Assembly (NCBI GenBank): GCA_963702475.1 | Contig: CAVPCT010000001.1 | Location: 200,545 to 264,544 of the forward strand | Reading direction: 5' to 3' | Length of the DNA stretch: 64,000 nucleotides | Source of the DNA: an uncultured Thermoleophilia bacterium | Lineage (GTDB): Bacteria > Actinomycetota > Thermoleophilia > UBA2241 | Part shown: positions 1 through 64,000 of the stretch, piece by piece | Position numbering within the stretch: position 1 is the first letter of the stretch | How the letters are laid out: each line of letters begins with the position of its first letter | Translations under genes and position numbers: made by a program | Notes under the pieces: generated by a model | What the model was told of the DNA's origin: nothing | Databases searched by the model: none | What the model saw: the letters and a program-made list of their open reading frames with translations, nothing else

Positions 1-1510
<1,510 letters not shown>

Positions 1511-1638
1511 CGCTCGCCTTCCTGCTCTCCCGGCACCCACGGGGCCGAGGGTAAAGTATTCTATCGCGGGACCAGATGTCCGTCCCGGGCGGGCGGCCCG
1601 CCGTGCGCGGGGCGCGTCCGGTCGAAAGGAGGATCTCG

Positions 1639-2991
1639 ATGTCGGTGCCCAGGCTCGTGCTCTGCGGCCTCGAGCCCGGTCCGGCCCTCGCCCTCACCGC
1701 CGGCGCCGTGCTGGCGTCCCCCGGGCGTGGACGCACCGCCCGGGCCGTGACCGTCGGCGTCGACCTGCCCCTGTGGCGCCTCCTTCAGGCGAGTCCCGGG
1801 CGGGGGCCCCGTGTGCTCGACCCTGCGTTGCACGGCGAGTCCATGCTCGAGCTGTTCGACTCCTGGTGTGCCGGGATGGACCTGGTGCTTGTGGTCGCCG
1901 TCGAACCGGCGCTCGACCGCTGGCAAGGTGTCCGCGGGTCGCGCGCCGTGGACCTCGCGGCGGGCCTCGACGCGCCCCTCGTGCTCGTGCTCGAGGCCGG
2001 TGGGCGCGGCGCCACGGCCGCCGCCGCCGCGCGCGGGGTGCGCGACCTCGCCGGCCGCGCCGAGGTCGCCGGTGTGATCGTGGTGGGGGCGGACGACGCG
2101 CGCGTCGCGGAGCTCCGCGCGGTGCTGGGCGCCGACGCGGCTCTACCGGTGCTCGGCTGGGTCCCGCCGCGCCTCAGTGCGGTCTTCAGCGGTCTCTACG
2201 ATGGCTTGCGTCGGCCGGGCGACGCTGCGGGGGCGCAGCAGGTGTGCGCGGAGGCGTCATCCTTCCTGGACGCGGCCGAGCTGTCCGCGGCCGCGGCCCG
2301 CCGAGGGTTCGTGCCGGCTCGGCCGCGGCGCGTGCTCACGCCGGACCGCGGCGCCTCCGGCCTCACGCTCGCCGTGGCCGTGGCGTCGCCTCTCGAGCCG
2401 TTCGCGCCCGAGAACGTCGACCTGCTCCAAGCCGTGGGGTTGCGCATCGAGCGGTTCGACCTGGGCCGCGACGAGTCGCTTCCGGACGGGTCGTCGGGAC
2501 TCCTGCTGTGCGGCGGCCTGGACGAAGGCGGCCTGAGCGGATTCGCCGCCAACGAGCCGCTCAACGCCGCCCTGGCGGCCGCGGTCGCGGCCGGGCTACC
2601 CACGCTCGCCATGGGTGGAGGCTGCCTCCTGCTGCTGGACGGGCTGGCCGACACGCGAGGCGTCGTCCACCAACTCGCCGGCGCCTACGCCGGAGAGGCC
2701 GAACTGCTCGGGTGGTACGAGCGTCCCCGCTACGTGCCCGTGAGGGCGGCGCCCGGCAACCCTTACGACCGCGGAGACGGCGTGTTCTACGACCTGTTCG
2801 ACGAAGACTTCCTGCTCCTCGAACAGGAGGCCGTCGCGTATGAGGTGAGTGGGCCCGCCGGGCAGGGCGAGACCGACGGTCTGGCCCTGCCCGGCTGTCT
2901 CGCCACCACGCTCGTGGCGTCCCTGCCCGGGAGTCCGGCGCTCGCCGCGGGGTTCGTGGCGGCGATGAAGGCGTGGGAGCGGCCCGCGTGA
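1639..2991 (+). CDS. Cobyrinate a,c-diamide synthase (CbiA/CobB)-like protein with degenerate catalytic motifs
   Basis: RBS AAGGAGG before ATG 1639. CbiA-like layout (MSVPRLVL.., DLAAGLDAPLVLVL, PVLGWVP, ENVDLL..G, GLLLCGG, GLPTLAMGGG), but the P-loop GKT and the GATase ECGG are absent. Confidence 0.7.
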   Translation: MSVPRLVLCGLEPGPALALTAGAVLASPGRGRTARAVTVGVDLPLWRLLQASPGRGPRVLDPALHGESMLELFDSWCAGMDLVLVVAVEPALDRWQGVRGSRAVDLAAGLDAPLVLVLEAGGRGATAAAAARGVRDLAGRAEVAGVIVVGADDARVAELRAVLGADAALPVLGWVPPRLSAVFSGLYDGLRRPGDAAGAQQVCAEASSFLDAAELSAAAARRGFVPARPRRVLTPDRGASGLTLAVAVASPLEPFAPENVDLLQAVGLRIERFDLGRDESLPDGSSGLLLCGGLDEGGLSGFAANEPLNAALAAAVAAGLPTLAMGGGCLLLLDGLADTRGVVHQLAGAYAGEAELLGWYERPRYVPVRAAPGNPYDRGDGVFYDLFDEDFLLLEQEAVAYEVSGPAGQGETDGLALPGCLATTLVASLPGSPALAAGFVAAMKAWERPA

Positions 2992-4709
2992 GCTCCCCGG
3001 CCACCGCGCTGCCAGTCCCGCGGGCCATCCGCTTGCCGTCTCGCGGCTCGCTCGTCTGGCTCTTCGTCTCCCCGGTGGCGGCGCTGACCCTCGCCGGCCT
3101 CACGATGTACCTCCTCGGCGTCTCGGGGGGCGATGACCCCGCTCACCTCTACAAGATCGCCCTTCTTCGTGACGGGCAGTCGGTGCTGTGGGACAACTAC
3201 TGGTACGGCGGCTCCTACGGGGCGCTCACGTACGGCCTCGTGTACTACTGGCTCGCCCAGTTCGTACCGGGCATCGCCATCACGGTGCTCGCCGGCGGTG
3301 CTCTGCCGCTGTTGTTCCACCTGTACCTGCGGGACGGCTGGGGGGTCACATCACGGGCCCCTGCCTGGACGCTGGCGGTCGTCATGGTGGTGTACCTGGC
3401 GTGGGGCCAGTCGCCGTTCCTGCTGGCGATGTGCCTCACGATGGGTGGGCTGGCGCTGCTGGCGCGCGGCCGGCCGTACGTGGCCGCGCTTCTCTGCGGC
3501 GTGGGCGTCTTCACCAACCCGCTGGCCCTTGTGGCGGCTGGCGTGTTCCTCCTCGGCATGCTCGCGGGCCGGCCTGACTCCAGGCGCCCCGTACTCCGCT
3601 TCGTCCTCGCCATGCTCCCCGTGGTGGCCGTCCGCGTCGCCCTCGCCGCCGTCTTCGCGGCGCCGGCGTGGGAGTTCCACTACACGGCCGAGCTGGCGGG
3701 GCTGGCGGCCGTCGCCGTGATCGGTATCCTGCTGGCGCGTGCCTCGGAGGAGCCTTCGCTGCGTGCCCTGCAGTGGGTGTTCGTGGCGCTCCTCGCCGTC
3801 GTCGTGCCGGCCTACCTGCTGCCGGACACGCAGATCGGCAACAACGCCGGGCGTTTCTTCTACGTGTTCGGCGGGCCGCTGCTGGTGGCAGTGGCGTGGC
3901 CGAGCCGGCTCCCCCGGGTCGTGCCGCTCGTCGCCGTGGCCGTGGTTCTCGCGTTCCAGCTCGCCTTCCCGGTGTGGATGCTCGCCAGGGCGCCGACGTT
4001 CACGGCCACCCGCGAGGCGTTCTTCGCCTCGGCCCTGCGCTACGCGGCCACCGTGTACGACCCGGACTTCCGCTTTCACGTGGTGACGCCCGAGATGCAC
4101 TGGGAGTCGTACTACTTCCCTGCCGCCGGGTTTCCCATCACCCGTGGCTGGTACCGCCAGGCCGACGCCCTGCACAACGTGGACCTGTACGATGAGCAGC
4201 TCACGCCCGACGCCTACGCGTTCTGGCTGCGGCGCCTGGCGGTGGAGTACGTGTTCGTGCCGCACGCTCCTCTGGTATCCACCTCGAAGCGGGAGGCGGC
4301 TATCCTCGCCTCGTCGCCCGATTTTCGGCTCGTGTATCGCGGCAACCAGTGGACCGTCTACAGGCTCCTCGACGCGGAGCCCCTCGTGGTGCCGCTGGCG
4401 CAGGCGGACGCCCGGGTGTTCACGATGGACCACACCAGCATCCGCTTCGGGGTCACGCGCCCGGGGCCGTATCTCGTCAAGGTGACGTGGTCGCCGTACT
4501 GGCAGGTGGCGAGGGCGCCGTCCGGCCCGGCCTTGAGCGGCAGGGACGGGCATGCCGGGCAGCGGTGGCGGGCCGACGCTCTGGAACCCGCCCGCGAGCT
4601 TCTGAGCGAGGACTCGCACGGCTTCATCATCTTCCGCGCCCCCGCCGAGGGCGTCTACGCGCTGCGCTTCGACGTGGCCGGCACCGCTCAGGCGGAGCTC
4701 ATGCAGTGA
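2988..4709 (+). CDS. Polytopic membrane protein, putative GT-C-fold glycosyltransferase (paralog 1)
   Basis: GTGA overlap with the upstream stop. Many TM segments, DDPAH..WDNYWYGG in the first loop, GFPITRGWYRQAD in a soluble C-terminal domain. Confidence 0.65.
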   Translation: MSSPATALPVPRAIRLPSRGSLVWLFVSPVAALTLAGLTMYLLGVSGGDDPAHLYKIALLRDGQSVLWDNYWYGGSYGALTYGLVYYWLAQFVPGIAITVLAGGALPLLFHLYLRDGWGVTSRAPAWTLAVVMVVYLAWGQSPFLLAMCLTMGGLALLARGRPYVAALLCGVGVFTNPLALVAAGVFLLGMLAGRPDSRRPVLRFVLAMLPVVAVRVALAAVFAAPAWEFHYTAELAGLAAVAVIGILLARASEEPSLRALQWVFVALLAVVVPAYLLPDTQIGNNAGRFFYVFGGPLLVAVAWPSRLPRVVPLVAVAVVLAFQLAFPVWMLARAPTFTATREAFFASALRYAATVYDPDFRFHVVTPEMHWESYYFPAAGFPITRGWYRQADALHNVDLYDEQLTPDAYAFWLRRLAVEYVFVPHAPLVSTSKREAAILASSPDFRLVYRGNQWTVYRLLDAEPLVVPLAQADARVFTMDHTSIRFGVTRPGPYLVKVTWSPYWQVARAPSGPALSGRDGHAGQRWRADALEPARELLSEDSHGFIIFRAPAEGVYALRFDVAGTAQAELMQ

Positions 4710-4731
4710 CACCTGCCGGAGGGGTGCGACG

Positions 4732-6381
4732 GTGACGCTCGCCGGAGTCGAGGACCGCCTCAAATCGCGGGGCGGCCTCCTGGCGCTGTGGCTGACCGCC
4801 ACCGCCGCGGCCGCCCTCGTGGCCGTGCTCATGTGGTCGAACGGCGTCCCCGGCTGGGACGACTTCGCCCACGCCTACAAGGTCTTCCTCCTGCGTCGCG
4901 GCGACTCGGTCTTCTGGGACAGCTACTGGTACGGCGGCTCCTATGGGGCGGTCAACTACGGGTTCGTCTTCTACTGGCTGGCGCAGTACGTGCCGGCCAA
5001 ACTGATCGTCGTGCTCGCCGCGGGTGCCATACCGCCGCTCTACTACGTCTACCAGCGGGATCTGTGGCACTGCGACGACGTGTGGCCCGCCTGGGCCTTC
5101 GCTGGGGTGATGAGCGTCTACCTGGCACACGGTCAGGACCCCTTCCTGCTCGGCCTGGCGCTCACACTGGGCGGACTCGCGCTGCTCGCCCGCGACCATC
5201 CCCTCCTCGCGGCGCTGCCGGTCGCGCTCGGCGTGTTCGCGAACCCCATGGCGTTCGTGGTGTGCGGGCCGCTCATGGTCGCCGACGTGCTCGGGCGCCC
5301 GGACTGCCGCCGGCGCTATCTGTGGTTCTTCGTCGCCCTGGCGCCGTTCGTGCTCGTGCGTCTGGGTCTGGCGGCGGCGTTCAGCGAGCCCGGCGACTAT
5401 CTCAACGAGACCTCGCAGCTCATGTTGTACCTCGGGTTCGCGCTCGCCGGGCTGGCCCTCGCGGGTGTGAACGCCGTCCACCCCCGCCGCCCGTTCACCA
5501 TCCTCTTTCTCACGTACTCTGCCCTGTGCGTGCTGTCCTTCGTCACGCCGGGGAGCCCCTTGGGCAACAACATCGGACGGTTCTTCTTCGTGTTCGGGTT
5601 CCCGCTCCTGTTCCTGCTCCGCCACTCGCGGCTCAAGCGACCGTTCCCGTACGGCGACCTGGCGATGATCCCGATCGTCCTGTTCGGACTGCTGCAGGTC
5701 AGCGCCCCGTACAGCCACTTCACGCGCACGGACGAGTGGCCGCAGACGCGCGCCGCGTTCTTCGCCCCGGCACTGGCCGCGGCGCGCGACTACTACGACC
5801 CCGACTATCGCATCCACGTGGTGGCGCTGCGCCGCCACGGGGAGGCGGCTTACTTCCCGAAGGCCGGTTTCCCGATCACCCGCGGCTGGTACCGCCAGGC
5901 GGACGCCGTGCACAATGGGCTCTTCTACACCACCTACGACGCCGCCGCCTACGCGGCGTGGTTGAGGGCGATGGGCGTGGAGTACGTCTTCCTCGCGGAT
6001 GCGCCGCTCGACGCGTGGAGTCAGCGGGAGGTCCGCATCCTGCGGACGTCGCCGCAGTTCGAGCCGGTGAAGAAGACGGGCGTCTGGACGATCTACCGCC
6101 TGCGGCGCCCCGAGCCGCTCCTCGTCGGCCTGGAGGGCGGGAGTGGGGACATCCGCCGTGTCGGCCACCGCGAGATCGACTTCAGGGTCGGCGCGCCGGG
6201 CCGGTACAAGCTGAAGTTCTCATGGTCGCCGTACTGGTCACTCGAGGGCGGAGGCGGGGAGCTCGCTCCCGACGAGGGCTTCATCGGCCTGCGTCTGGAC
6301 GCCTCCGGCCCCCACGTCCTGCGCTTCGTCGTCACACCGGGCCGTGTGCTGGACACGACACTCGAGAAGCTGGGGATCTGA
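4732..6381 (+). CDS. Polytopic membrane protein, putative GT-C-fold glycosyltransferase (paralog 2)
   Basis: Shares DDFAH..WDSYWYGGSYGA, GNNIGRFFFVFG, YFP.AGFPITRGWYRQADA.HN and WSPYW with the preceding gene. Confidence 0.65.
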   Translation: MTLAGVEDRLKSRGGLLALWLTATAAAALVAVLMWSNGVPGWDDFAHAYKVFLLRRGDSVFWDSYWYGGSYGAVNYGFVFYWLAQYVPAKLIVVLAAGAIPPLYYVYQRDLWHCDDVWPAWAFAGVMSVYLAHGQDPFLLGLALTLGGLALLARDHPLLAALPVALGVFANPMAFVVCGPLMVADVLGRPDCRRRYLWFFVALAPFVLVRLGLAAAFSEPGDYLNETSQLMLYLGFALAGLALAGVNAVHPRRPFTILFLTYSALCVLSFVTPGSPLGNNIGRFFFVFGFPLLFLLRHSRLKRPFPYGDLAMIPIVLFGLLQVSAPYSHFTRTDEWPQTRAAFFAPALAAARDYYDPDYRIHVVALRRHGEAAYFPKAGFPITRGWYRQADAVHNGLFYTTYDAAAYAAWLRAMGVEYVFLADAPLDAWSQREVRILRTSPQFEPVKKTGVWTIYRLRRPEPLLVGLEGGSGDIRRVGHREIDFRVGAPGRYKLKFSWSPYWSLEGGGGELAPDEGFIGLRLDASGPHVLRFVVTPGRVLDTTLEKLGI

Positions 6382-6422
6382 GCCGGCCGGGCGTCGGCGC
6401 AGGCTGGTGTAGACTGCCGCTC

Positions 6423-7520
6423 ATGTCGCCTGAGCGCCTCTCTGCCGACCTGTTCGCCCTCCCCGTCGACGCCATCAGGGAGGGGTTCTACACGGACGCC
6501 TATTTCAACGGCGCCCGCCGGGTCCTGGAGGAGCAGAAGCTGCACCCGCGCGTCACGATGCAGGTCTTCCAGAAGCGCGAGGACACCCTTCTCTGCGGCA
6601 TGGACGAGGCGTTGGCGGCGCTGCGCCTGTGCGCCGGACGCTACGCGGGTGAGGGGCAGCACCGCCGTTGGGAACCAGGCTGGGACCGGCTCGTCGTGCA
6701 CGCCCTGCGCGACGGCGACGAGCCGGCCTCGTGGGAGACGGTGATGACCATCGAGGGCGACTACGGCCTGTTCGCACACCTCGAGACCGTCTACCTCGGG
6801 CTGCTGAGCCGGCGCACGCTCATCGCGAGCAACGTGCGCCGCGCGGTGCGCGCCGCTTCCGGCAAGCCGGTCCTGTACTTCCCGGCCCGCTTCGACCACT
6901 GGGCGGTCCAGCCGGGCGACGGCCACGCGGCGCGCGTGGGAGGCGCATCCGGCGTCAGCACCGACGCTCAGGCGGCCTGGTGGGGAGGCAGGGGTATCGG
7001 CACCGTCCCGCACGCCCTCATCGCCTGCTGCGGCGGCGACACCGTGGAGGCCGTGCGCCGCTTCGCCGACGTCCACTATCCCGCGGTCGACGTCGTCGCG
7101 TTGGTCGACTTCGACAACGACAGCGTGAGCACCAGCCTGGCGTGCGCGCGCGCCCTGGGCGAGCGCCTGTGGGGCGTGCGCCTGGACACCAGCGAGACCA
7201 TGGTCGACCGCTCGCTCTGGCATACCATGGGCAGCTTCCGCCCCGTCGGTGTCGCGCCGGAGCTCGTGCGCGAGGTCCGGCGCGCTCTGGACGCCGAGGG
7301 CTTCCAGCGGGTGCGCATCGTGGTGAGCGGAGGGTTCGACGCGGACCGCATCGCCGGTTTCGAGGCGCAGGGCGTGCCTGTCGATGCCTACGGCGTGGGC
7401 AGCAGCCTGCTGCGCGGCGCGACCGACTTCACGGCCGACGTCGTGCAGCTGGACGGCAGGCCGTGCGCCAAGGTGGGCCGCGCGCACCGCCCCAGCCCGC
7501 GGCTCGAGCGGGTTCGCTGA
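6423..7520 (+). CDS. pncB: Nicotinate phosphoribosyltransferase
   Basis: YTDAYF, GTVPHALI, GVRLDTS, IVVSGG, DAYGVGS, DFTADVV, AKVGR motifs; adjacent to a nicotinamidase gene. Confidence 0.85.
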   Translation: MSPERLSADLFALPVDAIREGFYTDAYFNGARRVLEEQKLHPRVTMQVFQKREDTLLCGMDEALAALRLCAGRYAGEGQHRRWEPGWDRLVVHALRDGDEPASWETVMTIEGDYGLFAHLETVYLGLLSRRTLIASNVRRAVRAASGKPVLYFPARFDHWAVQPGDGHAARVGGASGVSTDAQAAWWGGRGIGTVPHALIACCGGDTVEAVRRFADVHYPAVDVVALVDFDNDSVSTSLACARALGERLWGVRLDTSETMVDRSLWHTMGSFRPVGVAPELVREVRRALDAEGFQRVRIVVSGGFDADRIAGFEAQGVPVDAYGVGSSLLRGATDFTADVVQLDGRPCAKVGRAHRPSPRLERVR

Positions 7521-7546
7521 CAAGCCTCGAGGGGCAGATTCTGCGC

Positions 7547-8101
7547 ATGGACACGTACACGCCCGACCCCGCCACCGCCGTCGTCGTCATCGACATGCTC
7601 GTGGGCTTCTGCCGGCACGGCAACCTCCACAGCCCTCGCTTCGAACCGCTGGTGCCGCGCCTGTACGCGCACCTCAAGCGGGCCGAGGAGAAGGGCGCCC
7701 ACCTTGTGTTCCTGGCCGATACGCATGCCCCGGACGACCCCGAGTTCCGCATGTTCCCGCCGCACTGCGTGGAGGGCTCGGGCGAGGAGGAGGTCGTGCC
7801 GGAGCTGGCCGAGTTCGTGCGACGCGGCACCCTGGTGCGCAAGCACACCTTCTCGGGGTTCAGGGGTACGGAGCTGGACGACGTCCTCACGCGACTGGCG
7901 CCGAAGCGCGTGGAGGTCGCGGGCGTGTGCACCGACATCTGCGTGCTGCACACCGTGTACGACCTCGAGGTGCGGGGCTACGAGGTCGTCGTGCGCAAGA
8001 GCCTGGTGGAGACGTACGACGCGCCCGGGCACGACGCCGAGGAGTTCAACCGCTTCGCTCTGGGGCACATCCGCGACGTTCTGGGCGCGGCGGTGGAGTG
8101 A
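7547..8101 (+). CDS. pncA: Nicotinamidase / isochorismatase-family cysteine hydrolase
   Basis: VVIDM, DTH, FPPHC, K..FSGF, GVCTDICV motifs. Confidence 0.85.
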   Translation: MDTYTPDPATAVVVIDMLVGFCRHGNLHSPRFEPLVPRLYAHLKRAEEKGAHLVFLADTHAPDDPEFRMFPPHCVEGSGEEEVVPELAEFVRRGTLVRKHTFSGFRGTELDDVLTRLAPKRVEVAGVCTDICVLHTVYDLEVRGYEVVVRKSLVETYDAPGHDAEEFNRFALGHIRDVLGAAVE

Positions 8102-8104
8102 CCG

Positions 8105-8740
8105 TCAGTGTTCGCCCTCGGCGTTCACGGCGTCTTTGCCGTCCAGCAGGTCGACGAAGCTCTGCGAGCGGCGTCCGATGACCGTCGTGGGGTCGATCAG
8201 GGCGGCCTTCTTCCACTGGTCACGCGCCTGTCGGGAGCGGTCGGTCGAGAAGTAGATGATGGCCAGCGAGTAGTGGGCCTCCTGGTCGCCGGGTCTGGCA
8301 GCCAGCACCTTGGTGATGGCCTTCTCGGCGCGTTTGGTCTGTCCGTCGGCGTGCCACACCATCGCGAGCTTCACCTTGGCGGCGGCGCTGTCGGGGTCCA
8401 GCGCCAGCACGTCGGCGTACACGTTCGCCGCGCGCGCGTTGTGCTGGGCCATGAAGTGGGCGTCACCAAGCTTCAGGAGGGTCTGGATGTCGTCGGGGTC
8501 GTCGGCCACCTCGCCCTCGAGCCGGGCGATGGTCTGCTGGATGGACGTGCTCGCGCTGGGGGCGGGCGAAACGGTCGCGGCCCCGGAGTCGCCCACGCTG
8601 GGGTGTCCGGACGGGAGCCCGTCGGGACTGGTCGCGCCCGCCGTTCCGGACTCATCGCCGGAGCGCAACCCCACCGCCACGACGAGCGTGGCGAGGGCGA
8701 GCGCCAGCGCAACGCCGGTCAGCAGGTAGTGTCTCCTCAA
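8105..8740 (-). CDS. Membrane-anchored TPR-repeat protein
   Basis: N-terminal TM helix, LPSGHP motif, about three TPR repeats. Start uncertain (TTG 8740; the ORF is open to 8842). Confidence 0.7.
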   Translation of the reverse strand: MRRHYLLTGVALALALATLVVAVGLRSGDESGTAGATSPDGLPSGHPSVGDSGAATVSPAPSASTSIQQTIARLEGEVADDPDDIQTLLKLGDAHFMAQHNARAANVYADVLALDPDSAAAKVKLAMVWHADGQTKRAEKAITKVLAARPGDQEAHYSLAIIYFSTDRSRQARDQWKKAALIDPTTVIGRRSQSFVDLLDGKDAVNAEGEH

Positions 8741-8851
8741 ACGGGTCCTTTCCGGGCGGTGGAACAGGCTCAGGCAGGATAGCACCGGCACACCGGCGCT
8801 CGCGACCGCCGGAGGCCTCCTGGGGCCTGTGGCGGAGCGCATCCAACCAAC

Positions 8852-8868
8852 CTTAACCGGCGCTTAAC
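8852..8868. promoter_or_regulatory. Tandem direct repeat CTTAAC-N5-CTTAAC, possible OmpR-family binding site
   Basis: AT-rich hexamer repeated with an 11-bp period upstream of the TPR gene. Confidence 0.35.
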
Positions 8869-8922
8869 ACCTGTCGCCGGTCGAGTCTCTCACCCGCCGC
8901 CGCCGGGCCTGGAGAGGCCGTG

Positions 8923-8973
8923 TTGACGCGCCGCCGCGGCGAGGATACAGTTCAAGAAGACCGTTTTCGTCCT
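8923..8973 (+). promoter_or_regulatory. Sigma70-type promoter and putative Rrf2 autoregulatory operator
   Basis: TTGACG(8923)-17 nt-TACAGT(8946), followed by the imperfect inverted repeat AAGAC-N7-GTCCT (8957-8973). Confidence 0.5.
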
Positions 8974-8998
8974 GTCTCGAAGCGACGGTGAGGTACGC

Positions 8999-9415
8999 AT
9001 GGGACTCCAGCTCACGCGCGGTGGCGAGTACGCCATCCGGGCCATGACGTATCTGGCACGTTTCCCCGACGGGCATGTGGCGTCCCTGCACGACATCGGG
9101 CAGGCGCAGGACATCCCGGAGAGCTTCCTCGCCAAGATCCTGCAGAGTCTCGTGCACGGAGGGCTGGCCGTGTCGCAGCGCGGCGCGCACGGTGGCTTCG
9201 CCCTTGCGCGCCCGGCCTCCGATATCACCATGCGGGACGTCATCGAGGCTGTGGACGGCCCGGTGGCCCTCAATCAGTGCGTGCTGTGGCCCGAGGACTG
9301 CCAGCGAAGCGGCGATTGCGAGACCCACAAGGCCTGGGCCAGGGCGCAGGCGCAGCTCATGGACGTGCTCGACACGGTCACGCTGCGAACCCTGGCCCCG
9401 ACCCCAGTCGGCTGA
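8999..9415 (+). CDS. Rrf2-family transcriptional regulator with likely Fe-S ligands
   Basis: EYAIRAM, IPESFLAKILQSL, RGAHGGFAL, C-x6-C-x5-C-x2-H. Confidence 0.9.
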   Translation: MGLQLTRGGEYAIRAMTYLARFPDGHVASLHDIGQAQDIPESFLAKILQSLVHGGLAVSQRGAHGGFALARPASDITMRDVIEAVDGPVALNQCVLWPEDCQRSGDCETHKAWARAQAQLMDVLDTVTLRTLAPTPVG

Positions 9416-9445
9416 GGCCCCGGGGGCGGGCTCCCGCCCGCCCCG

Positions 9446-10417
9446 TCAGGACCCGTACCCCTCCGGGTGCGTCTGCATCCACGCCCAGGCGTCGCGCACG
9501 GCGTCCTCCAGCGAACGCGACGGACGCCAGCCCAGTAGCTCCCCGGCGCGTCGGTTGCCTGCCACCAGGGCGGGCGGGTCGCCCGGGCGGCGCGCGGCGA
9601 CGCGGGCGCGCAACTCCCGGCCGGTGACGCGCCGCACGGCGTCGAGCACTGTGTGCACCGAGTCGCCGGTCCCCGTCCCCAGGTTGAACGCGCCCTGGAC
9701 GCCGGGCAGCGCCTCCAGGGCGGCGATGTGGGCGTCGGCGAGGTCGGCCACGTGGACGTAGTCGCGCACACACGTGCCGTCCATCGTGGGGTAGTCGTCG
9801 CCGAACACGTCCAGGGTACCGCCGTCGCGGGCGGCGCGCAGCGCCAGAGGTACCAGGTGCGACTCGGGGTCGTGGTCCTCACCGCACGGGCCGTCGGCGC
9901 CGCAGGCGTTGAAGTAGCGGAGCGCCGTGAAGGCGAGGTCGCCGCGAGACCGCGCCTCGCCGAGGAGGCGTTCTCCTTCGAGCTTGCCGGCGCCGTAGGG
10001 ATTGGAGGGCGTGAGGGGGTCCTCCTCGTCGATGGGGACCCCCTCGGGCTCGCCGTACACGGCGGCGGTGGAAGAGAACACCAGGCGGCCGGCCCCGGCC
10101 GCGCACGCGGCCGCGCTCACGGCCGCCGTGCCGTTCACGTTGACGTCGTGGTACCAGGCGGGCTCGCGCACCGACTCGCCCACCTCGGCGAGCGCCGCCA
10201 TGTGCACCACGGCTTCGCAGCGGTGCGCGCGCAGCGCCTCCGTGAGGCGCACGCGGTCGCGCACGTCGCCCCGCTCGAAGGCCGCGCCCGCGGCCACCGC
10301 GCCGCGGTGGCCGCGGAACAGGTCGTCGTACACGGTGACGTCGTGGCCGCGCTGCAGCAGCCTGCGCGTGATCACGCTGCCGATGTAGCCGGCCCCGCCG
10401 GTGACCATGACCCTCAT
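9446..10417 (-). CDS. galE: UDP-glucose 4-epimerase
   Basis: VTGGAGYIGS, FSSTAAVYG, YGAGK, LRYFNACGA, DGTCVRDYVHV, RRPGDP. Confidence 0.92.
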   Translation of the reverse strand: MRVMVTGGAGYIGSVITRRLLQRGHDVTVYDDLFRGHRGAVAAGAAFERGDVRDRVRLTEALRAHRCEAVVHMAALAEVGESVREPAWYHDVNVNGTAAVSAAACAAGAGRLVFSSTAAVYGEPEGVPIDEEDPLTPSNPYGAGKLEGERLLGEARSRGDLAFTALRYFNACGADGPCGEDHDPESHLVPLALRAARDGGTLDVFGDDYPTMDGTCVRDYVHVADLADAHIAALEALPGVQGAFNLGTGTGDSVHTVLDAVRRVTGRELRARVAARRPGDPPALVAGNRRAGELLGWRPSRSLEDAVRDAWAWMQTHPEGYGS

Positions 10418-10444
10418 GTGGTGTCCCCGGTCCCGCCGGCCCAT

Positions 10445-12796
10445 CTACTTGACGTTGTCCACGAAGACCGTCATGCCCGCGGAGGTCACGCTCCTGACGC
10501 GGATGCGCACGCCGAGTCCGGCCGGCACGGCGACTCCCGCTCCGGGAGTCTCCGGGAACCAGTACTGCCAGTCGTCGTTGAAGGCCGGCGCCGGCAGCTT
10601 GCCGGGCGCCTCACGTGCGCCCACGTTCACCCCTTCGCTGTAGTCCCGGAAGTAGATGGATTGGGCGGGTGTGTGCCCGAGACCGAAGGCCGCGTCCCGC
10701 AGCTGGATGCGCGGCCGCCAGTAGCCCGTCGTGTCATCGTAGGCGACCCCATCCGGGTTGGGCCGGGCGTCGACCACCAGCCACCCGCCCTCACCGGGGT
10801 GCGCGCTGACGTTGTTGTCCGTCCAGAACGTGTCGCGATAGATGAGGTGGAGGCCCTCGTTGTACGAGTACCAGTCGACCCAGGAGGTGAGGTCGCGGTC
10901 GAACTCGTAGCAGTTCTGCAGGCCGGCGTCGCTGCCCTCGTGGGTGCGGAACTCGGCGATGTAGTAGTTGTCGGTGTACAGGGTCTTCTGGCCGTCCACG
11001 CGCAGCCAGCCGTCGCTCGTGAACGCGGCCTCGGGCAGCGGTATGCCCCCGACGGCGATGGAGGTGACCTCCCAGCCGCGCTGGGTGACACCGACGTCGG
11101 TGACGTAGCGGAAACGCAGCAGGACCTTCTGTCCCGCCCAGGGGCTCAGGTCGTAGCGCACCGGGCGAGCCCACTGTCCGGTGTCGGAGCCGGTGAGCGC
11201 CCACACGCCGTCGGCGATCTCCTCGGTGAGGCGGTCGCTCCGGACCGTGGTCCAGCTTGCGCCGCCGTCGGTGGAGACGAGGACGAAGCCGAAGTCGTAC
11301 CCGTCCTCGATGTCGTACCAGGTGCGGAACGTGAGCGCGGGATCGGCGGCGGGGACCGTGACCGGGCTGACCGTGGTCAGCGTGGTGTCGATGCCGTCGC
11401 CCATGTCCGAGTACCACTCGTTGGCTCCGTCCTTGACGCTGAGCTCGACGACGTGTCTGCGTTTGGGCAGCTGGATGATGAAGCTCGTGGAGTCCTCGGC
11501 GCCCGTGGCGGCTGGCTCCAGCCTGATGGTGGCGGACGTACCGCGCTTGACCACCTTGGGCGTGGTGAACCCGAGCGCGGCCTTGTCCCACGCGTTCATG
11601 GGACCGGGCGCGCTGCCGAGGCCCCACTCACGGCCGAGCCACGACCCCTGCGCCATGACCGTCCAGAAGCCGGCCGCGTCCTGGGGGCTGCCGGCCGTGT
11701 CGTATTCGTCGGGCAGCCCGAGGTCGTGGGAGAACTCGTGGCAGAACACGCCCGGATCGCCGTCTTCGGGATCGAGGGTGTACGGGAAGACCCAGATGCC
11801 CTCGCCCTGCGGGCCCTGTCCGTCGGTGTCCGGCACCATCATGCCGGGCAGGTCGCCGGGGCCGCCGTTGACGCTGTGGTAGATGCCCGAGGAGTGGGGC
11901 CAGATGGCGTCGGAGCCCTGCGCTCCGCCGCCTGCGCTCTGCCCGCTTCCGGCGTGGATGATGATGAGGTGGTCCACGTACCCGTCGGGTTGGGCGAAGT
12001 CGTCGCCGGCGATGCCGAACTGGTTCTCACGGTCGTAGTCGGCCCAGGGGAAGTCGGGGTTCTCGGCGGCGAACTTGAGCACCGCGTCGCGGGCCACGCG
12101 CCACGCAGGGCCGGTGAGATCGTCGGTGACCTCCCACGGCGTGCTGTCGGCGCCGTACCACGACTCCGGCATGTCGAGCTTGACCCAGTTGCGGATCTCG
12201 CCCGCGACGGTGAAGGCGCCCTTGGACTGCTCCAGGAACCAGGTGCGCATGGTGGTGTCGTTGTCACCACGGTAGGAACCGGTGGCGTCGTACATCGGGA
12301 AGGAGTCGCCGAACAGCTCGAGCTGGTAGTGCCGGGGGGAGAAGTCGCCCGGCCAGAACGTGTTGTTATCGTCGGCGGACGGGGCGGGGATCTGCCCGTG
12401 CAGCGGTCCCGGCGTCATGGGTCCGGTCGGCGCCGGGGAGCCGGACGGCCACGCCTGGTCGCCGAACTCCACGAGGAGGACCAGCGCCTTGGTGGTGTAG
12501 GGCTGTGCGGCACCCCGCTCGCCGGTGCTCTTCCGGAGAAAGCTCGTCAGGGCGGTCTCGCCCCCGCTCGAGGTGCGCTCTACGAGGGGCGACTTGAGCT
12601 CGTACCGGGGAGCGGTGGCGTCCAGCGCACGCACCGCCCTGGCGGCCATGCGGCCGGTGGCCCAGGGCGCGATGACGCCGATGCGCTGGAGGTTACGCGC
12701 GATGAGGACCTCGTTCGGCGGCACGGCCCCGGCCGGCGCCGCCACGGCGAGCACGAGTAGAGTCGCGAGCACTGCCGCGACGGTGAGTCTGCGCAC
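10445..12796 (-). CDS. Secreted M6-family metalloprotease (immune inhibitor A-like)
   Basis: RBS GGGAGG, signal peptide, DGYVDHL.IIHAG, HEFSHDLGLPDEYD, WTVMAQGSW, WYDIEDGYDF, FRYVTD. Confidence 0.88.
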   Translation of the reverse strand: MRRLTVAAVLATLLVLAVAAPAGAVPPNEVLIARNLQRIGVIAPWATGRMAARAVRALDATAPRYELKSPLVERTSSGGETALTSFLRKSTGERGAAQPYTTKALVLLVEFGDQAWPSGSPAPTGPMTPGPLHGQIPAPSADDNNTFWPGDFSPRHYQLELFGDSFPMYDATGSYRGDNDTTMRTWFLEQSKGAFTVAGEIRNWVKLDMPESWYGADSTPWEVTDDLTGPAWRVARDAVLKFAAENPDFPWADYDRENQFGIAGDDFAQPDGYVDHLIIIHAGSGQSAGGGAQGSDAIWPHSSGIYHSVNGGPGDLPGMMVPDTDGQGPQGEGIWVFPYTLDPEDGDPGVFCHEFSHDLGLPDEYDTAGSPQDAAGFWTVMAQGSWLGREWGLGSAPGPMNAWDKAALGFTTPKVVKRGTSATIRLEPAATGAEDSTSFIIQLPKRRHVVELSVKDGANEWYSDMGDGIDTTLTTVSPVTVPAADPALTFRTWYDIEDGYDFGFVLVSTDGGASWTTVRSDRLTEEIADGVWALTGSDTGQWARPVRYDLSPWAGQKVLLRFRYVTDVGVTQRGWEVTSIAVGGIPLPEAAFTSDGWLRVDGQKTLYTDNYYIAEFRTHEGSDAGLQNCYEFDRDLTSWVDWYSYNEGLHLIYRDTFWTDNNVSAHPGEGGWLVVDARPNPDGVAYDDTTGYWRPRIQLRDAAFGLGHTPAQSIYFRDYSEGVNVGAREAPGKLPAPAFNDDWQYWFPETPGAGVAVPAGLGVRIRVRSVTSAGMTVFVDNVK

Positions 12797-12945
12797 AGGT
12801 CCCTCCCTTGGTCCGCCCAGGCACGGGTACCGGCCGGCGGCTGTGCCCGCCGCCGGCCGGTCCGAGTGTACTGTGCCGCTCCCACGCGCGCGAACGCGCC
12901 GCAGGCCTTCACCGTCAGTGGTCGGCATCCGCGCCTCTTCCCTCA

Positions 12946-12988
12946 AGAAACGCCGCGGGGCGGGGCGCCTTTGCGCCCCGCCCCGCGG
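12946..12988 (-). terminator. Intrinsic terminator downstream of the zinc-ribbon gene
   Basis: Perfect 16-bp stem (12953-12968/12973-12988), 4-nt loop, followed on the minus strand by CGTTTCTT. Confidence 0.7.
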
Positions 12989-12998
12989 GACCTCACGA

Positions 12999-13030
12999 GC
13001 GGCGCGACCGCGCCGCGGCGATCAGCCTCA
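12999..13030 (-). promoter_or_regulatory. Candidate bacterial SECIS element
   Basis: Minus strand reads UGA-GGCUGAUCGCC(11 nt)-GCGGCGC-GGUC-GCGCCGC, with the same spacing and GGUC loop as the E. coli fdhF SECIS. Confidence 0.65.
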
Positions 13031-13231
13031 GCCGAAGCGGCTGCCGGCCGGAGCCGAGCAGCCGCCGCCGGAGCTGGAACCGCCCAGGCTCTTGAGGAAG
13101 CTCGTGAACTTCTGGTGCACGTCCTCGGAGCCACACTCCGGGCAGACGCGGTCCTCGTCCTTGAGGAATCCCTGGCGGAACACTTCGAAACGGTTGCCGC
13201 AGGCGTCGCAGACCAGATCGTAGGAAGCCAT
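13022..13231 (-). CDS. FmdB-family zinc-ribbon protein, candidate selenoprotein (..GC..SRFG-U-G-stop); ends at 13028 without readthrough
   Basis: YDLVCDACGNRFE..CPECGS zinc ribbon, Gly/Ser tail, TGA-GGC-TGA followed by a SECIS-like hairpin. Confidence 0.8.
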
Positions 13232-13256
13232 GACCCTCCACGCGGTTGGTGTCCTG

Positions 13257-13299
13257 ATACCCTGGGGGGTATTATACCTTGCATCGCAGGGCGCGCAAA
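13257..13299 (-). promoter_or_regulatory. Promoter with a CsoR/CstR-family-like operator
   Basis: ATACCC-TGGG-GGGTAT (13257-13272) overlaps a minus-strand TATAAT (13271-13276); a -35-like TTTGCG lies at 13294-13299. Confidence 0.6.
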
Positions 13300-13367
13300 C
13301 GTCCGCCGTGGATTGTACGCTGTCACGCGTGACCGGCGCTCGCGCCGGAGGAACGAGAGGGGAGACC

Positions 13368-13886
13368 ATGAGGCGCACCAGGACCGTCCACTTGTTCGCG
13401 GCACTCGCGCTGATCGTGTCCGCGGCGCTCGCAGGGGGGCTCGCCGGCGCCTGCGGGTCCTCGTCCTCCGACGCGGCCTCGTCCTCAGGCTCGCCCTCGG
13501 CCGAGGTGCCGTTCATCCCGGCGGACGACTTCGACATCGCGGCGTATGCAGGCAAGCCGCTGGTGGTCAACTACTTCGGCTCCTGGTGCCCTCCGTGCAA
13601 CCTCGAGGCCCCGGCGCTCTCGTCCTGGCTTCAGTCCCACCCCGGCGCGCAGTTCGTCGGCATCGCCGTCGACGACACTGAGGACGGCGTGACCGGTTTC
13701 ATGGACGAGCACGACCTCTCGTATCCTGTGGTCCTCGACCCGGGCTGGAACCTCGCCAACGAGAACGGGGTGAGCGGCGTGCCCACGACGATCTTCTACG
13801 ACGCCGAGGGCAACGAGGTCGACCGCGTCGTCGGCGCCATCTCGGAGGCTCAGATCGACCTGAGCTACGCCAGGGCCTCCGAGTGA
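13368..13886 (+). CDS. TlpA/ResA-family thiol-disulfide oxidoreductase lipoprotein
   Basis: Lipobox-like LAGAC, GKPLVVNYFGSWCPPC, GVPTT. Confidence 0.88.
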   Translation: MRRTRTVHLFAALALIVSAALAGGLAGACGSSSSDAASSSGSPSAEVPFIPADDFDIAAYAGKPLVVNYFGSWCPPCNLEAPALSSWLQSHPGAQFVGIAVDDTEDGVTGFMDEHDLSYPVVLDPGWNLANENGVSGVPTTIFYDAEGNEVDRVVGAISEAQIDLSYARASE

Positions 13887-13952
13887 AGCCGGCGCGGCCG
13901 AGCCTTCGCCTGAGCCGCGCCGGCGTGTCCCGTCGCAGCTGACCGCCGCGCC

Positions 13953-14675
13953 GTGATCGCCGTCACCGTCACCAGCCTCAGCCTCTCGGCCGCCGCCCTG
14001 GCGTTCGTCGCCGGGCTGCTGTCGTTCATCTCGCCCTGCGTCCTGCCGCTGCTCCCCGTGTATCTTTCCTTCATCTCCGGCGTAGGGGTGGACCGGCTGG
14101 GCGGGGAGCGCCGCCGGCTGCTGTGGACGTCGCTGCTCTTCGTGGCCGGCTTCACCGTGGTGTTCATGGTCATGGGGGCGGGCGCCGGCGGCGTCGGCCG
14201 GCTCCTCGTGCGGTATCGCCAGGAGCTGACCATCGTGGCCGGCGCCTTCGTGGCCTTCAGCGGCCTGGTGGTGGCCGGCGTCATCCCTCTGCCCAAGCCG
14301 GTGATGCGGGTCTCGCCCAAGCATCGCGGCGCCGGCGGAGCGTTCGTCACCGGCGCCGCTCTCGCGGTGGGCTGGACGCCGTGTGTCGGCTACGTCCTCG
14401 GCGCCATCCTCAGCATGGCCGCCTCCAGCCAGAGCGCCGCGGCCGGGTCGCTGCTCCTGCTCATCTACTCGCTCGGCCTGGGCGTGCCGTTCGTCCTCGC
14501 GGCCCTGGCCTTCGACTGGGTGAGCGCCCGCCTCAAGGTCATCAAGCGCCACTACCGCGGCATCCAGATCGGTGCCGGCGTGCTGCTCGCCGTCTTCGGT
14601 GTGCTCATGATGCTCGGCGTGCTCGACCGGCTCACTCGCTGGCTGCCGTACGTCGCCCCGCCGGGCGGTCTCTGA
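13953..14675 (+). CDS. ccdA: Cytochrome c biogenesis protein CcdA
   Basis: AGLLSFISPCVLPLLP, GWTPCVG, YSLGLGVPF. Confidence 0.9.
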   Translation: MIAVTVTSLSLSAAALAFVAGLLSFISPCVLPLLPVYLSFISGVGVDRLGGERRRLLWTSLLFVAGFTVVFMVMGAGAGGVGRLLVRYRQELTIVAGAFVAFSGLVVAGVIPLPKPVMRVSPKHRGAGGAFVTGAALAVGWTPCVGYVLGAILSMAASSQSAAAGSLLLLIYSLGLGVPFVLAALAFDWVSARLKVIKRHYRGIQIGAGVLLAVFGVLMMLGVLDRLTRWLPYVAPPGGL

Positions 14676-14692
14676 GCGGTATCCTTGGGGCG

Positions 14693-17587
14693 ATGAGCCC
14701 CCGCCACCGCATCGCCGAGCCCACGCCCGAGGCTCGAGCCGCCGCCGAAGCCTTGCGACCGCTGGTCGCCGGCCAGATCTCCCTGTCGCCGCTGCAGCGC
14801 TGGCTGTACTCCACCGACGCCTCCAGCTACCGCGTGGTGCCCGACGCCGTCCTCGTGGCCGGCTCGGTCGACGACCTCCACGCGGTGATGGACGTGGCGC
14901 GCCGCTACGGCGTGCCCGTGGTGGCCCGCGGAGCGGCCAGCAGCTGCGCGGGCCAGGCCGTCGGTCCGGGCATCGCCGTTGACTGCTTTGGACTTGACCG
15001 GGTGCTCGCCATCGACCCGCGGGAGCGGACGGCGCGGGTCGAACCGGGCGTCGTCCAGGCCGCCCTCAACCGCGCCGCAGCCGTCCACGGCCTGGAGTTC
15101 GGACCCGACACGTCCACCGTGGACCAGGCCACCATCGGCGGCATGGTGGGCAACAACTCGTCCGGTTCGCGGTCGATCGTGTACGGGGAGACCCGGGACA
15201 AGGTCCTGGAGGTCCGTGCCGTCCTCGCGGATGGGTCGGAGCTGACCGTGGGCGCCTGCGACGGCGAGGATCTTCGCAGCGGGCTGCGTGGGGCGGCGGC
15301 GGACGCTGTGGCGGCGGGTCTCGTGGCCGTCCGCGAGGCGTTCCGCCGCCCGATCGCAGACGACTATCCGCGCACCCGCCGCTGCACGACGGGCTACGAC
15401 CTGCGCGCGCTGCTGGAGCCGCGGCCGAGGCTGGCCCGGCTCCTGGCCGGGTCAGAGGGCACCTTGGGCCTCTTCACCGGGATCGAGGTACGGCTGGACC
15501 CGCGCCCGGAACTGCGCGTGGGTGCGGCCCTCACCTTTCCGGCGCTGCGGCCTGCCCTGGAGGCGAACCTGGTCATCCTCGAGACCGGCCCTTCCGCGGT
15601 GGAGATGGTCGACCTGGTGCCGCTGCGGGCGGCTCCCAACCTCGCCGCGTACCGGCGCGTGGCCTCGCTGCTCGACGGTGACGAGCGGGCCATGCTCACG
15701 GTGGAGTACCAGGGCACGGAAGAGGATGCCCGGGCTGGGCTGGCGCGGCTGCGGGCCGTCGCCGGTGAGCTCGGTGCGGTCCGCGCGGTGTGGCTCGAGG
15801 AGGCGGCGGCCATGGCCGAGGCCGCCGCGTTGCGCCGTGCCGTGACGCCGCTGCTCATGGGGGCGCCCGGCGCCGCCCGGCCCACGGCCTTCGTGGAGGA
15901 CACGGCGGTGGCCCCCGAACGCCTGCCAGACTACCTGGACGCCTTCGAGGCGCTCGTCGCCGCGGCCGGCGCACGCGGCTCGTTCACCGGTCACGCTTCC
16001 GCGGGGTGCACGCACGTGCGGCCGCTGCTCGACCTGAAGACGGCGGCGGGCGTGCGGCAGATGGAGGAGCTCGCCGCAGGTGTGGCGCGTCTCGTGGCGG
16101 AGTACCACGGCGCCATCTCCGGCGAGCACGGCGTGGGGCGGGCGCGCAGCTGGGCCCTGCCCGGCGTGCTGGGGCAGGGCCTCTACGACGCCATGGTGGC
16201 CGTGAAGGACGTCTTCGACCCCGCCCGGTTGCTCGCTCCGGGCATCGTGGTCGACGGGCAAGGGGTGACCGAGGCCCTGCGGTACGGCGGCGACTACCGC
16301 GGGGGCCGCGCCTGGGCGCCGCGCCTGTCGTACGCCGCCGAGGGGGGGTTCGACGCGGCCGTGGAGCGCTGCTTCGGCGCCGGCCAGTGCAAGAAGACCA
16401 CCGGCACCATGTGTCCGCCGGCCGCGGCCACCGGCAGCGAGGCGCGGGCCACCAGGGCGCGGGCCAATGCACTGCAGGGCGTGGTGTGCGGCGCCGTTCC
16501 CCTGGCGGCCATCTCCACCGAGGAGTTCCGCGAGGTCCTGGGCACGTGCGTCGCCTGCAAGGCGTGCAAGACCGAGTGCCCGGCCGGCGTGGACGTCGCC
16601 GCCCTCAAGGCGGAGTGGTTGGCGGAAGTGCGCGCCCGTGAGGGCGTGCCGCCTCTGGCACGTGTGGCCGGCGGCTTCCGTCGCGCGGCGGCTCTGGCGG
16701 CACCGTTCGCTCCCCTCGTCAACGCCGCCGCCGGCACCCGCGCCGCACGCGCCGTCGCCGGCCGCTTGGGTGTCGCCGGTCGCCGGTCGCTCCCGCCGCT
16801 GGCGCGCCGGCCGCTCACGCGCCGCCTGCCGTCCTGCGGCGCCGAGGCCGGCAGGGCGCCCTCCGCCGGCCGGCCCTCCGCCGCCCTGTTCGTCGACTGC
16901 TTCGTGCAGTACCAGGAGCCTGAGGTGGGCGAGGCGCTCGCCGCGCTGCTGCGCGCCGCCGGCGTGCCGCTCGCCCTCGTCGATGCCGGCTGCTGCGGCC
17001 GTACGGCGCTGTCCACGGGGCAGATCGACAAGGCCCGCCGGGCTGCGGACCGTGCCTTGCGCGCGCTGGCGGAACATGCCGCCCGCGGCGAGCAGCTCCT
17101 CTTCGTCGAGCCGAGCTGCCTCTCCATGGTGCTCGACGACTGGCATCGGCTGCTGCCGGGCGACCCGCGCCTCGGCCCTGTCGCCGCGGCCGCGCGCCCC
17201 GCGCTCGGCCTGGTGGCCGATCTCGCGGAGAAGGGCCGCCTGCGCTTCCGCCCCGGCGGCCCAGCCCTCCTCCATGCGCACTGCCACGAGAAGGCCCTGG
17301 GCTTCCAGGCCGACACGGAGCGCGCCCTGCGCGCCGTCCCCGGCCTGGCCCTGCAGGCGCTGGACGCCGGCTGCTGTGGCATGTCCGGCGTCTTCGGCTA
17401 CGAGGCCGAGCACTACGACCTCAGCGTCGCCATGGCGGAGCGCGTGCTCCTGCCGGCGGTGCGGGCCGCGCCGCCGGCCGCCGCCGTGCTCGCCACCGGC
17501 ACATCGTGCCGCGCACAGCTCGCCGATCTGTCCGGCCGGCGGGCGGAGCACCCGTTGACCTTCCTGGCCGGGAGCCTCAGCCGCTGA
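14693..17587 (+). CDS. FAD-binding, Fe-S- and CCG-domain oxidoreductase (YdiJ/GlcDF-like 2-hydroxyacid dehydrogenase)
   Basis: YSTDAS, ATIGGMVGNNSSG, GSEGTLG, HVRP, SGEHG.G, CVACKACKTECP, CCGR, CCGMSG, GTSCR. Confidence 0.88.
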   Translation: MSPRHRIAEPTPEARAAAEALRPLVAGQISLSPLQRWLYSTDASSYRVVPDAVLVAGSVDDLHAVMDVARRYGVPVVARGAASSCAGQAVGPGIAVDCFGLDRVLAIDPRERTARVEPGVVQAALNRAAAVHGLEFGPDTSTVDQATIGGMVGNNSSGSRSIVYGETRDKVLEVRAVLADGSELTVGACDGEDLRSGLRGAAADAVAAGLVAVREAFRRPIADDYPRTRRCTTGYDLRALLEPRPRLARLLAGSEGTLGLFTGIEVRLDPRPELRVGAALTFPALRPALEANLVILETGPSAVEMVDLVPLRAAPNLAAYRRVASLLDGDERAMLTVEYQGTEEDARAGLARLRAVAGELGAVRAVWLEEAAAMAEAAALRRAVTPLLMGAPGAARPTAFVEDTAVAPERLPDYLDAFEALVAAAGARGSFTGHASAGCTHVRPLLDLKTAAGVRQMEELAAGVARLVAEYHGAISGEHGVGRARSWALPGVLGQGLYDAMVAVKDVFDPARLLAPGIVVDGQGVTEALRYGGDYRGGRAWAPRLSYAAEGGFDAAVERCFGAGQCKKTTGTMCPPAAATGSEARATRARANALQGVVCGAVPLAAISTEEFREVLGTCVACKACKTECPAGVDVAALKAEWLAEVRAREGVPPLARVAGGFRRAAALAAPFAPLVNAAAGTRAARAVAGRLGVAGRRSLPPLARRPLTRRLPSCGAEAGRAPSAGRPSAALFVDCFVQYQEPEVGEALAALLRAAGVPLALVDAGCCGRTALSTGQIDKARRAADRALRALAEHAARGEQLLFVEPSCLSMVLDDWHRLLPGDPRLGPVAAAARPALGLVADLAEKGRLRFRPGGPALLHAHCHEKALGFQADTERALRAVPGLALQALDAGCCGMSGVFGYEAEHYDLSVAMAERVLLPAVRAAPPAAAVLATGTSCRAQLADLSGRRAEHPLTFLAGSLSR

Positions 17588-17596
17588 GCGCGGGCG

Positions 17597-17618
17597 CGCA
17601 CCCCTCGCGAGGGGTGCG
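17597..17618 (+). terminator. GC-rich hairpin after the oxidoreductase gene
   Basis: CGCACCCCT-CGCG-AGGGGTGCG, 9-bp stem. Confidence 0.4.
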
Positions 17619-17632
17619 TGTACCATGACGCC

Positions 17633-17812
17633 GTGAGCGTCGTCATCCTCATCGCCGGCATCGCCGGCCTCGCCGTAGCGGGCTACGGTCTCGTCACGCT
17701 GTCACTGGACGCGGTCCGCCGCCGTCAGTACGTGGATGTCGCCGTGGCCGTGGCCGTGGCCGCCGGCGTCGTCGTCGCCCTCGTGCTGTGGGGCGACCGT
17801 CTGTTGCGCTGA
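17633..17812 (+). CDS. Small two-TM hypothetical protein
   Basis: TACCAT -10 element 6 nt before GTG; two hydrophobic helices. Confidence 0.55.
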   Translation: MSVVILIAGIAGLAVAGYGLVTLSLDAVRRRQYVDVAVAVAVAAGVVVALVLWGDRLLR

Positions 17813-17993
17813 GGCCGACGGCTCATGCACAGGCCGGAGCGTGCCGATACGGTGAGCGGCGGTCAGGAAAGCGGCATTGCGGCGCGCATGTCAGAATGGC
17901 GGCCGGCGAGAGCGCGCCCTCGCCGAAGCGGTCGCTTGCCGCCCTGAGGGACGTCGACGCCGGGCCTCAGGGCCCCGGTGAAAGAGTGAGGAC

Positions 17994-18578
17994 ATGACCA
18001 AACGCATCCTCGTCGTAGACGACGAGCCCGACATCCGCAGACTGGTGGCCGAGGCCCTCGAGGTGACGGGATACGACGTTCAATCCGCCGCCAACGGTGA
18101 CGAAGCCATACGTGCCGCCTCGCTGTTCCTCCCGGACCTCGTGCTGCTGGACATCATGATGCCCGATCTCGACGGCTTCGCCGTGTACGAGCGCCTGCGG
18201 GCCAAACCCGTCGACCTGAAGTCGCCCATCATCTTCCTCACCGCGCGGCGGGAGATCGACGACAAGCTGCTGGGCTTCGAGAAGGGCGCCGCCGACTACA
18301 TCACCAAGCCCTTCCACATCAAGGAACTGCTCGCCCGGGTCAAGGTGCACCTCGGTGAGCTGGGACCGCCCAAGGGGGATATCCACAACCCGCTCACCGA
18401 CCGGGAGCTCGAGGTGCTCGGCCTGCTTGCCAGCGGCAAGACGTACAAACAGGTGGCACGCGCCCTGGACCTTTCTCAGAGCACGGTGCGCAACCACCTG
18501 CACAACGTCTACCACAAGCTCAATGTGGTCGACCGCGCCCAGGCGGTCATCGTGAGTCGCGAGAACGGCTGGATCTGA
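17994..18578 (+). CDS. Response regulator (REC + LuxR-type HTH)
   Basis: ILVVDDE, LLDIMMP, DYITKPF; LTDRELEVL..TVRNHLHNVYHKL. Confidence 0.92.
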   Translation: MTKRILVVDDEPDIRRLVAEALEVTGYDVQSAANGDEAIRAASLFLPDLVLLDIMMPDLDGFAVYERLRAKPVDLKSPIIFLTARREIDDKLLGFEKGAADYITKPFHIKELLARVKVHLGELGPPKGDIHNPLTDRELEVLGLLASGKTYKQVARALDLSQSTVRNHLHNVYHKLNVVDRAQAVIVSRENGWI

Positions 18579-18613
18579 GGGGACGCCGCCTCGGGGCGGC
18601 GGTCACGTACGCG

Positions 18614-18654
18614 ACGCGGATGGGGACGGCCGTACCGGCCGTCCCCATCCGCGT
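18614..18654. terminator. Bidirectional terminator hairpin between convergent genes
   Basis: Perfect 19-bp stem ACGCGGATGGGGACGGCCG / CGGCCGTCCCCATCCGCGT with a 3-nt loop. Confidence 0.75.
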
Positions 18655-18659
18655 GCCGA

Positions 18660-18917
18660 TCAGGAAGCCGAAAACGGCATGTCGGGCAGCGACCAGGTGC
18701 TGACCTGGCCGCGGCGGTCGCCGCGGCGCCGTTCTGTGAACGGCCCGGGCCCCGTCACCCAGCGGTCGTGCCGGCGCTCGCCGACCCTGCGGTCGACGAT
18801 GACCATCACGTCGTCACGTCCCGCGAATCTCCTTGAGAGCCGCTCGTGGAAGTGGCTCTCAAGGGGCCGCGGGATGACGATGACCCTCGGCTGCACGCTC
18901 TCGATGGTCCCGGCCAT
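18660..18917 (-). CDS. Small hypothetical protein with DRRxxERR repeats
   Basis: RBS GGAGG, ATG 18917; VIVDRRVGERR..ERRRGDRR. Confidence 0.65.
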   Translation of the reverse strand: MAGTIESVQPRVIVIPRPLESHFHERLSRRFAGRDDVMVIVDRRVGERRHDRWVTGPGPFTERRRGDRRGQVSTWSLPDMPFSAS

Positions 18918-18934
18918 CCTTCCTCCCCAGACAG

Positions 18935-20605
18935 TCATATCGTACCCTCGGCTGCAGCAGGTGATTCGCCGCCGGAGGACTCATCTCCTTGCTCGGTGAC
19001 CGCGCTCTGCTTTGCGGCGCGCAACGCCAGGGCGCAGAGCCCTCCGGCCGCCGCGAGAACGACGGCGACGATGAACGTGCTGGCGACGGCGTCGGTGAAC
19101 CAGCCCTGGAACGTCGTCTTCATCATCGCCGCGGCCGTCTCAGACAGGCCTGAAGCGCCGGACGGCATGCTCATGGCGCCGCCCTCCGCGGCCGCCGCGA
19201 CGATCTTCTGCTTGACGGCGTCCGGGATGCCCTGGAGGGCCTCGACGCCGGCCGTGATGTTGGCCGTCACGCGGTTCTGCAGGACGGCTCCGAGCACGGC
19301 GATGCCCAGCAGGCTGCCGACCTGGCGCATGGTGGAGAGGACCCCGGAGGCGTTGCCGATGCGCTCGCGCGGGGCGGTGGCCATCACCGCCGACGTCACG
19401 GGCGCCACGGCCAGCCCGATGCCGATGCCCGAGATCAGGAAGGGCACCAGCAGGCTCATCGGCGTGGTGTCCGGCGAGATCTTCTCGATGCCGGGCAGCA
19501 GGCCGGCCATCCACGCGAGGCCGGCGGCGAGCAGGAACATGCCCAACGCCACGATCCACGTGCTGCCCAGCCTGTCCGACAGCATGCCCGCCGCCGGCGC
19601 CGCGACGATGATGATCAGCGACATCGGCACCATGACCAGGCCGGCTTTGATGGCGCTGTAGCCCAGCACCGACTGCAGGAAGATCGGGATCATGAAGAAG
19701 GCGCCCATCATGGCGGCGCTGAGCAGGAGCCCCGTCGCGTTGCCGGCGGCGAAGGTGACGCGGCGGAAGAGCGAGAAGTCGATGAGCGGCTGGCTCACGC
19801 GGTGCTCGCGCCGGAAGAACAGGACGAAGGCGACGGCAGCGGCGGCGAAGAGCCCGATGATGGTGGCCGAGGTCCAGCCGTAGCTCTGCCCCTCGATGAG
19901 CGCGAACGTCAGGCAGAACAGCGAGGCCGTCACCAGTCCCACGCCGGGGAGGTCGAGGCTCTTCACGGCGGTGGGGTTCCTGCTCTCCGGGACGAGTCTC
20001 AAGGCGAGCAGCACGCCGATCACGCCGATGGGGATGTTGACGAGGAAGATCCAGCGCCAGCTGTCGGCCGCATCCGGCCAGGTGACGTACTGGACGATGA
20101 CGCCTCCGAGCGTGGGACCGATGGCGGTGGCCAGACCCGACACACCGCCCCACACGCCCATGGCTGCGCCGCGCTTTCCCGCCGGGAAGACGGCGGCGAT
20201 GATGCTGAGGGTGGCCGGCATCATGGCCGCTCCGCCGATGCCTTGCACCACGCGGAAGGCGATGAGCAGCTCGATGGTGGGAGCCAGGCCGCAGGCGAGC
20301 GAGCCGGCGGTGAAGAGGACCATGCCGATGATGAAGAGCTTGCGCCGGCCCCACAGGTCGCCGAAGCGGCCCAGGGTCACGAGCAGCACGGCGAACGCCA
20401 GGATGTACGCGTTCATCACCCATTCGATGCTGCCGAAGGTCGTGTCGTAGGAGGACTGGATGTGGGTGAGGGCGATGTTCACGATCGTGCCGTCGAGAAG
20501 GATCATGAAGAGGCCGAGGCAGAGCACAGCGAGGACGGCCCACGGGTTGCGGGCGGGCCTCACCTCGCCGGTCGTGTCGTGGCCGGTCGGGACGGGTGAG
20601 CTCAT
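18935..20605 (-). CDS. DHA2 (EmrB/QacA) MFS efflux transporter
   Basis: LDGTIVNIAL, GRFGDLWGRRK, IGPTLGG, WRWIFLVNIPIG; about 14 TM segments. Confidence 0.92.
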   Translation of the reverse strand: MSSPVPTGHDTTGEVRPARNPWAVLAVLCLGLFMILLDGTIVNIALTHIQSSYDTTFGSIEWVMNAYILAFAVLLVTLGRFGDLWGRRKLFIIGMVLFTAGSLACGLAPTIELLIAFRVVQGIGGAAMMPATLSIIAAVFPAGKRGAAMGVWGGVSGLATAIGPTLGGVIVQYVTWPDAADSWRWIFLVNIPIGVIGVLLALRLVPESRNPTAVKSLDLPGVGLVTASLFCLTFALIEGQSYGWTSATIIGLFAAAAVAFVLFFRREHRVSQPLIDFSLFRRVTFAAGNATGLLLSAAMMGAFFMIPIFLQSVLGYSAIKAGLVMVPMSLIIIVAAPAAGMLSDRLGSTWIVALGMFLLAAGLAWMAGLLPGIEKISPDTTPMSLLVPFLISGIGIGLAVAPVTSAVMATAPRERIGNASGVLSTMRQVGSLLGIAVLGAVLQNRVTANITAGVEALQGIPDAVKQKIVAAAAEGGAMSMPSGASGLSETAAAMMKTTFQGWFTDAVASTFIVAVVLAAAGGLCALALRAAKQSAVTEQGDESSGGESPAAAEGTI

Positions 20606-21078
20606 GGCGTGTCCGGTCCTCTCAGCTCGTCGATGAGGGCGCCCAGAAAGGCGACGAGCGTCTCGGGGGCGATGTCGGGAAAGCGCGCGGAGACGGAGGC
20701 CAGCCGCGCGCGCCAGATCTCCAGGGCGCCTTCGGCCATGGCCTCGGCCGTGCCCGCCAGGCGCACGCGCACCACACGCCGGTCACCGGGATCCGCTTCG
20801 CGGCGCACGACGCCCTTCTCCAGCAGCCGCGTGACCAGCTCGCTGGCGGCCGCGCGCGAGATCTCGAGGCCGGAGGAGAACTCGCTCATCGTCACGGTGC
20901 CGCGGTGCGCGAGGAACATGACGGCCTGCATCTGGCGGCCTGTCAGGGGGGCCAGAGCTGGGTCCGGCCTCGCCTCGGCGTGGTGCGGAGCCGAGTCGTA
21001 GAGCGCCACGGCGAGCTCCGGCAGCAGCCTTGCGAGGCGGGTGGTGACGTCGTCCTCTTTGTTCGACTGCTCGTTCAT
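20602..21078 (-). CDS. MarR-family transcriptional regulator
   Basis: ISRAAASELVTRLLEKGVV..DPGDRRVVRV; overlaps the MFS start. Confidence 0.88.
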   Translation of the reverse strand: MNEQSNKEDDVTTRLARLLPELAVALYDSAPHHAEARPDPALAPLTGRQMQAVMFLAHRGTVTMSEFSSGLEISRAAASELVTRLLEKGVVRREADPGDRRVVRVRLAGTAEAMAEGALEIWRARLASVSARFPDIAPETLVAFLGALIDELRGPDTP

Positions 21079-21114
21079 TCGGTACCCGAATGATAAGGTA
21101 TCCGAACTAGTTCG
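21077..21114. promoter_or_regulatory. Putative MarR operator array
   Basis: ATTCGG-TAC-CCGAAT palindrome (21077-21091), near-copy GGTATCCGAA 16 nt downstream, and CGAACTAGTTCG palindrome (21103-21114), all at the marR start. Confidence 0.55.
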
Positions 21115-21178
21115 TCCAGCGCGCCGTCGTAGCCGACGTACAATCGGGACGTGTCGTGACTTCCGACGCGCACGTGCC

Positions 21179-21898
21179 GTGACCACTCTCCACGACGACA
21201 TCCCCACGCGCCGCTTCCCGGCCGTCACGGCGATCCTCATCGCCGTCAACGCGGCCGTGTTCGTCTTCGAGCTGACCCTGCCGCGCTACGGGCTCACGCA
21301 GCAGGGTCTCTTCGCCAAGATGGGGGTCGTCCCCTACGAGCTGGCACACGGGTACGATGTCCCGCCGGCCGATCTGGTCCCGTGGTGGGCGACCATGTTC
21401 ACCGCGTTGTTCATCCACGGCGGCTGGCTGCACGTCATCTTCACCATGCTGTACCTCTGGGTCTTCGGCAACGACGTGGAGGACAGGCTCGGGCGCTGGC
21501 GCTTTCTCGGCTTCTACCTGGTGTGCGGCATCGTCGCCACGGCGCTCGAGGTCCTCGTCTCCCCCGAGTCGACGGTCCCCGTGATCGGCGCCGGCGGGGC
21601 CGTCGCCGGGGTGCTCGGCGCCTACCTTGCCCTCCACCCCCGGGCGAGGGCGTTCACGGTGTTCGGCCTGGGCATCGTCCTCCCGGTCGTCTCCGTGCCC
21701 GCCTGGATCCTGCTCGCCGTGTGGTTCGGGCTGCAGGCGGTGCAGGGTGTGCTCTCGTTCGGGCACCCCGCCGTGGCCGTGGCGTTCTTCGCCCACGTCG
21801 GCGGCTTCGTCGCCGGGCTGGCGCTCGCCGTGCCGCTCGATCGCATCGGCAGGCGGCGTTACGGCCGCGCGGGCCTGCGCGGCGGCCGCAACGTGTAA
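21179..21898 (+). CDS. Rhomboid-family intramembrane protein lacking the catalytic Ser
   Basis: DDIPTRRFP, FIHGGWLH, VEDRLG, IGAGGAVAGVLGAY (canonical GASG), AHVGGF. Confidence 0.85.
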   Translation: MTTLHDDIPTRRFPAVTAILIAVNAAVFVFELTLPRYGLTQQGLFAKMGVVPYELAHGYDVPPADLVPWWATMFTALFIHGGWLHVIFTMLYLWVFGNDVEDRLGRWRFLGFYLVCGIVATALEVLVSPESTVPVIGAGGAVAGVLGAYLALHPRARAFTVFGLGIVLPVVSVPAWILLAVWFGLQAVQGVLSFGHPAVAVAFFAHVGGFVAGLALAVPLDRIGRRRYGRAGLRGGRNV

Positions 21899-21907
21899 GC
21901 TGTCGGC

Positions 21908-22720
21908 ATGGTCGCCGACCACCACATCCATACGGGATTCTGCCCTCATGCCACGGGAGAACCCCGGGCGTGCGTGGAACGTGCGCTCGCCCTCGGCATG
22001 ACCGAGCTCGGGTTCGCCGAGCACCTGCCCTTCCCGCCGGGGTGGCGGCCTCGCCACGACGTCACCGACGACTGGGCCATGTCGTGGGACCAGGTGGACG
22101 AGTACTGCGCGACCGTCCAGGATCTCGCCCGGGAGTACTCTGCCGACGTCCGCATCGTGCTCGGCATCGAGGTGGACTATCTGGACGACTCCGTGGAGCA
22201 GACGGCCGCGGCCGTCGCCGCGTACCCCTTCGAGTACGTCGTCGGCTCGGTGCACATCGTCGGCGACAGGTTCGCCTTCGACCACCCCGACCTGCGTGAC
22301 GAGCTCACCGCGTACGGCCTCGACCGCATCCACCTGGAGAGCCTCGCGCTGGCTGAGCGTGCCGCCGCCAGCGGGCTCTTCGACGTCATCGGCCACCTCG
22401 ACCACGCCGTCAAGTTCGGGCCGCCGGCGGACGAAGACGCCGTGCGCGCCGCGGCGGGCAGGGCCCTGCGGGCCGTCGCCGCGGCCGGCATGACGCTCGA
22501 GCTCAACACGGCCGGCTGGCGCAAGGCGGGGCGGCCGTTCCCGGCGCCGGAGCTGCTCGCCGAAGCGTGCGCGCTCGGTGTGCCGCTCGTGATCGGCTCC
22601 GACGCCCACCGGCCCGACGATGTGGGGGCCGACTTCGCGCGCGCCGTGGAGGCGGCGCGCACGGCCGGCTACAGCGAGATCCGCCGCCTGAGCGGCGCGC
22701 CGCCGGAGCCGCTGCCGTGA
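21908..22720 (+). CDS. hisK: Histidinol-phosphatase, PHP (HisJ/HisK) family
   Basis: DHHIHT.FC.HA, GFAEH, GIEVDY, GSVH, GHLD, ELNT.G, GSDAH. Confidence 0.85.
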   Translation: MVADHHIHTGFCPHATGEPRACVERALALGMTELGFAEHLPFPPGWRPRHDVTDDWAMSWDQVDEYCATVQDLAREYSADVRIVLGIEVDYLDDSVEQTAAAVAAYPFEYVVGSVHIVGDRFAFDHPDLRDELTAYGLDRIHLESLALAERAAASGLFDVIGHLDHAVKFGPPADEDAVRAAAGRALRAVAAAGMTLELNTAGWRKAGRPFPAPELLAEACALGVPLVIGSDAHRPDDVGADFARAVEAARTAGYSEIRRLSGAPPEPLP

Positions 22721-23658
22721 ACAGCCACCGCAGGCACACTGTCGAGGGGGGCGCCGCAGGAGCACCGCTCCGCACCTTCGGCAGCAGGCTGATGGCGGTC
22801 TTCAACGCGCACTCCGGCGGCGGGGAGTTCCGCCGCGACCTGCCGCTCATCCTCGGCGCAATGAGGGGCCTGGGGTACCGCGTCGACGAGCGCGAGACCG
22901 AGGGCGTCGGCGACGCCACGCGTCTCGCGCGTGAAGCCGTGGCGGGCGGGTACGACCTGGTCTGTGCCATCGGTGGCGACGGCACGGTGAACGAGACGCT
23001 CAACGGTCTGGCCGGCACCGAGGTGCCGCTCGCCATCGTCCCGACGGGCACCGTCAACGTGCTCGCCATGGAGCTGGGCATCCCCTTCGAGCCTCCCGAC
23101 GCGGTCAGGCTCCTGCAGACGGGCAACGTCTCGTGGATCGACCTCGGCCTCGCCGGCGAGCGGCACTTCGCGCTGATGGCCGGCGTCGGCATGGACGCGG
23201 CCGCCGTCGCCTCGCTGAACCCGGTGATGAAGAAGGCCTTCAAAGAGGCCGCCTTCGCCGTGCAGGGGTTCGCCAACTTCCTCACCAAGGATGACCCGCT
23301 CATCCGCGTCGCCAGCGCCGAGCGCACCGTGGAGGGGTACTTCGCCGTCTTCGGCAACTCGTCCAACTACGCCGGCGGTTTCGGTATCACTCCTCTGGCA
23401 GACATGCGCGACGGTCTCCTCGACGTGTGTGTGCTCAAGGACAAGTCGTTCCTGAGCACCATCTGGTACTGGACGGCGGCCCTGCTCAACGCCCACATCA
23501 GCCACTCCAAGGTGGAGTACTTCCGCACCGAGAGCGCCGAAGTGACCACGGTGGACGACGACAAGGAGGTGCTGGTGCAGACGGACGGCGAGGTCGCCGG
23601 CTGTCTTCCGCTCACGTGCCGGGTGGTCCCGCGCGCCCTCCGCGTCATCGTCCCGTGA
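22717..23658 (+). CDS. Diacylglycerol/lipid kinase family (YegS/Rv2252/BmrU)
   Basis: FNAHSG, GGDGTVNE, PTGTVN, G.GMDA, DGLLDV, QTDGE. Start could instead be ATG 22792. Confidence 0.88.
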   Translation: MNSHRRHTVEGGAAGAPLRTFGSRLMAVFNAHSGGGEFRRDLPLILGAMRGLGYRVDERETEGVGDATRLAREAVAGGYDLVCAIGGDGTVNETLNGLAGTEVPLAIVPTGTVNVLAMELGIPFEPPDAVRLLQTGNVSWIDLGLAGERHFALMAGVGMDAAAVASLNPVMKKAFKEAAFAVQGFANFLTKDDPLIRVASAERTVEGYFAVFGNSSNYAGGFGITPLADMRDGLLDVCVLKDKSFLSTIWYWTAALLNAHISHSKVEYFRTESAEVTTVDDDKEVLVQTDGEVAGCLPLTCRVVPRALRVIVP

Positions 23659-23680
23659 CCCGGCTCGAGAGGGCACAGCC

Positions 23681-25117
23681 GTGAGGCCACGCATCGGGCC
23701 GCCGCCGTCAGAAGAGACCGACGCCCTTCACGAGGCGAGCCTCGAGGTCCTCGAGCGGACGGGGGTCGTCTTTCCGGACCCCGCCGCACGCGCCGTGCTG
23801 GCGTCCGCGGGGGCGCGCGTCGACGAGCCGACCAGGGTGGTGCGCATCCCGCGGCGGCTCGTGCAGGACGCGCTGGCGGCGGCGCCGCGCGAGGTGGTCC
23901 TGGCCGGGCGCGACCCGGCGCACGACGTGCGCTGCGACGGGTCGCGGACGGTCCTGACTCTCGACGGCACCGGCGCGTACACGCTCGATCACGTCACCGG
24001 CGCGCGCAGGGCCTCGACCATGCAGGATCTCGCCGACGCCGCCCGGGTGGCCGACGCCGCGCCCGAGATCGGTGTGGTCTGGAACGTGGTGTCCGCGTCG
24101 GACGCGCAGCCCACGACCCAGGTCCTGGAGGAGCTCTCCGCCTGCCTGCGCAACACCGGCAAGCACGTGCAGGGCGAGGTGCAGCGCGCCGAGGAGGTCC
24201 CCTACGTCATGGCGATGCTGGAGGCAGCCTCGGCCGACGGACGCTGGGACCCTGCGCGCCCGTTCTTCTCCATCGTCTACTGCCCGGTGCCGCCCCTCCA
24301 GCACGAGCCGCACATGAGCGCGGCCGCGGTCGCGCTGGCGCGCGAGGGCGTCCCCATGTGCATCTACGCCATGGGCCTGGCCGGCGCGACGGCGCCGGTG
24401 ACCATGGCGGGCGCGGTGATGCAGGCCAACGCCGAGATCCTCAGCTCGCTGGTGTTGTTCCAGCTCGTGCGCCCGGGCCTGCCGTGCATCTACGTGGCCG
24501 ACACCGGCGTGCTGGACATGCGCACCGGGATGTACTCGGCCGCTTCCCCCGAGTCCATCGTCATCACGCACGCCATGGCCGCGCTCGGCAGGAAGTACAG
24601 CCTGCCGGTGATGGCGACGGGCCTCACCGGCGACGCCAACGACTTCGGCGTGATGAGCGGCGCCGACGCCGGCATGACGGCGCTGGCGGCCATGCTCATG
24701 GACCCTGACCTGCTCTGCGGTGCCGGCATGCACGATGGCGCCCAGATGCTGTCACTCCCCAAGATCCTCCTGGACTGCGAGCTCTTCCGGCGGTGCCAGC
24801 GGGTGCTTGAAGGCATGGTGGTCGACGAAGCACGCCTCATGACGCGCGTCGTCGACGACGTGGGCCCCGGCGGGCACTTCCTCAAGGCGCGCGAGACGCG
24901 CACGCATCTGCGCGCCGGCGAGCTGCACGTACCCGAGCTGCTGCTGCGCGAGCCCTACGAGACCTGGAGCGTCTCGCGCGGCGACGAGGTGGAGCGGGCC
25001 CGGGCGGCCGTGGACGGTATTCTCAGCGGGCATGCGCCGGCACCGCTGCCGCGAGGCGCTGAGCAGAGGATAGAGGAGCTCATCGCCGCTGCGGCCGGGG
25101 AGCTCATGGGCCGCTGA
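23681..25117 (+). CDS. Trimethylamine methyltransferase (MttB) superfamily, non-pyrrolysine member
   Basis: HEASLEVLERTG, GATAPVTMAG, NAEIL, DMRTG, VGPGGHFL; no in-frame TAG. Confidence 0.88.
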   Translation: MRPRIGPPPSEETDALHEASLEVLERTGVVFPDPAARAVLASAGARVDEPTRVVRIPRRLVQDALAAAPREVVLAGRDPAHDVRCDGSRTVLTLDGTGAYTLDHVTGARRASTMQDLADAARVADAAPEIGVVWNVVSASDAQPTTQVLEELSACLRNTGKHVQGEVQRAEEVPYVMAMLEAASADGRWDPARPFFSIVYCPVPPLQHEPHMSAAAVALAREGVPMCIYAMGLAGATAPVTMAGAVMQANAEILSSLVLFQLVRPGLPCIYVADTGVLDMRTGMYSAASPESIVITHAMAALGRKYSLPVMATGLTGDANDFGVMSGADAGMTALAAMLMDPDLLCGAGMHDGAQMLSLPKILLDCELFRRCQRVLEGMVVDEARLMTRVVDDVGPGGHFLKARETRTHLRAGELHVPELLLREPYETWSVSRGDEVERARAAVDGILSGHAPAPLPRGAEQRIEELIAAAAGELMGR

Positions 25118-25144
25118 GCGCCGCGGGCCCCGCTCAGCGGCGGG

Positions 25145-25738
25145 TCACAGTCCCATCACCTGCGAGAGCCTGCGCAGGCGCTCGGCGTAGTCCTTGCGGG
25201 CCTTCTCGTCGCGGCCGGCCAGCTCCTGCGGCGTGGCCACAGGCACGATCTTGAAGGCGGGATTGTCGAAGAGCCGCAGCTCCAGAGAGTCGCCCGGCTC
25301 GTACGGCAGGTCCTTGAAGAGTCGCTTCAGAAGATAGCGGGCCGTGGCCTCACCGACCGGGAGCACGTAGTGCGGCGTGGTGATGGTGAGCTCCCGCGAG
25401 AGGAAGGGGAAGCAGTCGTCCTGCTCCTCCGTCTTGGGTGCGCGGATGTCGCACGCGGTACGCGGCACGCATTTGGTCAGGCTGGTCACGTACACCTTGT
25501 CGGGGTTCTCGGCGAGGGCCGGCATGAACTCGGCGAGGCCGGCCAGGACGCTTGCGCCCGCTTCCTTCGCGCCCTCTTCATCCGCCGGGTCGGGGTGGAG
25601 AGCGACGACCATCACCGCGCAGTGCGGGTGGCCGCCGCCGGGGACGGCGCGGAGGCGGCAGGCGACGAGCTCGTCGCACTTCGTGCACTCTCCGACGCTC
25701 CGCGCCAGCGTGTCCAGTTGTTCGACCGCGTCTTCCAT
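25145..25738 (-). CDS. Family-4 uracil-DNA glycosylase-like Fe-S protein with degenerate active site
   Basis: CTKC.L...R..AVPG.G, YVTSLTKC.P, R.P...E...C.PFL.RE. GEAPG is replaced by ALHPD and HPA by ATP. Confidence 0.75.
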   Translation of the reverse strand: MEDAVEQLDTLARSVGECTKCDELVACRLRAVPGGGHPHCAVMVVALHPDPADEEGAKEAGASVLAGLAEFMPALAENPDKVYVTSLTKCVPRTACDIRAPKTEEQDDCFPFLSRELTITTPHYVLPVGEATARYLLKRLFKDLPYEPGDSLELRLFDNPAFKIVPVATPQELAGRDEKARKDYAERLRRLSQVMGL

Positions 25739-25794
25739 GGTGGGTCTCCTCTCTGGATGAGCCGGCGCCGGCGCGCTCGCGCCGGGCCGGCGGG

Positions 25795-26136
25795 TCAGCC
25801 TCCGCCGTCGGCCAGGCGGTAGTCGCAGGTCAGGGTGTCCGGCCGCCCGACCAGTGCCAGCATGAGCTCGTCGCCGAACGGCGCGAGCACCACGTTGAGG
25901 CCGTCGAACTCGACTGAGATGAACTTGGCCTCGCGCTGCCCCAGCTCGGTCGCCAGCCGGGAGCTGATGTCGATGACGCCGGCCGCCTGGGCGGCGACGG
26001 CGTCGACCGCGATGTCCGGGTCGGCGTCGGCGGCCACCACGAAACCGTCGCGCGAGATGAGCAGGGCGGCGACGACGCCCGCGTTCACGCGGTAGGGCGC
26101 GAGGCGCGCGGCCAGGGCATCGGCGGGGCCGTTCAT
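25795..26136 (-). CDS. Roadblock/LC7 (MglB-like) domain protein
   Basis: GVVAALLISRDGFVVA..DAVAA..ELG..ISVEFD pattern. Confidence 0.8.
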   Translation of the reverse strand: MNGPADALAARLAPYRVNAGVVAALLISRDGFVVAADADPDIAVDAVAAQAAGVIDISSRLATELGQREAKFISVEFDGLNVVLAPFGDELMLALVGRPDTLTCDYRLADGGG

Positions 26137-26441
26137 CCGCGCTCCAGGGCGGTGTCAAGGTCGGCGCCGACGGCCGCGGCGAACGCGTCCGCAGAGGTCT
26201 TCTCGGCGAAGACACGGGTGAAACCGCCGGCGAGGCCGGCGAGCTCGCTCAGGAAGATGGTGGAGCGCGGGATGGGCGACGTGCCGTCGTCGCCCGCGCT
26301 GGGCACCGACCCCTCGAGAGGGAGCTCGACGAGGGTATCGCCGCTGACGAAGAGCCTGCTCGCCTCGCGTCCGGACAGCCGCACCTTCACGCACACGGCC
26401 ACGCCGTCCGGTACCAGCTCCTTGGCGATGTCGATCTCCAC
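26133..26441 (-). CDS. Hypothetical protein (102 aa)
   Basis: TAGGCT -10 element 6 nt before GTG; ATGA overlap with the roadblock gene. Confidence 0.65.
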   Translation of the reverse strand: MEIDIAKELVPDGVAVCVKVRLSGREASRLFVSGDTLVELPLEGSVPSAGDDGTSPIPRSTIFLSELAGLAGGFTRVFAEKTSADAFAAAVGADLDTALERG

Positions 26442-26540
26442 AGCCGAAGCCTAGCGAGGGCGTGTGGGCGTGGCAAGACGGGGGAGGCGGGAGTCCGTGC
26501 GGAAGAGGACGCGGCGCGCCGGGGGCGGCCGCCCCCGGCG

Positions 26541-27527
26541 TCACTGTGCGGCGGCGAGCGGGACCACGGTGGGCGCCGGCTCGGCCACCGCCGGCGGGGC
26601 GCATGCCTCGTCGCGGGCGGCCGCCAGCAGTGCGTGCAGGTCGCGCACCGTGGGGAACGACGAGGCGCCGATGCTCAGCGTCTGCCGGCGCCCGCCGATG
26701 AGGTTCGAGCTGACGTCGTGACCGATGTCGGCAGCGAGCTCTCGCGCCTCTGCAAGCGAGCGTCCGGGCAGCGCCAGCAGAAAGACGTCGGCGCGCACGC
26801 GGAAGGCCGTGTCGTCGGGGTCCAGCTTGCGTTGGATGCGCCGCGCGACGCCGCGCCCCAGCTCCTCGGTGCGCTCCGCCCCGAGGAAATCCCGCGTGTC
26901 GCGGAAGTGCTCCATGCGCAGCACGACGACGCTCAGCGGCCGGTGGCTCTCGAGTGCCTCTGCCATGCGCGGCTCGAGCACGTCGTCCAGCCGCTCCCCC
27001 GTGTAGAGGCCGGTGGTGGCGTCCACGAGCGCCGGCCGTCGCGGGACCTCCGGCGCCCTGCGCAGGCGGGTCGCCGCGATCCAGCCCCCGGTGGCGAGGA
27101 CCGCCACCTTGGCGACGCCGCCGAGGCGGCTGCCCCCAAGCGACGGATCGGCGATGGCGAGCACGACCAGCAGAAGGAGCGTGGGGGCGAGCAGGTACGG
27201 CCACTCCTTGCGCGGCGAGGCGGCGAGCTGGCCGAGGGCCAGCGCGGGGATCGCCGCGAGGAGCCAGCTGTCAGCACCGCCGGCGAACACGAGCACGCAC
27301 CCGAGCAGGAGCCAGTCGCAGGCGACGAACGTGAACGAGAGGTGGGCGCTGCGCGAGCGTGCGACCTGGATCGACCAGAGACCGAGAAGGACGCCGACGG
27401 CGGCGGGTAGCGAGGCGTAGCCGTACCCCAGCGCCAGCGCGGCGACCGCGACGACGGCGAAGAAGAGGGTGCGGTAGCGGCCTCGCAACAGCGCCGGGTG
27501 ACGGCGGTTGCGAGACGGACGGCTCAC
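26541..27527 (-). CDS. Membrane protein with a degenerate GGDEF domain
   Basis: About five TM segments, then D.TTGLY..PLSVVVL..EHFR..RVRADVF (for RxGGDEF)..TLSIG.SSFP. Confidence 0.8.
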   Translation of the reverse strand: MSRPSRNRRHPALLRGRYRTLFFAVVAVAALALGYGYASLPAAVGVLLGLWSIQVARSRSAHLSFTFVACDWLLLGCVLVFAGGADSWLLAAIPALALGQLAASPRKEWPYLLAPTLLLLVVLAIADPSLGGSRLGGVAKVAVLATGGWIAATRLRRAPEVPRRPALVDATTGLYTGERLDDVLEPRMAEALESHRPLSVVVLRMEHFRDTRDFLGAERTEELGRGVARRIQRKLDPDDTAFRVRADVFLLALPGRSLAEARELAADIGHDVSSNLIGGRRQTLSIGASSFPTVRDLHALLAAARDEACAPPAVAEPAPTVVPLAAAQ

Positions 27528-27583
27528 CAGCGCGCCGTCCGGGTCATGCAGGGCGATGAGGGTACGCGCAGCATGCGAGGCCT

Positions 27584-27731
27584 ATTCTGCACCCCCACGG
27601 GCAATCCTTCAAGGTCAAGTACAGGGTTTGACCTGACTGTCGCCTTTCCAGGCGACACCTGTGCCGGCGGGGCGTGCGTGAGGACTCACGACGCACGGCT
27701 GGGTTTCCCGGCCGGCCGCCTCCTATATAAT
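27584..27731. promoter_or_regulatory. Divergent promoter region with two adjacent perfect palindromes
   Basis: AGGTCAA-N9-TTGACCT (27612-27634) and TGTCGCCT-N4-AGGCGACA (27638-27657); minus-strand TTGAAG-17-CAGAAT; plus-strand TATAAT at 27726-27731. Confidence 0.55.
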
Positions 27732-27740
27732 CGTTGCCCC

Positions 27741-29522
27741 GTGGAACGCGCCCTCTTCCTGTCAGGCAACGAGGCCATCGCGCACGGCGCCGTGCGCGCC
27801 GGCGCCCGATTCGCCTGCGGTTACCCCGGCACGCCTTCCACCGAGATCGTGGAGACCGCCTCAGGGCTCGCCGGCATCCTCGCCGAGTGGTGCATCAACG
27901 AGAAGGTCGCCGTGGAGACCGCCGTGGGTGCGTCACTCGCGGGTGTCCGCACCATCGTCACCATGAAGCACGTCGGGCTGAACGTCGCCGCCGACCCGTT
28001 CATGACGCTGTCCCTCACGGGCGTCAACGGGGGGCTCGTGGTCATCAGCGCCGACGATCCCGGAATGCACTCGTCGCAGAACGAGCAGGACAACCGCAAC
28101 TTCGCCCGCTTCGCCAAGGTCCCCATGCTCGAGCCCTCCGACAGCCAGGAGGCCTACGACTTCATGGCCGAGGCCTTCGCCCTCTCGGAGGAGTTCGACA
28201 CGCCCGTACTGCTGCGTTCCACCACGCGACTCTCGCACGGCCGCGGGCGCGTCACCCCGCGGGTGGCAGTCGATCCGGAGCCGCGGGAGTACGCCCGCGA
28301 GATCGACAAGTACGTCATGGTGCCGCAGTACGCCCGCGAGCGTAACCGGCGCGTCCTCGAGCGCTTGCACCTGCTCCGTGACCGCGCCGAGCAGTCGCCG
28401 CTCAACGTACTTGAGGCGGGTACCGCGGACTTCGGGGTCATCGCCTCCGGCGTGGCGTACGACTATGCGCGCGAGGCGTTCCCTAAGGCCTGGTTCCTCA
28501 AGCTCGGCATGTCCTACCCGCTGCCCTACGGCAAAGTGGTGCGCCTGTACCAGCAGGTCTCTCGTGTGGCCGTTGTCGAGGAGCTGGACCCGTTCATCGA
28601 GGACCAGGTCCGCGCCCTGGGTCTGCCGGTGATCGGCAAGGAGGCCCTTCCGGCCGACGGGGAGTTCGACCAGGAGCTGGTGTTCAGGGCGCTCGAGCCC
28701 TTCGTGTCCCGCCGTCCGCCGCGACGCCGCCGGCCGGTCCTGCCGCCGGTGCTGCGTCCCGGCACACCGGCGCCGCCGGCCGCCCACTTGCCGGTGCGGC
28801 CCCCCGTGCTCTGCCCGGGCTGCTCGCACCGTTCGGTCTTCACGGCGCTGCGCAAACACAAGCTCGCCCCCATGGGCGACATCGGGTGCTACACACTCGG
28901 CGCACTGCCGCCGCTGCTCGCCATGGACAGTTGCCTCTGCATGGGCGCCGCGATCGGCATGATGGCCGGCTTCAACAAGGCGCTCGGGCGCAAGGCGGCG
29001 GCGGCCGTCATCGGCGACTCGACGTTCTTCCACTCGGGCATCACGCCGCTGATCGATGCCCACTACAACGAGGCCTCGGGGCTCGTGCTCGTCCTCGACA
29101 ATCGCACCACGGCCATGACCGGCCACCAGGGCCACCCCGGCACCGGCCGGCGGCCGGACGGCAGCACCGGCCGGTCGGTCGACCTCCAGACGCTGTGCCA
29201 AGGCATCGGCGTGCGCTGCCTCACCGTGGACGCCAACGATTTCCCTGCGCTCGACGCGGCCGTCAAGGAGGAGGTGCACGCTCCCGGCCTTGGGGTCATA
29301 GTGGCTCTCGCCCCCTGCGTGCTCACGTACCGGCCGGAGCCCGGCCGCGTGGACGTGGACGAAGACCGCTGCAACCTCTGCGGGCTCTGCCTGGCCATCG
29401 GCTGCCCCGCCATCGCCACGGGCGACGGCACGGTCACCATCACCGAGAGCTGCACCGCGTGTGGGCTGTGCGTCGATGTCTGCCGGCGCGGCGCCCTCAG
29501 CGTGGCAGGGGTCGAGGCGTGA
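27741..29522 (+). CDS. iorA: Indolepyruvate:ferredoxin oxidoreductase alpha subunit
   Basis: GNEAIA, GYPGTPSTE, NEKVA, MKHVGLNVAAD, SSQNEQD, LCPGCSH, GDIGCY, IGDSTFFHSG, C-terminal 2x[4Fe-4S]. Confidence 0.95.
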   Translation: MERALFLSGNEAIAHGAVRAGARFACGYPGTPSTEIVETASGLAGILAEWCINEKVAVETAVGASLAGVRTIVTMKHVGLNVAADPFMTLSLTGVNGGLVVISADDPGMHSSQNEQDNRNFARFAKVPMLEPSDSQEAYDFMAEAFALSEEFDTPVLLRSTTRLSHGRGRVTPRVAVDPEPREYAREIDKYVMVPQYARERNRRVLERLHLLRDRAEQSPLNVLEAGTADFGVIASGVAYDYAREAFPKAWFLKLGMSYPLPYGKVVRLYQQVSRVAVVEELDPFIEDQVRALGLPVIGKEALPADGEFDQELVFRALEPFVSRRPPRRRRPVLPPVLRPGTPAPPAAHLPVRPPVLCPGCSHRSVFTALRKHKLAPMGDIGCYTLGALPPLLAMDSCLCMGAAIGMMAGFNKALGRKAAAAVIGDSTFFHSGITPLIDAHYNEASGLVLVLDNRTTAMTGHQGHPGTGRRPDGSTGRSVDLQTLCQGIGVRCLTVDANDFPALDAAVKEEVHAPGLGVIVALAPCVLTYRPEPGRVDVDEDRCNLCGLCLAIGCPAIATGDGTVTITESCTACGLCVDVCRRGALSVAGVEA

Positions 29523-30112
29523 ACGGCATCACCACCGTCGCGCTCGCCGGCGTCGGCGGCCAGGGCATCCTGCTCGCCGCCGCCGTCCTGGCCGAGACGG
29601 CTGCCGCCGAGGGTCTGGACGTCAAGGCCAGTGAGGTCAAGGGTATGGCCCAGCGCGGCGGCAGCGTGCGCAGCACCGTGCGCTTCGGCTCCCAGGTCTG
29701 GTCGCCGGTCTCGCCGCACGCCGATGTGGTCATCGCCATCGAGGAGCTCGAGGGGTACCGAGCCCTGGAGACCATCGTGCCGGGCGGCACCCTCGTGCTC
29801 GCGGCCACCACGCACATCCTGCCCGGCAGCGTGCTGCGCGGAGAGGAGGAGTACCCGGGGGATCTGGCGGCGTTCGCCGCGTCGCGCGAGGTGCGCGTGC
29901 TCGCCGTCGACGCTGAGGCGCTGGCGCTCGAGGCCGGCTCGGCGCGCGCGGTCAACGTCGCGTTGCTGGGTGCCGCCAGCACAGTCCTTCCGTTCTCCGC
30001 CGAGGCGTGGCGCACCGGGCTCAGCGCCGCCGTGCCGGCCAGGATCCTCGCAGTCAACGAGCGGGCGTTCGCCCTGGGGCGTGACGCCGCACATCAGGAG
30101 GTCGCGCCGTGA
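29519..30112 (+). CDS. iorB: Indolepyruvate:ferredoxin oxidoreductase beta subunit
   Basis: GVGGQG, SEVKGMAQRGGSV, NVALLGA, N.RAF.LG. Confidence 0.93.
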   Translation: MNGITTVALAGVGGQGILLAAAVLAETAAAEGLDVKASEVKGMAQRGGSVRSTVRFGSQVWSPVSPHADVVIAIEELEGYRALETIVPGGTLVLAATTHILPGSVLRGEEEYPGDLAAFAASREVRVLAVDAEALALEAGSARAVNVALLGAASTVLPFSAEAWRTGLSAAVPARILAVNERAFALGRDAAHQEVAP

Positions 30113-30522
30113 AGGTCACGCAGCTCACCGCTTTCCTCGAGAACCGCAGCGGGCGGCTCGCCGAGGTCGCCGATATCCTCGGCAACGCCGGCATCAACAT
30201 CCGCGGCTTCTCCACCACCGAGGCCGCCGAGTACGGCATCGTACGCCTCATCGTGACCGAGCCGGAGAAGGCCCGCCGGCTGCTGCACGACGCGGGCTTC
30301 ACCACACACTTCGCCCAGGTGGTGTGCGTCAAGGTCGAGGACGAGCCCGGCGGCCTGGCCCGCGTGCTCGACGAGCTCGCCGCCGCGGGCGTCTCCATCG
30401 ACTATCTGTACAGCATCTCGTTCCAGTACATCTGCTTCGCCCTGCGCGACGTGGACCGCGCGGTCGAGCTGCTCCAGGGCAAGGTCGAGATGCTGAGCGA
30501 CGAGGAGGTGCTCGCCCTGTGA
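30109..30522 (+). CDS. Tandem ACT-domain protein
   Basis: QLTAFLENRSGRL, GINIR, D.PGGL, IDYLY; typical neighbour of iorAB/paaK. Confidence 0.88.
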   Translation: MKVTQLTAFLENRSGRLAEVADILGNAGINIRGFSTTEAAEYGIVRLIVTEPEKARRLLHDAGFTTHFAQVVCVKVEDEPGGLARVLDELAAAGVSIDYLYSISFQYICFALRDVDRAVELLQGKVEMLSDEEVLAL

Positions 30523-31871
30523 CCGCGACGTCCGAAGAACAGCACCTGGTCCGCGACCAGGCCGGCGGCCTCTGGTGGCAGCCGGCCGCAGAGACCATGC
30601 AGCGAGAGCAGCTGCAGGCGCTGCAGCTCGACCGCCTGCGGGCGTCGCTGCAGAACGCCTACGACAACGTCCCCTTCTACCGCAAGAAGCTGGACGAGGC
30701 CGGCGTCCTGCCCGGCGACGTGATGACGCGTGACGACGTCGCCGGGCTACCCTTCACCACCAAGGTCGACCTCCGCGATCACTACCCGTTCGGCATGTTC
30801 GCGCGCCCGCGCGATCAAATCGTGCGCGTGCACGCCAGCTCCGGCACTACCGGTAACCCGACCACCGTGGGCTACACGCGCGAGGACATCCTCACGTGGT
30901 GTCACCTGATCGCCCGCACCCTCGCCGCAGGGGGCGTCGAGCCCGGCGACCTGCTTCAGAACGCCTTCGGCTATGGTCTCTTCACCGGCGGCCTCGGTCT
31001 GCACACCGGCGCCGAGCTGCTCGGCTGCACCGTCGTGCCCATCTCCGGCGGCAACACCGAGCGTCAGCTGAAGATCATGCGCGACTTCGGCGCCACCGCC
31101 CTGAGCTGCACGCCGTCGTACGCCATGTACCTCGCCGACGCCGCCCGCGACCGCGGCCTGCGCCCCGACGACCTCCCCATCAGGGTCGGCTTCTTCGGGG
31201 CCGAGCCCTGGACCAACGAGCTGCGCGTGCAGATCGAGGCCGGTCTCGGCGCCGACGCCCTGGACATCTACGGCCTCTCCGAGATGGGCGGCCCCGGCGT
31301 CGCCTTCGAGTGCCTCTGCAAGGCGGGTATGCACATCAACGAGGACCACTACCTGGCGGAGATCGTCGATCCCGACACCCTTCGGCCGCTCCCGTTCGGC
31401 GAGGTCGGCGAGCTCGTCTTCACCACGCTCAGCCGCGAGGCCCAGCCGCTCATCCGCTACCGTACGCGCGACCTCTGCCGGCTCATCGCCGAGCCCTGTG
31501 CCTGTGGGCGCACCTCCGTGCGCATGGACAAGCCCATCGGGCGCAGCGACGACATGCTCATCATCCGCGGCGTCAACGTGTTCCCCAGCCAGATCGAAGA
31601 GGTGCTCATGGGCATCCCGGAGATCGAGCCCCACTACCAGATCGTGGTGGACCGCAAGGGGTACCTGGACGTCATCGAGGTGTGGGTCGAGGTCGGGGAG
31701 GACATCTTCGCCGAGACCATGGGCGACCTGGAGCGCTTCCAGCGCGGCGTGCAGGCGCGCGTCTTCAACGTGCTCAACATCCAGGTGGCGGTGAAGCTCA
31801 AGGAGCCGCGCACCATCCAGCGTTCCGAGGGCAAAGCAGTGCGCGTCGTCGACAGGCGCACGGCGCTCTGA
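30519..31871 (+). CDS. paaK: Phenylacetate-CoA ligase
   Basis: HASSGTTG, YGLFTGGLG, GAEPW, DIYGLSE, IRYRTRD, GRSDDMLIIRGVNVFP, EGKA.RVVD. Confidence 0.95.
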   Translation: MTATSEEQHLVRDQAGGLWWQPAAETMQREQLQALQLDRLRASLQNAYDNVPFYRKKLDEAGVLPGDVMTRDDVAGLPFTTKVDLRDHYPFGMFARPRDQIVRVHASSGTTGNPTTVGYTREDILTWCHLIARTLAAGGVEPGDLLQNAFGYGLFTGGLGLHTGAELLGCTVVPISGGNTERQLKIMRDFGATALSCTPSYAMYLADAARDRGLRPDDLPIRVGFFGAEPWTNELRVQIEAGLGADALDIYGLSEMGGPGVAFECLCKAGMHINEDHYLAEIVDPDTLRPLPFGEVGELVFTTLSREAQPLIRYRTRDLCRLIAEPCACGRTSVRMDKPIGRSDDMLIIRGVNVFPSQIEEVLMGIPEIEPHYQIVVDRKGYLDVIEVWVEVGEDIFAETMGDLERFQRGVQARVFNVLNIQVAVKLKEPRTIQRSEGKAVRVVDRRTAL

Positions 31872-31882
31872 GGACGACCTGA

Positions 31883-31922
31883 CGACGGCGGCGGGAGCGG
31901 CGAGCCGCTCCCGCCGCCGTCG
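31883..31922 (+). terminator. Terminator hairpin after paaK
   Basis: Perfect 18-bp stem CGACGGCGGCGGGAGCGG / CCGCTCCCGCCGCCGTCG with a CGAG loop. Confidence 0.65.
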
Positions 31923-31930
31923 CGTCTCCC

Positions 31931-33016
31931 ATGCCGCTGCCGCTGCGCACCTCGAGGCTGACCATCCGGCCGCTCGGGGCCGGCGACGCGGCCGACGTCC
32001 TCGCCGTGTACGGCGACCCGGTGGTACTGCGGCACTGGAACAGCGCCCCCCTGGACGACCCGCACGAGGCCGCGGCGTGGGCGGCGAGACAGGGCGAGCG
32101 GCACCGCTCGCTCGGCTTCGCCCAGTGGCACGTGAGCCGCCGCGACGACGGCGCCTTCGTAGGGTGCCTGGGCCTCCAGCCGCTCGGCGACGAGGTGGAG
32201 ATCCTCTACGCCCTGCAGCCCCGGTCCTGGGGGCACGGCTTCGCGGCGGAGGCCGGACGGGCCGCGCTCCGCTACGCGTTTCTGGAGGCCGGACTCCCGC
32301 GGGTGGTGGCCATCGCCCGCGAGGCGAACGAGAGGTCACTCCGGGTGCTCGAGCGGCTCGCGATGCGGCCCCGGGGCACGGCCACCCACTGGGACAGCGA
32401 GTGGCTGGAGTACGGGCTCACGGCGGAGGCGTGGCGCGACGGCCGCGCCGTGGTGTCGCCGCCGCTTCCGACCGCTCGTCTGGAGCTGCGCCGCTTCGTG
32501 CCCGGGGACCTGGAAGGGCTCGCCCGGGTCTTCGGCGACCCCGACGTCATGCGGTTCGTCGGCGAGAGCCGGGAGCCGCTGGACGCAGCCCGGCTTGCCG
32601 CATCCCAGGAGAGTGTGCTTGAGCACTGGCGGGCACACGGGTTCGGCCCGCTCACCCTCGTGGAGCGGGCCTCCGGCCGCGTGGTGGGCGAGGCGGGCCT
32701 GCAGCTGCTCGAGCACGGTCCCGACGTCGAGCTCACGTACACGCTGGCGCGCGCCGTGTGGGGTCGCGGCTACGCGACCGAGGCCGCGCGCGCCGTTCTG
32801 CGCTGGGCTTTCGCCGGGCTGCGCCTGCCGCGCGTCGTGGCGGTGACGTGGCCGCAGAACACCGCCTCCGTGCGCGTCGTGCGCAAGCTCGGCCTGGCGC
32901 CGCGAGGGATGAGGAGGTGCTACGGCGGAGAGCTCGCCGAGTACGATCTTCAGATGGGCGAGTGGCGCCGCCGCGGCGATGCGCCTGCCGGCCGCCTGGA
33001 GACGCCGGTCGGATGA
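31931..33016 (+). CDS. Tandem RimJ/RimL-type GNAT acetyltransferase (two domains)
   Basis: Two copies of T.RL..R..D..V....WG.G.A.EA..A.L..N..S.RV..KL. Confidence 0.85.
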   Translation: MPLPLRTSRLTIRPLGAGDAADVLAVYGDPVVLRHWNSAPLDDPHEAAAWAARQGERHRSLGFAQWHVSRRDDGAFVGCLGLQPLGDEVEILYALQPRSWGHGFAAEAGRAALRYAFLEAGLPRVVAIAREANERSLRVLERLAMRPRGTATHWDSEWLEYGLTAEAWRDGRAVVSPPLPTARLELRRFVPGDLEGLARVFGDPDVMRFVGESREPLDAARLAASQESVLEHWRAHGFGPLTLVERASGRVVGEAGLQLLEHGPDVELTYTLARAVWGRGYATEAARAVLRWAFAGLRLPRVVAVTWPQNTASVRVVRKLGLAPRGMRRCYGGELAEYDLQMGEWRRRGDAPAGRLETPVG

Positions 33017-33096
33017 CCCGGGGCCGGCCGCCCGGCCGCATGCCCGTCGGTCCGGCCGGCGCCGCCCGAGTGCGGGCGCAGGCGCGCCCGTCGAGC

Positions 33097-35259
33097 TCAG
33101 TGCTTGTCCGGCCCCGCAGTCGGCGTGACCGTGGGCGCCGGCGCCGTGGGCGTTGGCTGCGGCGCCGTGGGCGTGGGTTGGGGCGTGGTGGGCTTGGGCG
33201 ACGGGGTGGGCTGCACGGTCGGTTTGATCGTCTTCGTCGGGCCCGGCTCGGGAGTGGCGCTCTCGCTCGAAGCGGCCGACGGCGAGGCCGACGGCGACAT
33301 GGCCTGCATCTTGCCCTGCCAGAAGCCGAAGGTCCACGGCACTATCGCGAAGGCGGGGTGCTTCGAGTCTCCGAGCGCCGCGGCGAAGAACTTGGCCCAC
33401 ATCGGCGCGCAGTAGGTGCCGCCGTAGGCGCCGCTCATGGGTGAGTTCTTCTCGGCGTCGCCCATCCACACGGAGGCGGCGAGGTTGGGCGTGTAGCCCA
33501 CGTACCACACGTCCCAGCCGTTCTCGGTGGTGCCTGTCTTGCCGGCGCGCGGGTACGGGAAGTACGACCCGGTGGCCGAGCCGGTGCCCCCGGTGGCGAC
33601 GCGTTCCAGGCAGGTGGTGACCACGCTGGCCACACCGGCGGGGATGGCGCGCTTGCCCTTGGTCTTGGGCTTCCAGTCCACGCGCCCGTTGGTGAGCACG
33701 ACCTTCACGATGGCCTGCGGTCTGCGATAGATGCCGCCGGCGGCCAGGGTGGCGTAGGCGCTCGCCATCTCGAGCGGCGTGACGCCGGAGGTGCCCAGCG
33801 TGATGGACGGCACCTCGTCGAGCGGGCTCTTGATGCCCAACTTGTGCGCGAGGGCCACGGTGTTCTCGGGGCCGACATCCACGCTCAGCTGGGCGAAGAC
33901 CACGTTGTCAGAGATGGTGGTGGCGGCCGACACGCTCTCGGGCCCACCGGGGCCGTCGCCGTTGACCACCCACGGCTCGGCCCCGTAGCCCATCGGGATG
34001 ATGATGGGGCTCTGGGACGAGTAGTAGGTGCTGTCGGGGTTCATGCCCTGCATCACGCCTGTGGCGAGGACGAAAGGCTTCATGGAGGAGCCCGCCTGGC
34101 GGCGCGCCTGCCACGCGAGGTTGAACTTCTGCTTCTTGTAGTCGAGGCCGCCGACCATGGTGCGGATGTAGCCGTTGCGCGGGTCGATGGCGACCAGGGC
34201 CGCCGACGGCTTGAAGCCGAAGTCCAGCGGCCCGGTGGTGCTCTTGATGACCTTGATGGCCTCGCGCTGCCACGCCATGTCGATGCTGGTGTAGACCTTG
34301 AGCCCGCCCTCGAACACCTGGCGCGAACCGTAGCGTTTGGTGAGCACGCGCGTGACGTAGTCGGTGAAGTAGTCGGCCATGCTGTTGTTCTTGTTGGGAG
34401 GGTGCTTGAACACGCCAAGGGCCTTCGTGGTGGTCTTGTCGGCGCGCTCCTGCGTGATGTAGCCCTGATCGGCCATCAGCTGGAGCACGATGCTGCGCCG
34501 TTCCTTGGCGAGCTTGGGATCGGTGGTGGGCGCGTACTGGGTGGGGAACTTGGGGAGCGCGGCCAGCAGCGCGGCGTCCTGCAGGTTGAGGTCCTTGGCG
34601 TGCTTGTGGAAGTACGTGAGCGCCGCCGCCTCGACGCCGTACGCGCCGGCGCCGTAATACACCGTGTTGAGGTAGGCGGTGAGGATGTGGTCCTTGGTCC
34701 ACTTGTCCTCGAGCTGCCACGCCAGTACGGCCTCGCGCAGCTTGCGCGTGTAGGTGCGCTCGTTGCCGACGTAGGCGTTCTTGACGTACTGCTCGGTGAT
34801 GGTGGACCCGCCCTGCACCACGGTGCCGGCGCGGAGGTTGAGCACCATGGCGCGCATGACGCTCTTGAAGTCGACGCCGTGGTGCTGGTAGAAGCGCTCG
34901 TCCTCGACGGCCACGGTGGCGTCCTTCATCACCTGCGGGATCTGCTCGCTGGGCACGAGGACGCGGTTCTCGGCCCCGTGCAGCTCGGCGATGAGCTCGC
35001 CGTGGCGGTCGTAGATGGTGGTGTTGACCGCGTTGCGCCGCTTCTCGAGCTGGTCCAGCGACGGCAGGTTGCGGGAGACGGCGAAGATGGCGCCGGCCGC
35101 GGCGCAGAGCGTGGCGATGGCGACGAGCAGCACAACGATACCCGTGACCTTCAGCCACAGGTACTTGCGCTTGCCGCGCCGCTTCTGCTTCTGACGCCGC
35201 TGGCGCCCGCGGCGCGCCACGCTCGCCGGGTCGCTGCGGTACCGGGTGTACTCAGCCAT
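33097..35259 (-). CDS. Class A penicillin-binding protein (transglycosylase/transpeptidase)
   Basis: EDERFYQHHG, GGSTITEQ, RKLRE, SSMK, SDN, KTG; Pro/Thr-rich C-terminal tail. Confidence 0.95.
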   Translation of the reverse strand: MAEYTRYRSDPASVARRGRQRRQKQKRRGKRKYLWLKVTGIVVLLVAIATLCAAAGAIFAVSRNLPSLDQLEKRRNAVNTTIYDRHGELIAELHGAENRVLVPSEQIPQVMKDATVAVEDERFYQHHGVDFKSVMRAMVLNLRAGTVVQGGSTITEQYVKNAYVGNERTYTRKLREAVLAWQLEDKWTKDHILTAYLNTVYYGAGAYGVEAAALTYFHKHAKDLNLQDAALLAALPKFPTQYAPTTDPKLAKERRSIVLQLMADQGYITQERADKTTTKALGVFKHPPNKNNSMADYFTDYVTRVLTKRYGSRQVFEGGLKVYTSIDMAWQREAIKVIKSTTGPLDFGFKPSAALVAIDPRNGYIRTMVGGLDYKKQKFNLAWQARRQAGSSMKPFVLATGVMQGMNPDSTYYSSQSPIIIPMGYGAEPWVVNGDGPGGPESVSAATTISDNVVFAQLSVDVGPENTVALAHKLGIKSPLDEVPSITLGTSGVTPLEMASAYATLAAGGIYRRPQAIVKVVLTNGRVDWKPKTKGKRAIPAGVASVVTTCLERVATGGTGSATGSYFPYPRAGKTGTTENGWDVWYVGYTPNLAASVWMGDAEKNSPMSGAYGGTYCAPMWAKFFAAALGDSKHPAFAIVPWTFGFWQGKMQAMSPSASPSAASSESATPEPGPTKTIKPTVQPTPSPKPTTPQPTPTAPQPTPTAPAPTVTPTAGPDKH
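33140..33195 (-). repeat. Short coding tandem repeat (PQPTPTA-type, 21 nt) in the PBP tail
   Basis: GGCGCCGTGGGCGT repeated at 21-nt spacing; the protein reads PQPTPTAPQPTPTAP. Confidence 0.6.
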
Positions 35260-35307
35260 GACTGTTCATTCTACTGGACGAGGTGACGCGGGAGCCGCGC
35301 GCCACGT

Positions 35308-36105
35308 TCAGGCCGGCGCGCGGCTGAGATCGTCGTCCCCCGGGTCCTCGTGGCGCACGACCCTCCCCTTCTTGGGCGCGACCCGGCGCGCGAGCGGGAT
35401 GCTGATCTCGTAGAGGACGAGGAGCGGCACGAGCATGGCGAGCATGGAGAAGGGGTCCTGGCTGGGCGTGATGATGGCGGCGGCGATGGCCATGATGACG
35501 ATCGCCCAGCGACGGTTCTTCTTGAGGAACCTGTCGTCGATGACGCCGACCTTGGCGAGCAGCACGAGGATGACCGGCATCTCGAAGACCGCCCCGAAGG
35601 CGAGGATGAAGAGGGCCACGAAGGTGAAGTAATCGGTGGCCCGGTTCTGGATGTTGAAGCTGCCGGCGTTGAAGCCCAGCAGGAACTGCAGGCCGCGCGG
35701 CAGGACCACGAGGTAGCCGAAGACGACGCCCCCGAGGAAGAGGGCGCTGGTGGCCACGACGATGGGGTAGAAGTACTTCTTCTCGCCGGAGGAGAAGGCC
35801 GGCCCCACGTAGGCCCACAGCTGCCAGATGAGGAAGGGGCTGGCCATGAGGATGGCGGCCACCACCCAGACCTTGAGGCTGATGAGGAACGGCTCCGTGG
35901 GGCTGAAGGTGGCGATCTTGTAGGCCGCGGGGTCGAGGTTCGGGACCTGGTTCAGGGGATAGAGGAGCAGGTCGAAGACGCGGTCGCTGAAGATGGAGGC
36001 GATGAGCAGCCCGACGGCGAGCGCGATGACGCACATGACGATGCGCTTGCGCAGCTCGTCGAGGTGTTCGTACAGGCTGAGGCGTGCTTCGGGGTCGACG
36101 GGCAT
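35308..36105 (-). CDS. tatC: Twin-arginine translocase subunit TatC
   Basis: L.EHLDELRKR, SPTEPF, WQLWAYVGP, FEMP, AAIITP.QD, LYEISI. Confidence 0.95.
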   Translation of the reverse strand: MPVDPEARLSLYEHLDELRKRIVMCVIALAVGLLIASIFSDRVFDLLLYPLNQVPNLDPAAYKIATFSPTEPFLISLKVWVVAAILMASPFLIWQLWAYVGPAFSSGEKKYFYPIVVATSALFLGGVVFGYLVVLPRGLQFLLGFNAGSFNIQNRATDYFTFVALFILAFGAVFEMPVILVLLAKVGVIDDRFLKKNRRWAIVIMAIAAAIITPSQDPFSMLAMLVPLLVLYEISIPLARRVAPKKGRVVRHEDPGDDDLSRAPA

Positions 36106-36112
36106 GGCGGCG

Positions 36113-36652
36113 TCAGGCGTCCTTGTCGGCGGCGGCGGTGTCGCGCTCGCCGGTCGCGGTGGCCGAGGAGCCGTTGCCCGACGGCTTCTGGCCGAGCATC
36201 TCTTCGAGCACGGCGTCGTTCATGGCGATGCCGGCGCCCTGTGGCCAGGAGTCGTCATCGTCGACGGGTGGGGCCACCTGCACGGGCTTGTCGACGGCCG
36301 CAGCGCCCGCGCTCTTCGCGGCGCCGGCGCCGATGACCGTCTTGGCCACCGACATCGGGCTCTTGAGGTCGATGGACATGCCGGCCTTGATCGCGCCGAG
36401 CGCCTCGCCGGCGCCGGTGCTCTTGACGTCGTCCTTGACGCCGTTGTAGTCGCTGGTGATGCCGTCCCGCACGCCCTTGAACTCGTCGATGACCTCGTCC
36501 AGCCCCAGCTCTGACTTGGCCGAGTTGGTGGCGCGCCGGAACTCGCGGACGGCGCGCCCCAGGCTGCGCCCGGCCTGGGGCAGGCGATTCGGCCCGAAGA
36601 TCAGCAGGGCGATGACGAGCACAAGGATGATCTCCATGGGGCCGACGCTCAC
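36113..36652 (-). CDS. Twin-arginine translocase TatA/TatB-family subunit
   Basis: GPMEIILVLVIALLIFGPNRLP..GR..REFRRA; RBS GAGGT. Confidence 0.9.
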   Translation of the reverse strand: MSVGPMEIILVLVIALLIFGPNRLPQAGRSLGRAVREFRRATNSAKSELGLDEVIDEFKGVRDGITSDYNGVKDDVKSTGAGEALGAIKAGMSIDLKSPMSVAKTVIGAGAAKSAGAAAVDKPVQVAPPVDDDDSWPQGAGIAMNDAVLEEMLGQKPSGNGSSATATGERDTAAADKDA

Positions 36653-36766
36653 GGGGGGGTACCTCGAGTCGGGAGGGTATCGAGCGCCACTAATCTTAGA
36701 GGGGCCGCTGCGCAGATTCAACGCGGCCCCCTCCGCCCGCCGCCGTTGCTGCTCCGTCCGCGCCTC

Positions 36767-36872
36767 GGCGTTTCAAAAACACGCGGGAAACGCCTGCAAA
36801 TGACGTATGAAGCGGGGATACCCCCGGAGGTTCTTCTCGTAGTTGCCCGGCGCGCACCCCGTTTGATATAGT
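36767..36872 (+). promoter_or_regulatory. nuo operon promoter with an upstream inverted repeat
   Basis: TTGCCC(36843)-18 nt-TATAGT(36867) with an extended TG; GGCGTTTC-N12-GAAACGCC at 36767-36794. Confidence 0.45.
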
Positions 36873-36907
36873 CCGCCACGCGCCTCGCACCGGGGTGGGT
36901 CGGTGCC

Positions 36908-37297
36908 TTGGCGCTTCTGCTCATGGGGATGATCGCGACATACCTAACAGACTGGGTCTACGTCTGGCTGTTCATCGTCGCCGGGGCGGCGCTGGTGGTC
37001 GCCATCCTGCTGTTCTCCAAGGTCATCAACCCCAGCCACCCCACGCCCGAGAAGCTGTCCACGTACGAATGCGGCATCCCGCCGGTCGGCAACCCGTGGG
37101 CGCCGTTCGCGGTGCGGTACTACGTGGTCGCACTGCTGTTCCTGGTCTTCGACGTGGAGGCCGTGTTCCTGTTCCCGTGGGCACTCGTGTTCCGCTCGCT
37201 CGGCACGGCGGGCTTCGTCGAGATGCTGCTGTTCATCGCCGTCCTCGGTCTCGGCCTGCTGTACGCGTGGCGAAAGGGGGCGCTGGAGTGGGCGTGA
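36908..37297 (+). CDS. nuoA: NADH-quinone oxidoreductase subunit A
   Basis: [35 protein letters not shown]. Start may be ATG 36923 or 36929. Confidence 0.95.
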
Positions 37298-37833
37298 GCG
37301 ACCTGCGCTACCCGAAGCTCGAGAACTTCAACAAGCCCAACGTCATCACCACGACCGCGGACTTCGTATTCAGCTGGGCGCGCTCGCATTCCGTGTTCCC
37401 GTTCACCTACGGTCTGGCCTGCTGCGCCATCGAGATGCTGAGCTCGGGCTTCGCCCGCTTCGACGTGGCGCGGTACGGCATGGAGGTCTTCCGGCCGACC
37501 CCGCGCCAGTGTGACCTCATGATCGTGGCCGGCACGTGCAACGAGAAGATGGCACCGGTGCTCCGCCGCCTGTACGACCAGATGGCCGAGCCCAAGTGGG
37601 TCATCAGCATGGGCGCCTGCGCCACCAGCGGCGGGCCCTTCTACGACGGCTACAACGTCGTCAACGGCGTCGACAAGATCGTGCCGGTCGACGTGTACAT
37701 CCCCGGCTGCCCGCCGCGTCCCGAGGCCCTGTTCCAGGGGCTGCTGGAGCTTCAGGGCAAGATCCAGCGCCACAAGTTCGTGGCCGAGCTGCCCGAAGTG
37801 GGCGCCGGCGGCGACGTCGCCGAGAAGGGCTGA
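37294..37833 (+). CDS. nuoB: NADH-quinone oxidoreductase subunit B
   Basis: [42 protein letters not shown]. Confidence 0.95.
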
Positions 37834-37834
37834 C

Positions 37835-38329
37835 GTGGCGCTCGAGGTCGGCAGCAACCCCATGAGCATGGACGCCATCGCGGAGACGCTGGCGGCCGAC
37901 TTCGGCGGCGATGTCGGCGACGTGCACGTGCAGGAGCCCGACACCATCGTGGCGCGCTGCGACCGTGCCGTGCTCAAGTCGGTGGCACGGCGTCTCAAGG
38001 AGCACCCGCTGATCGGCTATCAGACGCTCAACTTCATCGCCGGTGTCGACCGCATGAAGCACTTCGACAGCGTGTACCACGTGTACTCGTGGAAGACCAA
38101 CACGTGGCTGCAGCTCAGCGTCGAGGTCCCGTTCGGCACGCCCGAGGTCGACACCGTCACCGACGTGTGGCCGGCCGCCGACTGGCACGAGCGCGAGGCG
38201 TGGGACATGGTCGGCATCGTCTATGTCGGCCACCCCGACCTGCGCCGCATCCTGCTCAAGGACGACTTCGTCGGGCACCCGTTGCGCAAGGACTACATCG
38301 ACAGCGCGGAGAACCACCCGCATGTTTGA
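37835..38329 (+). CDS. nuoC: NADH-quinone oxidoreductase subunit C
   Basis: [16 protein letters not shown]...[18 protein letters not shown]. Confidence 0.95.
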
Positions 38330-39538
38330 CCAGTTCGCCACCGTCGAGCCGGACGAGGCCGTCAAGCTCGCGCTGCGACGCCTCGACGAAGCGAACGCGC
38401 GCGGCGAGGGATCGAACCTGGAGGGCATCGCCCTCGACGAGGTGGTCGTCAACATGGGCCCGCAGCACCCCTCCACGCACGGCGTGCTGCGTCTCGTGTG
38501 CACCCTCGACGGCGAGCTCATCAAGGATGTCATCCCGGTGATCGGCTACCTGCATCGCTGCAAGGAGAAGCTCGCCGAGAAGCGCACGTACTACCAGTAC
38601 ATCCCCATCGTCGACCGCACCGAGTACCTCGCCAGCATCAACTGCGAGTGGGGCTACGTGCTGGCGGTCGAGAAGCTCATGGGCATCACGCCGCCGCGGC
38701 GGGTGGAGTTCATCCGCGTCATCAGCGGCGAGCTCATGCGCATCGCCAGCCACCTCGTGGCCGTCGGCACGTTCGTGGCCGACCTCTCGCCGCTGGGCAC
38801 CGCCATGGGCTTCTACACGTTCCGCGACCGCGAGATCGTCCTCGACCTGCTCGAGTCGCTCACGGGCGCGCGCATGATGTTCAACTACTTCCGTTTCGGC
38901 GGGTGTGCGCTACGACCTGCCCGACGGCTGGATAGAGCAGTGCCGCGACTTCCTGAAGAAGATGCCGAAGCTCATTGACGAGTACGAGGCGCTGTGCAGC
39001 GACAACGCCATCTTCTTGCAGCGCACCATGGGCAAGGGCGTGATCACGCAGCAGGACGTCATGGACTACGGCATCACGGGCCCCAACGCGCGCGCCTCGG
39101 GCGTCGCCCTCGACCTGCGCCGCGCCAAGCCGTACTCGGTCTATCCGGAGCTCGACTTCGAGCTGTGCGTGGAGAGCCACGGCGACGTGTACGACCGGTA
39201 CCTCGTGCGCATCCGCGAGATGCGCGAGTGCGTCAAGATCGTGGAGCAGTGCCTCGACATGCTGCCCGAAGGGCCCCGTCCAGCTCGGCTCGCTGCGCGC
39301 CCCCTACGTCATCACGCCGCCGCCGGGCGCCGTGTACGTGGGCCAGGAGAACCCGCGCGGCGAGTACGGCACCTACATCGAGAGCGACGGCTCGCGGTAC
39401 CCGTACCGTCTCAAGTTCCGCGACCCCTGCTTCTGCAACCTGCAGCTCTTCCCCAAGCTGCTCACCGGCATCAAGATCGCCGACGCCATCGCCGTGTCCG
39501 GGAGCATCGACCTCGTGCTCGGAGGCATCGACCGATGA
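38322..39538 (+). CDS. nuoD: NADH-quinone oxidoreductase subunit D (frameshifts near 38905 and 39270-39300, probably assembly indels)
   Basis: [25 protein letters not shown]...DLR, ENPRGE, D.VLGGIDR across three frames; no NiFe CxxC motifs. Confidence 0.92.
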
Positions 39539-40657
39539 TCGACGTCATCCTCGCGATCCTCCGCGCGATCCTGTTCGTCGTGATCGCCTACTCGGTGCTC
39601 ATGGTCGCGGCGCTCGTCAACATCCTGCTGGAGCGCCGCGCCCTGGCCTTCATGCAGGACCGCCTCGGTCCCAACCGCACCGGCTGGCAGGGCACGCTGC
39701 AGAGCGTCGCCGACGCCTTCAAGATGATGGGCAAGGAGGACTTCCGCCCGGCCCTGGCCGACCCCTTCCTGTTCACCCTCGCGCCGATCATCGTCATGAT
39801 CGGCGCCGTCGGTGTGCAGCTCGCGCTGCCGTACACCAACGGCCTCACCGGCGCGAGCCTCGACGTCGGCATCATCTTCATCGTCGCCATCACCGGATTC
39901 ACGACGCTGGCCATCCTCATCGGAGGCTGGTCGTCACGCAACAAGTTCTCCCTCGTCGGCGCCCTGCGCGCCGCCGCGCAGATGGTCTCGGTACGAGATC
40001 CCCATGATCCTGGGCCTGCTCGTCGTGGCCATGGTCGTCGGCTCGCTCAATCTGAACGCGGTCGTGGCGGCGCAGGCGGACTACCAGTGGATCGCCTTCT
40101 ACGCGCCGTTCACCTTCTTCATCTTCTACGTCGCCTCCATCGCGGAGCTGAACCGCGGCCCGTTCGACCTTCCCGAAGGCGAGTCGGAGCTCGTGGCCGG
40201 CTACGTCACCGAGTACTCGGGCATGCGCTTCGGCATGTTCTACCTCAATGAGTACGGCGGCCTCACCATCATGTCCATGGTCGCCGTCACGCTGTTCTTC
40301 GGCGGGTGGCAGGGCCCCTATTCCGACGCCATCGTGTTCTGGAACGTGTCCTGGCTCGGCATCGTGTACTTCCTCATCAAGACGTACATCCTGGTGTTCG
40401 CCCTCATCTGGATACGCCTGTCGCTGCCGCGACTGCAGGTCGACCAGCTCATGGCGTTCGCCTGGAAGATCCTCATCCCGCTGGGGCTCGTCAACATCCT
40501 CTGCACGGCCGCCATCATGCTGTGGGCGCCGCAGTGGAAGCTGGCCATGGCCGCCTTCAGCTGGGTCGCCCTGATCGCCTTCGCCGGCCTGTTCGACCCC
40601 ATCCTCAAACGGCGCCTGCGCAAGCAGCGTGAGCGCCAGCCGGTGGTGAACGTCTGA
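39535..40657 (+). CDS. nuoH: NADH-quinone oxidoreductase subunit H (frameshift near 39990)
   Basis: ERR..A.MQDRLGPNR, AD..K...KE, GALRAAAQMVS/YE, AE.NR.PFDLPEGESELVAG, W.R...PR...DQ. Confidence 0.93.
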
Positions 40658-41418
40658 TGCTCGGCATGCTGAAGGCCATGCGCACCACGATCGGCCACCT
40701 TCCCAAACGCAAGATCACGGTGCAGTACCCGGAGCAGCGCGAGCAGCTCCCGGAGCGCAGCCGCGGCCTGTTCCGCGTGGTCGTCGATCCGGTGACGGGA
40801 GACCCGCGTTGCCGCTCCTGCACGCTCTGCGAGAGCAACTGCCCGGTGCAGGTCATCCGCGTGAACCACACCAGCAGGTACAACGTGCCTGTGCCCAACA
40901 CGGCGCGCATCGCGCAGGTGCGCGTGGAGGCCCAGGCCGACGTGGACATCAAGGCGCTGCAGCCGGTGCTGGACGACTACTACGAGCACGGCACCGGCCT
41001 CATCGCCCTGCTGCAGAACGCGCAGGCGGTGTACGGTTACCTGCCGCGCCTGGTCATCCAGGAGATCTCGCTGCAGACCGGCATCTCCCTCAGCCAGATC
41101 TACGGTGTGTCGAGCTTCTACAACCAGTTCCGCCTCTCGCCCGTGGGCGAGCACATCATCGACGTGTGCCACGGCACGGCCTGCCACGTGGCGGGGGCCG
41201 TGCAGATCACCGAGGCGCTGGAGGAGGAGCTCGGGATCCCCGACGGCAAGACCACCAAGGACATGAAGTTCACGCTGTCGTCCGTGGCCTGCATGGGGGC
41301 CTGTTCGCAGGCTCCCGTGATGCGCATCGGCGACAAGACCTACGGCGGCCTCACCCCTGACAAGACGCGCACCATCATCCGCGACCTCATGGCCGAACTG
41401 GGCGCGGAGAAGGGGTGA
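40657..41418 (+). CDS. Fusion: N-terminal half of NuoI + NuoE/HydC-like [2Fe-2S] subunit
   Basis: ITVQYPE...LPER.RG..CRSCTLCESNCP (a single ferredoxin motif), then LI.LLQ.AQ..YGYLP, GVSSFY.QF, CHGTAC, CMGAC..AP. Confidence 0.9.
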   Translation: MLGMLKAMRTTIGHLPKRKITVQYPEQREQLPERSRGLFRVVVDPVTGDPRCRSCTLCESNCPVQVIRVNHTSRYNVPVPNTARIAQVRVEAQADVDIKALQPVLDDYYEHGTGLIALLQNAQAVYGYLPRLVIQEISLQTGISLSQIYGVSSFYNQFRLSPVGEHIIDVCHGTACHVAGAVQITEALEEELGIPDGKTTKDMKFTLSSVACMGACSQAPVMRIGDKTYGGLTPDKTRTIIRDLMAELGAEKG

Positions 41419-43367
41419 CGAGAGACACCATGGCAGACGAGATCAGAGACGACGCGACCGAGGTCGCCGAGGCAGCACAGGCCGCGGCGGCGACCGCGGC
41501 GCCTGAGAACGAGGCACGCAACGTGCGCGTCGCGGCAGCGCCGGGCGGCGGCTACAAGGTCACCGTGTGCGCCGGCACCGCCTGCGTGTTCGCCGGCTCC
41601 ATGGCCGTGTTCGACGCGTTCGTGGAGGAGGTCCAGACGGCCGGCCTGGGCGACCGCGTGGAGGTCAGCATCATCGGCTGCCACGGCCTCTGCTCCATGA
41701 GCCCCGTCGTCGTGCTCAGCGACGACACGCTGTACGGGCACCTGCGTCCCCGGGACGTCGGCAAGGTCGTGCAGGAGCACCTCGTGGACGGCACGCCGGT
41801 GGAGCGCTTCCTCTACAAGGATGCGCAGACCGGCGAACGCATCCGCGACTGGCACGAGATCGGCTTCTACAAGCAGCAGACGCGCATCGCCCTGCGCGAC
41901 GTGGGCGTCATCGACCCGGAGAGCATCGACGAGTACGTCGCGCGCGGCGGCTACGAGGCCGCGCGTCTGTCGCTCTCCGAGAAGACGCCCGAGTGGATCA
42001 TCCAGCACGTCACCGACTCGGGCATCCGCGGCCGTGGCGGCGCCGGCTTCCCGACGGGCGTCAAGTGGAAGTTCGCCAACCAGTCGCAAAGCGACCAGAA
42101 GTACCTCATCTGCAACGCCGACGAGGGTGACCCCGGCGCGTTCATGGACTGCTCCATCCTCGAGGGCGACCCGCACGCCGTGCTCGAGGGCATGGTCATC
42201 GGCAGCTACGCCATCGGCGCGCACGAGGGGTACGTGTACGTGCGCGCCGAGTACCCGCTGGCCGTGAAGCGCCTCACCAAGGCGGTCGCCGACGCCGAGG
42301 CGCGCGGCTTCCTCGGCAAGGACATCTTCGGCACCGGCTGGGAGTTCGACCTGCACCTCAAGCTCGGCGCCGGCGCCTTCGTGTGCGGCGAAGAGACGGC
42401 GCTCATCGCCTCCATCGAGGGCAAGCGCGGCATGCCGCGCACGCGGCCGCCGTTCCCGGCCGTCTCCGGTCTCTGGGGCAAGCCGACGAACATCAACAAC
42501 GTCGAGACCTTCAGCAACATCCCCTGGATCATCATGCACGGTGCCGAGGCCTACGCTGCGCTCGGCGTAGAGACCAGCCGCGGCACCAAGGCCTTCAGCC
42601 TGGCCGGCAAGATCGTCAACGGTGGCCTCGCAGAGGTTCCCATGGGCTCCACCCTCCGCCACGTCATCTTCGACGTGGGCGGCGGCATCAAGGACGGCAA
42701 GGCGTTCAAGGCCGTACAGCTCGGCGGCCCCTCCGGCGGCTGCGTGCCGGCGAGCCTGCTCGACACGCCGGTCGACTACGAGAGCCTCGCCGCGACCGGC
42801 GCCATCGTCGGCTCCGGCGGCATGGTCGTGGTGGACGAGGACACCTGCATGGTCGACCTCGCGCGCTTCTTCCTCGACTTCACGCAGAAGGAGTCGTGCG
42901 GCAAGTGCGTGCCGTGCCGCCTCGGCACGAAGCGCATGCTCGAGACGCTCGACCGCATCATCGCCGGTTGTGGCAGGGACGGCGACATCGAGCTGCTCGA
43001 GGAGCTCAGCCGCTACGTCATCGAGGGCAGCCTGTGCGCGCTCGGCGGCACTGCGCCCAACCCGGTGCTCACCACCATCAAGTACTTCCGCGAGGAGTAC
43101 GAGGCGCACGTCTACGAGAAGCGCTGCCCGGCCGGCAAGTGCAAGGACCTCATCGAGTACTACATCGACGCTGAGGCCTGCACGGGCTGCATGCTCTGCG
43201 CCAAGAAGTGCCCCACCGAGTGCATCACCGGCGAGAAGAAGCAGCCGCACGTGATCGACGTGAGCGCCTGCATCAAGTGCGACACCTGTCGCCAGGTCTG
43301 CAAGTTCGACGCCGTCAAGGTCCACTCGGGCGTCGCCGAGATCGCGGCCGCGGGGCAGGGGGCGTAA
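41415..43367 (+). CDS. NuoF/HydB (BfuB/StnB)-type FMN/NADH subunit with N-terminal [2Fe-2S] and C-terminal 2x[4Fe-4S]
   Basis: CAGTAC..GCHGLC, RGRGGAGFPTG, NADEGDPGAFMD, GAGAFVCGEETAL, GGPSG, SCGKCVPCR, LCALG, H...RCPAGKC, CTGCMLCAKKCP, CIKCDTCRQVC. Confidence 0.93.
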   Translation: MTRDTMADEIRDDATEVAEAAQAAAATAAPENEARNVRVAAAPGGGYKVTVCAGTACVFAGSMAVFDAFVEEVQTAGLGDRVEVSIIGCHGLCSMSPVVVLSDDTLYGHLRPRDVGKVVQEHLVDGTPVERFLYKDAQTGERIRDWHEIGFYKQQTRIALRDVGVIDPESIDEYVARGGYEAARLSLSEKTPEWIIQHVTDSGIRGRGGAGFPTGVKWKFANQSQSDQKYLICNADEGDPGAFMDCSILEGDPHAVLEGMVIGSYAIGAHEGYVYVRAEYPLAVKRLTKAVADAEARGFLGKDIFGTGWEFDLHLKLGAGAFVCGEETALIASIEGKRGMPRTRPPFPAVSGLWGKPTNINNVETFSNIPWIIMHGAEAYAALGVETSRGTKAFSLAGKIVNGGLAEVPMGSTLRHVIFDVGGGIKDGKAFKAVQLGGPSGGCVPASLLDTPVDYESLAATGAIVGSGGMVVVDEDTCMVDLARFFLDFTQKESCGKCVPCRLGTKRMLETLDRIIAGCGRDGDIELLEELSRYVIEGSLCALGGTAPNPVLTTIKYFREEYEAHVYEKRCPAGKCKDLIEYYIDAEACTGCMLCAKKCPTECITGEKKQPHVIDVSACIKCDTCRQVCKFDAVKVHSGVAEIAAAGQGA

Positions 43368-43375
43368 GAGGAGTC

Positions 43376-45854
43376 ATGGCGACGACGGTCGAGAACATCC
43401 CGCAGGCCGAGGTCCGCACCGGACCAGGTGCTCGTCACCATCGACGGGCAGGAGGTGGCGTGCGAGCGCGGCGAGACCATCCTGGAGGCCGCTCGCCGCG
43501 TCGGCATCAGCATCCCGACGCTGTGCTACGAGCCGCGGCTGCCGGCCACCGCCGCCTGCCGCATGTGCATCGTCGAGGTCGAGGGCGCGCGCAAGATGGT
43601 GCCCAGCTGCTCCGCCGCCGTCGCCGACGGCATGGTGGTGCGCACCGACACCGAGAAGATCCGCGCCATGCGGCACCTGTATCTGGAGCTGCTGCTGAGC
43701 GACCACAACTCGTTCTGCACGCCGCCCTGCCGCGACGCCTGCCCCACGCACATCAAGATCCCGCAGTTCCTCGACTACATCTCGCAGCGCGACTACAAGA
43801 ACGGCGTGCGCAAGCTGCGCGAGGACCTGCCCTTCCCGGGCGTGCTCGGCCGCGTGTGCCCGCGCCCCTGTGAGGGCCCGTGCCGCCGCCAGCTCGTGGA
43901 GGAGCCCATCACCATCTGCCAGCTCCACCGCTTCATGGCCGACGAGACCAGGGACGAGGAGCAGGAGGGCGAGCTGCTGCTGCCGGTCGAGCCCAAGGCC
44001 GACACCGGCAAGCGCATCGCCGTGGTCGGCGGCGGCCCCGCCGGCATGGCCGCCGCGTTCTACGCGCGGCTCGAGGGCCACTCCGTGAAGATCTTCGAGG
44101 CGCTGCCCAAGATCGGCGGCATGCTGCGCTACGGCATCCCCAGCTACCGGATGCCGCGCGACGTCCTGGACGCCGAGACCAACATCCTCTGGCGGCTGGG
44201 CGTGGAGCTCCAGGTCGACAGCCGCCTGGGTGTGGACTACCAGATCGAGGACCTCTTCGCGCAGGGTTTCGACGCGGTGTTCCTGGCGCTCGGGGCCTTC
44301 AACTCCAACGACATGGGCGTCCCCGGCGAGGACGCCCAGGGCGTCGTCACCGCCGTGGACTTCCTCGGCGAGCTCGAGCTCACGGGCGACGTGCACGTGG
44401 GCCGCAAGGTCACCGTGATCGGCGGCGGCTTCACCGCCATGGACGCCTGCCGCACCAGCATCCGCAAGGGCGCCGCCCAGGTCACCTGCCTCTACCGCCG
44501 CTCGCGCAAGGAGATGCCCGCCCATCACACCGAGGTCGACGAGGCCGAGGAGGAGGGCGTCAAGCTCGAGCTGCTCTGCGCGCCGGTGCGCGTGGTGACC
44601 GATGCGGACCACAAGGTCACCGGCATCGAGATGCAGCGCATGGAGCTCGGCGAGCCCGACGCCTCCGGCCGCCGGCGCCCGGTCCCCGTGGAGGGCAGCG
44701 AGTTCATCATCGAGTGCGACCAGATCATCACCGCCATCGGCCAGTTCCCCAAGCTGGACGGCACCAGCGAGGAACAGGGCGTCAAGCGCACCAAGTGGCG
44801 CACCATCGAGGTGGACGACTGGACCTTCCAGACGGAGGATCCGCGCGTGTTCGCCGGAGGCGACGTCGTGCTCGGCGCGCAGACGGTCATCCAGGCCATC
44901 GCCCAGGGCAAGAAGGCCGCGTGGAGCATGGACGCGTACCTGCGCGGCCTCGACATGCACGAGGTCTCGGAGTCACTCGGCGAGCTGCGCCGCACGCCGT
45001 TCTTCGACGCGCTCTCCGTGAAGGCCGGCATGGACCCGGCCGTCGCGCGCATGGCCGAGGTGCCGCCCACGTTCATCGACATGACCACCGACATCACGCG
45101 CCCCAGCCCGCCGGCCGGGATGCCCAAGCTCGGGCCCGACGAGCGCAAGACCAACTTCAAGCAGATCGAGCTGGGCTTCCCCGAGGAGGAGGCCGTGCGC
45201 GGCGCCGAGCTGTGCCTGCAGTGCTACTGCCCGGCCAGCGGCACCTGCGACCTGCAGAAGTACTCCATCGAGTACGAGGTCTTCAAGAACCGCTTCCACG
45301 GCGGCGAGGCGCACGACTACCCGGCCGACTTCCGTCACGACTTCATCATGCGCGAACCCAACCGCTGCATCAGCTGCGGGCGCTGCGTGCGCGTGTGCCG
45401 CATGGAGGTCGGCTCGAGCTGCTACGACAACATGGGCCGCGGCTTCGACTCCATCGTCTCCACCGCCGACAACCTGCCCTTGCAGCTCGTCGGCTGCGTG
45501 AGCTGCGGCAAGTGCGCGGAGACGTGCCCCACCGGCTCCATCGAGACCAATCCGCGGCGTCTGGAGAGCTACGACCTCGACGAGAGCCGCTGCATCTTCT
45601 GCGGGGAGTGCGTGGAGGTCTGCCCCTACAACGCGCTCGAACAGACCGACTTCTTCGAGCTCGCCGACTACAGCCGCACCAAGCTGGCCACGCAGTCGCT
45701 GTACGTGCGCGAACCGCGCCCGGTCGACCCGCTGCGCGAGACGCTCAAGGACCTCGTGCCGCACGTGCTCGACGCCGAGCGCGGCGAGGGCTGGACCTGG
45801 GAGCCCATCAAGGACGACCCCATCGTGCTCGACGAGCCGGGAGGCCACCACTGA
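43376..45854 (+). CDS. StnC/SfrB-like fusion: NuoG-type [2Fe-2S] + GltD/NfnB FAD/NADPH domain + NuoG-type Fe-S domains + C-terminal half of NuoI (one extra base near 43415)
   Basis: RBS AGAGGAG-ATG 43376. IPTLC..ACRMC.VE..PSC; PCRDACP, GRVCPRPCEGPC; GGGPAG, GGMLRYGIP, GGGFTAMD, YRRS, FAGGD; CLQCYC, CDLQ; CISCGRCVRVC, CVSCGKCAETCP; YDLDESRCIFCGECVEVCP..FELADYSR. Confidence 0.9.
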
Positions 45855-46369
45855 TGCCGGGCGGCGACTTCCAGCCCTGGCTGTTCTTCATCCTGGCGGC
45901 GTGGATCCTCATCTGCGCCCTCGGCGTGGTGGTCTTCAAGAAGGTCATGTACTCGGCCGTGGCCATGGTCTTCTGCTTCCTGGGCGTCGCCTTCGCCTAC
46001 GCGCTGCTGGCCGCCTCGCTGGTCGCGATCATCCAGCTTCTGGTGTACGTGGGCGCCATCTCCGTCGTGATCATCTTCGCGATCATGCTCACCGAGGTGC
46101 AGTCCGGCGGCTTCGACCTCTTCTTCAACCGCCAGACGGCCATCGCCGCGCCGCTGGCCATCGTCGCGGCCGGCGTGGTCATCGCCGTCCTCGCCGGCTC
46201 CACGATCGGCGGCGTCGGCGAGAAGGCGCTCAACCCGGGCGTGCGCGGCGTCTCGCACATCCTGTTCGCCGCGTACGTGTTCCCGTTCGAGCTGGTCTCG
46301 CTGGTGCTGGTCGCCGCGATGATCGGCGCGATCGTGCTGGCGCGCCGTGAAGAGGAGAAGAAGTCGTGA
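45854..46369 (+). CDS. nuoJ: NADH-quinone oxidoreductase subunit J
   Basis: QLLVYVGAISV..IFAIML, Y.FPFELVSL.LVAAMIGAIVL. Confidence 0.94.
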   Translation: MPGGDFQPWLFFILAAWILICALGVVVFKKVMYSAVAMVFCFLGVAFAYALLAASLVAIIQLLVYVGAISVVIIFAIMLTEVQSGGFDLFFNRQTAIAAPLAIVAAGVVIAVLAGSTIGGVGEKALNPGVRGVSHILFAAYVFPFELVSLVLVAAMIGAIVLARREEEKKS

Positions 46370-46674
46370 ACCCTCTCTACTGGTGGCTCACGCTCTCGGT
46401 GTGTCTCTTCTGCATCGGCGCGTTCGGCGTGCTCGCGCGCCGTAACGTCATCGTGGTGGTCATGTGCCTGGAGCTCATGCTCAACGCCGTGAACATCGCC
46501 CTGGTGGCGACCAGCAACTTCCGCAGCGGCGCCCAGGGTGCCGGCCAGCTGTTCGCGTTGTTCATCATCGTGCTGGCCGCCGCCGAGGTCACCGTGGGTC
46601 TCGCCATCGTCATCGCCAACTACCGCAACCGTCGCACGGTCCAGACCGACCGGTTCGACGAGCTCAAAGGCTGA
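46366..46674 (+). CDS. nuoK: NADH-quinone oxidoreductase subunit K
   Basis: RRN.I...MCLELMLNA.N, AAAEV.VGLAI. Confidence 0.95.
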   Translation: MNPLYWWLTLSVCLFCIGAFGVLARRNVIVVVMCLELMLNAVNIALVATSNFRSGAQGAGQLFALFIIVLAAAEVTVGLAIVIANYRNRRTVQTDRFDELKG

Positions 46675-46685
46675 TTGGAGCGTCC

Positions 46686-48626
46686 GTGGAAGCAGAAGCC
46701 ACCACGCACATCATCACGGAGGGCCCGCAGTTCCTGCGGGTCGCGGTGGCCCTCATCGTGCTTCTGCCGCTCCTGGGCTTCATCGTGACGCTCGTCTTCG
46801 GCAAGCGTTGGGGATCCAAGGCGCATATCCTGCCGGTCGCCATGGTGACCGCCACGGCCGTCCTCAGCATCTACGCCTTCGAGTGGGTGTTCCGGCACTC
46901 CGAGGAGACGTTCGTATGGAACGCCTTCACCTGGATCGCGGCCGGGCGCTTCGAGATCGCCTGGGGCTTCCAGGTGGACTCGCTCACCGGCGTCATGCTG
47001 CTGGTGGTCGGTATCATCGGCATGCTCGTGCACTACTACTCCATCGGGTACATGCACGGCGACGAGGGCTACTACCGGTTCTTCGCCTACCTCAATCTCT
47101 TCATGTTCGCGATGTTCGTGCTCATCCTCGCGAACAACTACGTGCTGCTCTTCCTCGGCTGGGAGGGCGTCGGTCTCTGCTCCTACCTGCTGATCTCTTT
47201 CTGGTTCGCCAAGAAGAGCGCCAGCCAGGCGGGCAAGAAGGCGTTCCTCGTGAACCGCGTGGGCGACTTCGGGTTCACGCTCGGCATGTTCCTCATCTTC
47301 ACCGCGACCGGCACCCTGCAGTTCACGGGCGTGTTCGAGAAGGCGCCGGAGATCGCGCAGGGTACCCTCCTGTGGATCTGCCTGCTGCTGTTCACCGGCG
47401 CCGTCGGCAAGAGCGCGCAGTTCCCGCTGCACGTGTGGCTGCCGGATGCCATGGAGGGCCCCACCCCGGTCAGCGCCCTGATCCACGCCGCCACCATGGT
47501 CAACGCCGGCGTGTACATGGTCGCGCGCTCGTATCCGCTCTTTCTGGAGACGCACACGGCGATGCTGGTGGTGATGGGCATCGGCGCCTTCACGGCGATC
47601 TACGCGGCGTACATCGCCATCACGCAGAACGACATCAAGAAGGTCATCGCCTACTCCACGCTGTCGTCGCTGGGCTTCATGTTCCTGGCCCTTGGGGCCG
47701 GCGCCTGGGTGGCCGGCATCTTCTACCTGTTCGCACACGGCTTCTTCAAGGGCCTCATGTTCCTCTGTTCGGGCTCGGTGATCCACGCCATGGGCGGCGA
47801 GCAGGACATGCGCAAGATGGGCGGGCTGCGCAAGAAGATCCCCATCACCTTCTGGACCATGCTCATCGGCGCCCTGGCCATGGTCGGCATCATCCCGTTC
47901 GCCGGGTTCTGGGCGAAGGACGAGATCATCGGCGCCGCCTGGGTGCACGGGTACTACGTGGTGTGGGCGGTGGCCATGGTCACCGTGGTGCTCACCGGCA
48001 TCTACGTGTTCCGCCTCATCTTCATGACCTTCTGGGGCGAGAGCCGTGCCGACGCCGAGGTGCAGCACCACATCCACGAGTCGCCGCCGGTCATGACCGT
48101 ACCGCTCATCCTCCTCGCCATCCCGGCTGTGGGCCTGGGTCTCCTGGTCGGCCTTCCGCCGGAGGGAGGCTGGCTGCACTCCTTCCTCGAGCCCGTCTTC
48201 TTCGAGACCGAGCACGAGGTGTTCACGTGGATCGGCGAGGGCGGCGCGCTCATGGGCGTCTCGCTGCTCGCCGCCCTGGCCGGCATCTACGTCGCGTGGC
48301 GCTACTACGTGCGCGACACCGCCGCCCCGGCGCGCATCGCGGGGCGCGTGCCGATCCTGTACAAGGCCAGCTTCAACAAGATGTACATGGACGAGATCTA
48401 CGAGGTCGCGCCCATCCGCGCCACCATCGGCGCCTCCGTGTGGCTGTGGCAGGTCGTGGACGCCAGGATCATCGACGGCGCCGTGAACGGCGTTGGCAAG
48501 GTCTGGGGATGGGTCGGCACCGGTCTGCGCCCCATCCAGACCGGCCGCGTGCAGAACTACGCGATGTACGTGTTCGCCGGCATGATCGCGCTGGTCGTCG
48601 TCCTCGCCTGGATCTGGGGGGCGTGA
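46686..48626 (+). CDS. nuoL: NADH-quinone oxidoreductase subunit L
   Basis: GWEGVGLCSYLL, NRVGD, GKSAQFPLHVWLPDAMEGPTPVSALIHAATMV, HGFFK, QDMRKMGGL, QTGRVQNY. Confidence 0.96.
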   Translation: MEAEATTHIITEGPQFLRVAVALIVLLPLLGFIVTLVFGKRWGSKAHILPVAMVTATAVLSIYAFEWVFRHSEETFVWNAFTWIAAGRFEIAWGFQVDSLTGVMLLVVGIIGMLVHYYSIGYMHGDEGYYRFFAYLNLFMFAMFVLILANNYVLLFLGWEGVGLCSYLLISFWFAKKSASQAGKKAFLVNRVGDFGFTLGMFLIFTATGTLQFTGVFEKAPEIAQGTLLWICLLLFTGAVGKSAQFPLHVWLPDAMEGPTPVSALIHAATMVNAGVYMVARSYPLFLETHTAMLVVMGIGAFTAIYAAYIAITQNDIKKVIAYSTLSSLGFMFLALGAGAWVAGIFYLFAHGFFKGLMFLCSGSVIHAMGGEQDMRKMGGLRKKIPITFWTMLIGALAMVGIIPFAGFWAKDEIIGAAWVHGYYVVWAVAMVTVVLTGIYVFRLIFMTFWGESRADAEVQHHIHESPPVMTVPLILLAIPAVGLGLLVGLPPEGGWLHSFLEPVFFETEHEVFTWIGEGGALMGVSLLAALAGIYVAWRYYVRDTAAPARIAGRVPILYKASFNKMYMDEIYEVAPIRATIGASVWLWQVVDARIIDGAVNGVGKVWGWVGTGLRPIQTGRVQNYAMYVFAGMIALVVVLAWIWGA

Positions 48627-48627
48627 C

Positions 48628-50214
48628 GTGACCTGGCAAGACCAGATGGGCTTCCCCGTGCTCAGCGTCATCACCTTTCTGCCGCTCGCCGGCGTCGTGC
48701 TCATGCTGCTCCTCGGTCGCGGGCGACCGCAGGTGTACAAGGTCATCGCGCTCGTCGCCACGCTCGCCGCCTTCGCCCTGAGCATCTGGATGATGGTCGT
48801 CTTCAACACCGGTGAGCCCGGCGTGCAGTTCACCGAAGACGTCATGTGGATCGAGCAGTTCAACATCCACTACCGCTTCGGTGTGGACGGCATCGCCGCC
48901 GTCCTGCTCTTCCTGACCACGTTCCTCGGCGTCATCGTGGTCCTCGGCAGCTGGCACTACGTGAAGGACAGGGAGCTCGGCTTCTTCGTGTCGCTCCTGT
49001 TGCTGCAGGTGGGCATGGCCGGCGTGTTCTGCGCCACCGACCTCTTCCTGTTCTACGTGTTCTGGGAGGCCATGCTGGTGCCGATGTACTTCATCATCGG
49101 CATCTGGGGTGGCCCGCGGCGCATCTACGCGGCCATCAAGTTCTTCCTGTTCACGCTGATCGGCAGCCTGCTCATGCTGGTCGCCATCATCGTGGTCGTG
49201 TACGCGGCCAAAGACCAGGCCGGTCACCTCACGTGGGACATCCAGGAGCTCGGCCGCATGGTGTTCACCTACGACCTGCAGTTCTGGGCCTTCCTCGCCT
49301 TCTTCGTGGCCTTCGCCATCAAGGTGCCGATGTTCCCGGTGCACACCTGGCTCCCGGACGCGCACGTCGAGGCGCCCACGGCCGGCTCCGTGATCCTCGC
49401 CGGCGTGCTCCTGAAGATGGGTGGATACGGCATCCTGCGCTTCTGCCTGCCCTTCTTCCCGGACGCGGCCGTCACGTTCATCCCGTACATCATCGTGCTG
49501 TCGGTGATCGCCGTCGTGTACGGGGCGATGGTGTCGCTCGTGCAGAAGGACCTCAAGAAGCTGGTCGCCTACTCGAGCGTGAGCCACATGGGGTTCGTGA
49601 CCATGGGCATCTTCGCGGCCATCGCCGTACTGGGGAACGCCGCCGGCATGGAGGGCGCCATCCTGGTGATGTTCAGCCACGGCCTGCTCACGGGCGCCCT
49701 GTTCCTCATGGTCGGCTACATGTACGAGCGCACGCACACGCGACAGATCGCCGACCTCGGCCAGCTGGCCAAGCCGATGCCGGTCATGGCCGGCTTCTTC
49801 CTGTTCTTCGTGTTCGGGTCGGCGGGGCTGCCCGGGCTCAGCGGTTTCGTCGGGGAGTTCCTGAGCCTGCTCGGGCTGTTCGCGTACTCGCACTGGCTGG
49901 CGGCCGTCGCCGCCACCGGCGTCATCCTGGCGGCGGCCTACCTGCTCTGGATGTTCCAGCGCACGATGTTCAACGATCGCGGCGACGCCGAGCTGCGGCC
50001 GTCCACGCCGCTCGCCGACCTCAACCTGCGTGAGATCACCACGCTCGTCCCGCTGGTGGTGCTGGTCATCTGGGTCGGCGTCTACCCGGCCACGCTGCTC
50101 GACTACCTGCACGTGCCCGTGGACATGATCCTGCTGCGCGTCACGCCCGCCCTCAGCAGCGAGCACACGAACGTGCTGGCCCAGCTGGTCGACACCGCGA
50201 AAGGTCTCTTCTGA
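48628..50214 (+). CDS. nuoM: NADH-quinone oxidoreductase subunit M
   Basis: FYVFWEAML.PMY, AFAIKVPMFPVHTWLPDAHVEAPT, LLKMG.YG, AYSSVSHMG, GLPG.SGFVGEF. Confidence 0.96.
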   Translation: MTWQDQMGFPVLSVITFLPLAGVVLMLLLGRGRPQVYKVIALVATLAAFALSIWMMVVFNTGEPGVQFTEDVMWIEQFNIHYRFGVDGIAAVLLFLTTFLGVIVVLGSWHYVKDRELGFFVSLLLLQVGMAGVFCATDLFLFYVFWEAMLVPMYFIIGIWGGPRRIYAAIKFFLFTLIGSLLMLVAIIVVVYAAKDQAGHLTWDIQELGRMVFTYDLQFWAFLAFFVAFAIKVPMFPVHTWLPDAHVEAPTAGSVILAGVLLKMGGYGILRFCLPFFPDAAVTFIPYIIVLSVIAVVYGAMVSLVQKDLKKLVAYSSVSHMGFVTMGIFAAIAVLGNAAGMEGAILVMFSHGLLTGALFLMVGYMYERTHTRQIADLGQLAKPMPVMAGFFLFFVFGSAGLPGLSGFVGEFLSLLGLFAYSHWLAAVAATGVILAAAYLLWMFQRTMFNDRGDAELRPSTPLADLNLREITTLVPLVVLVIWVGVYPATLLDYLHVPVDMILLRVTPALSSEHTNVLAQLVDTAKGLF

Positions 50215-51854
50215 TGGGCGCCGCCAACAACGCCATCGTCGTGATCCTGCCCGGCGTCGTCCTGGCCGTGGCCGCCGCCCTGGTGCTGGTCGTCGACCTC
50301 TTCACGGAGCGCAAGGGCATGCTCGCGTGGCTCGCGGCCGGCGGTTTCGTCGCGACGGCGGCCGTGGCCGTGGGGCAGTGGATCCGCTTCACCGACGGTC
50401 GCCTGCTGTTCAACGCACGCAAGCCCGAGACCGGGTTCGCCGGCATGGTGTCCCTGGACAAGTACGCGCTGTTCTGCGTGGTGCTGTTCTGCGCCATCGG
50501 CGTGGCCACCGTCATGCTGTCGGACTCGTATCTGGCGCGTCGCCGCGCCGCACGCGGCGAGTTCTACGTGCTGCTCATGCTCATCGTCACCGGCATGATC
50601 GGCATGGTCGTCAGCACCGACATCATCGCCTTCTTCGTGTCGTTCGAGCTCATGTCGCTGCCCACGTACGTGCTCGCCGGCTACCTGTGGCGCGACGTAC
50701 GCTCGGGCGAAGCCTCCATCAAGTACTTCGTCACCGGCGCCTTCTCGTCGGCCATCCTGGCCTTCGGCCTGGCCCTGTTGTACGGCGCCACCGGGCAGAC
50801 CAGCTACGCCGGCATCGCGCAGGGACTGGCCGCCATCGACGCGCGCGGGCTGGACGCCCGCGGCTTCCTCGTGGTCGCCTTCGTGCTCGTGGTCACCGGC
50901 TTCGGCTTCAAGATCTCGGCCGTGCCGTTCCACAGCTGGGCGCCAGACGTGTACGAGGGGGCGCCCACGCCGGTCACCGCCTTCATGTCCACCGGCGTCA
51001 AGGCCGCCGCCTTCGCCGGCTTCGCCAAGCTGTTCGTGCTCGCCGCCGCCGTGCAGTGGCAGCTGTGGGTGCACACCATGACCATCCTCGCGATCCTCAC
51101 CATGGTCGTGGGGAACGTGCTCGCTCTGCCGCAGCGCAACATCAAGCGCATGCTCGCCTACTCCAGCGTCGCCCACGCGGGGTACCTCACCCTGGGCCTC
51201 ATCGCGGCCGGTACGGCGGGCGTCTGGGACGGTGTCACCGCCATCCTGTTCTACCTGGTCACGTACGCGCTGATGAACCTGGGCGCCTTCGGCGCGCTCG
51301 TCTGGATCCGTAACAAGCGCGCCTTCGACTACTCGCTGGACGGCATCGCCGGCCTGGGACGCACGATGCCGTGGCCGGCGATGATGCTGGCCGTGCTCAT
51401 GGTCTCACTCACGGGCATCCCGCCGACGGCCGGCTTCTGGGGCAAGTTCTACCTGTTCACCGCCGTCATCCGGGCCGACCTCACGTGGCTGGCGATCATC
51501 GCCGTCGTCATGAGCGCCGTGTCCGCCTACTACTACCTGCGGGTGGTGTGGTTCATGTACTTCCGTGAGGCGAACGAGCCGGCCGCCGCAGGCGACGTCT
51601 CCCCGGCGGCCGTGGGCGCTCCGAGCGCGGTCGCCGTCCCGGGCGCCGTCTTCGCCTCCGCTGCCGGCGGGGCAGCCTCGGCATCGGGCACGTCGGGCGC
51701 TCCCGTCGAGCCGCCCGCGCAGCGCCAGCCCGGTCAGGCGGGCGTGGTGTGGGCTGTGAGCCTGTGCGTCTTCGGCGTGATCGCCGTCGGCCTGTTCCCC
51801 GGGCCGCTGCTGCGGTTCGCGGAGGGCGCGCTGCGGGTGGTCCTCGGCGGGTGA
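50214..51854 (+). CDS. nuoN: NADH-quinone oxidoreductase subunit N
   Basis: E..SLP.Y, EAS.KYF, GFKISAVPFH.WAPDVYEGAP, KRMLAYSS..HAGY, SL.GIPP.AGF.GK, YYYLR. Confidence 0.96.
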   Translation: MGAANNAIVVILPGVVLAVAAALVLVVDLFTERKGMLAWLAAGGFVATAAVAVGQWIRFTDGRLLFNARKPETGFAGMVSLDKYALFCVVLFCAIGVATVMLSDSYLARRRAARGEFYVLLMLIVTGMIGMVVSTDIIAFFVSFELMSLPTYVLAGYLWRDVRSGEASIKYFVTGAFSSAILAFGLALLYGATGQTSYAGIAQGLAAIDARGLDARGFLVVAFVLVVTGFGFKISAVPFHSWAPDVYEGAPTPVTAFMSTGVKAAAFAGFAKLFVLAAAVQWQLWVHTMTILAILTMVVGNVLALPQRNIKRMLAYSSVAHAGYLTLGLIAAGTAGVWDGVTAILFYLVTYALMNLGAFGALVWIRNKRAFDYSLDGIAGLGRTMPWPAMMLAVLMVSLTGIPPTAGFWGKFYLFTAVIRADLTWLAIIAVVMSAVSAYYYLRVVWFMYFREANEPAAAGDVSPAAVGAPSAVAVPGAVFASAAGGAASASGTSGAPVEPPAQRQPGQAGVVWAVSLCVFGVIAVGLFPGPLLRFAEGALRVVLGG

Positions 51855-51912
51855 CCGCCCGCCGCGCCCGGCCCCGGTGCGGGCGTGCAGTGCGGCACCC
51901 GTGCGCGGCGCC

Positions 51913-52134
51913 TCAGCCTGAGTCACCGTCAGGCAGTTCGCGAGGCAACGAGCAGACCGCGCAGTGCTTCTCCATGTCGCTGCGCCCGTCCCCGAGCTCC
52001 AGACGTATGCCGTGGAACGGGTGCCGGCAGTACCACGTCACGGTGACGCTCAGCGGCGCCGCTTCCCTGACGTCGAGGGTCTCCCGGATGGCCGTCGTCT
52101 CGCAGACGAGGTAGGGGCAACGTGGCTTCGTCAT
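51913..52134 (-). CDS. Small Cys/His-rich hypothetical protein
   Basis: RCPYL.C...WYCRHPFH...HCAVC; a GATAAT -10-like element lies just upstream. Confidence 0.55.
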   Translation of the reverse strand: MTKPRCPYLVCETTAIRETLDVREAAPLSVTVTWYCRHPFHGIRLELGDGRSDMEKHCAVCSLPRELPDGDSG

Positions 52135-52323
52135 CGCAAGGGCCATTATCGCTCAGCCGACGCAGCCTTGCGCTCACGCCTCATCCGCCGTGCTCCGCGC
52201 AGGCGCGGTCCACGGTCCGGGCGAGCGGCCTCGGCCTGCGTAGCCTGCGGGAGGCGACGCAGAAGCGCGTGTCAACACCAGTCCACGAACTCGGAGCTGA
52301 TCGATCTCGCCAACCGCGATCAG

Positions 52324-53115
52324 ATGCTTTGGACTGACCCTGCAGTGCGCGATTGGGCGCTCAGAACCGCGTCAGCGCTGCTGCGGGAAACGAAGGCCGA
52401 GGCCGTCAGGTCAAGAGCCCGAGCCGCAGCTGCCGCTTTGGCATCAGGGACCGGGATACACGCATCCAGCACGCGTGCACCGGCAAGGCCGTCGGGCCCC
52501 ACGGTGCGGGAATCGCGCGAGCGCGTACCCGCCCCAGTGAGTGCACTGTCTGCCCTCGCACCACCGAGGGCCGCAGGCACAGGCCTCAGGCCGAGCGCCA
52601 CTCTTGACGAAGTCGCGGCACCGCTCGAACAGCACGTTGGCACTCGCGTCGAGCCCCACGACGGCGCCAGTTTCCCCACTGTTCGGCACGCATGGACTTG
52701 GGCGATCGTGGCGGCGCTGTGTGTGACCTTCGTGTTGCTGGGCACCACATACCAGACAGGAATCCGGCAGCAACTGGCTATCGCGTTTTCCAGCGCGCCC
52801 ACGGCCTACAGCGAGTTCTACTTCACTAATCCGCCAACTCTCCCGGTGTACTTGAACGTATCCAGACCCGATGCATTCAGCTTCACCATCGTGAACCACG
52901 AAGGGCGTGCCCGTACCTACTCCTACGTCGTAACGCTCACTTCCTCGCGGGGCGAATCCACTGTGGGCAGCGGGACGATCGGCGTAGAGAACGGGGAAGC
53001 CGCCACCAGATTGGTGGAGGTTGGCCCTGTGGAACGTGGCCGTGCGTATACAGTCACGGTGAAGCTTCTCGGTCGCTCAGAGACAATCCATTTCACTGCG
53101 TTCGCGAGACCGTGA
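52324..53115 (+). CDS. DUF1616-like membrane-anchored protein (start uncertain)
   Basis: TM helix followed by YSEFYF...F.IVNHEG...Y.Y; codon usage is visibly less GC-rich. Confidence 0.55.
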   Translation: MLWTDPAVRDWALRTASALLRETKAEAVRSRARAAAAALASGTGIHASSTRAPARPSGPTVRESRERVPAPVSALSALAPPRAAGTGLRPSATLDEVAAPLEQHVGTRVEPHDGASFPTVRHAWTWAIVAALCVTFVLLGTTYQTGIRQQLAIAFSSAPTAYSEFYFTNPPTLPVYLNVSRPDAFSFTIVNHEGRARTYSYVVTLTSSRGESTVGSGTIGVENGEAATRLVEVGPVERGRAYTVTVKLLGRSETIHFTAFARP

Positions 53116-53289
53116 GGATTGTGCAGCAAGACTGGCGGCCTAGTTGCATCAGCGGATGCCCCTCCATCGGTTCGGAGCTGAATGGGCCCAGGAGGCCGCG
53201 GGCGCGCTGGTACCTCGGGGCAAGAGTGGGGCGCAGACGGGGCGACCAGAGTCGGACGGGCATCAAGCGCACTGCAGTCGAGTCGACTC

Positions 53290-53560
53290 GGTGCCGCGGC
53301 CGCGCTCGCCCTACGGGGTCACCGAGTTGGCCGGCGAGCACCTCCGCGGGCTCTACCACGCCAACCCTGGGCTCGACACGGTGTCGCTGCGCTTCTTCAC
53401 CGTGTATGGCCCGCGCCAGCGGCCTGACATGGCCTTCCACAAGTTCATAAAGGCCATGCTCGAGGGCCGCGAGATGGTGATCTACGGCGACGCCGCCCTC
53501 ATCGCCGTGGAGGGCGGCCGCGCGGCGGCGATCGAGGCGCTCGAGGTCGTTCTCGACTGA
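53290..53560 (+). pseudogene. Remnant of an NAD-dependent epimerase (UDP-glucuronate 4-epimerase-like)
   Basis: PRSPYGVTELAGE..LRFFTVYGPRQRPDMAFHKF; no N-terminal Rossmann motif, and the YxxxK Lys is replaced by Glu. Confidence 0.7.
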
Positions 53561-53686
53561 GGCGGGGGGCATGCCCCGCAACACTTGCGACGTCTCCCCA
53601 GCGGGTATGACGTCGGCCTGCGCCGCTGGCGCTCGAGGTCGTTCTGAAGCTCCACCCGACCAGTGGACGTCGTCGGCCTGTGCCGC
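53536..53686. repeat. Interleaved short direct repeats
   Basis: GGCGCTCGAGGTCGTTCT at 53536 and 53628; CGTCGGCCTG(C/T)GCCGC at 53611 and 53671. Confidence 0.55.
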
Positions 53687-53713
53687 CGCAGGCGGGAGCG
53701 CTGCGCAGCCGTA

Positions 53714-55330
53714 TCAGGCTCCCTGACGCCGGCCGTACCCTTGGCGGTAGTAGTGCGCCGAGTCTCGGCGCTCGCCGACGACGACGACCCCCAGCTTGCG
53801 GCAGGGCAGCGCGTCGAGGGCCTCGCGCCCTTCCTCGAGAGTCGTGCGTCGAGTCTTGTCTAGATTGGCCACGAAGAGGAGACCGTCGACGACGGGGGCG
53901 AGCGCTCCCGTGTCGCCGACACCGAGAACTGGAGGCGCGTCGACGAGGACGTAGTCTGCCCCGGACTTGGCCAGCCGTCTCAGCGTCTCCGCCAGCCTTC
54001 TCGAAGCGATGACCTCCCCGGGATTGGGTGGCAGCGGCCCCGACGTGAGGACTCGCAAAGCGCCGTTCTCGAATGCCGGCGGCGCGACGGGGGCTGACGA
54101 GGACGCCGGGTGCCGCTACGCCATCGGAGCCGTTGGACTTCTCCAAATCGAAAGGCCGTACTGCCGTGGCCAGCGACAGGGTCCCCTGGATGACCGTCGT
54201 CAGCCCCGTCTCGTTCGGCATCGAGAAGGCCTTGTGCACCTGCGGGTCACGCAGGTCGGCGTCGACGACGACGACCTTCTTGCCGGCAAGCGCAAGCGTG
54301 ACGGCGAGGTTGCACAGGGTGAGCGTCTTTCCCTCGCCCTTCAGGCTGCTGGTGATCAGCAGGGACTTCCAGCCGTCATCGATGCTCTTCCAGTCGAGGT
54401 TGCTGCGCAGGACGCGCACCGCCTCTGCGACACTCCCCCCCGGATCGGTCAGGGTGACGAGAGTCTCATCGCGCAGCAGGCGCCGCCCCAGGTGAGGCAC
54501 GCGGCCGACCACGGAGAGGCCGAGGATCTCACCGGCCTGAGTGTGCGTCCTGACTCGCGTGTCGAACTGGCCGACGACGAAAGCCAGGACGATGCCGGCG
54601 AAGAGACCCACGCCGAAGCCCACGGCGGCCGACTGGATGGGTTTCGGCGAGATGGGGGAAGTCGGGGGCGTGGCCGGCTGGATGATCGTGAAGTCCCCGG
54701 TCGACGTGGCCTCCGCGATCTTGAGGTCCTGCAGGCGCTGGGCGAGCAGCAGGTAGTCGGTGGAGAGCCGTGAGGCCGCCGTCGTATAGGCGCTCATCTG
54801 CGACTCGACGGCGCTCCTGGCCTTGGCAAGCTGCGCCAGTTCGTCCTGAGCACGCAGGTCGATGATGGCCTGCGCGTAGGCGTTGGCCGCGGCTGCGGAG
54901 ACGGCGGGCTGGGCGCTCGTGGCGGTCACACTCGACGACGTCCGACACCGTACTGCCGGTAGACGCGTCCGGCGGCAGGATGGTCGCGGTCACGGTGTAG
55001 CCACGTGCGCCGGGCTCGGCTTGCGCGAGCAGCTCGCCCGCCTGGCTGCTCACCGCCGGGCTGTTGATCGTGTTCACGACGCTCTGGACCTGCAGGCTGA
55101 GTCCCGTAGGCGTCGGTCGACGTGCCGGTACCGAGGGGGTTGGCGATGTTGGCAGGCTGCCGGTACATGATCAAGGCGGTCGCCTCGTAGATGCGCGTCT
55201 TGCTGTCGGCCACGAGGTAGGCCGTCACCGTGCAGGCGACGACGAGAATGACCACCAGCCACTTGCGCAGCCAGATGACGTTGAAGTAGTCGCGCAGCGT
55301 CACGGACGAGGCAGTGTCAGGCTGGGCCAA
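53714..55330 (-). CDS. Polysaccharide co-polymerase/tyrosine autokinase (Wzz + CpsD/CapB), multiple frameshifts
   Basis: LRDYF.VIW.RKW, YEATA, PISPKP, AEAVRVLRSNL, SSLKGEGKT, VDADLR.P, SGPLPPNP, VLVDAPP, Tyr-rich tail. Confidence 0.85.
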
Positions 55331-55371
55331 GAGCGCGCTCCGATGGTCACGTTGTGCTCGGGGTCATCCTA

Positions 55372-56552
<1,181 letters not shown>

Positions 56553-56556
<4 letters not shown>

Positions 56557-57449
56557 AGAGCGCCCAGCTCGTCCGATGGGTGACCGTGGCCTGCCTGCAC
56601 TCCGGCGGCACCGCGGCGGCTGCACTTCGCCACCAGGTAGACGAAACGGAGATTGCCCAGCAGATATCGCTGCCACAGTCGCAGCGGCTCCTGCCAGAAC
56701 CGATAGGACCATTCCAGCCCCGCGCGCTGCATCCAGCGCGGGGCCCGTTTCACTCTGCCGGCGTAGACGTCGAAGCTGCCGCCGACACCCATCGAGAAGG
56801 GGACGTTGAGCTCCTCGAGATGTTCCGCCAGCCAGTACTCCTTGCGGGGGCTGGGCAAGGCGACGAACAGGATGTCGGGCTGCGACCCACGCACACGCGC
56901 GACCAGCTCGTCGTTGTCGGCGGCATCCCAGTAGCCGTCGTGAAAGCCGCAGATGCGCAGCGCGGGGTGCTCGCGGCGCGCTCGCGCCACCGCCTCTTCC
57001 AGCACCTCCACCCGGGCTCCGAGAAGGTAGACTCCGTAGCCACGCTCCGCGGCCAAGCCAAGGAGCGCCTCGAACAGGTCTATGCCGGTGACGCGTTCGG
57101 GCAGTGGCCGGCCCAGGATCCGGGACACCCAGACGAGGGACTGGCCGTCGGCGTTGACCAGCGCGCACGACGAGACGATCTCCCGCAGGCGGGGATCCTT
57201 GTCCATCAGCACGGTCTTCGATGCGTTCACCACGCAGTGCTGGACGGGGCGACGGGCTTGGATGAGGCGTTCGACCTCAGCGAGGGTCTCGGGAAAGGTC
57301 AATGCGTCGACGCCGCAGTTCACGACCGCCACCCTGCGTGGCCCCTGTGTCGCCGCTCTTGCTGTCGTCGGGGACGATACCGGGACCCAGCGGACCCACG
57401 GCGCGCCCACCGTCCTCTTGGAACGCGGACTATCGAGACGCCCTGTCAC
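56553..57449 (-). CDS. WecG/TagA/CpsF-family glycosyltransferase
   Basis: NADG..VW, ERV.GIDL, YLLGA, HDGY, LFVA..SP.KE, GVGGSFD, RAP.WMQ.AGLEW..R. Confidence 0.9.
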
Positions 57450-57548
57450 GCGCTCTCCAATCGCCGGTGGACGTCGCCGGAGAGTATCTCACCGTGCCAA
57501 CGGTCCGTCGACGGACGGATGTAGCTCTCGTGCCACAGGTCGCCGAGG

Positions 57549-58787
57549 CTACGCCTGCGCAGGGCCGGCCTCCATGGCGCCGAGGAGCGAGCTGAGCGCC
57601 CGGAGCATGTGAGCCTGGCTCCACCTCACGTACGGGATCCGGTTCGTGTAGAGACGGTTGCGCTGGAAGTAGAAGAACCCCCGCGGGTCCCACATGTTGG
57701 CCATGGTCCATGCGCAGACCTGCCGGGCCAGTGGCAAGCGATGCGCACCAGCCTCTGCCCGCCGGCACAGCACATCGATGGCCGTCGAGGCACTGTGGAT
57801 GTCGAGTGGATACAGGGAACTGGGTGTGTAGCGTGGCTCTCCATGCGGCCCGAACAGCGTCGAGAAGTACGCCGCGAACCCCGCGCGCAAAGCGTCCCGG
57901 ATGGCCTCGTCTGGACCGGCCTCACCCAGCTCGCAGAGACCGTCCAGCACGTAGGCGGTGTGGAACCCATCGACCCATTCCAGGCCGGGTCCGAGTCCGT
58001 ACGGCCAAAGGCCGTCGCGCTGCTGCGCCTGCAGGCTGGCCTCGGCCGCACGGCGGGCCGTCGCCTGGAGGCCGAGGTCCCCCGTCAGCCGGGCGACCCT
58101 GGACGTCAGCGCGCAACCCAGCACGTTGGCGTTGTGGATGAGGACGCGGCTCTCCGGCACGTACGCGTAGTAGACTTCCGCCAGTCGCTGCGCAGAAGCT
58201 CGTCGTTCAAGTAGCGCACCGCCGCCGTGGCGGTCGCCAGGAGCGGCTGAATCGCCGGTGAGCTCGAACCAGTCGAGGAAGGCGTGTGCGACGAAGGTCG
58301 TGACGATGATGTTGGGCGTCCCGCGCGGATAGAACGCCCATCTCGTCTGCACGTCGAACTCGTAGCCCCAGGCGATGGTGTCCCGGCCCTTGGTGCCACG
58401 CGCCTCGAGTTCCGAGAGGAGGGAGCCCGCGAGCGACTCCCGCGCAGGATCGCGCTCCAGCCGATGAAGCCGCGCGTAGGCGCTTGCGACCAGGGCCAGC
58501 GCCTTGCTGTTGCGGTGCGGTGGTACGCCAAAGAGCGGTCTCAAGTTCACCGGGCTCCGCTTGCCGACCTGGACGACGAGCTGCCGACGTCGCGGCGTGG
58601 CCCGGAAGAAGGCAGGCAGGCGCGAGGCATTCAGCGAGTCGTAGGGGTCGTACCCCGCAAAGTCGCGCGCGCGCAGCCACGCGTCGAGCCGGCCCAACGC
58701 CGCGCGCAGCTCTTGCGGGGACTGCAAGACAGGCGCGGACCGCATCAGCGTCGCGTCTCCCGCGCCCACGACATCCCATGCCCGCAA
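57549..58787 (-). CDS. Conserved polysaccharide-locus protein (predicted alpha/alpha-barrel), likely compensating indels mid-gene
   Basis: GYDPYD, WGY.FD.Q, IHNAN, W.YG, WVDGFHT.Y, YPLDIH, FYFQ, IPYVRW.QA. Confidence 0.65.
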   Translation of the reverse strand: MRAWDVVGAGDATLMRSAPVLQSPQELRAALGRLDAWLRARDFAGYDPYDSLNASRLPAFFRATPRRRQLVVQVGKRSPVNLRPLFGVPPHRNSKALALVASAYARLHRLERDPARESLAGSLLSELEARGTKGRDTIAWGYEFDVQTRWAFYPRGTPNIIVTTFVAHAFLDWFELTGDSAAPGDRHGGGALLERRASAQRLAEVYYAYVPESRVLIHNANVLGCALTSRVARLTGDLGLQATARRAAEASLQAQQRDGLWPYGLGPGLEWVDGFHTAYVLDGLCELGEAGPDEAIRDALRAGFAAYFSTLFGPHGEPRYTPSSLYPLDIHSASTAIDVLCRRAEAGAHRLPLARQVCAWTMANMWDPRGFFYFQRNRLYTNRIPYVRWSQAHMLRALSSLLGAMEAGPAQA

Positions 58788-58846
58788 CCCAGTGGTCCGT
58801 TCCAGACGACCAGGATGCTCGAAGGTCTCCCCATGCTGCGACCTCT

Positions 58847-61023
58847 CTAGCTCGCGGTCACTTCCGGCACAGCGACTGGCATGCCGGTCGTGAGGGACTC
58901 CACCACCTTGAATGTCGCGGCCGTCGACGACACGCAGTCGGCGAATGTGAGCTCAGGGACCGGCAGGCCAGCAGCGAGGTCGAGGAACGCCTTCATCTCG
59001 GCGCGGTGGCCCTTGTCGGCCTGCTGTGGCCGCGAGGTGTGCGTGCGGCCGCCCTGCGTGAGGCTGAGGCGCTTGAAGTCGTCGCTGACCATGACCTTGC
59101 CCTCGCAGAACACCTCGATGCGCTCCTTGGGGTAGGTGGTGTCGCCGCCGGCCGTGTAGATGAGCGTGGCGACGGAGCCGTCGGCGAAGCTGAGCAACAC
59201 GCTGAGGTTGTCGGTGAGCAGCGGTGACTTGTGCGGGTCGGCGCTCACGGCGAAGACCCGCGACGGCGGAGCCCCCGCGAGGCAGGCGGCGAGGTCGACG
59301 AAGTGGCAGACCTCGCCGACGATGCGGCCGCCGCCTTCTTCGGGCCGCTGGATCCAGTGCGTCGCGGGGATGGCGCCGGCGTTGACGCGGATCACGATGT
59401 TGGCGGGGGACGACCGCCGGGCCAAGCGCCGCGACCATCTTGCGCACGTGCGGCGCGAAGCGGCGATTGAAGCCGACGGTGAGCAGGCCGTGCGACTCGT
59501 CGCTGCGCGGCCACGACTTCGTCCAGCTCGGTCTCGGTCATCGCCAGCGGCTTCTCGACGAACACGGTCTTGCCGGCCCTGAGCGCCTGAGCGGCGAGCG
59601 CGGCGTGCGACGCGTGCCTCGTGGCGATGACGATGGCGCTGGTGTCCGGGTCGCTCAGGACTTCGTCCGGCGACCCGGCGCAGAAGGCGAAGCCGCTGCG
59701 CTCGGCGACGTCACGGGCGCTCAGCCCGGAGGGCGTGTAGACTCCGCGAGGTGCGAAGCGGGCGTCGGCGGCCAGCGCCGGCAGGAGCGTCGCCGTGGCG
59801 AAGTTGCCGGCGCCGAGAAAGCCGACGCCGATGGCGCCCGGGGCCGGCTCGCCTGCGGCCGGCCGGCCGACCACGATCCGCGGCCGCTCCGGCTCGCTCT
59901 GCGGGTACTCGAGCAGCACCCCCAGCGAGCCGCTCGCCCGGGTCGGTGACGGCCGCGTAGGCCTGCGCCGCATCGTCCACCGCGAAGCGGTGCGTGATCA
60001 GCGGCTTCACGTCCACGCGGCCCTCGCCGACGAGCCGCAGGAACTCGGCCATGTTGCGCTGCTCGGTCCAGCGCACGTAGCCGAGCGGATAGTCGACGGC
60101 CATCTCCTCGTACAGCGGGTCGTAGCGCCCGGGCCCGTAGGAGCGCGAGAGCTTGAGCGTGAGCTCCTTCTCGTAGAAGGGGGCGCGCGGCACGCTGCAT
60201 GCCCACGTCGCCCACCACGACCACGGTGCCGCGGTCGCGGGCGATCTGGCCGGCAAGCTCGATGGGCTCGTCGCTCTTGGTGCCGGCGGTGATGATGACG
60301 GCGTCGTAGCCTACGCCGCCGGTCGCCGCCAGCAGTTCCTTGGCGGCGACCGACCCGGTCGCCGACGTCGCGGCGACGGCGCCGAAGGCCGCGACGGCCG
60401 CGCAGCGGCCGCCGTCGAGGTCGGCGCCGGCGACCTCGCAGCCCGCCGCGCGCAGGAGCTGCACGGTGATCTGGCCGACCAGCCCGAGGCCGATGACGGC
60501 GACACGGTCGCCGACCGTGACGCCGCTTTGGCGCACGCCCTGCAAGGCGACGGCGCCGACGGTCGCGAACGCGGCCTCGTCCAGGCCGACGCCGTCGGGC
60601 ACGCGCGCGCACAGCGTCGCCGGGACATAGGCGAACTCCGCGTGGTTCGCGTACTCGCCGCCACCGCAGGCGACGCGATCGCCGACCGTGAGCCCCGCAG
60701 CCAGCTCGCCGAGCTGCGTCCACCACGCCGGCGGAGCTGTAGCCGATGGGGCTCTGCTCTTCGAGCCGCGCCTTGACGGTGCGGTAGGTGCGCAGCACGC
60801 CTTCGCTGCGCACCTTGTCCATCACCTGCTTGACCTGGTCGGGCCGGCTGCGCGCCTTGGCGAGCAGGCTCTTCTGACCGAGGTCGACCTTCGCCCCCTC
60901 GGTCCCGGCGCTGATCAGCGACCAGGCGGTGCGGACCAGCGCCCCTTGCGGCCGCAGCGCGGGTACAGGCACGTCGAGGACCTCGATGCGGCCGTCCTTC
61001 ATCGATTGGGAGACCTGCTTCAC
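58847..61023 (-). CDS. Bi-domain oxidoreductase (Zn-dependent dehydrogenase + Gfo/Idh/MocA), multiple frameshifts
   Basis: SLISAGTE, GYSSAG, GLGLVGQ, SRSYGPGRYD..YE, YVRWTEQRNM, GAGNFA, FVEKP, GGRIVGEVCHFVD, KERIE, DKGH. Confidence 0.85.
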
Positions 61024-62926
61024 TGCCTGTTCCCCTCCAGGAACACCTGGTGCCACACCTCCAGCGTGAGGAGTGCCCAGATGCGATACGTGTTGTCGGC
61101 GCGCCCTTGCCTGTCATCTTCTATCATGCGGCGGACGGCCGCCGCACTGAAATAGCCTCGCGCAGCGATACGCTCGGGGCTCAAGAGGTCGTCAACCATC
61201 TCCCGAAGGTCGTGGCGGAGCCACGTGCGGATAGGCGCTCCAAAACCGGCCTTGCGACGGTGAAGGATGGCCGCGGGAACGAGACCGCTCATGGCCTTCC
61301 TCAGCAGGTACTTGGAGGTCAGGCCGTGCAGCTTCAGGTCGACGGGAACGGTGCACATGAAGTCGACGATCTCATTGTCGAGGTACGGCACCCGTGTCTC
61401 GACGGATGCAGCCATGCTCAGCTTGTCACAGTACGCCAGGTTGAGTTCCGGCAAGAACGTCTTCCAGTCCGTGTAGAGCATCTTGTTCAGGAAGTCGCCA
61501 GCGGGAGCGTCCGCATGTACTCCTCGTGCTCGGACCAGGCGTGCTCGCCGGCGAGCTCGCGGCGAAGCTCCGGAGTGTACAGGCCGAGGAGTTCGTCGTC
61601 GCCGTAGTAGGCGCGGTAGAAGGCGAAGCGGGCGTCTGGCTCGAGCGGCACGCCGGCCGCCAGCTTGCGCACGTAGCGGTCGACGGCCAGGACGAAACCC
61701 TCGCGGACACCGGGATCTGCCAGCGTGAGGGCAGGCAGGTCAGAGCCCAGGGCACGACCTCGCCGGCGAAGCCGGCGGCAGGCCGCAAAGCAGCTTGGGC
61801 CCAGCGGTGCATCTGGTGCACGCGGTACCCGGCGAAGATCTCGTCGGCACCCTGGCCGCTGAGCAGTACAGTGGACGTGGATCGTGCAGCCTCGCTGATG
61901 AGCAGCGTGGCGATCGCGGCGGGGTCTGCGACCGGCTCGTCGAGATGCCAGACGACCCTGGGGAGCAGGTCGACGATCGGGGGCAACCTCGATGCGCTCG
62001 AGGTCTGCGCCGTAGGCGGCGCAGCGACAGCGGCATAGCGGGCGTCGTCGGCTGACTGCTCGAGAGCCGAGTCCTGCGCGCGAAAGGCGATCGTGTAGCA
62101 GCGAGGCGGCGAGTCGGAGACGCAGGATGCCAGGGCGAGCAGCGCGGTGGAGTCCAGCCCGCCGCTCAAGAATACTCCCAGGGGCACGTCGCTACGAAGC
62201 TGGCGCCGCACCGCGCCGAGAAGTAGCTCACGAGTTCGCCTGCCAAGCAGGGACGAGCGTCATCCGGCGCGAACTCGGCCCCCAGAAGGTCTCGTGCGTC
62301 AGGCGTCCCCCCCGCCAGACCAGGCAACTGGCTGGCTCAAGCTTCTTGACCCCGGGAAAAATCGTCCGCGGCGCCGGCACCCACAGATACGCGAGATAGC
62401 GATGCAGCGCCCCGGATCGAGGCTTTCGAGACGGTAGCCACCGGCGATCAGTGCCTTAACCTCTGACGCGAACAGAGCCCATCGTCTTCGCGTGTAGTAC
62501 AGCGGCTTCACACCGAAGCGGTCGCGAGCAAAGGTCAACCCGGCGCGGGGATCCCAGAGCGCGAGGGCGAAGATGCCGTTGAGGCGAGGAAGAACCCCCT
62601 TCCCCACTCCTCGTAGCCGCGCAGAACCACCTCGGTGTCGGTGTCCGAGAGGAACCGGTGGCCGTTGGCTTCCAATTCCCGCCTGAGCTCCCGGTAGTTG
62701 TACACCTCGCCGTTGTAGGTGATCGTTACACCGGTCTGGGCGAAGTCATGGGCATGTGCCCCTTGGGCGACAGATCAAGGATCGCCAGTCGGCGGTTCCC
62801 AGACCGATCTGGCCGAGTCGTCGACGAAGACCCCCCCGTCGTCGGGCCCGCGGTGAACGAGCGCTCGGTCATGCGCTCGAGGGCGTCCCGATCGACATAG
62901 CCAGCTGTTCCGCAGATACCGCACAT
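61020..62926 (-). CDS. asnB: Asparagine synthase-like amidotransferase (glutamine-hydrolysing), multiple frameshifts
   Basis: MCGICG, RRLAILDL, YNGEVYNY, RDRFGVKPLYY, SDVPLGVFLSGGLDS, SGQGADE.FAGY, DK.SMA.SVE.RVP.LD, K.GF..P. Confidence 0.88.
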
Positions 62927-63049
62927 TATTAGCCCATCGCCCAGCCGAAAGAGGGGCCTTGGCAAAGAGCCCAAGTGAGAACTGGCGCCGGTGGCGACAC
63001 AGCTGCCTGGCTGATGGGGAGCGACAGCTCAGCCGTCTCCTCATGGCTG

Positions 63050-64000
63050 TGGACCCTCTTCGCGTTTCGTAGAAGTACCTCATGGAAGGAGGCCGTAGGT
63101 ACTCGCGCCGCGACACGTCTGGGCGCGAAGCCTTGACCTTCTCGCGACCGCTTCGCCGACATCTCGCGGCGCAGGGTCCCCGTCGACAAGAAACGCGGCG
63201 GAGCGCGTCAGCTAGCAGGTCCGTGCGCCCGGGGGGCACAGAGAGCGGGTTCCTGCCCCCCGACCAGATGATCGGCGGCGCCTCGAATGCCTGCGGTGAT
63301 GGTGGGCAATCCTGCATCCATTGCTTCGGCGAGGACAGCGGGGAAACCCTCGCCATAGGACGGAAGAGCAAAGATGTCCGCGCCCGGTAGGCGCACGCGA
63401 GCTTCGGGACCGTCGCAGAGTGGCCCTAGCAGGCTACCGTCGTATCCCTGGAGTCCTTTGGAGCGGATGAACCCAGCCAGAGGCTTGCGCGCTCCTCTCC
63501 GTCCCCCGCAAACGAGACTGCGGTCACGAATCCCTTCGCCTTGCACCCTGGCTTACCGCTTCCACCAAATCGAAGACTCCCTTCGCCGCAATCAGGCGAC
63601 CAACAAAAAGGATCAGCGGAGGTCGAACCCCTCAGCCAAGTCGACCCTATTCGTATGGCGGGGTCGCTCCAGAGCCACGCTGGTGCACATACGTGTTGGC
63701 GACGCAACGTGAAACTTGCCCGCGCGGCTCAAAGGCCCTCCACTCTCTGGCCTCCTCGCTCGAGAGCACAAGGACCGCATCGGCGGTTCCTCGCCAACCA
63801 CCGTGATGCCGCCTTCATCGCGAAGCGCCAGGGCATGGACAGCTCATTCGAGAGACTGCCGTGGAACTGCACGATCCGGCGTCTTGCCAGGCCCGCGCGT
63901 GGCCAGCAATAGAGGAAGAGGTCACGCCAAAGGGCTCGCCGGTCGTGCGCCGTGCTGACGAAGAGCACATCGAATTCGCCGTGGCTTAGGAGATGACGTA
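63050..64000 (-). CDS. GT4-family glycosyltransferase, partial (5' end beyond the window), frameshifted; boundaries approximate
   Basis: ADIFALPSYGEGFPAVLAEAMDAGLP motif (about 63310-63385); upstream fragment IVQFHG. Confidence 0.7.

Follow-up and report, generated by a model that had tools for sequence, protein, structure and literature searches.

Does a small zinc-ribbon gene of an uncultured Thermoleophilia bacterium stop at its first in-frame UGA, or is that codon read as selenocysteine (Sec)? The gene lies in the window, by which we mean the whole stretch of 64,000 nucleotides that was analyzed (C1:200545-264544 of a 4.3-Mb assembly). An earlier note on this DNA had described an FmdB-type open reading frame (ORF) ending TGA-GGC-TGA, and all elements of that description were found on the minus strand. 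The features that bear on the question are as follows.

13022..13231, minus strand: full coding sequence of the candidate selenoprotein (FmdB-type), 69 codons plus stop; defined by translation with TGA=U, by PF09723/TIGR02605 and by orthologs
13109..13231, minus strand: zinc-ribbon domain, residues 1-41, CxxC-x18-CxxC; Pfam match to residues 1-41
13058..13060, minus strand: codon of Cys58, the tail cysteine; invariant in alignment A1 (31 sequences)
13028..13030, minus strand: first TGA, putatively read as Sec (residue 68) and used as the stop by gene callers; TGA in 30/30 genus orthologs and in 18/20 further relatives
13025..13027, minus strand: GGC, Gly69, predicted final residue; GGC in 29/30 genus orthologs and CGC in 1/30, with GGA/GGT/GGG in farther relatives
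13022..13024, minus strand: predicted true stop codon, TGA; relatives have TGA, TAA or TAG as the second in-frame stop
13017..13021, minus strand: variable spacer from the true stop to the hairpin; 25 different forms among 30 orthologs
12999..13016, minus strand: SECIS-type hairpin in the 3' untranslated region, 7-bp stem with GGUC apical loop; invariant in 30/30 orthologs, with compensatory changes and an FdhA-like layout
12953..12988, minus strand: intrinsic terminator-like hairpin, 16 G-C pairs, loop AAAG, then CGTTTCTT; called by the terminator scan

The gene and the hairpin at its 3' end

The coding sequence starts at the ATG at 13231 on the minus strand, with a Shine-Dalgarno-like motif, GGAGGG, upstream. 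Up to the first TGA the ORF encodes 67 residues, ending in ...GGGCSAPAGSRFG. When TGA is translated as U, the protein consists of a zinc ribbon (C8, C11, C30 and C33), a Gly/Ser-rich linker and a tail, C58-x9-U68-G69, in which nine residues separate Cys58 from codon 68. It is a member of the FmdB family of zinc ribbons: the scores for PF09723 (Zn_ribbon_8; 46.3 bits) and TIGR02605 (41.5 bits) passed the respective cut-offs of 34.4 and 31.3, and two CxxC motifs are present. Codon 68 is the sole in-frame TGA of the gene, and all four ribbon positions are Cys, encoded by TGC or TGT.

An AlphaFold2 model built from 31 sequences had a mean pLDDT of 68.9. Means of 10-residue blocks were 77-86 over residues 1-40, pLDDT fell below 50 at residues 44-57 and was about 53 in the tail, and the model is uninformative on tail contacts. 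A sequence search of the PDB with the family profile matched only generic zinc fingers and ribbons. In contigs of a soil RNA library (word share, 0.05), short contigs covered positions 13104-13250 and none covered the 3' end of the gene, where transcription of the SECIS is therefore not shown by this library.

The hairpin is formed by perfect pairing of GCGGCGC (13016-13010) with GCGCCGC (13005-12999) around the loop GGTC (13009-13006). Eleven nucleotides (13027-13017) separate the first TGA from the stem, and the true stop at 13022..13024 lies only 5 nt ahead of the hairpin. In E. coli, the fdhF SECIS follows its UGA after 11 nt; it has a short G+C-rich stem, an apical loop that begins with GGUC, and a bulged U. 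The earlier note had reported the 11-nt gap, the 7-bp perfect stem and the GGUC loop, all of which are present at 13016-12999; it was also right that the bulged U of fdhF is absent, the stem here being free of bulges.

We also considered the GGUC hairpin as an intrinsic terminator. The only terminator-like site called by the scan was the separate 16-bp hairpin at 12988-12953, which has a T-rich tail. No U tract follows the GGUC hairpin; the next sequence is TCGTGAGG, and the sequence after the hairpin varies freely among orthologs. With the U tract absent and a separate terminator downstream, this candidate role was ruled out, in agreement with the claim that the hairpin is not needed for termination.

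Taken singly, none of these elements is unusual in this genome, which has a G+C content of 70.2%. The 41-nt single-sequence fold gave z = -0.63, with 43 of 200 shuffles folding as well or better, and the genome contains 57 perfect hairpins of at least 6 bp with a GGTC loop. Genome-wide, 75 of 1,835 TGA-ending gene-like ORFs (4.1%) have a second in-frame stop one to three codons on, and in 20 of those 75 the second stop comes after exactly one codon. An Rfam scan of 12850-13350 with E values up to 10 returned chance-level matches only, the best at 18.8 bits against a gathering score of 38. From the single sequence alone the arrangement does not rise beyond chance; the comparison with relatives is decisive, and with it the arrangement appears to be well beyond chance.

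Conservation of the tail and the hairpin

A close homolog was present in 35 of the 36 genus genomes searched. We read 30 genus loci, the window's own included, whose proteins are 70-85% identical. Every one of the 30 reads FG-TGA-one codon-TGA (GGC-TGA at 29 loci and CGC-TGA at 1), and the 18-nt hairpin is identical in all 30. The surrounding sequence is far more variable: mean pairwise identity was 0.67 at third codon positions, where 7 of 68 columns were invariant, and 0.34 over the 20 nt 3' of the hairpin. The stem starts 11 nt after the first TGA at 10 loci and 12 nt after it at 20. An invariant hairpin set against third positions at 0.67, a 3' flank at 0.34 and 25 different spacers points to selection rather than recent common descent. 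Orthologs that have TAA or TAG in place of the first TGA and do not keep the hairpin had been named in advance as what would speak against a Sec codon; instead, both TGA and hairpin were kept at 30 of 30 genus loci.

We extended the comparison to twenty further regions, drawn partly from deeper branches of the genus and partly from other genera. Eighteen of them have TGA, one to two codons and a stop; the two exceptions, L060 and L066, have different tails. The tail variants were U-G, U-C, U-A, U-GG, U-GA, U-GL, U-AG and U-SH, with the Gly after UGA written GGC, GGA, GGT or GGG. Six of these relatives carry the genus hairpin unchanged. In six others pair 4 is flipped from G-C to C-G with the GGUC loop unchanged, and four of these six also have pair 1 changed to A-U. 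In six further relatives, which belong to other genera, the hairpin found at about this distance is unrelated. In metagenomes, 8 loci were fetched, of which 7 gave an ORF; the pattern was present in 7 of 7 and the exact 18-mer in 5.

In an alignment of 41 sequences, 99.7% of cells were paired, and 2 of the 7 pairs, comprising 10 cells, had changed on both sides. The covariation score of this alignment was reached by 0 of 500 shuffles, and slid controls paired at 14-71%. As few as one or two events among related sequences may account for the compensatory changes in the GGUC group. Of the patterns that the earlier note had asked to see in orthologs, TGA-GGN-stop was found at 29 of 30 genus loci, with CGC as the middle codon at the other, TGA with a nearby stop at 18 of 20 further loci, and compensatory changes in 2 of 7 pairs. 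Judged by comparative sequence data, an in-frame UGA is conserved together with a putative SECIS, a stem-loop that stands 11-12 nt from it with a GGUC loop and compensatory pairs.

Database proteins give a complementary view. A total of 153 relatives passed E <= 0.001, and among the best 120 of these 153, which were listed, 113 end in ...FG, as expected if gene callers stop at UGA; the claim that gene callers miss the tail is in line with this count. One listed relative, P0078, ends in ...GFGCG and is otherwise identical to the truncated P0274, to which it adds Cys-Gly. This pair confirms the reading frame and the Gly-stop ending. No other protein among the 120 listed has Cys in place of the Sec, and P0078 is known as a protein only, from a single metagenome contig. 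A metagenome scan with P0078 gave a best match of 69% identity and did not recover the Cys-variant contig. The classical argument from Sec/Cys pairs applies weakly here, because the Cys homolog comes from a single contig only, and methods that depend on such pairs have a blind spot at this position, since Cys forms are almost absent from it. Among short representatives of 50%-identity clusters, 63 of 136 end in C-x(2-12)-[FY]-[GSTR]; these counts, at the protein level only, suggest a large hidden group of truncated Sec tails.

Probable Sec decoding and competing explanations

The genome possesses the components of SelB/SECIS-dependent selenoprotein synthesis. Genes for selA (522.2 bits), selB (309.6 bits) and selD (350.6 bits) lie on contig C3, as does tRNA-Sec (Rfam, 68.3 bits; ARAGORN anticodon, TCA); selD itself contains a single in-frame TGA, which falls at the usual active-site position. 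As all four scored over cut-off, what such a selenoprotein requires of the genome is present. A genome without Sec machinery had been named as grounds for rejecting the proposal, and the search for sel genes gave the opposite outcome. It had also been noted that the window holds no sel genes; indeed, none scored over cut-off anywhere in the window's contig.

The same genome provides internal controls for the hairpin. Its own FdhA has a Sec site, CART-U-HAP, at which the UGA is followed after 11 nt by a 7-bp stem (with one G-U pair) and a GGUCU loop. The proposed likeness to an fdhF-type SECIS therefore holds against FdhA of the same genome (11 nt, 7 bp, GGUC). The exact 18-mer of the hairpin occurs in 3 copies in 4.3 Mb, as opposed to about 0.02 expected from rough base-composition arithmetic. 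All three copies lie 11-13 nt after the TGA-(1-2 codons)-TGA ending of an FmdB paralog; the second follows a paralog on C4 that ends in ...CGAPVQRTGYG-U-GC-stop, and the third a paralog on C5 that ends in ...RACHHG-U-G-stop. The 18-mer is absent from 7 other FmdB-like ORFs of the genome. Orthologs of the C4 paralog kept TGA, one to two codons, TGA and the hairpin in 7 of 7 cases, one with a further compensatory pair and two with shortened loops. Three in-frame TGA matches from the genus search (L139-L141) were set aside as a different paralog, which reads ...DKY-TGA (...KFNY-TGA in L140) followed by a long open extension with no hairpin pattern.

A search of 36 genus genomes found selA in 30; the remaining six are 64, 66, 68, 82, 90 and 93% complete, and all have the TGA tail. 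In the phylum, the family profile gave an FmdB-like match in 85 of 151 genomes, and selA was found in 104 of the same 151; both tallies take in genomes flagged as unpublished, which were left out of the loci that were read.

Our phylum sample consisted of the best 29 loci of the family-profile matches, grouped by protein tail alone. Eleven of them have the tail C-x(2-12)-F-[GSTR]. At all 11, TGA is followed by TAA, TAG or TGA one to two codons on, A+T-rich genomes included, and selA is present in each of the 11 genomes. Different short TGA tails (U-GF, U-PTD, U-SPW and U-RPW), with hairpins, were found at five more loci. The other 13 have Cys-cluster or other tails, and 12 of these stop at TAA or TAG; none has TGA with a stop one to three codons on, and two have a second stop after TAA/TAG. 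The apical loops found in the sample were GTT, AGTT, GTG, GGC, GGA, GGTC, CGTGT and GGGA, each of which has a G at or near its start.

We then set the ending against the presence of selA. TGA followed by one to three codons and a stop was found in 15 of 24 FmdB-like ORFs from 23 selA-positive genomes outside the genus, as opposed to 5 of 29 ORFs from 22 selA-negative genomes. A hairpin of -6.5 kcal/mol or better accompanies the ending in 12 of the 24 and in 1 of the 29. Sampling differed between the two sets, only best-scoring loci having entered the positive one, and relatives are non-independent, so that the comparison serves as support and not as a statistical test. One genome departs from the trend: G185, which is 97% complete, has a U-GF tail and a strong hairpin, yet selA is absent, selB is below cut-off and tRNA-Sec is borderline at 47.3 bits. 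At L101, L109, L130 and L131, TGA, one to three codons and a stop occur without hairpins.

What has been observed is how UGA and hairpin are laid out, that this layout is conserved and covaries, that the Sec machinery is present and that the hairpin resembles the FdhA SECIS. On these grounds the gene very probably encodes a selenoprotein ending in Sec-Gly, made by the ordinary SelB/SECIS mechanism. The first UGA (13030-13028) would be decoded as Sec by SelB carrying Sec-tRNA(Sec), and SelB would be recruited by the GGUC-loop hairpin, 11 nt downstream, while the UGA is in the A site. One Gly would then be added and the second UGA would terminate translation, giving a product of 69 residues. Since Sec would be the penultimate residue, the SECIS would lie wholly in the 3' untranslated region and ahead of the real terminator. 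The actual insertion of selenium at this codon is what we infer from the genomic data.

It is improbable that the first UGA is an ordinary stop, so that the protein ends in ...RFG and the second stop is a back-up tandem stop. The hairpin would then serve mRNA stability, regulator binding or a SelB-binding regulation without insertion. This explanation agrees with the FG ends of 113 of the 120 listed entries and with the unremarkable single-sequence fold (z = -0.63). Some tail-bearing genomes have no detected selA, and L107, a locus of a selA-negative genome, has an ...AFG tail with a TAG stop, so an FG end can exist without Sec. A back-up stop, however, is not expected to stay fixed across families at one to three codons while the intervening codons and the type of stop change, nor would most of the recognizable codons after the UGA be those of Gly (GGC, GGA, GGT and GGG), as is usual for translated sequence. 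The first stop is TGA at 11 of 11 F-[GSTR] loci, even where the second is TAA or TAG in A+T-rich genomes. Moreover, in the genus the hairpin keeps to 11-12 nt after the UGA, a spacing matched at the FdhA Sec codon; the pattern follows the presence of selA, and P0078 reads Cys-Gly-stop in the same frame.

Stop-codon read-through stimulated by a downstream structure exists in other systems. The UGA could accordingly be read by a near-cognate tRNA (Trp or Cys) with the hairpin as a generic stimulator, and the position evidently tolerates Cys, as in the FGCG variant. Against such decoding, which we regard as very unlikely, stand the layout of the hairpin, which is that of the bona fide FdhA SECIS of this genome, and the finding of the feature with a strong hairpin in only 1 of 29 selA-negative ORFs; sense codons would also be expected to be common at the position, yet they occur in 1 of 120 listed relatives. 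The same z value, the 57 GGTC-loop hairpins and the 4.1% of TGA-ending ORFs with a nearby second stop would fit a mere coincidence of tandem stop and chance hairpin in a G+C-rich genome. Such an accident is scarcely credible given that none of the 18 hairpin positions varies among 30 species while the adjoining noncoding sequence is 34% identical, that changes in the stem are compensatory and that an identical element stands behind two other paralogs in the genome. Protein identities of 70-85% argue against the orthologous loci being assembly copies of one sequence.

Neighboring genes and comparison with known systems

Two genes for thiol-redox proteins lie next to the candidate selenoprotein gene on the opposite strand.

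13368..13886, plus strand: TlpA/redoxin-like thioredoxin-fold protein with a WCPPC motif, a divergently transcribed lipoprotein; Pfam AhpC-TSA, Redoxin and Thioredoxin families
13953..14675, plus strand: CcdA/DsbD-type transmembrane thiol-disulfide electron transporter; Pfam DsbD_TM

Both flank the FmdB gene at 30 of 30 genus loci; an M6 peptidase gene downstream is present at only 16 of 30. Outside the genus, a canonical thioredoxin (WCGPC) is encoded immediately upstream or downstream of the gene, in the same orientation, at 10 of 16 Sec-type loci, and a TlpA-like gene is found at one more, bringing thioredoxin-fold neighbors within 1.5 kb to 11 of 16; because the Sec-type loci outside the genus belong to few families, these counts overstate independence. 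A thioredoxin-type neighbor occurs at 2 of the 13 other (non-Sec-type) phylum loci.

The thioredoxin-type neighbors suggest that the predicted tail has a thiol/selenol redox role. Cys58 and Sec68 may form a selenenylsulfide in the tail. The tail would act as a selenol/thiol redox or metal-binding arm, with metal binding as the alternative role, and the neighboring thioredoxin-type proteins possibly serve it. The low-complexity tail had also raised the idea of a RiPP precursor, which was rejected as no maturation enzymes occur among the neighbors examined.

A broader proposition can be put forward tentatively, as one that we hold less likely than its opposite: FmdB ribbons ending in C-x(n)-[FY]-G-Sec-Gly would be a large and widespread group missed by catalogues, in which Sec and not Cys is normal and the tail is a thioredoxin-coupled redox (or metal-handling) arm working with the neighboring trxA or TlpA/CcdA. 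Were the tail such an arm, these would be among the smallest thiol/selenol redox proteins known. The family and the mechanism are known; the Sec position appears to be uncatalogued and, within the subgroup, to be the norm. If so, most database entries of the subgroup would be two to four residues too short and would lack the only selenium atom, which would probably be the functional center of the protein. The bacterial selenoproteome would gain one group, and this genome at least three members beside SelD and FdhA. These genes would offer natural examples of a bacterial SECIS acting wholly from the 3' untranslated region. They would also open a first way into the function of the FmdB family, through a thiol/selenol tail with a genetic link to thioredoxin-type proteins.

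FmdB-family selenoproteins are not new as such. Two were predicted from Global Ocean Sampling (GOS) reads, with a CxxU motif (Zhang and Gladyshev 2008, PMC2398784), and, in the portions available, reviews of 2022 and 2026 list the family as U/CxxU or UxxU (PMC9312934, PMC13188914). As far as the accessible part of the 2008 paper describes them, the GOS proteins resemble the candidate in belonging to the COG2331/TIGR02605 family, in being predicted bacterial selenoproteins and in having a SECIS after an in-frame UGA. They differ in that their Sec lies in a CxxU, taken as the CxxC of the ribbon, whereas here the ribbon is all Cys, Sec is penultimate and the SECIS lies beyond the true stop. With Cys at every ribbon position and a lone TGA at codon 68, the gene does not belong to the GOS type with Sec inside the ribbon. 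An unrelated protein, formylmethanofuran dehydrogenase subunit B, goes by the name 'FmdB' in the Asgard selenoproteome paper. In the full-text literature searched, a C-terminal Sec in the FmdB family was not found; some family catalogues were outside its scope, and priority elsewhere is possible.

Several selenoprotein families have Sec at or near the C terminus; those named in the part of the 2026 review that was available are UXX-star 1 and 2, KCU-star, SaoC (Cys-Cys-COOH) and HgcB (PMC13188914). The candidate shares with them a Sec a few residues from the stop, truncated database entries and a SECIS largely or wholly behind the stop, but it has no sequence relationship to them. An hmmscan of the read-through protein against NCBIfam release 20, with E values up to 10, left NF041114, NF041211, NF033934 and NF040734 unmatched, and TIGR02605 alone scored over cut-off. 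NF049953 matched at 10.1 bits, against a cut-off of 130, on the zinc-ribbon part. By these NCBIfam models, the protein falls outside UXX-star, KCU-star, SaoC and the zinc ribbon-containing (seleno)protein DG.

With the FdhA and fdhF elements the candidate has in common the UGA, the 11 nt, a short G+C-rich stem and a loop starting with GGUC, and the recruitment of SelB is presumably alike. The FdhA element lies within coding sequence and has the loop GGUCU and one G-U pair, whereas the candidate element is untranslated and has a perfect stem without the bulged U of fdhF. A SECIS of the E. coli type can work behind a stop codon, an arrangement that has served for the expression of proteins whose penultimate residue is Sec.

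FmdB proteins with Cys-cluster tails (for example ...GGCCGGxCGCG[GH]) have the same ribbon, a low-complexity linker and a thiol-rich C terminus. Some of their genes stand directly behind trxA (L080 and L087), as at some Sec-type loci. Their tails differ in having several Cys and no Sec, and they occur both with and without selA.

The C-terminal redox arm of animal thioredoxin reductase reads Gly-Cys-Sec-Gly. Like that arm, the predicted tail would be flexible, would have Sec as its next-to-last residue ahead of Gly, and would contain a partner Cys. In thioredoxin reductase, a flavoenzyme, the Cys is adjacent to Sec, whereas here nine residues lie between the two and the protein is a zinc ribbon of 69 residues. 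The likeness concerns a possible mode of working and not membership of the same family.

FmdB-type paralogs and selenocysteine genes in the source genome

The hairpin that follows the studied gene, an 18-nt element with a GGUC loop, recurs in identical form 12 to 13 nt downstream of the endings of two FmdB-type paralogs in the same genome, both outside the window:

Contig C4, stop at 327429-327431, minus strand: FmdB-type paralog ending ...RTGYG-TGA-GGC-TGC-TGA
Contig C5, stop at 484129-484131, minus strand: FmdB-type paralog ending ...RACHHG-TGA-GGG-TGA

The pattern of the C4 paralog was kept in all seven of its orthologs examined. The C4 and C5 genes probably encode two additional, unannotated selenoproteins.

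Genes of the selenocysteine (Sec, U) machinery lie in a row, likewise outside the window:

Contig C3, 145461-150506: selD, selA and selB

SelD of this genome is itself a selenoprotein (...KSG-U-AAKLG), and the structure downstream of its Sec site does not have the GGUC-loop layout of the FdhA and FmdB genes.

Surroundings of the Sec-type FmdB genes

On the minus strand of the window, a perfect TATAAT hexamer (13276-13271) precedes the ATG of the studied gene by about 40 nt, with TTGCGC 16 nt ahead of the hexamer. A consensus promoter scan of the window did not call this TATAAT/TTGCGC site (13271-13298, minus strand). Downstream of the neighbouring TlpA-like and CcdA genes is the following gene:

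Window 14801-17587, plus strand: large fusion protein in which 4Fe-4S and CCG cysteine-rich domains are joined to an FAD-linked oxidase (FAD_binding_4 and FAD-oxidase_C)

At two loci in relatives (L054 in G026 and L064 in G010), a second FmdB paralog occurs immediately upstream of the Sec-type FmdB gene. The tail of this upstream paralog is basic and free of cysteines, and its stop codon is TAG; these loci carry a tandem pair of ribbon genes that differ in tail type.

Tail variants in relatives

Three loci (L056, L083 and L089) show variants of the tail. One, from a member of the genus, ends in Sec, then Cys, then the stop codon. In the other two, which belong to another family, Sec precedes Gly-Phe (...GG-U-GF-stop) rather than following Phe-Gly. 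G185, the 97%-complete genome that carries L089, combines a Sec-type FmdB tail with a strong hairpin. Searches of this genome for Sec machinery found no selA and no selB above the cut-off, and the tRNA-Sec match was only borderline. Either the assembly misses its sel locus or this lineage has only recently lost the Sec trait.

Other candidate Sec genes

An ORF of about 156 codons on the plus strand of contig C5, outside the window, ends ...TPKYS-TGA-GGA-CCC-TGA (TGA at 782243) and encodes a probable secreted protein. Starting 10 nt past the first TGA, the sequence forms a 7-bp hairpin whose loop is GGTC. The ORF may be a further C-terminal Sec candidate, or else a chance match.

A TlpA-like lipoprotein gene lies near the FmdB-Sec gene at L081 in G039 (minus strand, from about 263-517 onward). 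In this gene the place expected for the first CxxC cysteine is taken by a TGA in frame (...YMTSG-TGA-PAC...), and its product looks like a redoxin-type selenoprotein with a UxxC motif.

Follow-up and report, generated by a model that had tools for sequence, protein, structure and literature searches.

A complex I operon of Thermoleophilia with an apparently split nuoI around an Nfn/Stn-type module

A split-NuoI arrangement, to all appearances genuine, conserved, and undescribed, occurs in an uncultured Thermoleophilia bacterium and about a hundred of its relatives. We consider it likely that the locus encodes a respiratory complex I with an Nfn/Stn-type Bfu trimer as its electron-input module, the trimer being encoded inside the split nuoI.

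Two NuoI halves in a complex I operon

In the window (the whole stretch of 64,000 nucleotides analyzed), the operon lies on the plus strand and starts with nuoA (36908..37297; an open reading frame with orthologues of relatives at the same position), nuoB (37300..37833, start approximate; N2-type cysteine motifs in frame 36895-37833 and a tblastn self-match), nuoC (37835..38329), nuoD (38322..39537), and nuoH (39536..40657). Three genes follow, here called P1 (253 aa; 40657..41418), P2 (650 aa; 41415..43367), and P3 (43377..45854), and then nuoJ (45851..46369), whose start overlaps the P3 stop, nuoK (46366..46674), nuoL (46764..48626, start approximate), nuoM (48628..50214), and nuoN (50214..51854). 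Open reading frames and synteny in relatives identify nuoC and nuoK to nuoN. The frame of P3 as assembled is open over 43428-45854 (808 aa); the true start is probably an ATG near 43377 that a 1-base insertion near 43420 has put out of frame in the assembly.

A survey of the open reading frames at the locus found no intact nuoI between nuoH and nuoJ, and a profile search bore out this absence, which a preliminary description of the DNA had claimed. P1 meets nuoH at 40657 and P3 overlaps nuoJ at 45851-45854; thus, a separate nuoI would not fit. The NuoI model (NCBIfam TIGR01971; 121 positions, cut-off of 113.05 bits) is instead divided between two proteins: P1 residues 8-74 match positions 2-66 (49.3 bits, E 3.4e-13), and P3 residues 706-755 (45543..45692) match positions 67-116 (whole protein, 60.2 bits, E 1.4e-16), each half falling under the cut-off when taken alone. 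A six-frame search of the genome returned the same two places as the best NuoI-like matches of the contig.

The N-half in P1 carries one CxxCxxCxxxCP motif (C52-P63; 40810..40845) and is joined to a NuoE/BfuC-like [2Fe-2S] protein through a linker (residues 76-103; 40882..40965) with nearly invariant P78 and R84. In this second part of P1, residues 99-242 match NuoE NF005722 (145.4 bits; cut-off, 141), and Pfam places 2Fe-2S_thioredx at 104-244. The C-half provides the third Fer4 motif of P3 (residues 717-738; C722-P733 at 45591-45626). The complementary half-hits that the preliminary description had predicted were thus obtained, and its fusions of an N-half to NuoE and of a C-half, as a third motif, to the end of a GltD/NuoG-like protein are both recovered by the profiles; each junction lies inside one open reading frame, as it had stated, and the coordinates that it gave (40657-40870 and 45550-45720) agree with those of the two motifs.

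An Nfn/Stn-type module

By its profile and structure matches, P1-P2-P3 is an NfnABC/StnABC-type Bfu module consisting of a NuoE-like protein, a BfuB/NuoF-like flavoprotein, and a NuoG-like protein into which a GltD part is inserted. P2 has 2Fe-2S_thioredx (42-121), Complex1_51K (199-370), NADH_4Fe-4S (481-565), and Fer4 (582-635) domains, with a thioredoxin-like [2Fe-2S] domain at its N terminus and a 2x[4Fe-4S] domain at its C terminus; residues 48-636 match HydB/NfnB/StnB chains at about 800 bits, and structure matches are 9bov_B, 9n5u_B, 8oh5_B, and 7t2r_B. Since P2 keeps every domain of the bifurcating BfuB, ferredoxin may be a further partner.

P3 comprises a NuoG-type [2Fe-2S] N terminus (Fer2_4, 3-75), Fer4_20 (97-177), a GltD/NfnL-like FAD/NAD(P)H insert (Pyr_redox_2, 196-494), a NuoG-type 2x[4Fe-4S] domain (Fer4_Nqo3, 639-704), and the NuoI C-half. 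Residues 3-728 match PDB entry 9bov_A (E 1.5e-186), and further matches are 8oh5_C and 9n5u_A. In the comparison with 9bov_A, P3 lacks the usual molybdopterin-like C-terminal domain of NfnA and has the NuoI C-half at that place.

Proposed complex and pairing of the cluster motifs

In the complex that we propose, the core would consist of eleven subunits, NuoA, B, C, D, H, J, K, L, M, and N plus NuoI, and the break in nuoI would cut the beta-hairpin between its two cluster motifs into two halves. The N-half, with the membrane-side N terminus and the first CxxCxxCxxxCP, would have become the N terminus of P1; the C-half, made up of the second strand of the hairpin, the second CxxCxxCxxxCP, and the tail, would have become the C terminus of P3, replacing the molybdopterin-like domain of an ordinary NfnA. 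We infer that the halves reunite in one 2x[4Fe-4S] fold, so that N6a and N6b would be assembled from two polypeptides, each cluster taking three of its cysteine ligands from one chain and the fourth from the other. Such a fold would attach P1 and P3, together with the intervening P2, to NuoB/D/H. Electrons would have two entry points, the FMN of P2 for those from NADH and the FAD in the GltD-like insert of P3 for those from NAD(P)H; they would then pass through the NuoG-type clusters of P3 to N6a/N6b, N2, and menaquinone, driving proton pumping. NuoE is far from NuoI in structures of canonical complex I, and the 28-residue linker of P1 may therefore demand a different placing of the module.

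Conservation of the cysteines is complete in the alignments made (16/16 over the four motifs of P1 and P3). C52, C55, C58, C62, and P63 of P1 show no variation among 25 sequences, with identities as low as 31%; all twelve cysteines of P3 motifs 1 to 3 are invariant in alignments of 22 and 25 sequences, as is the proline of motif 3, and the tail beyond motif 3 is conserved in 20/20 Nuo-type loci compared. Motifs 1 (C647-C657) and 2 (C690-P701) make up a NuoG/HydA-type ferredoxin domain (45366..45530) that aligns to the two-cluster domain of NfnA/HydA/NuoG (Fer4_Nqo3; 9bov_A), so that motif 3 stays unpaired within P3.

P3 residues 690-753, from motif 2 through motif 3, also align by blastp with the same genome's canonical NuoI (residues 132-202), including both motifs, and correspond to its whole dicluster core with a hairpin 7 residues shorter. 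This likeness favors another reading, which we consider improbable: motifs 2 and 3 would form a complete NuoI-like 2x[4Fe-4S] domain of P3, NuoI would be fused rather than split, and N6a and N6b would lie within one chain. The P1 N-half would then be no more than an anchor, or its cluster-binding partner would be motif 1 or none at all. Motifs 2 and 3 are about 20 residues apart, a spacing that suits a clostridial-type ferredoxin; NF006221 positions 45-107 match P3 689-752, and TIGR01971 positions 42/43-115/116 are matched without a break in two genomes of a second family (G034 and G099). Against this reading, motifs 1 and 2 together match the NuoG/HydA/NfnA-type domain, in which, as established for the homologues, the two clusters use up both motifs, and the invariant cysteines of motif 1 and of P1 would each be left unpaired. 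The P1 motif is also retained in OFOR-type paralogues and at 31-41% identity. In addition, the stretch of motifs 1 and 2 reaches only 26.1 bits with TIGR01971, versus 49.6 for motif 3 and the tail.

Structure prediction weakly suggests that, as a split NuoI would need, the P1 N-half packs with the end of P3. The complex of P3 585-808, P1 1-100, and four 4Fe-4S clusters scored 0.37 versus 0.00 for the best control, with 68% or more of the contacts shared between runs and a partner pLDDT of at least 53. The mark was reached by 58/80 solved complexes and 2/110 mismatched pairs in calibration, counts that are rough for the P1-P3 run with its custom alignments and riding ligand; at scores of 0.60 or below, only 7/80 solved complexes reach the mark, together with both mismatches. 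Because NuoI structures have already been solved, the pass may reflect likeness only. An AlphaFold2 model of the P3 end (pLDDT 41.9) was too poor for use.

Conservation in relatives and the intact nuoI

The preliminary description had proposed that the same synteny be sought in other genomes; the synteny and both fusions are conserved across the family of the source bacterium (f1) and recur in reduced form in a second family (f6) and in a metagenome contig (L031). In f1, 75 of the 79 other genomes match P1 at E ≤1e-45, and among the matches listed at least 63 of 80 genomes (G000 included), from nine genera, carry the P1 fusion, counted as a match from residue 1 to 245 or beyond with 53-100% identity. 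The P3 end is matched at E ≤1e-30 in 81/89 genomes, and 71/89 have a Nuo-type end (63-100% identity; match from position 1 to 144 or beyond of the 169-residue query). The order nuoABCDH-P1-P2-P3-nuoJKLMN is kept in 21/21 relatives' loci fetched, as far as each contig extends. In f6, the NuoI N-half, a vestigial NuoE, and NuoF form one frame of ~605 aa in 23/24 genomes; after this triple fusion come a P3-like gene carrying the NuoI C-half and, next to it, nuoJ, and L031 shows the same gene order. Protein P0122, 41% identical to P1, likewise joins a NuoI N-half to NuoE, and the architecture is present in more than 100 protein clusters drawn from several sources. By NCBI name, the relatives are Thermoleophilia bacterium.

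The source genome does contain an intact nuoI, a case that the preliminary description had raised, within another nuoA-N operon, a canonical one on contig C3. Its presence was thus borne out, but not a role in serving this complex: the gene belongs to a complete 14-gene operon of its own, the halves are conserved, and no NuoI above the TIGR01971 cut-off was found in 8/10 high-quality relatives. These are four of five in f1 (G007, G041, G042, and G002) and four of five in f6 (G034, G047, G099, and G029), all 98-100% complete and with halves only.

The intact gene, together with the close homology of P1, P2, and P3 to soluble NfnABC/StnABC, could also mean that the three proteins form a free Nfn-type transhydrogenase that happens to be encoded within the nuo cluster, leaving the membrane complex with another ferredoxin subunit or none. 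We regard this as very unlikely, given that the NuoI-specific N terminus in P1 and tail in P3 persist over wide divergence, that the ends of the P1 and P3 genes overlap nuoH and nuoJ, that P3 is without the molybdopterin-like domain of NfnA, and that the canonical nuoI sits in its own operon and was not found in 8/10 high-quality relatives.

Assembly quality

Four single-base insertions occur in about 4.5 kb of the window, at about 38901 and 39265 (both breaking the frame of nuoD), 39989 (breaking that of nuoH), and 43420, and all four are probably assembly errors; if those in nuoD and nuoH were real, the complex would be dead in this strain. With the intact nuoD of relatives as the query, tblastn shifts frame twice, and DNA alignment reveals single inserted bases; a near-identical short-read contig (X1 record 1) has one base fewer at 38900 and at 39268. 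The single inserted base in nuoH was likewise found by tblastn and by DNA alignment with relatives, and the short-read contigs across about 39989 (X1 record 2, X5 record 27, and X13 record 9) have exactly one gap somewhere within the span. Both genes are single full-length matches in most relatives' loci, the exceptions being L048, with nuoH in pieces, and G020 and L023, with a frameshifted nuoH.

The read support at the junctions that the preliminary description had called for comes from other runs, whose short-read contigs cross the P1/P2 and NuoI C-half/nuoJ boundaries; X1 record 7 (45575-46102; 3 differences, no gap) spans the C-half and nuoJ. An assembly chimera as the source of the architecture is refuted by the independent assemblies and these contigs. 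More broadly, a chimera or decaying pseudogene cluster peculiar to the source genome, which the four insertions and the 9-contig assembly with 6.49% contamination might suggest, is hardly credible against the same architecture in dozens of independent assemblies and over 100 protein clusters, full-length nuoD and nuoH in most relatives, and short-read contigs that bridge the junctions without the inserted bases.

Comparison with known systems

The two halves share with canonical NuoI/Nqo9/TYKY (TIGR01971) the position between nuoH and nuoJ, the two CxxCxxCxxxCP motifs, the N-terminal stretch, the tail, and the presumed role of holding N6a/N6b between the NuoG-type clusters and N2; here, however, NuoI is in two pieces ~4.7 kb apart, each joined to another redox protein. 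NfnABC/StnABC is described as a Bfu-type NADH-dependent ferredoxin:NADP+ oxidoreductase (PMC11829005, PMC12018979, PMC7483475). Its structures (9bov, 8oh5, and 9n5u) have the same NuoE-like C subunit, an A subunit with a NuoG-like N terminus and a GltD/NfnL-like FAD insert, and a BfuB with the N-terminal [2Fe-2S] domain, FMN site, and C-terminal 2x[4Fe-4S] domain of P2. In contrast, the A subunit at our locus ends in the NuoI C-half, without the molybdopterin-like domain, and the C subunit starts with the N-half; since the module genes lie inside a nuo operon, electrons would probably leave through a quinone-reducing membrane arm.

Nuo-Bfu, predicted to be a bifurcating complex I in Geobacter and other bacteria, is reported to have 14 separate subunits and to occur in Deferribacteres, Proteobacteria, Planctomycetes, and Nitrospirae (Schut et al. 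2022, PMC9304861). In it, too, BfuABC replaces NuoEFG on a complex I-like membrane complex, with menaquinone as the proposed third substrate, but the account of its subunits there mentions neither a split or fused NuoI nor a GltD-type A subunit (PMC9304861); our locus differs in its Nfn-type A subunit, split NuoI, and actinobacterial lineage. Mbx-like complexes are described with a GltD-related flavoprotein in place of NuoI (Degli Esposti 2015, PMC4758237). This family (NF010590, PRK13984) similarly has an NAD(P)H site of the GltD type coupled directly at the position of NuoI; its positions 20-70 and 20-92 match the NuoI-like N-halves of the f6 and P0122 proteins, and positions 198-608 match the GltD part of P3. 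There, however, ferredoxin and GltD form one unsplit protein without NuoE/NuoF/NuoG-like partners.

The source genome also has a paralogous locus on contig C5, a pyruvate:ferredoxin oxidoreductase operon with porG, porD, porA, porB, and a BfuABC-type module that has NuoI-like halves of its own. Its joining of por genes with such a module resembles Por-Bfu, a predicted Bfu enzyme linked to pyruvate oxidoreductase (PMC9304861), but the C5 module is of the Nfn type, has a NuoI-like split ferredoxin, and has its A subunit fused to PorB.

nuoI is divided between two fusion proteins

The operon in the window comprises 13 plus-strand genes, with a module of the Bfu (bifurcating flavoprotein) type lying inside nuoI. 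The complex I core (Nuo11 type) is complete in this one operon. Open reading frames for nuoA (36908-37297), nuoB (ending at 37833), and nuoC (37835-38329) are followed by nuoD (about 38322-39537), with two single-base insertions in the window assembly, and nuoH (about 39536-40657), with one. Next come P1 (NuoI N-half plus a NuoE/BfuC-like part; 40657-41418), P2 (BfuB/NuoF-like; 41415-43367), and P3 (NfnA-like plus NuoI C-half; 43428-45854 as assembled, with the true start probably at about 43377), and then nuoJ (45851-46369), nuoK (46366-46674), nuoL (ending at 48626), nuoM (48628-50214), and nuoN (50214-51854). The end of nuoH overlaps P1 and the end of P3 overlaps nuoJ, so a separate nuoI has no space to fit in. 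The position of nuoI is kept: its N-half begins at the nuoH stop, and its C-half finishes at the nuoJ start.

The NuoI model TIGR01971 has 121 positions and a curated cut-off of 113.05 bits. P1 residues 8-74 match positions 2-66 (49.3 bits) and P3 residues 706-755 match positions 67-116 (60.2 bits for the whole protein); neither chain by itself matches the whole model above the cut-off. The best NuoI-like matches on the window contig in a six-frame genome search were these same two sites (50.1 and 49.6 bits). Both CxxCxxCxxxCP motifs are present on separate chains (C52-P63 in P1 and C722-P733 in P3), and both are invariant. The NuoI-specific parts are likewise shared out, with the N-terminal stretch up to the first hairpin strand in P1 and the second hairpin strand, the motif, and the tail in P3. 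The remainder of P1 is NuoE (NF005722, 145.4 bits, residues 99-242; Pfam 2Fe-2S_thioredx, residues 104-244), and P1 scores 20.2 bits with the PorD model TIGR02179, below its cut-off of 60.05 bits. Since the half-matches are complementary and the rest of P1 is NuoE, nuoI is confirmed to be split between two fusion proteins where the preliminary description had placed the break, and the NuoI model returned the two halves that it had foreseen.

The split is real and conserved in family f1

The split-nuoI arrangement is real and old. A collection of 5.8 billion proteins holds 1218 relatives of P1 at E≤1e-10; the best 120 of these, from NCBI, ENA, JGI, and Logan records, align over 96-100% of P1 with identities of 64-91%, and the fullest name among them is "NADH-quinone oxidoreductase subunit E." When 401 genomes of the class were searched, P1 matches at E≤1e-45 were found in 75 of the 79 other genomes of the host's family, f1. 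Among the matches listed, with nine more beyond them, P1 is matched from residue 1 to at least residue 245 in at least 63 of 80 f1 genomes (host genome included), which span nine genera and reach down to 53% identity, and partially in at least eight further f1 genomes, where the match meets a contig end or a frame break. Residues 640-808, the P3 end, are matched at E≤1e-30 in 81 of 89 f1 genomes, 71 of them by count with the Nuo-type end. The synteny on which the preliminary description had made its reading depend recurs as well: all 21 loci fetched from relatives keep the order nuoABCDH-P1-P2-P3-nuoJKLMN as far as each contig extends.

The junctions held up in short-read contigs of other runs, which cross the P1/P2 boundary (run X5, record 28) and the boundary between the NuoI C-half and nuoJ (run X1, record 7) without gaps; among the pieces listed, none crosses the nuoH/P1 junction at 40657. 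Compared with its relatives, the window has extra single bases at 38901 and 39265 (nuoD), at 39989 (nuoH), and, shortly downstream of the probable P3 start, near 43420. A near-identical short-read contig (run X1, record 1; 38865-39370, 7 differences) lacks a base at both 38900 and 39268, and the short-read contigs spanning 39989 and 43345-43540 have one gap each. The three insertions in nuoD and nuoH are confined to the window assembly, and all four are most likely errors of long-read assembly. The share of sampled window words found in any one sequencing run reached at most 0.37 and was 0.05-0.06 in RNA runs X16-X20; for run X13, the RNA nature is a guess. Comparable frame breaks occur elsewhere in the same genome, in the half-ferredoxin/NuoE gene of contig C5 (locus L021, about 5950-6040) and in a BfuB paralogue (locus L053, 7810-7838). 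The minus strand directly upstream of nuoA (33097-36721) has genes for a 720-aa class A penicillin-binding protein, a 265-aa TatC, and a 202-aa TatA-like protein with a long tail, as named from translations alone.

The split NuoI presumably serves complex I in relatives that lack an intact nuoI

The preliminary description's concern that an intact nuoI might exist elsewhere proved justified for the host genome and did not carry over to most of the relatives searched. The host has a NuoI of 155 bits covering TIGR01971 positions 1-121, encoded on contig C3 in a complete canonical nuoA-N operon. This second complex I operon (C3:198000-224000; loci L022 and L052) has 14 genes, with separate nuoE, nuoF, nuoG, and nuoI, and its subunits are only 25-51% identical to their window counterparts. 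Four of five high-quality f1 relatives (G007, G041, G042, and G002; 98-100% complete, G042 as a single contig) have the halves only, with no NuoI above the cut-off, and the same is true of four of five genomes of another family, f6 (G034, G047, G099, and G029). Since NuoI above the cut-off was not found in these eight relatives, the split NuoI alone must serve complex I there.

In f6, a single frame of about 605 aa encodes the NuoI N-half, a vestige of NuoE without a family match, and a plain NuoF core, and 23 of 24 genomes have it. Next in order are a P3-like gene containing the NuoI C-half and nuoJ. Searches with the f6-type query at E≤1e-12 found no match in the genomes of families f2 (0/79), f3 (0/76), f4 (0/61), f5 (0/28), and f7 (0/44). 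On a metagenome contig (L031, 59% G+C), nuoABCDH is accompanied by genes for a NuoI N-half joined to NuoE (31% identity with P1), a NuoF core, and a P3-like protein that also ends in the NuoI C-half. Another protein, P0122 (251 aa, 41% identical to P1), joins the NuoI N-half to NuoE; its search against genome contigs gave two partial matches, both unrelated.

Several further loci were noted alongside these. Metagenome contig L032 holds a canonical nuoH-nuoI-...-nuoN locus, and L033 is a fragment. Locus L035 (G245:C5:152000-170000, 8388-12052; genus g18) has a variant module: the P3 match falls into two blocks, residues 1-311 and 459-797, with a stretch resembling the P2 C-terminal ferredoxin between them and a BfuB only 30% identical to P2. 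In some metagenome gene calls of 638-708 aa (proteins P0318, P0333, and P0380), the P3 end is joined to NuoJ (Pfam PF00499); these joins could come from frame errors where stop and start overlap, or the fusions could be real.

The inserted genes encode a predicted NfnABC/StnABC-type enzyme

P2 has all the BfuB domains by Pfam: a thioredoxin-like [2Fe-2S] domain (residues 42-121), the FMN/NADH domain (199-370), the NuoF [4Fe-4S] region (481-565), and a C-terminal 2x[4Fe-4S] ferredoxin (582-635). Its residues 48-636 match the BfuB chains 7t2r_B, 9bov_B, 9n5u_B, 8oh5_B, and 7q4v_B at about 800 bits. The NuoE-like [2Fe-2S] subunit expected of a BfuC lies in P1 residues 99-244, where C171, C176, C212, and C216 are invariant. 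P3 residues 3-728 match the NfnA chain 9bov_A (E=1.5e-186), with further matches to 8oh5_C and 9n5u_A, and NF009454 covers residues 3-658. P3 begins with a NuoG-type [2Fe-2S] N terminus and continues with a GltD/NfnL-like FAD/NAD(P)H insert (Pyr_redox_2, 196-494) and a NuoG/HydA-type ferredoxin domain (Fer4_Nqo3, 639-704). Because P2 matches BfuB chains and P3 matches NfnA chains, the three inserted genes are, as judged from sequence, an enzyme of the NfnABC/StnABC type. The available parts of PMC12018979 and PMC9304861 describe this family as a soluble, electron-bifurcating NADH-dependent ferredoxin:NADP+ oxidoreductase.

P3 is 808 aa long, against 963-1178 aa in the solved NfnA chains; the 9bov_A alignment stops at chain residue 698 of 1178, and no molybdopterin family appears among 25 of the 26 Pfam matches. 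P3 is thus without the molybdopterin/formate-dehydrogenase-like end of NfnA, and the NuoI C-half occupies its place. The predicted Nuo-Bfu of Schut et al., as defined in the part of PMC9304861 available to us, has 14 separate subunits, with BfuABC replacing NuoEFG, and comes from other phyla. The window form falls outside this 14-subunit definition and differs in its Nfn-type A subunit, gene position, and split NuoI.

Pairing of the NuoI cluster motifs

Across 25 sequences with as little as 31% identity, the P1 motif never varies in its four cysteines or its proline. None of the twelve cysteines in the three P3 motifs changes in alignments of 22 and 25 sequences. Motifs 1 and 2 of P3 align with both motifs of the NfnA/HydA/NuoG ferredoxin domain. 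In solved homologues of this domain, all eight cysteines are taken up by two clusters. With motifs 1 and 2 filling a two-cluster domain, the P1 motif and P3 motif 3 (the NuoI C-half) are the only free pair. The NuoI part of P3 starts only about five residues after the NuoG-type domain ends, so the NuoG-type and NuoI cluster pairs would be close.

A complex prediction of P3 585-808, P1 1-100, and four 4Fe-4S clusters scored 0.37, against 0.00 for the best control, with runs agreeing in at least 68% of contacts and a partner pLDDT of at least 53. In calibration, 58 of 80 solved complexes and 2 of 110 mismatched pairs passed the mark, and 0.37 sits in the band at 0.60 or under, which contains 7 of the 80 solved complexes and both passing mismatches; this calibration is rough for P1 and P3, which were run with their own alignments and a ligand. 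The pass may reflect likeness to solved NuoI structures. The prediction is weakly consistent with the two NuoI clusters, N6a and N6b, being assembled across P1 and P3.

The main alternative is that motifs 2 and 3 pair within P3, so that NuoI would be fused in one chain and motif 1 and the P1 motif would be partnerless. Motifs 2 and 3 do align in one piece with the canonical NuoI dicluster core, with a hairpin 7 residues shorter, and in two f6 genomes TIGR01971 positions 42/43-115/116 are matched as one stretch. However, both of the motifs that would be left partnerless are invariant, and the homology of the stretch of motifs 1 and 2 to a two-cluster domain is well defined. For these two reasons, we judge the pairing of motifs 2 and 3 distinctly improbable and prefer the pairing across P1 and P3. 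An AlphaFold2 model of P3 585-808 from a 25-row alignment (mean pLDDT, 41.9; pTM, 0.23) is too low in confidence to place motif 3.

Proposed function of the complex

The FMN of P2 would take electrons from NADH, and the FAD in the P3 insert would take them from NAD(P)H. From there, the electrons' path would lead through the NuoG-type clusters of P3, N6a/N6b, and N2 to menaquinone, and protons would be pumped by NuoL, NuoM, NuoN, and NuoH. The low-potential branch to ferredoxin in NfnABC is carried by extra BfuB domains, according to the available part of PMC12018979. The f1 P2 retains the corresponding domains, so a ferredoxin role is possible in f1 by analogy, either as confurcation onto quinone or as bifurcation driven by quinone reduction. 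The f6 and L031 forms are without these extra domains, and their loss suggests a plain NAD(P)H dehydrogenase.

In the usual picture of complex I, modules meet through protein-protein contacts. In the split form, two polypeptides would meet by sharing one ferredoxin fold, the outcome of an entire operon lying within a gene. If borne out, this would be a natural split iron-sulfur domain that reassembles and serves as a docking device, and an unusual multigene insertion long retained as two in-frame fusions. It would also be a new entry for NADPH, and perhaps ferredoxin, to a proton-pumping quinone reductase in anaerobic actinobacteria with Wood-Ljungdahl genes.

The components (complex I, NfnABC, and Bfu modules on membrane complexes) are known; the manner of joining them appears to be new. 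Our literature search, which covered passages of PMC9304861, turned up no account of NuoI as a split or fused protein and none of a nuo operon with an Nfn-type module inside. Related arrangements may appear in that paper's figures 3 and 8 and supplements, one instance being the Dehalococcoides Mbh-Bfu, in which hydrogenase genes surround BfuABC. The part of PMC7325909 available to us lists nuo, gltD, and por genes of related actinobacteria and does not remark on a split. The database names of P1- and P3-type proteins go no further than "NADH-quinone oxidoreductase subunit E," "FAD-dependent oxidoreductase," or "formate dehydrogenase major subunit," so genomes with the split form would be scored as lacking NuoI.

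Paralogous modules in a por operon and beside Wood-Ljungdahl genes

Contig C5 of the host genome carries a second module among the por genes of a 2-oxoacid:ferredoxin oxidoreductase (OFOR) operon (L021, G000:C5:511000-527000): porG (3484-4086), porD (4083-4454), porA (4458-5660), a half-ferredoxin-NuoE gene (5662-6517), BfuB (6514-8439), and a gene for a 1051-aa fusion of a P3-like protein, a half-ferredoxin, and PorB (8460-11615). In its intact form, the first protein of this type is a 280-aa fusion (P0126), whose N-half keeps CxxCxxCxxxCP and matches NuoI models, not PorD. A split PorD is ruled out for this paralogue by the intact porD between porG and porA and by the NuoI-type N-half. The arrangement also occurs in G066, G042, and G109 (loci L049-L051; G109 belongs to f4) and in many f1 genomes, and it is similar to the predicted Por-Bfu class apart from the fusions. 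That the module brings a NuoI-like split ferredoxin into this second context suggests duplication of the Nuo-type module along with both halves.

A possible, if rather doubtful, generalization is that the NfnABC-type module is a portable plug. Its split 2x[4Fe-4S] ferredoxin would close a ring from the first subunit to the last and connect the module with various machines; on complex I, the module would join proton pumping with NADH, NADPH, ferredoxin, and menaquinone. If so, Bfu-type bifurcation or confurcation could be coupled directly to quinone reduction and ion translocation, and the PorB-fused version would tie pyruvate oxidation or synthesis to pyridine nucleotide pools.

A stand-alone pair of NuoE-like and BfuB genes, with no A subunit beside it, was seen at loci L054 (G007:C1:610000-626000, 7976-14175, minus strand) and L053 (G000:C3:606000-622000). 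The pair directly follows fhs, an FTCD_C cyclohydrolase-type gene, and folD, which are genes of the Wood-Ljungdahl methyl branch, and gatA and gatB come next. Its BfuB is 70% identical to P2. In a quick tree of BfuB from loci L021-L054 (omitting L043, which has a stop codon in the match, and with long branches for L035, canonical NuoF, G034, L031, and L034), BfuB of the OFOR type and of the stand-alone type fell inside different nuo-linked clades with SH-aLRT values of 98-100. Unlike BfuB, P1 and P3 are type specific by identity. This combination hints that the B subunit was swapped between paralogous modules.

Follow-up and report, generated by a model that had tools for sequence, protein, structure and literature searches.

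The window analysed here, a stretch of 64,000 nucleotides, comes from an uncultured soil and sediment actinobacterium of the class Thermoleophilia and carries an 11-subunit-type nuo operon of 13 genes (36.9-51.9 kb), which encloses a three-subunit module of the Stn/Nfn-Bfu kind at 40657-45854 (Table 1). The order of the operon is A B C D H I(N) E F G I(C) J K L M N, the module thereby occupying the exact slot of nuoI in 11-subunit operons (A B C D H I J K L M N). The initial annotation had placed this module at 41415-45854, a span that takes in the B and third subunits but leaves out the first, which lies at 40657-41418.

Table 1. Features of the nuo operon and its inserted module, in window coordinates.
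Feature	Position	Strand	Basis and remarks
nuoA	36908..37297	+	Translation; collinear with relatives, 74-82% identity; start uncertain (TTG 36908, ATG 36923 or ATG 36929)
nuoB, 20 kDa subunit, N2 cluster motifs	37288..37833	+	Pfam Oxidored_q6, E 9.4e-29
nuoC	37835..38329	+	Pfam Complex1_30kDa, E 2.1e-39
nuoD	38322..39538	+	Pfam Complex1_49kDa pieces in two frames; three frames overall in the assembly
nuoH	39535..40657	+	Pfam NADHdh; two frames in the assembly
NuoI N-terminal half	40657..40878	+	NCBIfam TIGR01971 positions 2-66, 50.1 bits; in-frame fusion to NuoE-like subunit
NuoE/BfuC(StnA)-like thioredoxin-like [2Fe-2S] domain	40966..41418	+	Pfam 2Fe-2S_thioredx, E 6.1e-47; same protein as NuoI N-half
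BfuB/StnB/HydB-type NuoF homologue, 650 aa	41415..43367	+	Pfam, PDB alignments, tree
Large subunit core (NfnA/StnC-like)	43376..45542	+	Pfam, PDB relatives, motif scan; public call starts at GTG 43428
NuoI C-terminal half and conserved tail, end of large subunit	45543..45854	+	NCBIfam TIGR01971 positions 67-116, 49.6 bits
nuoJ	45854..46369	+	Pfam Oxidored_q3, E 9e-27
nuoK	46366..46674	+	Pfam Oxidored_q2, E 3.2e-29
nuoL	46686..48626	+	Pfam Proton_antipo_M, Proton_antipo_N
nuoM	48628..50214	+	Single frame; collinear with relatives, 74-77% identity
nuoN	50214..51854	+	Single frame; collinear with relatives, 57-67% identity

The complex I core subunits A, B, C, D, H, J, K, L, M and N are all present and collinear, the assignments of nuoA, nuoM and nuoN resting on collinearity with relatives and those of the others on Pfam matches. 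The cysteine motifs of nuoB are present in its translation, which is 86-92% identical to five loci of the same genus. As described before, NuoD keeps the quinone-type N-terminal motif HPSTHG (window 38466-38483) and NuoL, NuoM and NuoN are intact, each being a single frame collinear with relatives; the picture of an intact membrane complex does not extend to nuoD and nuoH, which are frameshifted in the assembly, probably through assembly errors. The operon shares its eleven core subunits, including quinone-type NuoD and NuoB, with canonical complex I, one copy of which is encoded on contig C3 of the same genome and is 36-50% identical in B, D, H, L, M and N. The window operon, however, lacks NuoEFG of the canonical kind, and the genome's own canonical NuoF is 37% identical to the B subunit of the module and is without its extra domains.

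Four +1 insertions, each private to this record against three to five relatives, break the reading frames: two in nuoD at about 38901 and about 39268 (against five relatives), one in nuoH at about 39988, and a fourth at 43418, at the 5' end of the large-subunit gene. The one intact nuoD ORF of the relatives maps to three frames in the window, and the insertion at 43418 puts the true ATG at 43376 out of frame. Were these frameshifts real, the operon would be a decaying pseudogene in this strain, a reading with which the privacy of the insertions, the clustering of three of them within 1.1 kb and their position outside any long homopolymer would agree, as would two sites where some runs show no omission: no omitted base was seen at 39268 in X15 (depth 3.3) or X2 (depth 6), nor at 39990 in X2 (0 of 4.78), whose near-identical record 19 has one gap somewhere along its length. 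Against this, four of the metagenome runs were compared with the window at base level, and in the short-read contig check, which covered the sites at about 38901, 39268 and 39988, the extra base is missing at all three in one run and at fewer in two others. The contigs without the inserted bases are 98.6-99.6% identical to the window (X15 record 9, 1 other letter in 265 and one gap; X3 record 27, 7 other letters in 504 and two gaps; X3 record 31, 4 other letters in 402 and one gap). Furthermore, other genes of this assembly are split into two frames (a BfuB paralogue at C3:612.8-614.7 kb and the N-terminus of a NuoE-like gene on C5), the few-contig same-genus assemblies G006, G015 and G016 also carry the fused NuoI-NuoE gene in pieces, and beyond the four insertions no stops or other frame breaks were noted in the operon. 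Since short-read contigs lack the extra base at the three checked sites, the four frameshifts are most likely assembly errors, and a decaying operon is improbable.

At this locus nuoI is cut within the loop that joins its two cluster motifs (TIGR01971 positions 2-66 versus 67-116), with the N-terminal half forming the front of the NuoE-like protein and the C-terminal half the end of the GltD-bearing, NuoG-like large subunit. Across the whole genome, the two halves rank second and third for this profile (50.1 and 49.6 bits), behind a canonical nuoI on another contig (positions 1-121, 155 bits); at the locus itself there is no whole-model match above 113.05 bits, but two half matches on two proteins, and no other nuoI was found within the window's nuo operon. 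The N-half has an amphipathic start and a conserved motif, followed by the first CxxCxxCxxxCP at residues 52-63. Residues 1-95 of this first subunit have 42 PDB matches, all but five of them to subunit I chains of complex I or NDH, and most cover the N-terminal half of NuoI/TYKY (best E 8.3e-11). The C-half, in turn, begins where a paralogue from the same genome diverges into an FdhF-like domain; the PDB matches of large-subunit residues 705-808 are NuoI C-halves, and the third CxxCxxCxxxCP of the protein lies at residues 722-733, followed by a helix. Both halves are strongly conserved: among 14 sequences, 22 of the first 67 residues are invariant, as are all four Cys of the N-half, while among 25 sequences the Cys, Pro and following residues of the C-half are invariant, as are 12 of 12 Cys in the three C-terminal motifs of the large subunit.

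The split-NuoI gene order recurs in all nine other genomes examined, six from the same genus and three from a second family of the class (in which the E step of the order has no separate match), and in every one the halves stand directly after nuoH and directly before nuoJ. Within the genus, the fused first gene occurs in 15 of 18 genomes (11 whole, 3 in pieces, 1 cut at a contig end) and is absent from three genomes, which are 83-87% complete. In a phylum sample of 401 genomes that includes the window's own, the fused N-half appears in five genomes, all from those two families; a sixth N-half match is a probable ordinary NuoI.

A soluble Nfn/Stn enzyme might merely neighbour the nuo genes without docking, with the complex I borrowing the canonical NuoI, and a soluble three-gene relative of the same lineage indeed has an N-terminal half motif and a third motif with no nuo genes nearby. 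That relative, however, matches only positions 23-66 of TIGR01971, at 25 bits, whereas the N-half in the window also matches the NuoI-specific positions 2-39 ahead of the cluster motif; with the fixed placement of the halves and an operon devoid of any other nuoI, simple neighbourhood is very improbable. When the two halves were modelled together with four clusters, complex prediction gave a weak pass, with a median score of 0.49 against 0.00 for the best of three controls, at least 74% of contacts agreeing between runs and a partner pLDDT of at least 55. Of 80 solved complexes 58 pass the mark, as do 2 of 110 mismatches, but scores of 0.60 or less come from only 7 of those 80 complexes and from both mismatches, and resemblance to solved NuoI may also raise the score. 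The split NuoI is the strongest evidence of such a link, which it writes into the genes: through it the module is probably connected straight to the proton pump. Half matches, PDB matches and gene order thus give the membrane wiring proposed in the initial annotation, which had missed the split, a firmer footing. The linker between N-half and NuoE domain measures only about 25-30 residues, and in canonical complex I NuoE is distant from NuoI; the module would therefore have to sit otherwise than NuoEFG.

The module itself is of the Stn/Nfn-Bfu type. The NuoE-like domain (Pfam, residues 104-244) has Cys pairs at 171/176 and 212/216. In the B subunit, Pfam recognizes an N-terminal thioredoxin-like [2Fe-2S] domain (42-121), the Nuo51 FMN domain (199-370), the NuoF Fe-S region (481-565) and, near the C-terminus, two Fer4 motifs (582-635). 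The predicted sites are an N-terminal [2Fe-2S]-type site, an FMN/NAD site, an N3-type cluster, a His/Cys3-type site and a C-terminal 2x[4Fe-4S]. Ligand patterns comprise Cys 52/57/89/93 at the N-terminus, a His-x5-Cys-x4-Cys at 565-576 (His565-Cys571-Cys576) and CxxCxxCxxxC motifs at 589-599 and 619-629, and by alignment count DEGDPGAFM, GAGAFVCGEE and GGPSG fall at about residues 236-244, 318-327 and 437-441, so that the extra domains, metal site and motifs first noted in this NuoF homologue are all present. The subunit matches five solved BfuB chains, from enzymes described as electron-bifurcating, over its full length at 785-807 bits, as against 403 bits over the core only for Thermus Nqo1. 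The extra BfuB metal sites align as conserved with the solved chains, as ligand patterns rather than metals, and the stretch where an SLBB domain would be expected, for which Pfam lists none at E<=0.01, aligns with them unbroken. In a tree, the B subunit clusters with the genome's other BfuB paralogues and away from canonical NuoF; in two same-genus genomes it is 75-86% identical over its full length.

The large subunit, 808 aa as called (43428-45854), combines Fer2_4 (3-75), Fer4_20 (97-177) and Pyr_redox_2 (196-494) with an Nqo3-type ferredoxin-like domain (639-704) and one more Fer4. Its core thus comprises a [2Fe-2S] domain and a GltD/NfnL-like 2x[4Fe-4S] plus FAD/NADPH domain, followed by a Cys4 N5-like site (596-607) and Nqo3-type 2x[4Fe-4S] motifs (647-657, 690-700). 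The NADPH-type motifs at residues 332-339 and 356-359 are invariant or nearly so in 25 sequences, and NADPH specificity is predicted by homology only. Pfam, PDB and motif searches therefore recover the GltD/NfnB-type FAD domain within NuoG-type Fe-S domains that had been noted earlier and, among the best 25 of 26 Pfam matches, no H-cluster or molybdopterin family. The best solved relatives are 9bov_A, 8oh5_C (StnC) and 9n5u_A (NfnA), at 510-626 bits, and alignments with these solved Nfn/Stn chains end at residues 707-728.

StnABC of Sporomusa ovata and NfnABC of Caldicellulosiruptor saccharolyticus and Thermococcus sibiricus have the same three kinds of subunit in the same domain order, as had been suggested for StnABC; the B subunit matches 8oh5_B, 9bov_B and 9n5u_B over its full length (798-801 bits), and the cofactor-site patterns of the B and NuoE-like subunits are all present. 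All three solved enzymes, however, carry a C-terminal FdhF-like domain, catalytically dead and mediating tetramer formation, which in the window enzyme is replaced by the NuoI C-half. These solved enzymes are soluble and encoded by three-gene clusters. In the window, by contrast, nuoH and nuoJ flank the module genes, the NuoI N-half precedes the NuoE-like domain in one subunit, and we predict a membrane-bound enzyme with an outlet to quinone. The same genome encodes a pyruvate-oxidoreductase-linked Bfu cluster of this lineage (C5:516.8-522.6 kb; loci L032-L105), which shares with the window module a BfuB, a NuoE-like subunit that has a half-ferredoxin motif at its N-terminus, and a large subunit that bears both GltD and a third Cys motif; its large subunit, however, terminates in a TPP-binding (PorB-like) domain, there are no nuo genes closer than 10 kb, and its N-half lacks the NuoI-specific leading part. 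Eleven-subunit relatives without an N-module (cyanobacterial NDH-1, Fpo-like; A B C D H I J K L M N) dock their donor on the NuoI side. There, soluble ferredoxin binds transiently, whereas the donor module in the window is covalently attached through the split NuoI.

Of the features by which Schut et al. (2022, PMC9304861) define the Bfu family, the following are found here: BfuB has FMN, 4Fe-4S and ferredoxin-type domains (Complex1_51K, NADH_4Fe-4S, two Fer4), BfuC a NuoE-type thioredoxin-like [2Fe-2S] domain (2Fe-2S_thioredx), and the extra BfuB sites lacking in non-bifurcating NuoF/HoxF are present as ligand patterns. The family definition further includes a soluble-ligand-binding (SLBB) domain in BfuB and the coupling of NAD(H) and ferredoxin to a third substrate by bifurcation or confurcation. 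The same work predicted 'Nuo-Bfu', in which BfuABC amid a nuo cluster replaces NuoEFG, as a menaquinone reductase that takes electrons from NADH and ferredoxin and pumps protons, comprising 14 separate subunits A-N with BfuB of clades 38 and 39, in Geobacter and others (Deferribacteres/Proteobacteria, Planctomycetes/Nitrospirae). The window operon likewise has a Bfu module in place of NuoEFG; it differs from Nuo-Bfu as described there in its 13 genes, its split and fused NuoI, its Nfn-type NADPH/FAD domain and its occurrence in Thermoleophilia.

The reading we favour, and consider rather likely, is that of a second complex I-type enzyme in which an Nfn/Stn-type BfuABC module, tethered by a split NuoI, would pass electrons from NADPH to menaquinone with proton pumping. 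Judging from sequence and solved relatives, the two halves would rejoin as a 2x[4Fe-4S] NuoI fold on NuoB/NuoD, tethering the module and leading the Fe-S chain of the large subunit to cluster N2 and the quinone site. NADPH would be oxidized at the large-subunit FAD and menaquinone reduced with proton pumping, and the branch toward the FdhF-like domain, a dead end in StnABC, would become an outlet to quinone. In C. saccharolyticus NfnABC (Csac), the large-subunit FdhF-like domain and the B-subunit Rossmann fold form a cleft that holds the N-terminal domain of the NuoE-like subunit (PMC11829005), and this is the very place where the NuoI halves attach in the window enzyme; the C1/C2 branch of StnABC toward the FdhF-like domain is described as a non-functional remnant (PMC10482914). 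A search for menaquinone biosynthesis genes, as proposed in the initial annotation, found MqnA (futalosine pathway), and the genome also encodes cytochrome bd and a heme-copper oxidase. With less certainty, the BfuB/BfuC core, fully conserved in this genus, may add NAD(H) and ferredoxin ports, such that NADH and reduced ferredoxin could jointly feed the same chain by confurcation or, with a reduced quinone pool, NADPH could be bifurcated to NAD+ and ferredoxin; electron bifurcation by this enzyme is something we still infer. A bolder and more tentative proposal, to which we give less than even chances, is a four-port redox hub in which proton translocation is linked to NADPH, NAD(H), ferredoxin and menaquinone, a confurcating/bifurcating complex I whose dead-end Stn/Nfn Fe-S branch has turned into a quinone outlet. 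Splitting a two-cluster ferredoxin subunit might then be a lineage-general plug for Bfu modules, with NuoI split in the window enzyme and a PorD-like domain in its pyruvate-linked relative.

The second family bears directly on these proposals: it retains the split NuoI and the NADPH/FAD subunit, while the NuoE [2Fe-2S] domain and the BfuB-specific domains (the N-terminal thioredoxin-like and C-terminal 2x[4Fe-4S] domains of the NuoF part), and with them the ferredoxin-binding domain, are missing. Docking to complex I is therefore independent of the bifurcating features, the conserved route would run from NADPH/FAD via the split NuoI to quinone, and the shared function needs no bifurcation. The same losses fit a non-bifurcating NAD(P)H:quinone oxidoreductase, in which NADPH (at FAD) and NADH (at FMN) would feed NuoI, N2 and quinone, the extra BfuB domains being inherited and ferredoxin no substrate. 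By standard potentials, NADPH oxidation with a quinone outlet is strongly downhill even when uncoupled. Moreover, deletion of the StnA [2Fe-2S] cluster is reported to end bifurcation but not NADPH:viologen activity (PMC10482914). This genus, however, keeps every cofactor site of the bifurcating core, up to the His/Cys site and both C-terminal motifs of a B subunit that aligns end to end with solved bifurcating enzymes and is well conserved between genomes; such conservation makes unused BfuB domains unlikely, and we regard the non-bifurcating enzyme as possible yet doubtful. Complex I and the Nfn/Stn enzymes are reversible, and a canonical 14-subunit-type complex I is already available in this genome for NADH oxidation, which would suit an enzyme working mainly in reverse, with the proton-motive force driving menaquinol electrons to NADP+ (and to ferredoxin via the Bfu core) for biosynthesis. 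Reverse activity has also been reported for Stn (PMC10482914). The sequence sets no direction, however, and the organism has many other Bfu-type enzymes able to make reduced ferredoxin, leaving mainly reverse operation with a slim chance.

If the favoured NADPH-to-menaquinone route applies and NADPH is oxidized, this would be a complex I with NADPH as a direct substrate; to our knowledge, there is no established case. In the literature searched, no NADPH-type version of Nuo-Bfu with a split NuoI was found, and membrane-bound, proton-pumping Bfu members exist so far only as predictions from gene neighbourhood. As the link is written into the polypeptides, the Nuo-Bfu prediction becomes directly testable, and the tethers should help to keep the module on the complex during purification and imaging. 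A three-gene insertion that splits a two-cluster ferredoxin fold in two families furthermore presents a clear example of how the 11-subunit ancestor of complex I can gain input modules. In public metagenomes, homologues are common: the large subunit is covered whole by more than 100 listed protein clusters from several repositories, at 73-94% identity, and parts of the nuoD-nuoH stretch occur in runs labelled freshwater sediment, sediment, biofilm and wastewater.

The genome that holds the window (G+C about 70%) comprises 4.3 Mb on 9 contigs (93.8% complete, 6.5% contamination), with the window on contig C1, and the closest named homologues come from MAGs named Thermoleophilia or Actinomycetota. 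The nuo-type operon of the window contains no nuoI gene, and three genes that form a distinct module are inserted between nuoH and nuoJ. The sequence features that the initial annotation had named are all present. Read in translation, NuoD carries the quinone-type motif and no hydrogenase-type Cys motifs, and the N2 motifs are present in NuoB.

Features of the window and of the loci compared with it
Feature	Location	Strand	Content or basis
Class A penicillin-binding protein, tatC, tatA/B-type gene	33097-36721	-	Divergent neighbours immediately upstream of the operon
nuo-type operon	about 36.9 to 51.85 kb	+	
NuoB, NuoC, NuoD (in pieces), NuoH (in pieces), NuoJ, NuoK, NuoL	in operon	+	Pfam
NuoA, NuoM, NuoN	in operon	+	Collinearity with relatives
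NuoE-like protein, 253 aa	40657-41418, between nuoH and nuoJ	+	Thioredoxin-like [2Fe-2S] NuoE domain, residues 104-244
B subunit (NuoF homologue), 650 aa	41415-43367, between nuoH and nuoJ	+	N-terminal thioredoxin-like domain, FMN and N3 regions, two C-terminal Fer4 motifs
Large subunit, 808 aa as called	43428-45854 as called (conserved ATG at 43376), between nuoH and nuoJ	+	[2Fe-2S], GltD/dihydropyrimidine-dehydrogenase-type two-cluster, pyridine-nucleotide/FAD, Nqo3-type ferredoxin-like and further Fer4 domains
NuoI N-half	40678-40878	+	TIGR01971
NuoI C-half	45543-45692	+	TIGR01971
Large-subunit paralogue	C4:387282-389468 (locus L002)	-	Neighbouring B or NuoE-like gene not found; the frame stops after ~120 aa of FdhF-type sequence, perhaps at a further assembly break
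Canonical complex I operon	C3:203114-217762	-	Genes nuoB to nuoN; nuoE, F, G and I are of the ordinary kind
Heme-copper oxidase subunit I gene	C3:223689-225029	+	~6 kb from the canonical complex I operon
BfuB paralogue	C3:612292-614678		In two frames
Bfu cluster without nuo genes, three genes	C5:516000-522611 (L003 holds part); loci L032-L105		
NuoE-like gene of the C5 cluster	C5:516788-517513		In two frames, N-terminus out of frame
Second-family fused ORF, ~600 aa	L021:10383-12191; also L111 and L112	- (L021)	NuoI N-half, NuoE remnant, NuoF core

The initial annotation placed the module with the Stn/Nfn-Bfu kind, and this is borne out by domain content and by a search of all solved structures. 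Specifically, the B subunit matches five solved BfuB-type chains with 785-807 bits over residues 48-637 (NiFe-HydABCSL enzyme 7t2r, entry 9bov/9bp5, archaeal NfnB 9n5u, Sporomusa StnB 8oh5 and HydB 7q4v), against 403 bits for Thermus Nqo1, which aligns with the core only (163-570); the Bfu assignment takes bit scores and domain content in place of a tree with labelled HydB, StnB, HoxF and NuoF references. These alignments preserve the two cluster motifs of the C-terminal domain and the His/Cys site that precedes it; the N-terminal domain has four Cys, as in the 7t2r chain. The best solved relatives of the large subunit are 9bov_A (626 bits, residues 2-728), 8oh5_C (StnC) and 9n5u_A (NfnA), followed by NfnL, GltD and DPD proteins over residues 98-507. 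In a tree of the B core, five nuo-embedded sequences of the window's genus form one clade (100/100), which lies among the other BfuB-type paralogues of the window's own genome and far from canonical NuoF. At least six such further copies are present on contigs C3, C5 and C6, 53-71% identical to the window's B subunit, next to a single canonical NuoF at 37%.

The missing NuoI is found in two halves at opposite ends of the module. In the NuoE-like protein, residues 1-74 correspond to the NuoI N-terminal half: with five exceptions, the 42 PDB matches (best E 8.3e-11) are subunit I chains of complex I or NDH, and they take in the stretch before the first cluster motif. In the large subunit, a PDB search matches residues 706-755 to the C-terminal half. 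The NuoI model TIGR01971 finds its best match in the genome in the canonical nuoI on C3 (positions 1-121, 155 bits), and its second and third matches are the two halves in the window, which correspond to positions 2-66 (50.1 bits) and 67-116 (49.6 bits) and thereby place the break between the cluster motifs, in the loop that joins them. The large subunit carries three CxxCxxCxxxC motifs (residues 647-657, 690-700 and 722-732), and these could alternatively represent a single-cluster Nqo3-type domain followed by a complete NuoI-like domain, which would leave the N-half an orphan. This possibility was rejected because motifs one and two both lie within the Pfam Nqo3 ferredoxin-like domain (residues 639-704) and the NuoI model takes only motif three. 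In a NuoI divided over two proteins, the partner of motif three is the motif at residues 52-62 of the NuoE-like protein. A large-subunit paralogue on contig C4 (65% identical) is collinear up to residue 726 and then enters the start of an FdhF/molybdopterin-type domain, which indicates that the NuoI C-half takes the place of this domain in the window.

In ferredoxin folds of this type, each cluster draws ligands from both motifs, and the NuoI fold therefore requires both halves. The two halves are proposed to re-form the two-cluster NuoI fold on NuoB and NuoD. In the solved Csac NfnABC (PMC11829005), the NuoE-like subunit places its N-terminal domain in a cleft that the large subunit's FdhF-like domain forms with the B subunit, so that the two attachment points of the window's enzyme are neighbours in this solved relative. 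When the two halves were modelled as a complex with four clusters, the median score was 0.49 (best of three controls 0.00). This is to be read against a calibration in which 58 of 80 solved complexes reached the mark, 7 of them at 0.60 or under, as against 2 of 110 mismatches, both in that low range, and with the proviso that the custom alignments and riding ligands are unlike this calibration and that likeness to solved NuoI may add to the score. At least 74% of the contacts were common to the runs, and the partner pLDDT was at least 55. As such, the model weakly supports a pairing of the halves.

In StnABC, the cluster branch toward the inactive FdhF-like domain is described as a non-functional remnant (PMC10482914); in the window's enzyme, this dead branch would reach quinone by way of N2 and the clusters of NuoI that precede it. 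The initial annotation had suggested checking the genome for menaquinone biosynthesis genes, and MqnA of the futalosine pathway is indeed present, together with cytochrome bd and a heme-copper oxidase; the MenA model has no match in this genome. The organism also possesses a canonical complex I, whose six compared subunits (B, D, H, L, M and N) share 36-50% identity with those of the window. We read the second complex I-type enzyme, from its sequence, as a putative NADPH-accepting, proton-pumping menaquinone reductase, which in the window's genus would additionally have predicted NAD(H) and ferredoxin ports through the intact Bfu core.

A second family of the same class, which also has nuo-linked loci, provides a natural control. 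Here, a single ORF runs from the NuoI N-half over a NuoE remnant that has lost its cluster site to the NuoF core, and in it Pfam finds Complex1_51K, SLBB and NADH_4Fe-4S and neither the [2Fe-2S] thioredoxin-like domain nor a C-terminal Fer4. The NuoI C-half and the three motifs of the large subunit are all retained, as is its GltD-type FAD/NADPH domain. The bifurcation model set out in PMC11829005 involves the flavobicluster B1-FMN-C1 and the B3/B4 domain, and deletion of the StnA cluster abolished bifurcation (PMC10482914). By this current model, bifurcation requires the NuoE-type cluster and the C-terminal ferredoxin-reducing domain, and the second-family enzyme, which has neither, should not bifurcate. 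The path common to both families would thus run from NADPH/FAD over the large-subunit clusters to the split NuoI. A tree of the large subunits unites the nuo-linked proteins of both families in one clade (100/100), apart from a clade of pyruvate-linked homologues; the C4 paralogue does not branch outside the two families but falls with the nuo-linked sequences of the window's genus in a 100/100 clade whose internal order the tree leaves unsettled. The short NuoF part of the second family joins canonical NuoF in the B-core tree (85/68), a position flagged as a long-branch meeting, from which neither loss nor original absence of the Bfu domains is concluded. In one second-family sequence inspected, the third Cys of the N3-type motif is Asp.

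The fused NuoI-N/NuoE gene occurs in 15 of 18 same-genus genomes (intact in 11, fragmented in 3 and truncated at a contig end in 1), and the three genomes without it are 83-87% complete. Among 401 genomes sampled across the phylum, the window's own included, the N-half has matches at E<=1e-12 in six: two of the window's family (again with the own genome), 3/3 of the second family, and one with a 177-aa frame resembling ordinary NuoI. All nine other genomes whose loci were compared (6 same-genus, 3 second-family) share the arrangement A B C D H I(N) E F G I(C) J K L M N, the E step having no separate match in the second-family loci. Twenty-two residues of the N-half, four Cys among them, are invariant across 14 sequences, as are all 12 Cys of the three large-subunit motifs across 25. 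Identity to the large subunit is 73-94% in its best 120 database clusters, almost all of which cover its full length (807-880 aa). The first subunit has 9041 matches among 1.84 billion cluster representatives; within the best 150, only P0124, P0125, P0126 and P0154 begin at the first residues and extend into the NuoE part, and P0130 covers both in two stretches. P0126, a 251-aa protein from a public assembly (41% identical, single-member cluster), has the same fusion and a low-GC look in its amino-acid composition, and may represent the arrangement outside the Thermoleophilia class; a metagenome-contig scan with P0126 found no relative.

Schut et al. 2022 (PMC9304861) defined the Bfu family, predicted Nuo-Bfu as a membrane-bound enzyme of 14 subunits (clades 38/39, in other phyla) and described Nfn-Bfu as a Bfu type whose large subunit binds NADP(H). 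The window's enzyme combines traits of both and adds the split NuoI. Two features set it apart from the solved Nfn and Stn enzymes, namely that the FdhF-like domain is missing and that its three genes do not stand as a cluster of their own; unlike Nuo-Bfu as described, it has no separate NuoI. A search of the main texts of open-access papers found no description of a split NuoI or of an NADPH-type module within a nuo operon, although the clade tables of PMC9304861 may list these proteins.

The intact nuoD ORF of relatives corresponds to three frames in the window and the nuoH ORF to two, each break being one inserted base that is private to the window record against five relatives (about 38901, 39268 and 39988). 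A fourth inserted base at 43418 (against three relatives) parts the conserved ATG at 43376 from the rest of the large-subunit gene. Contigs of four public sequencing runs (X1, X2, X3 and X15) were aligned to 38300-40700, with X1 giving no coverage at the first three places. At 38900-38904, one base is omitted in X15 (35.2 of 35.2-40.4 depth) and X3 (98.5 of 98.5-100.5), and in X2 at 38903 (6.74/6.74), with 0/9.13 at 38900 and 0/6.74 at 38904. At 39268, the omission is seen in X3 (31.4/31.4) and not in X15 (0/3.3) or X2 (0/6); at 39990, it is seen in X15 (12.9/12.9) and X3 (10.7/10.7) and not in X2 (0/4.78). The gap-bearing, near-identical contigs are X15 record 9 and X3 records 27 and 31. Since other genes of the assembly also span two frames (BfuB paralogue on C3 and NuoE-like gene on C5), the breaks in nuoD, nuoH and the large-subunit gene are quite probably assembly errors rather than signs of decay. 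One ORF of a relative (G003) likewise corresponds to two window frames near 23530-23670. The public-run search returned only contigs of relatives (share of words <=0.33), and no claim on habitat or expression is therefore drawn from the runs.

For an organism that encodes both terminal oxidases, the number of Bfu-type enzymes seems unusually high. The cluster on contig C5 is a second use of the split-ferredoxin design: in clusters of this type, the half-ferredoxin motif stands at the N-terminus of the NuoE-like subunit, BfuB is the second component, and the large subunit, which bears GltD, has the third Cys motif and terminates in a TPP-binding (PorB-like) domain. Across 55 such pyruvate-linked loci of at least 15 kb from named Thermoleophilia, Gaiellales or Actinomycetota MAGs, nuoB, H, L or M occurs within 10 kb in none (0/55); the core large subunit and B subunit are present in 55/55, the third motif in 53/55, and the TPP part and the N-half in 52/55 each. 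In the window's own genome, a PorA-like ORF, identified by eye, adjoins the C5 cluster.
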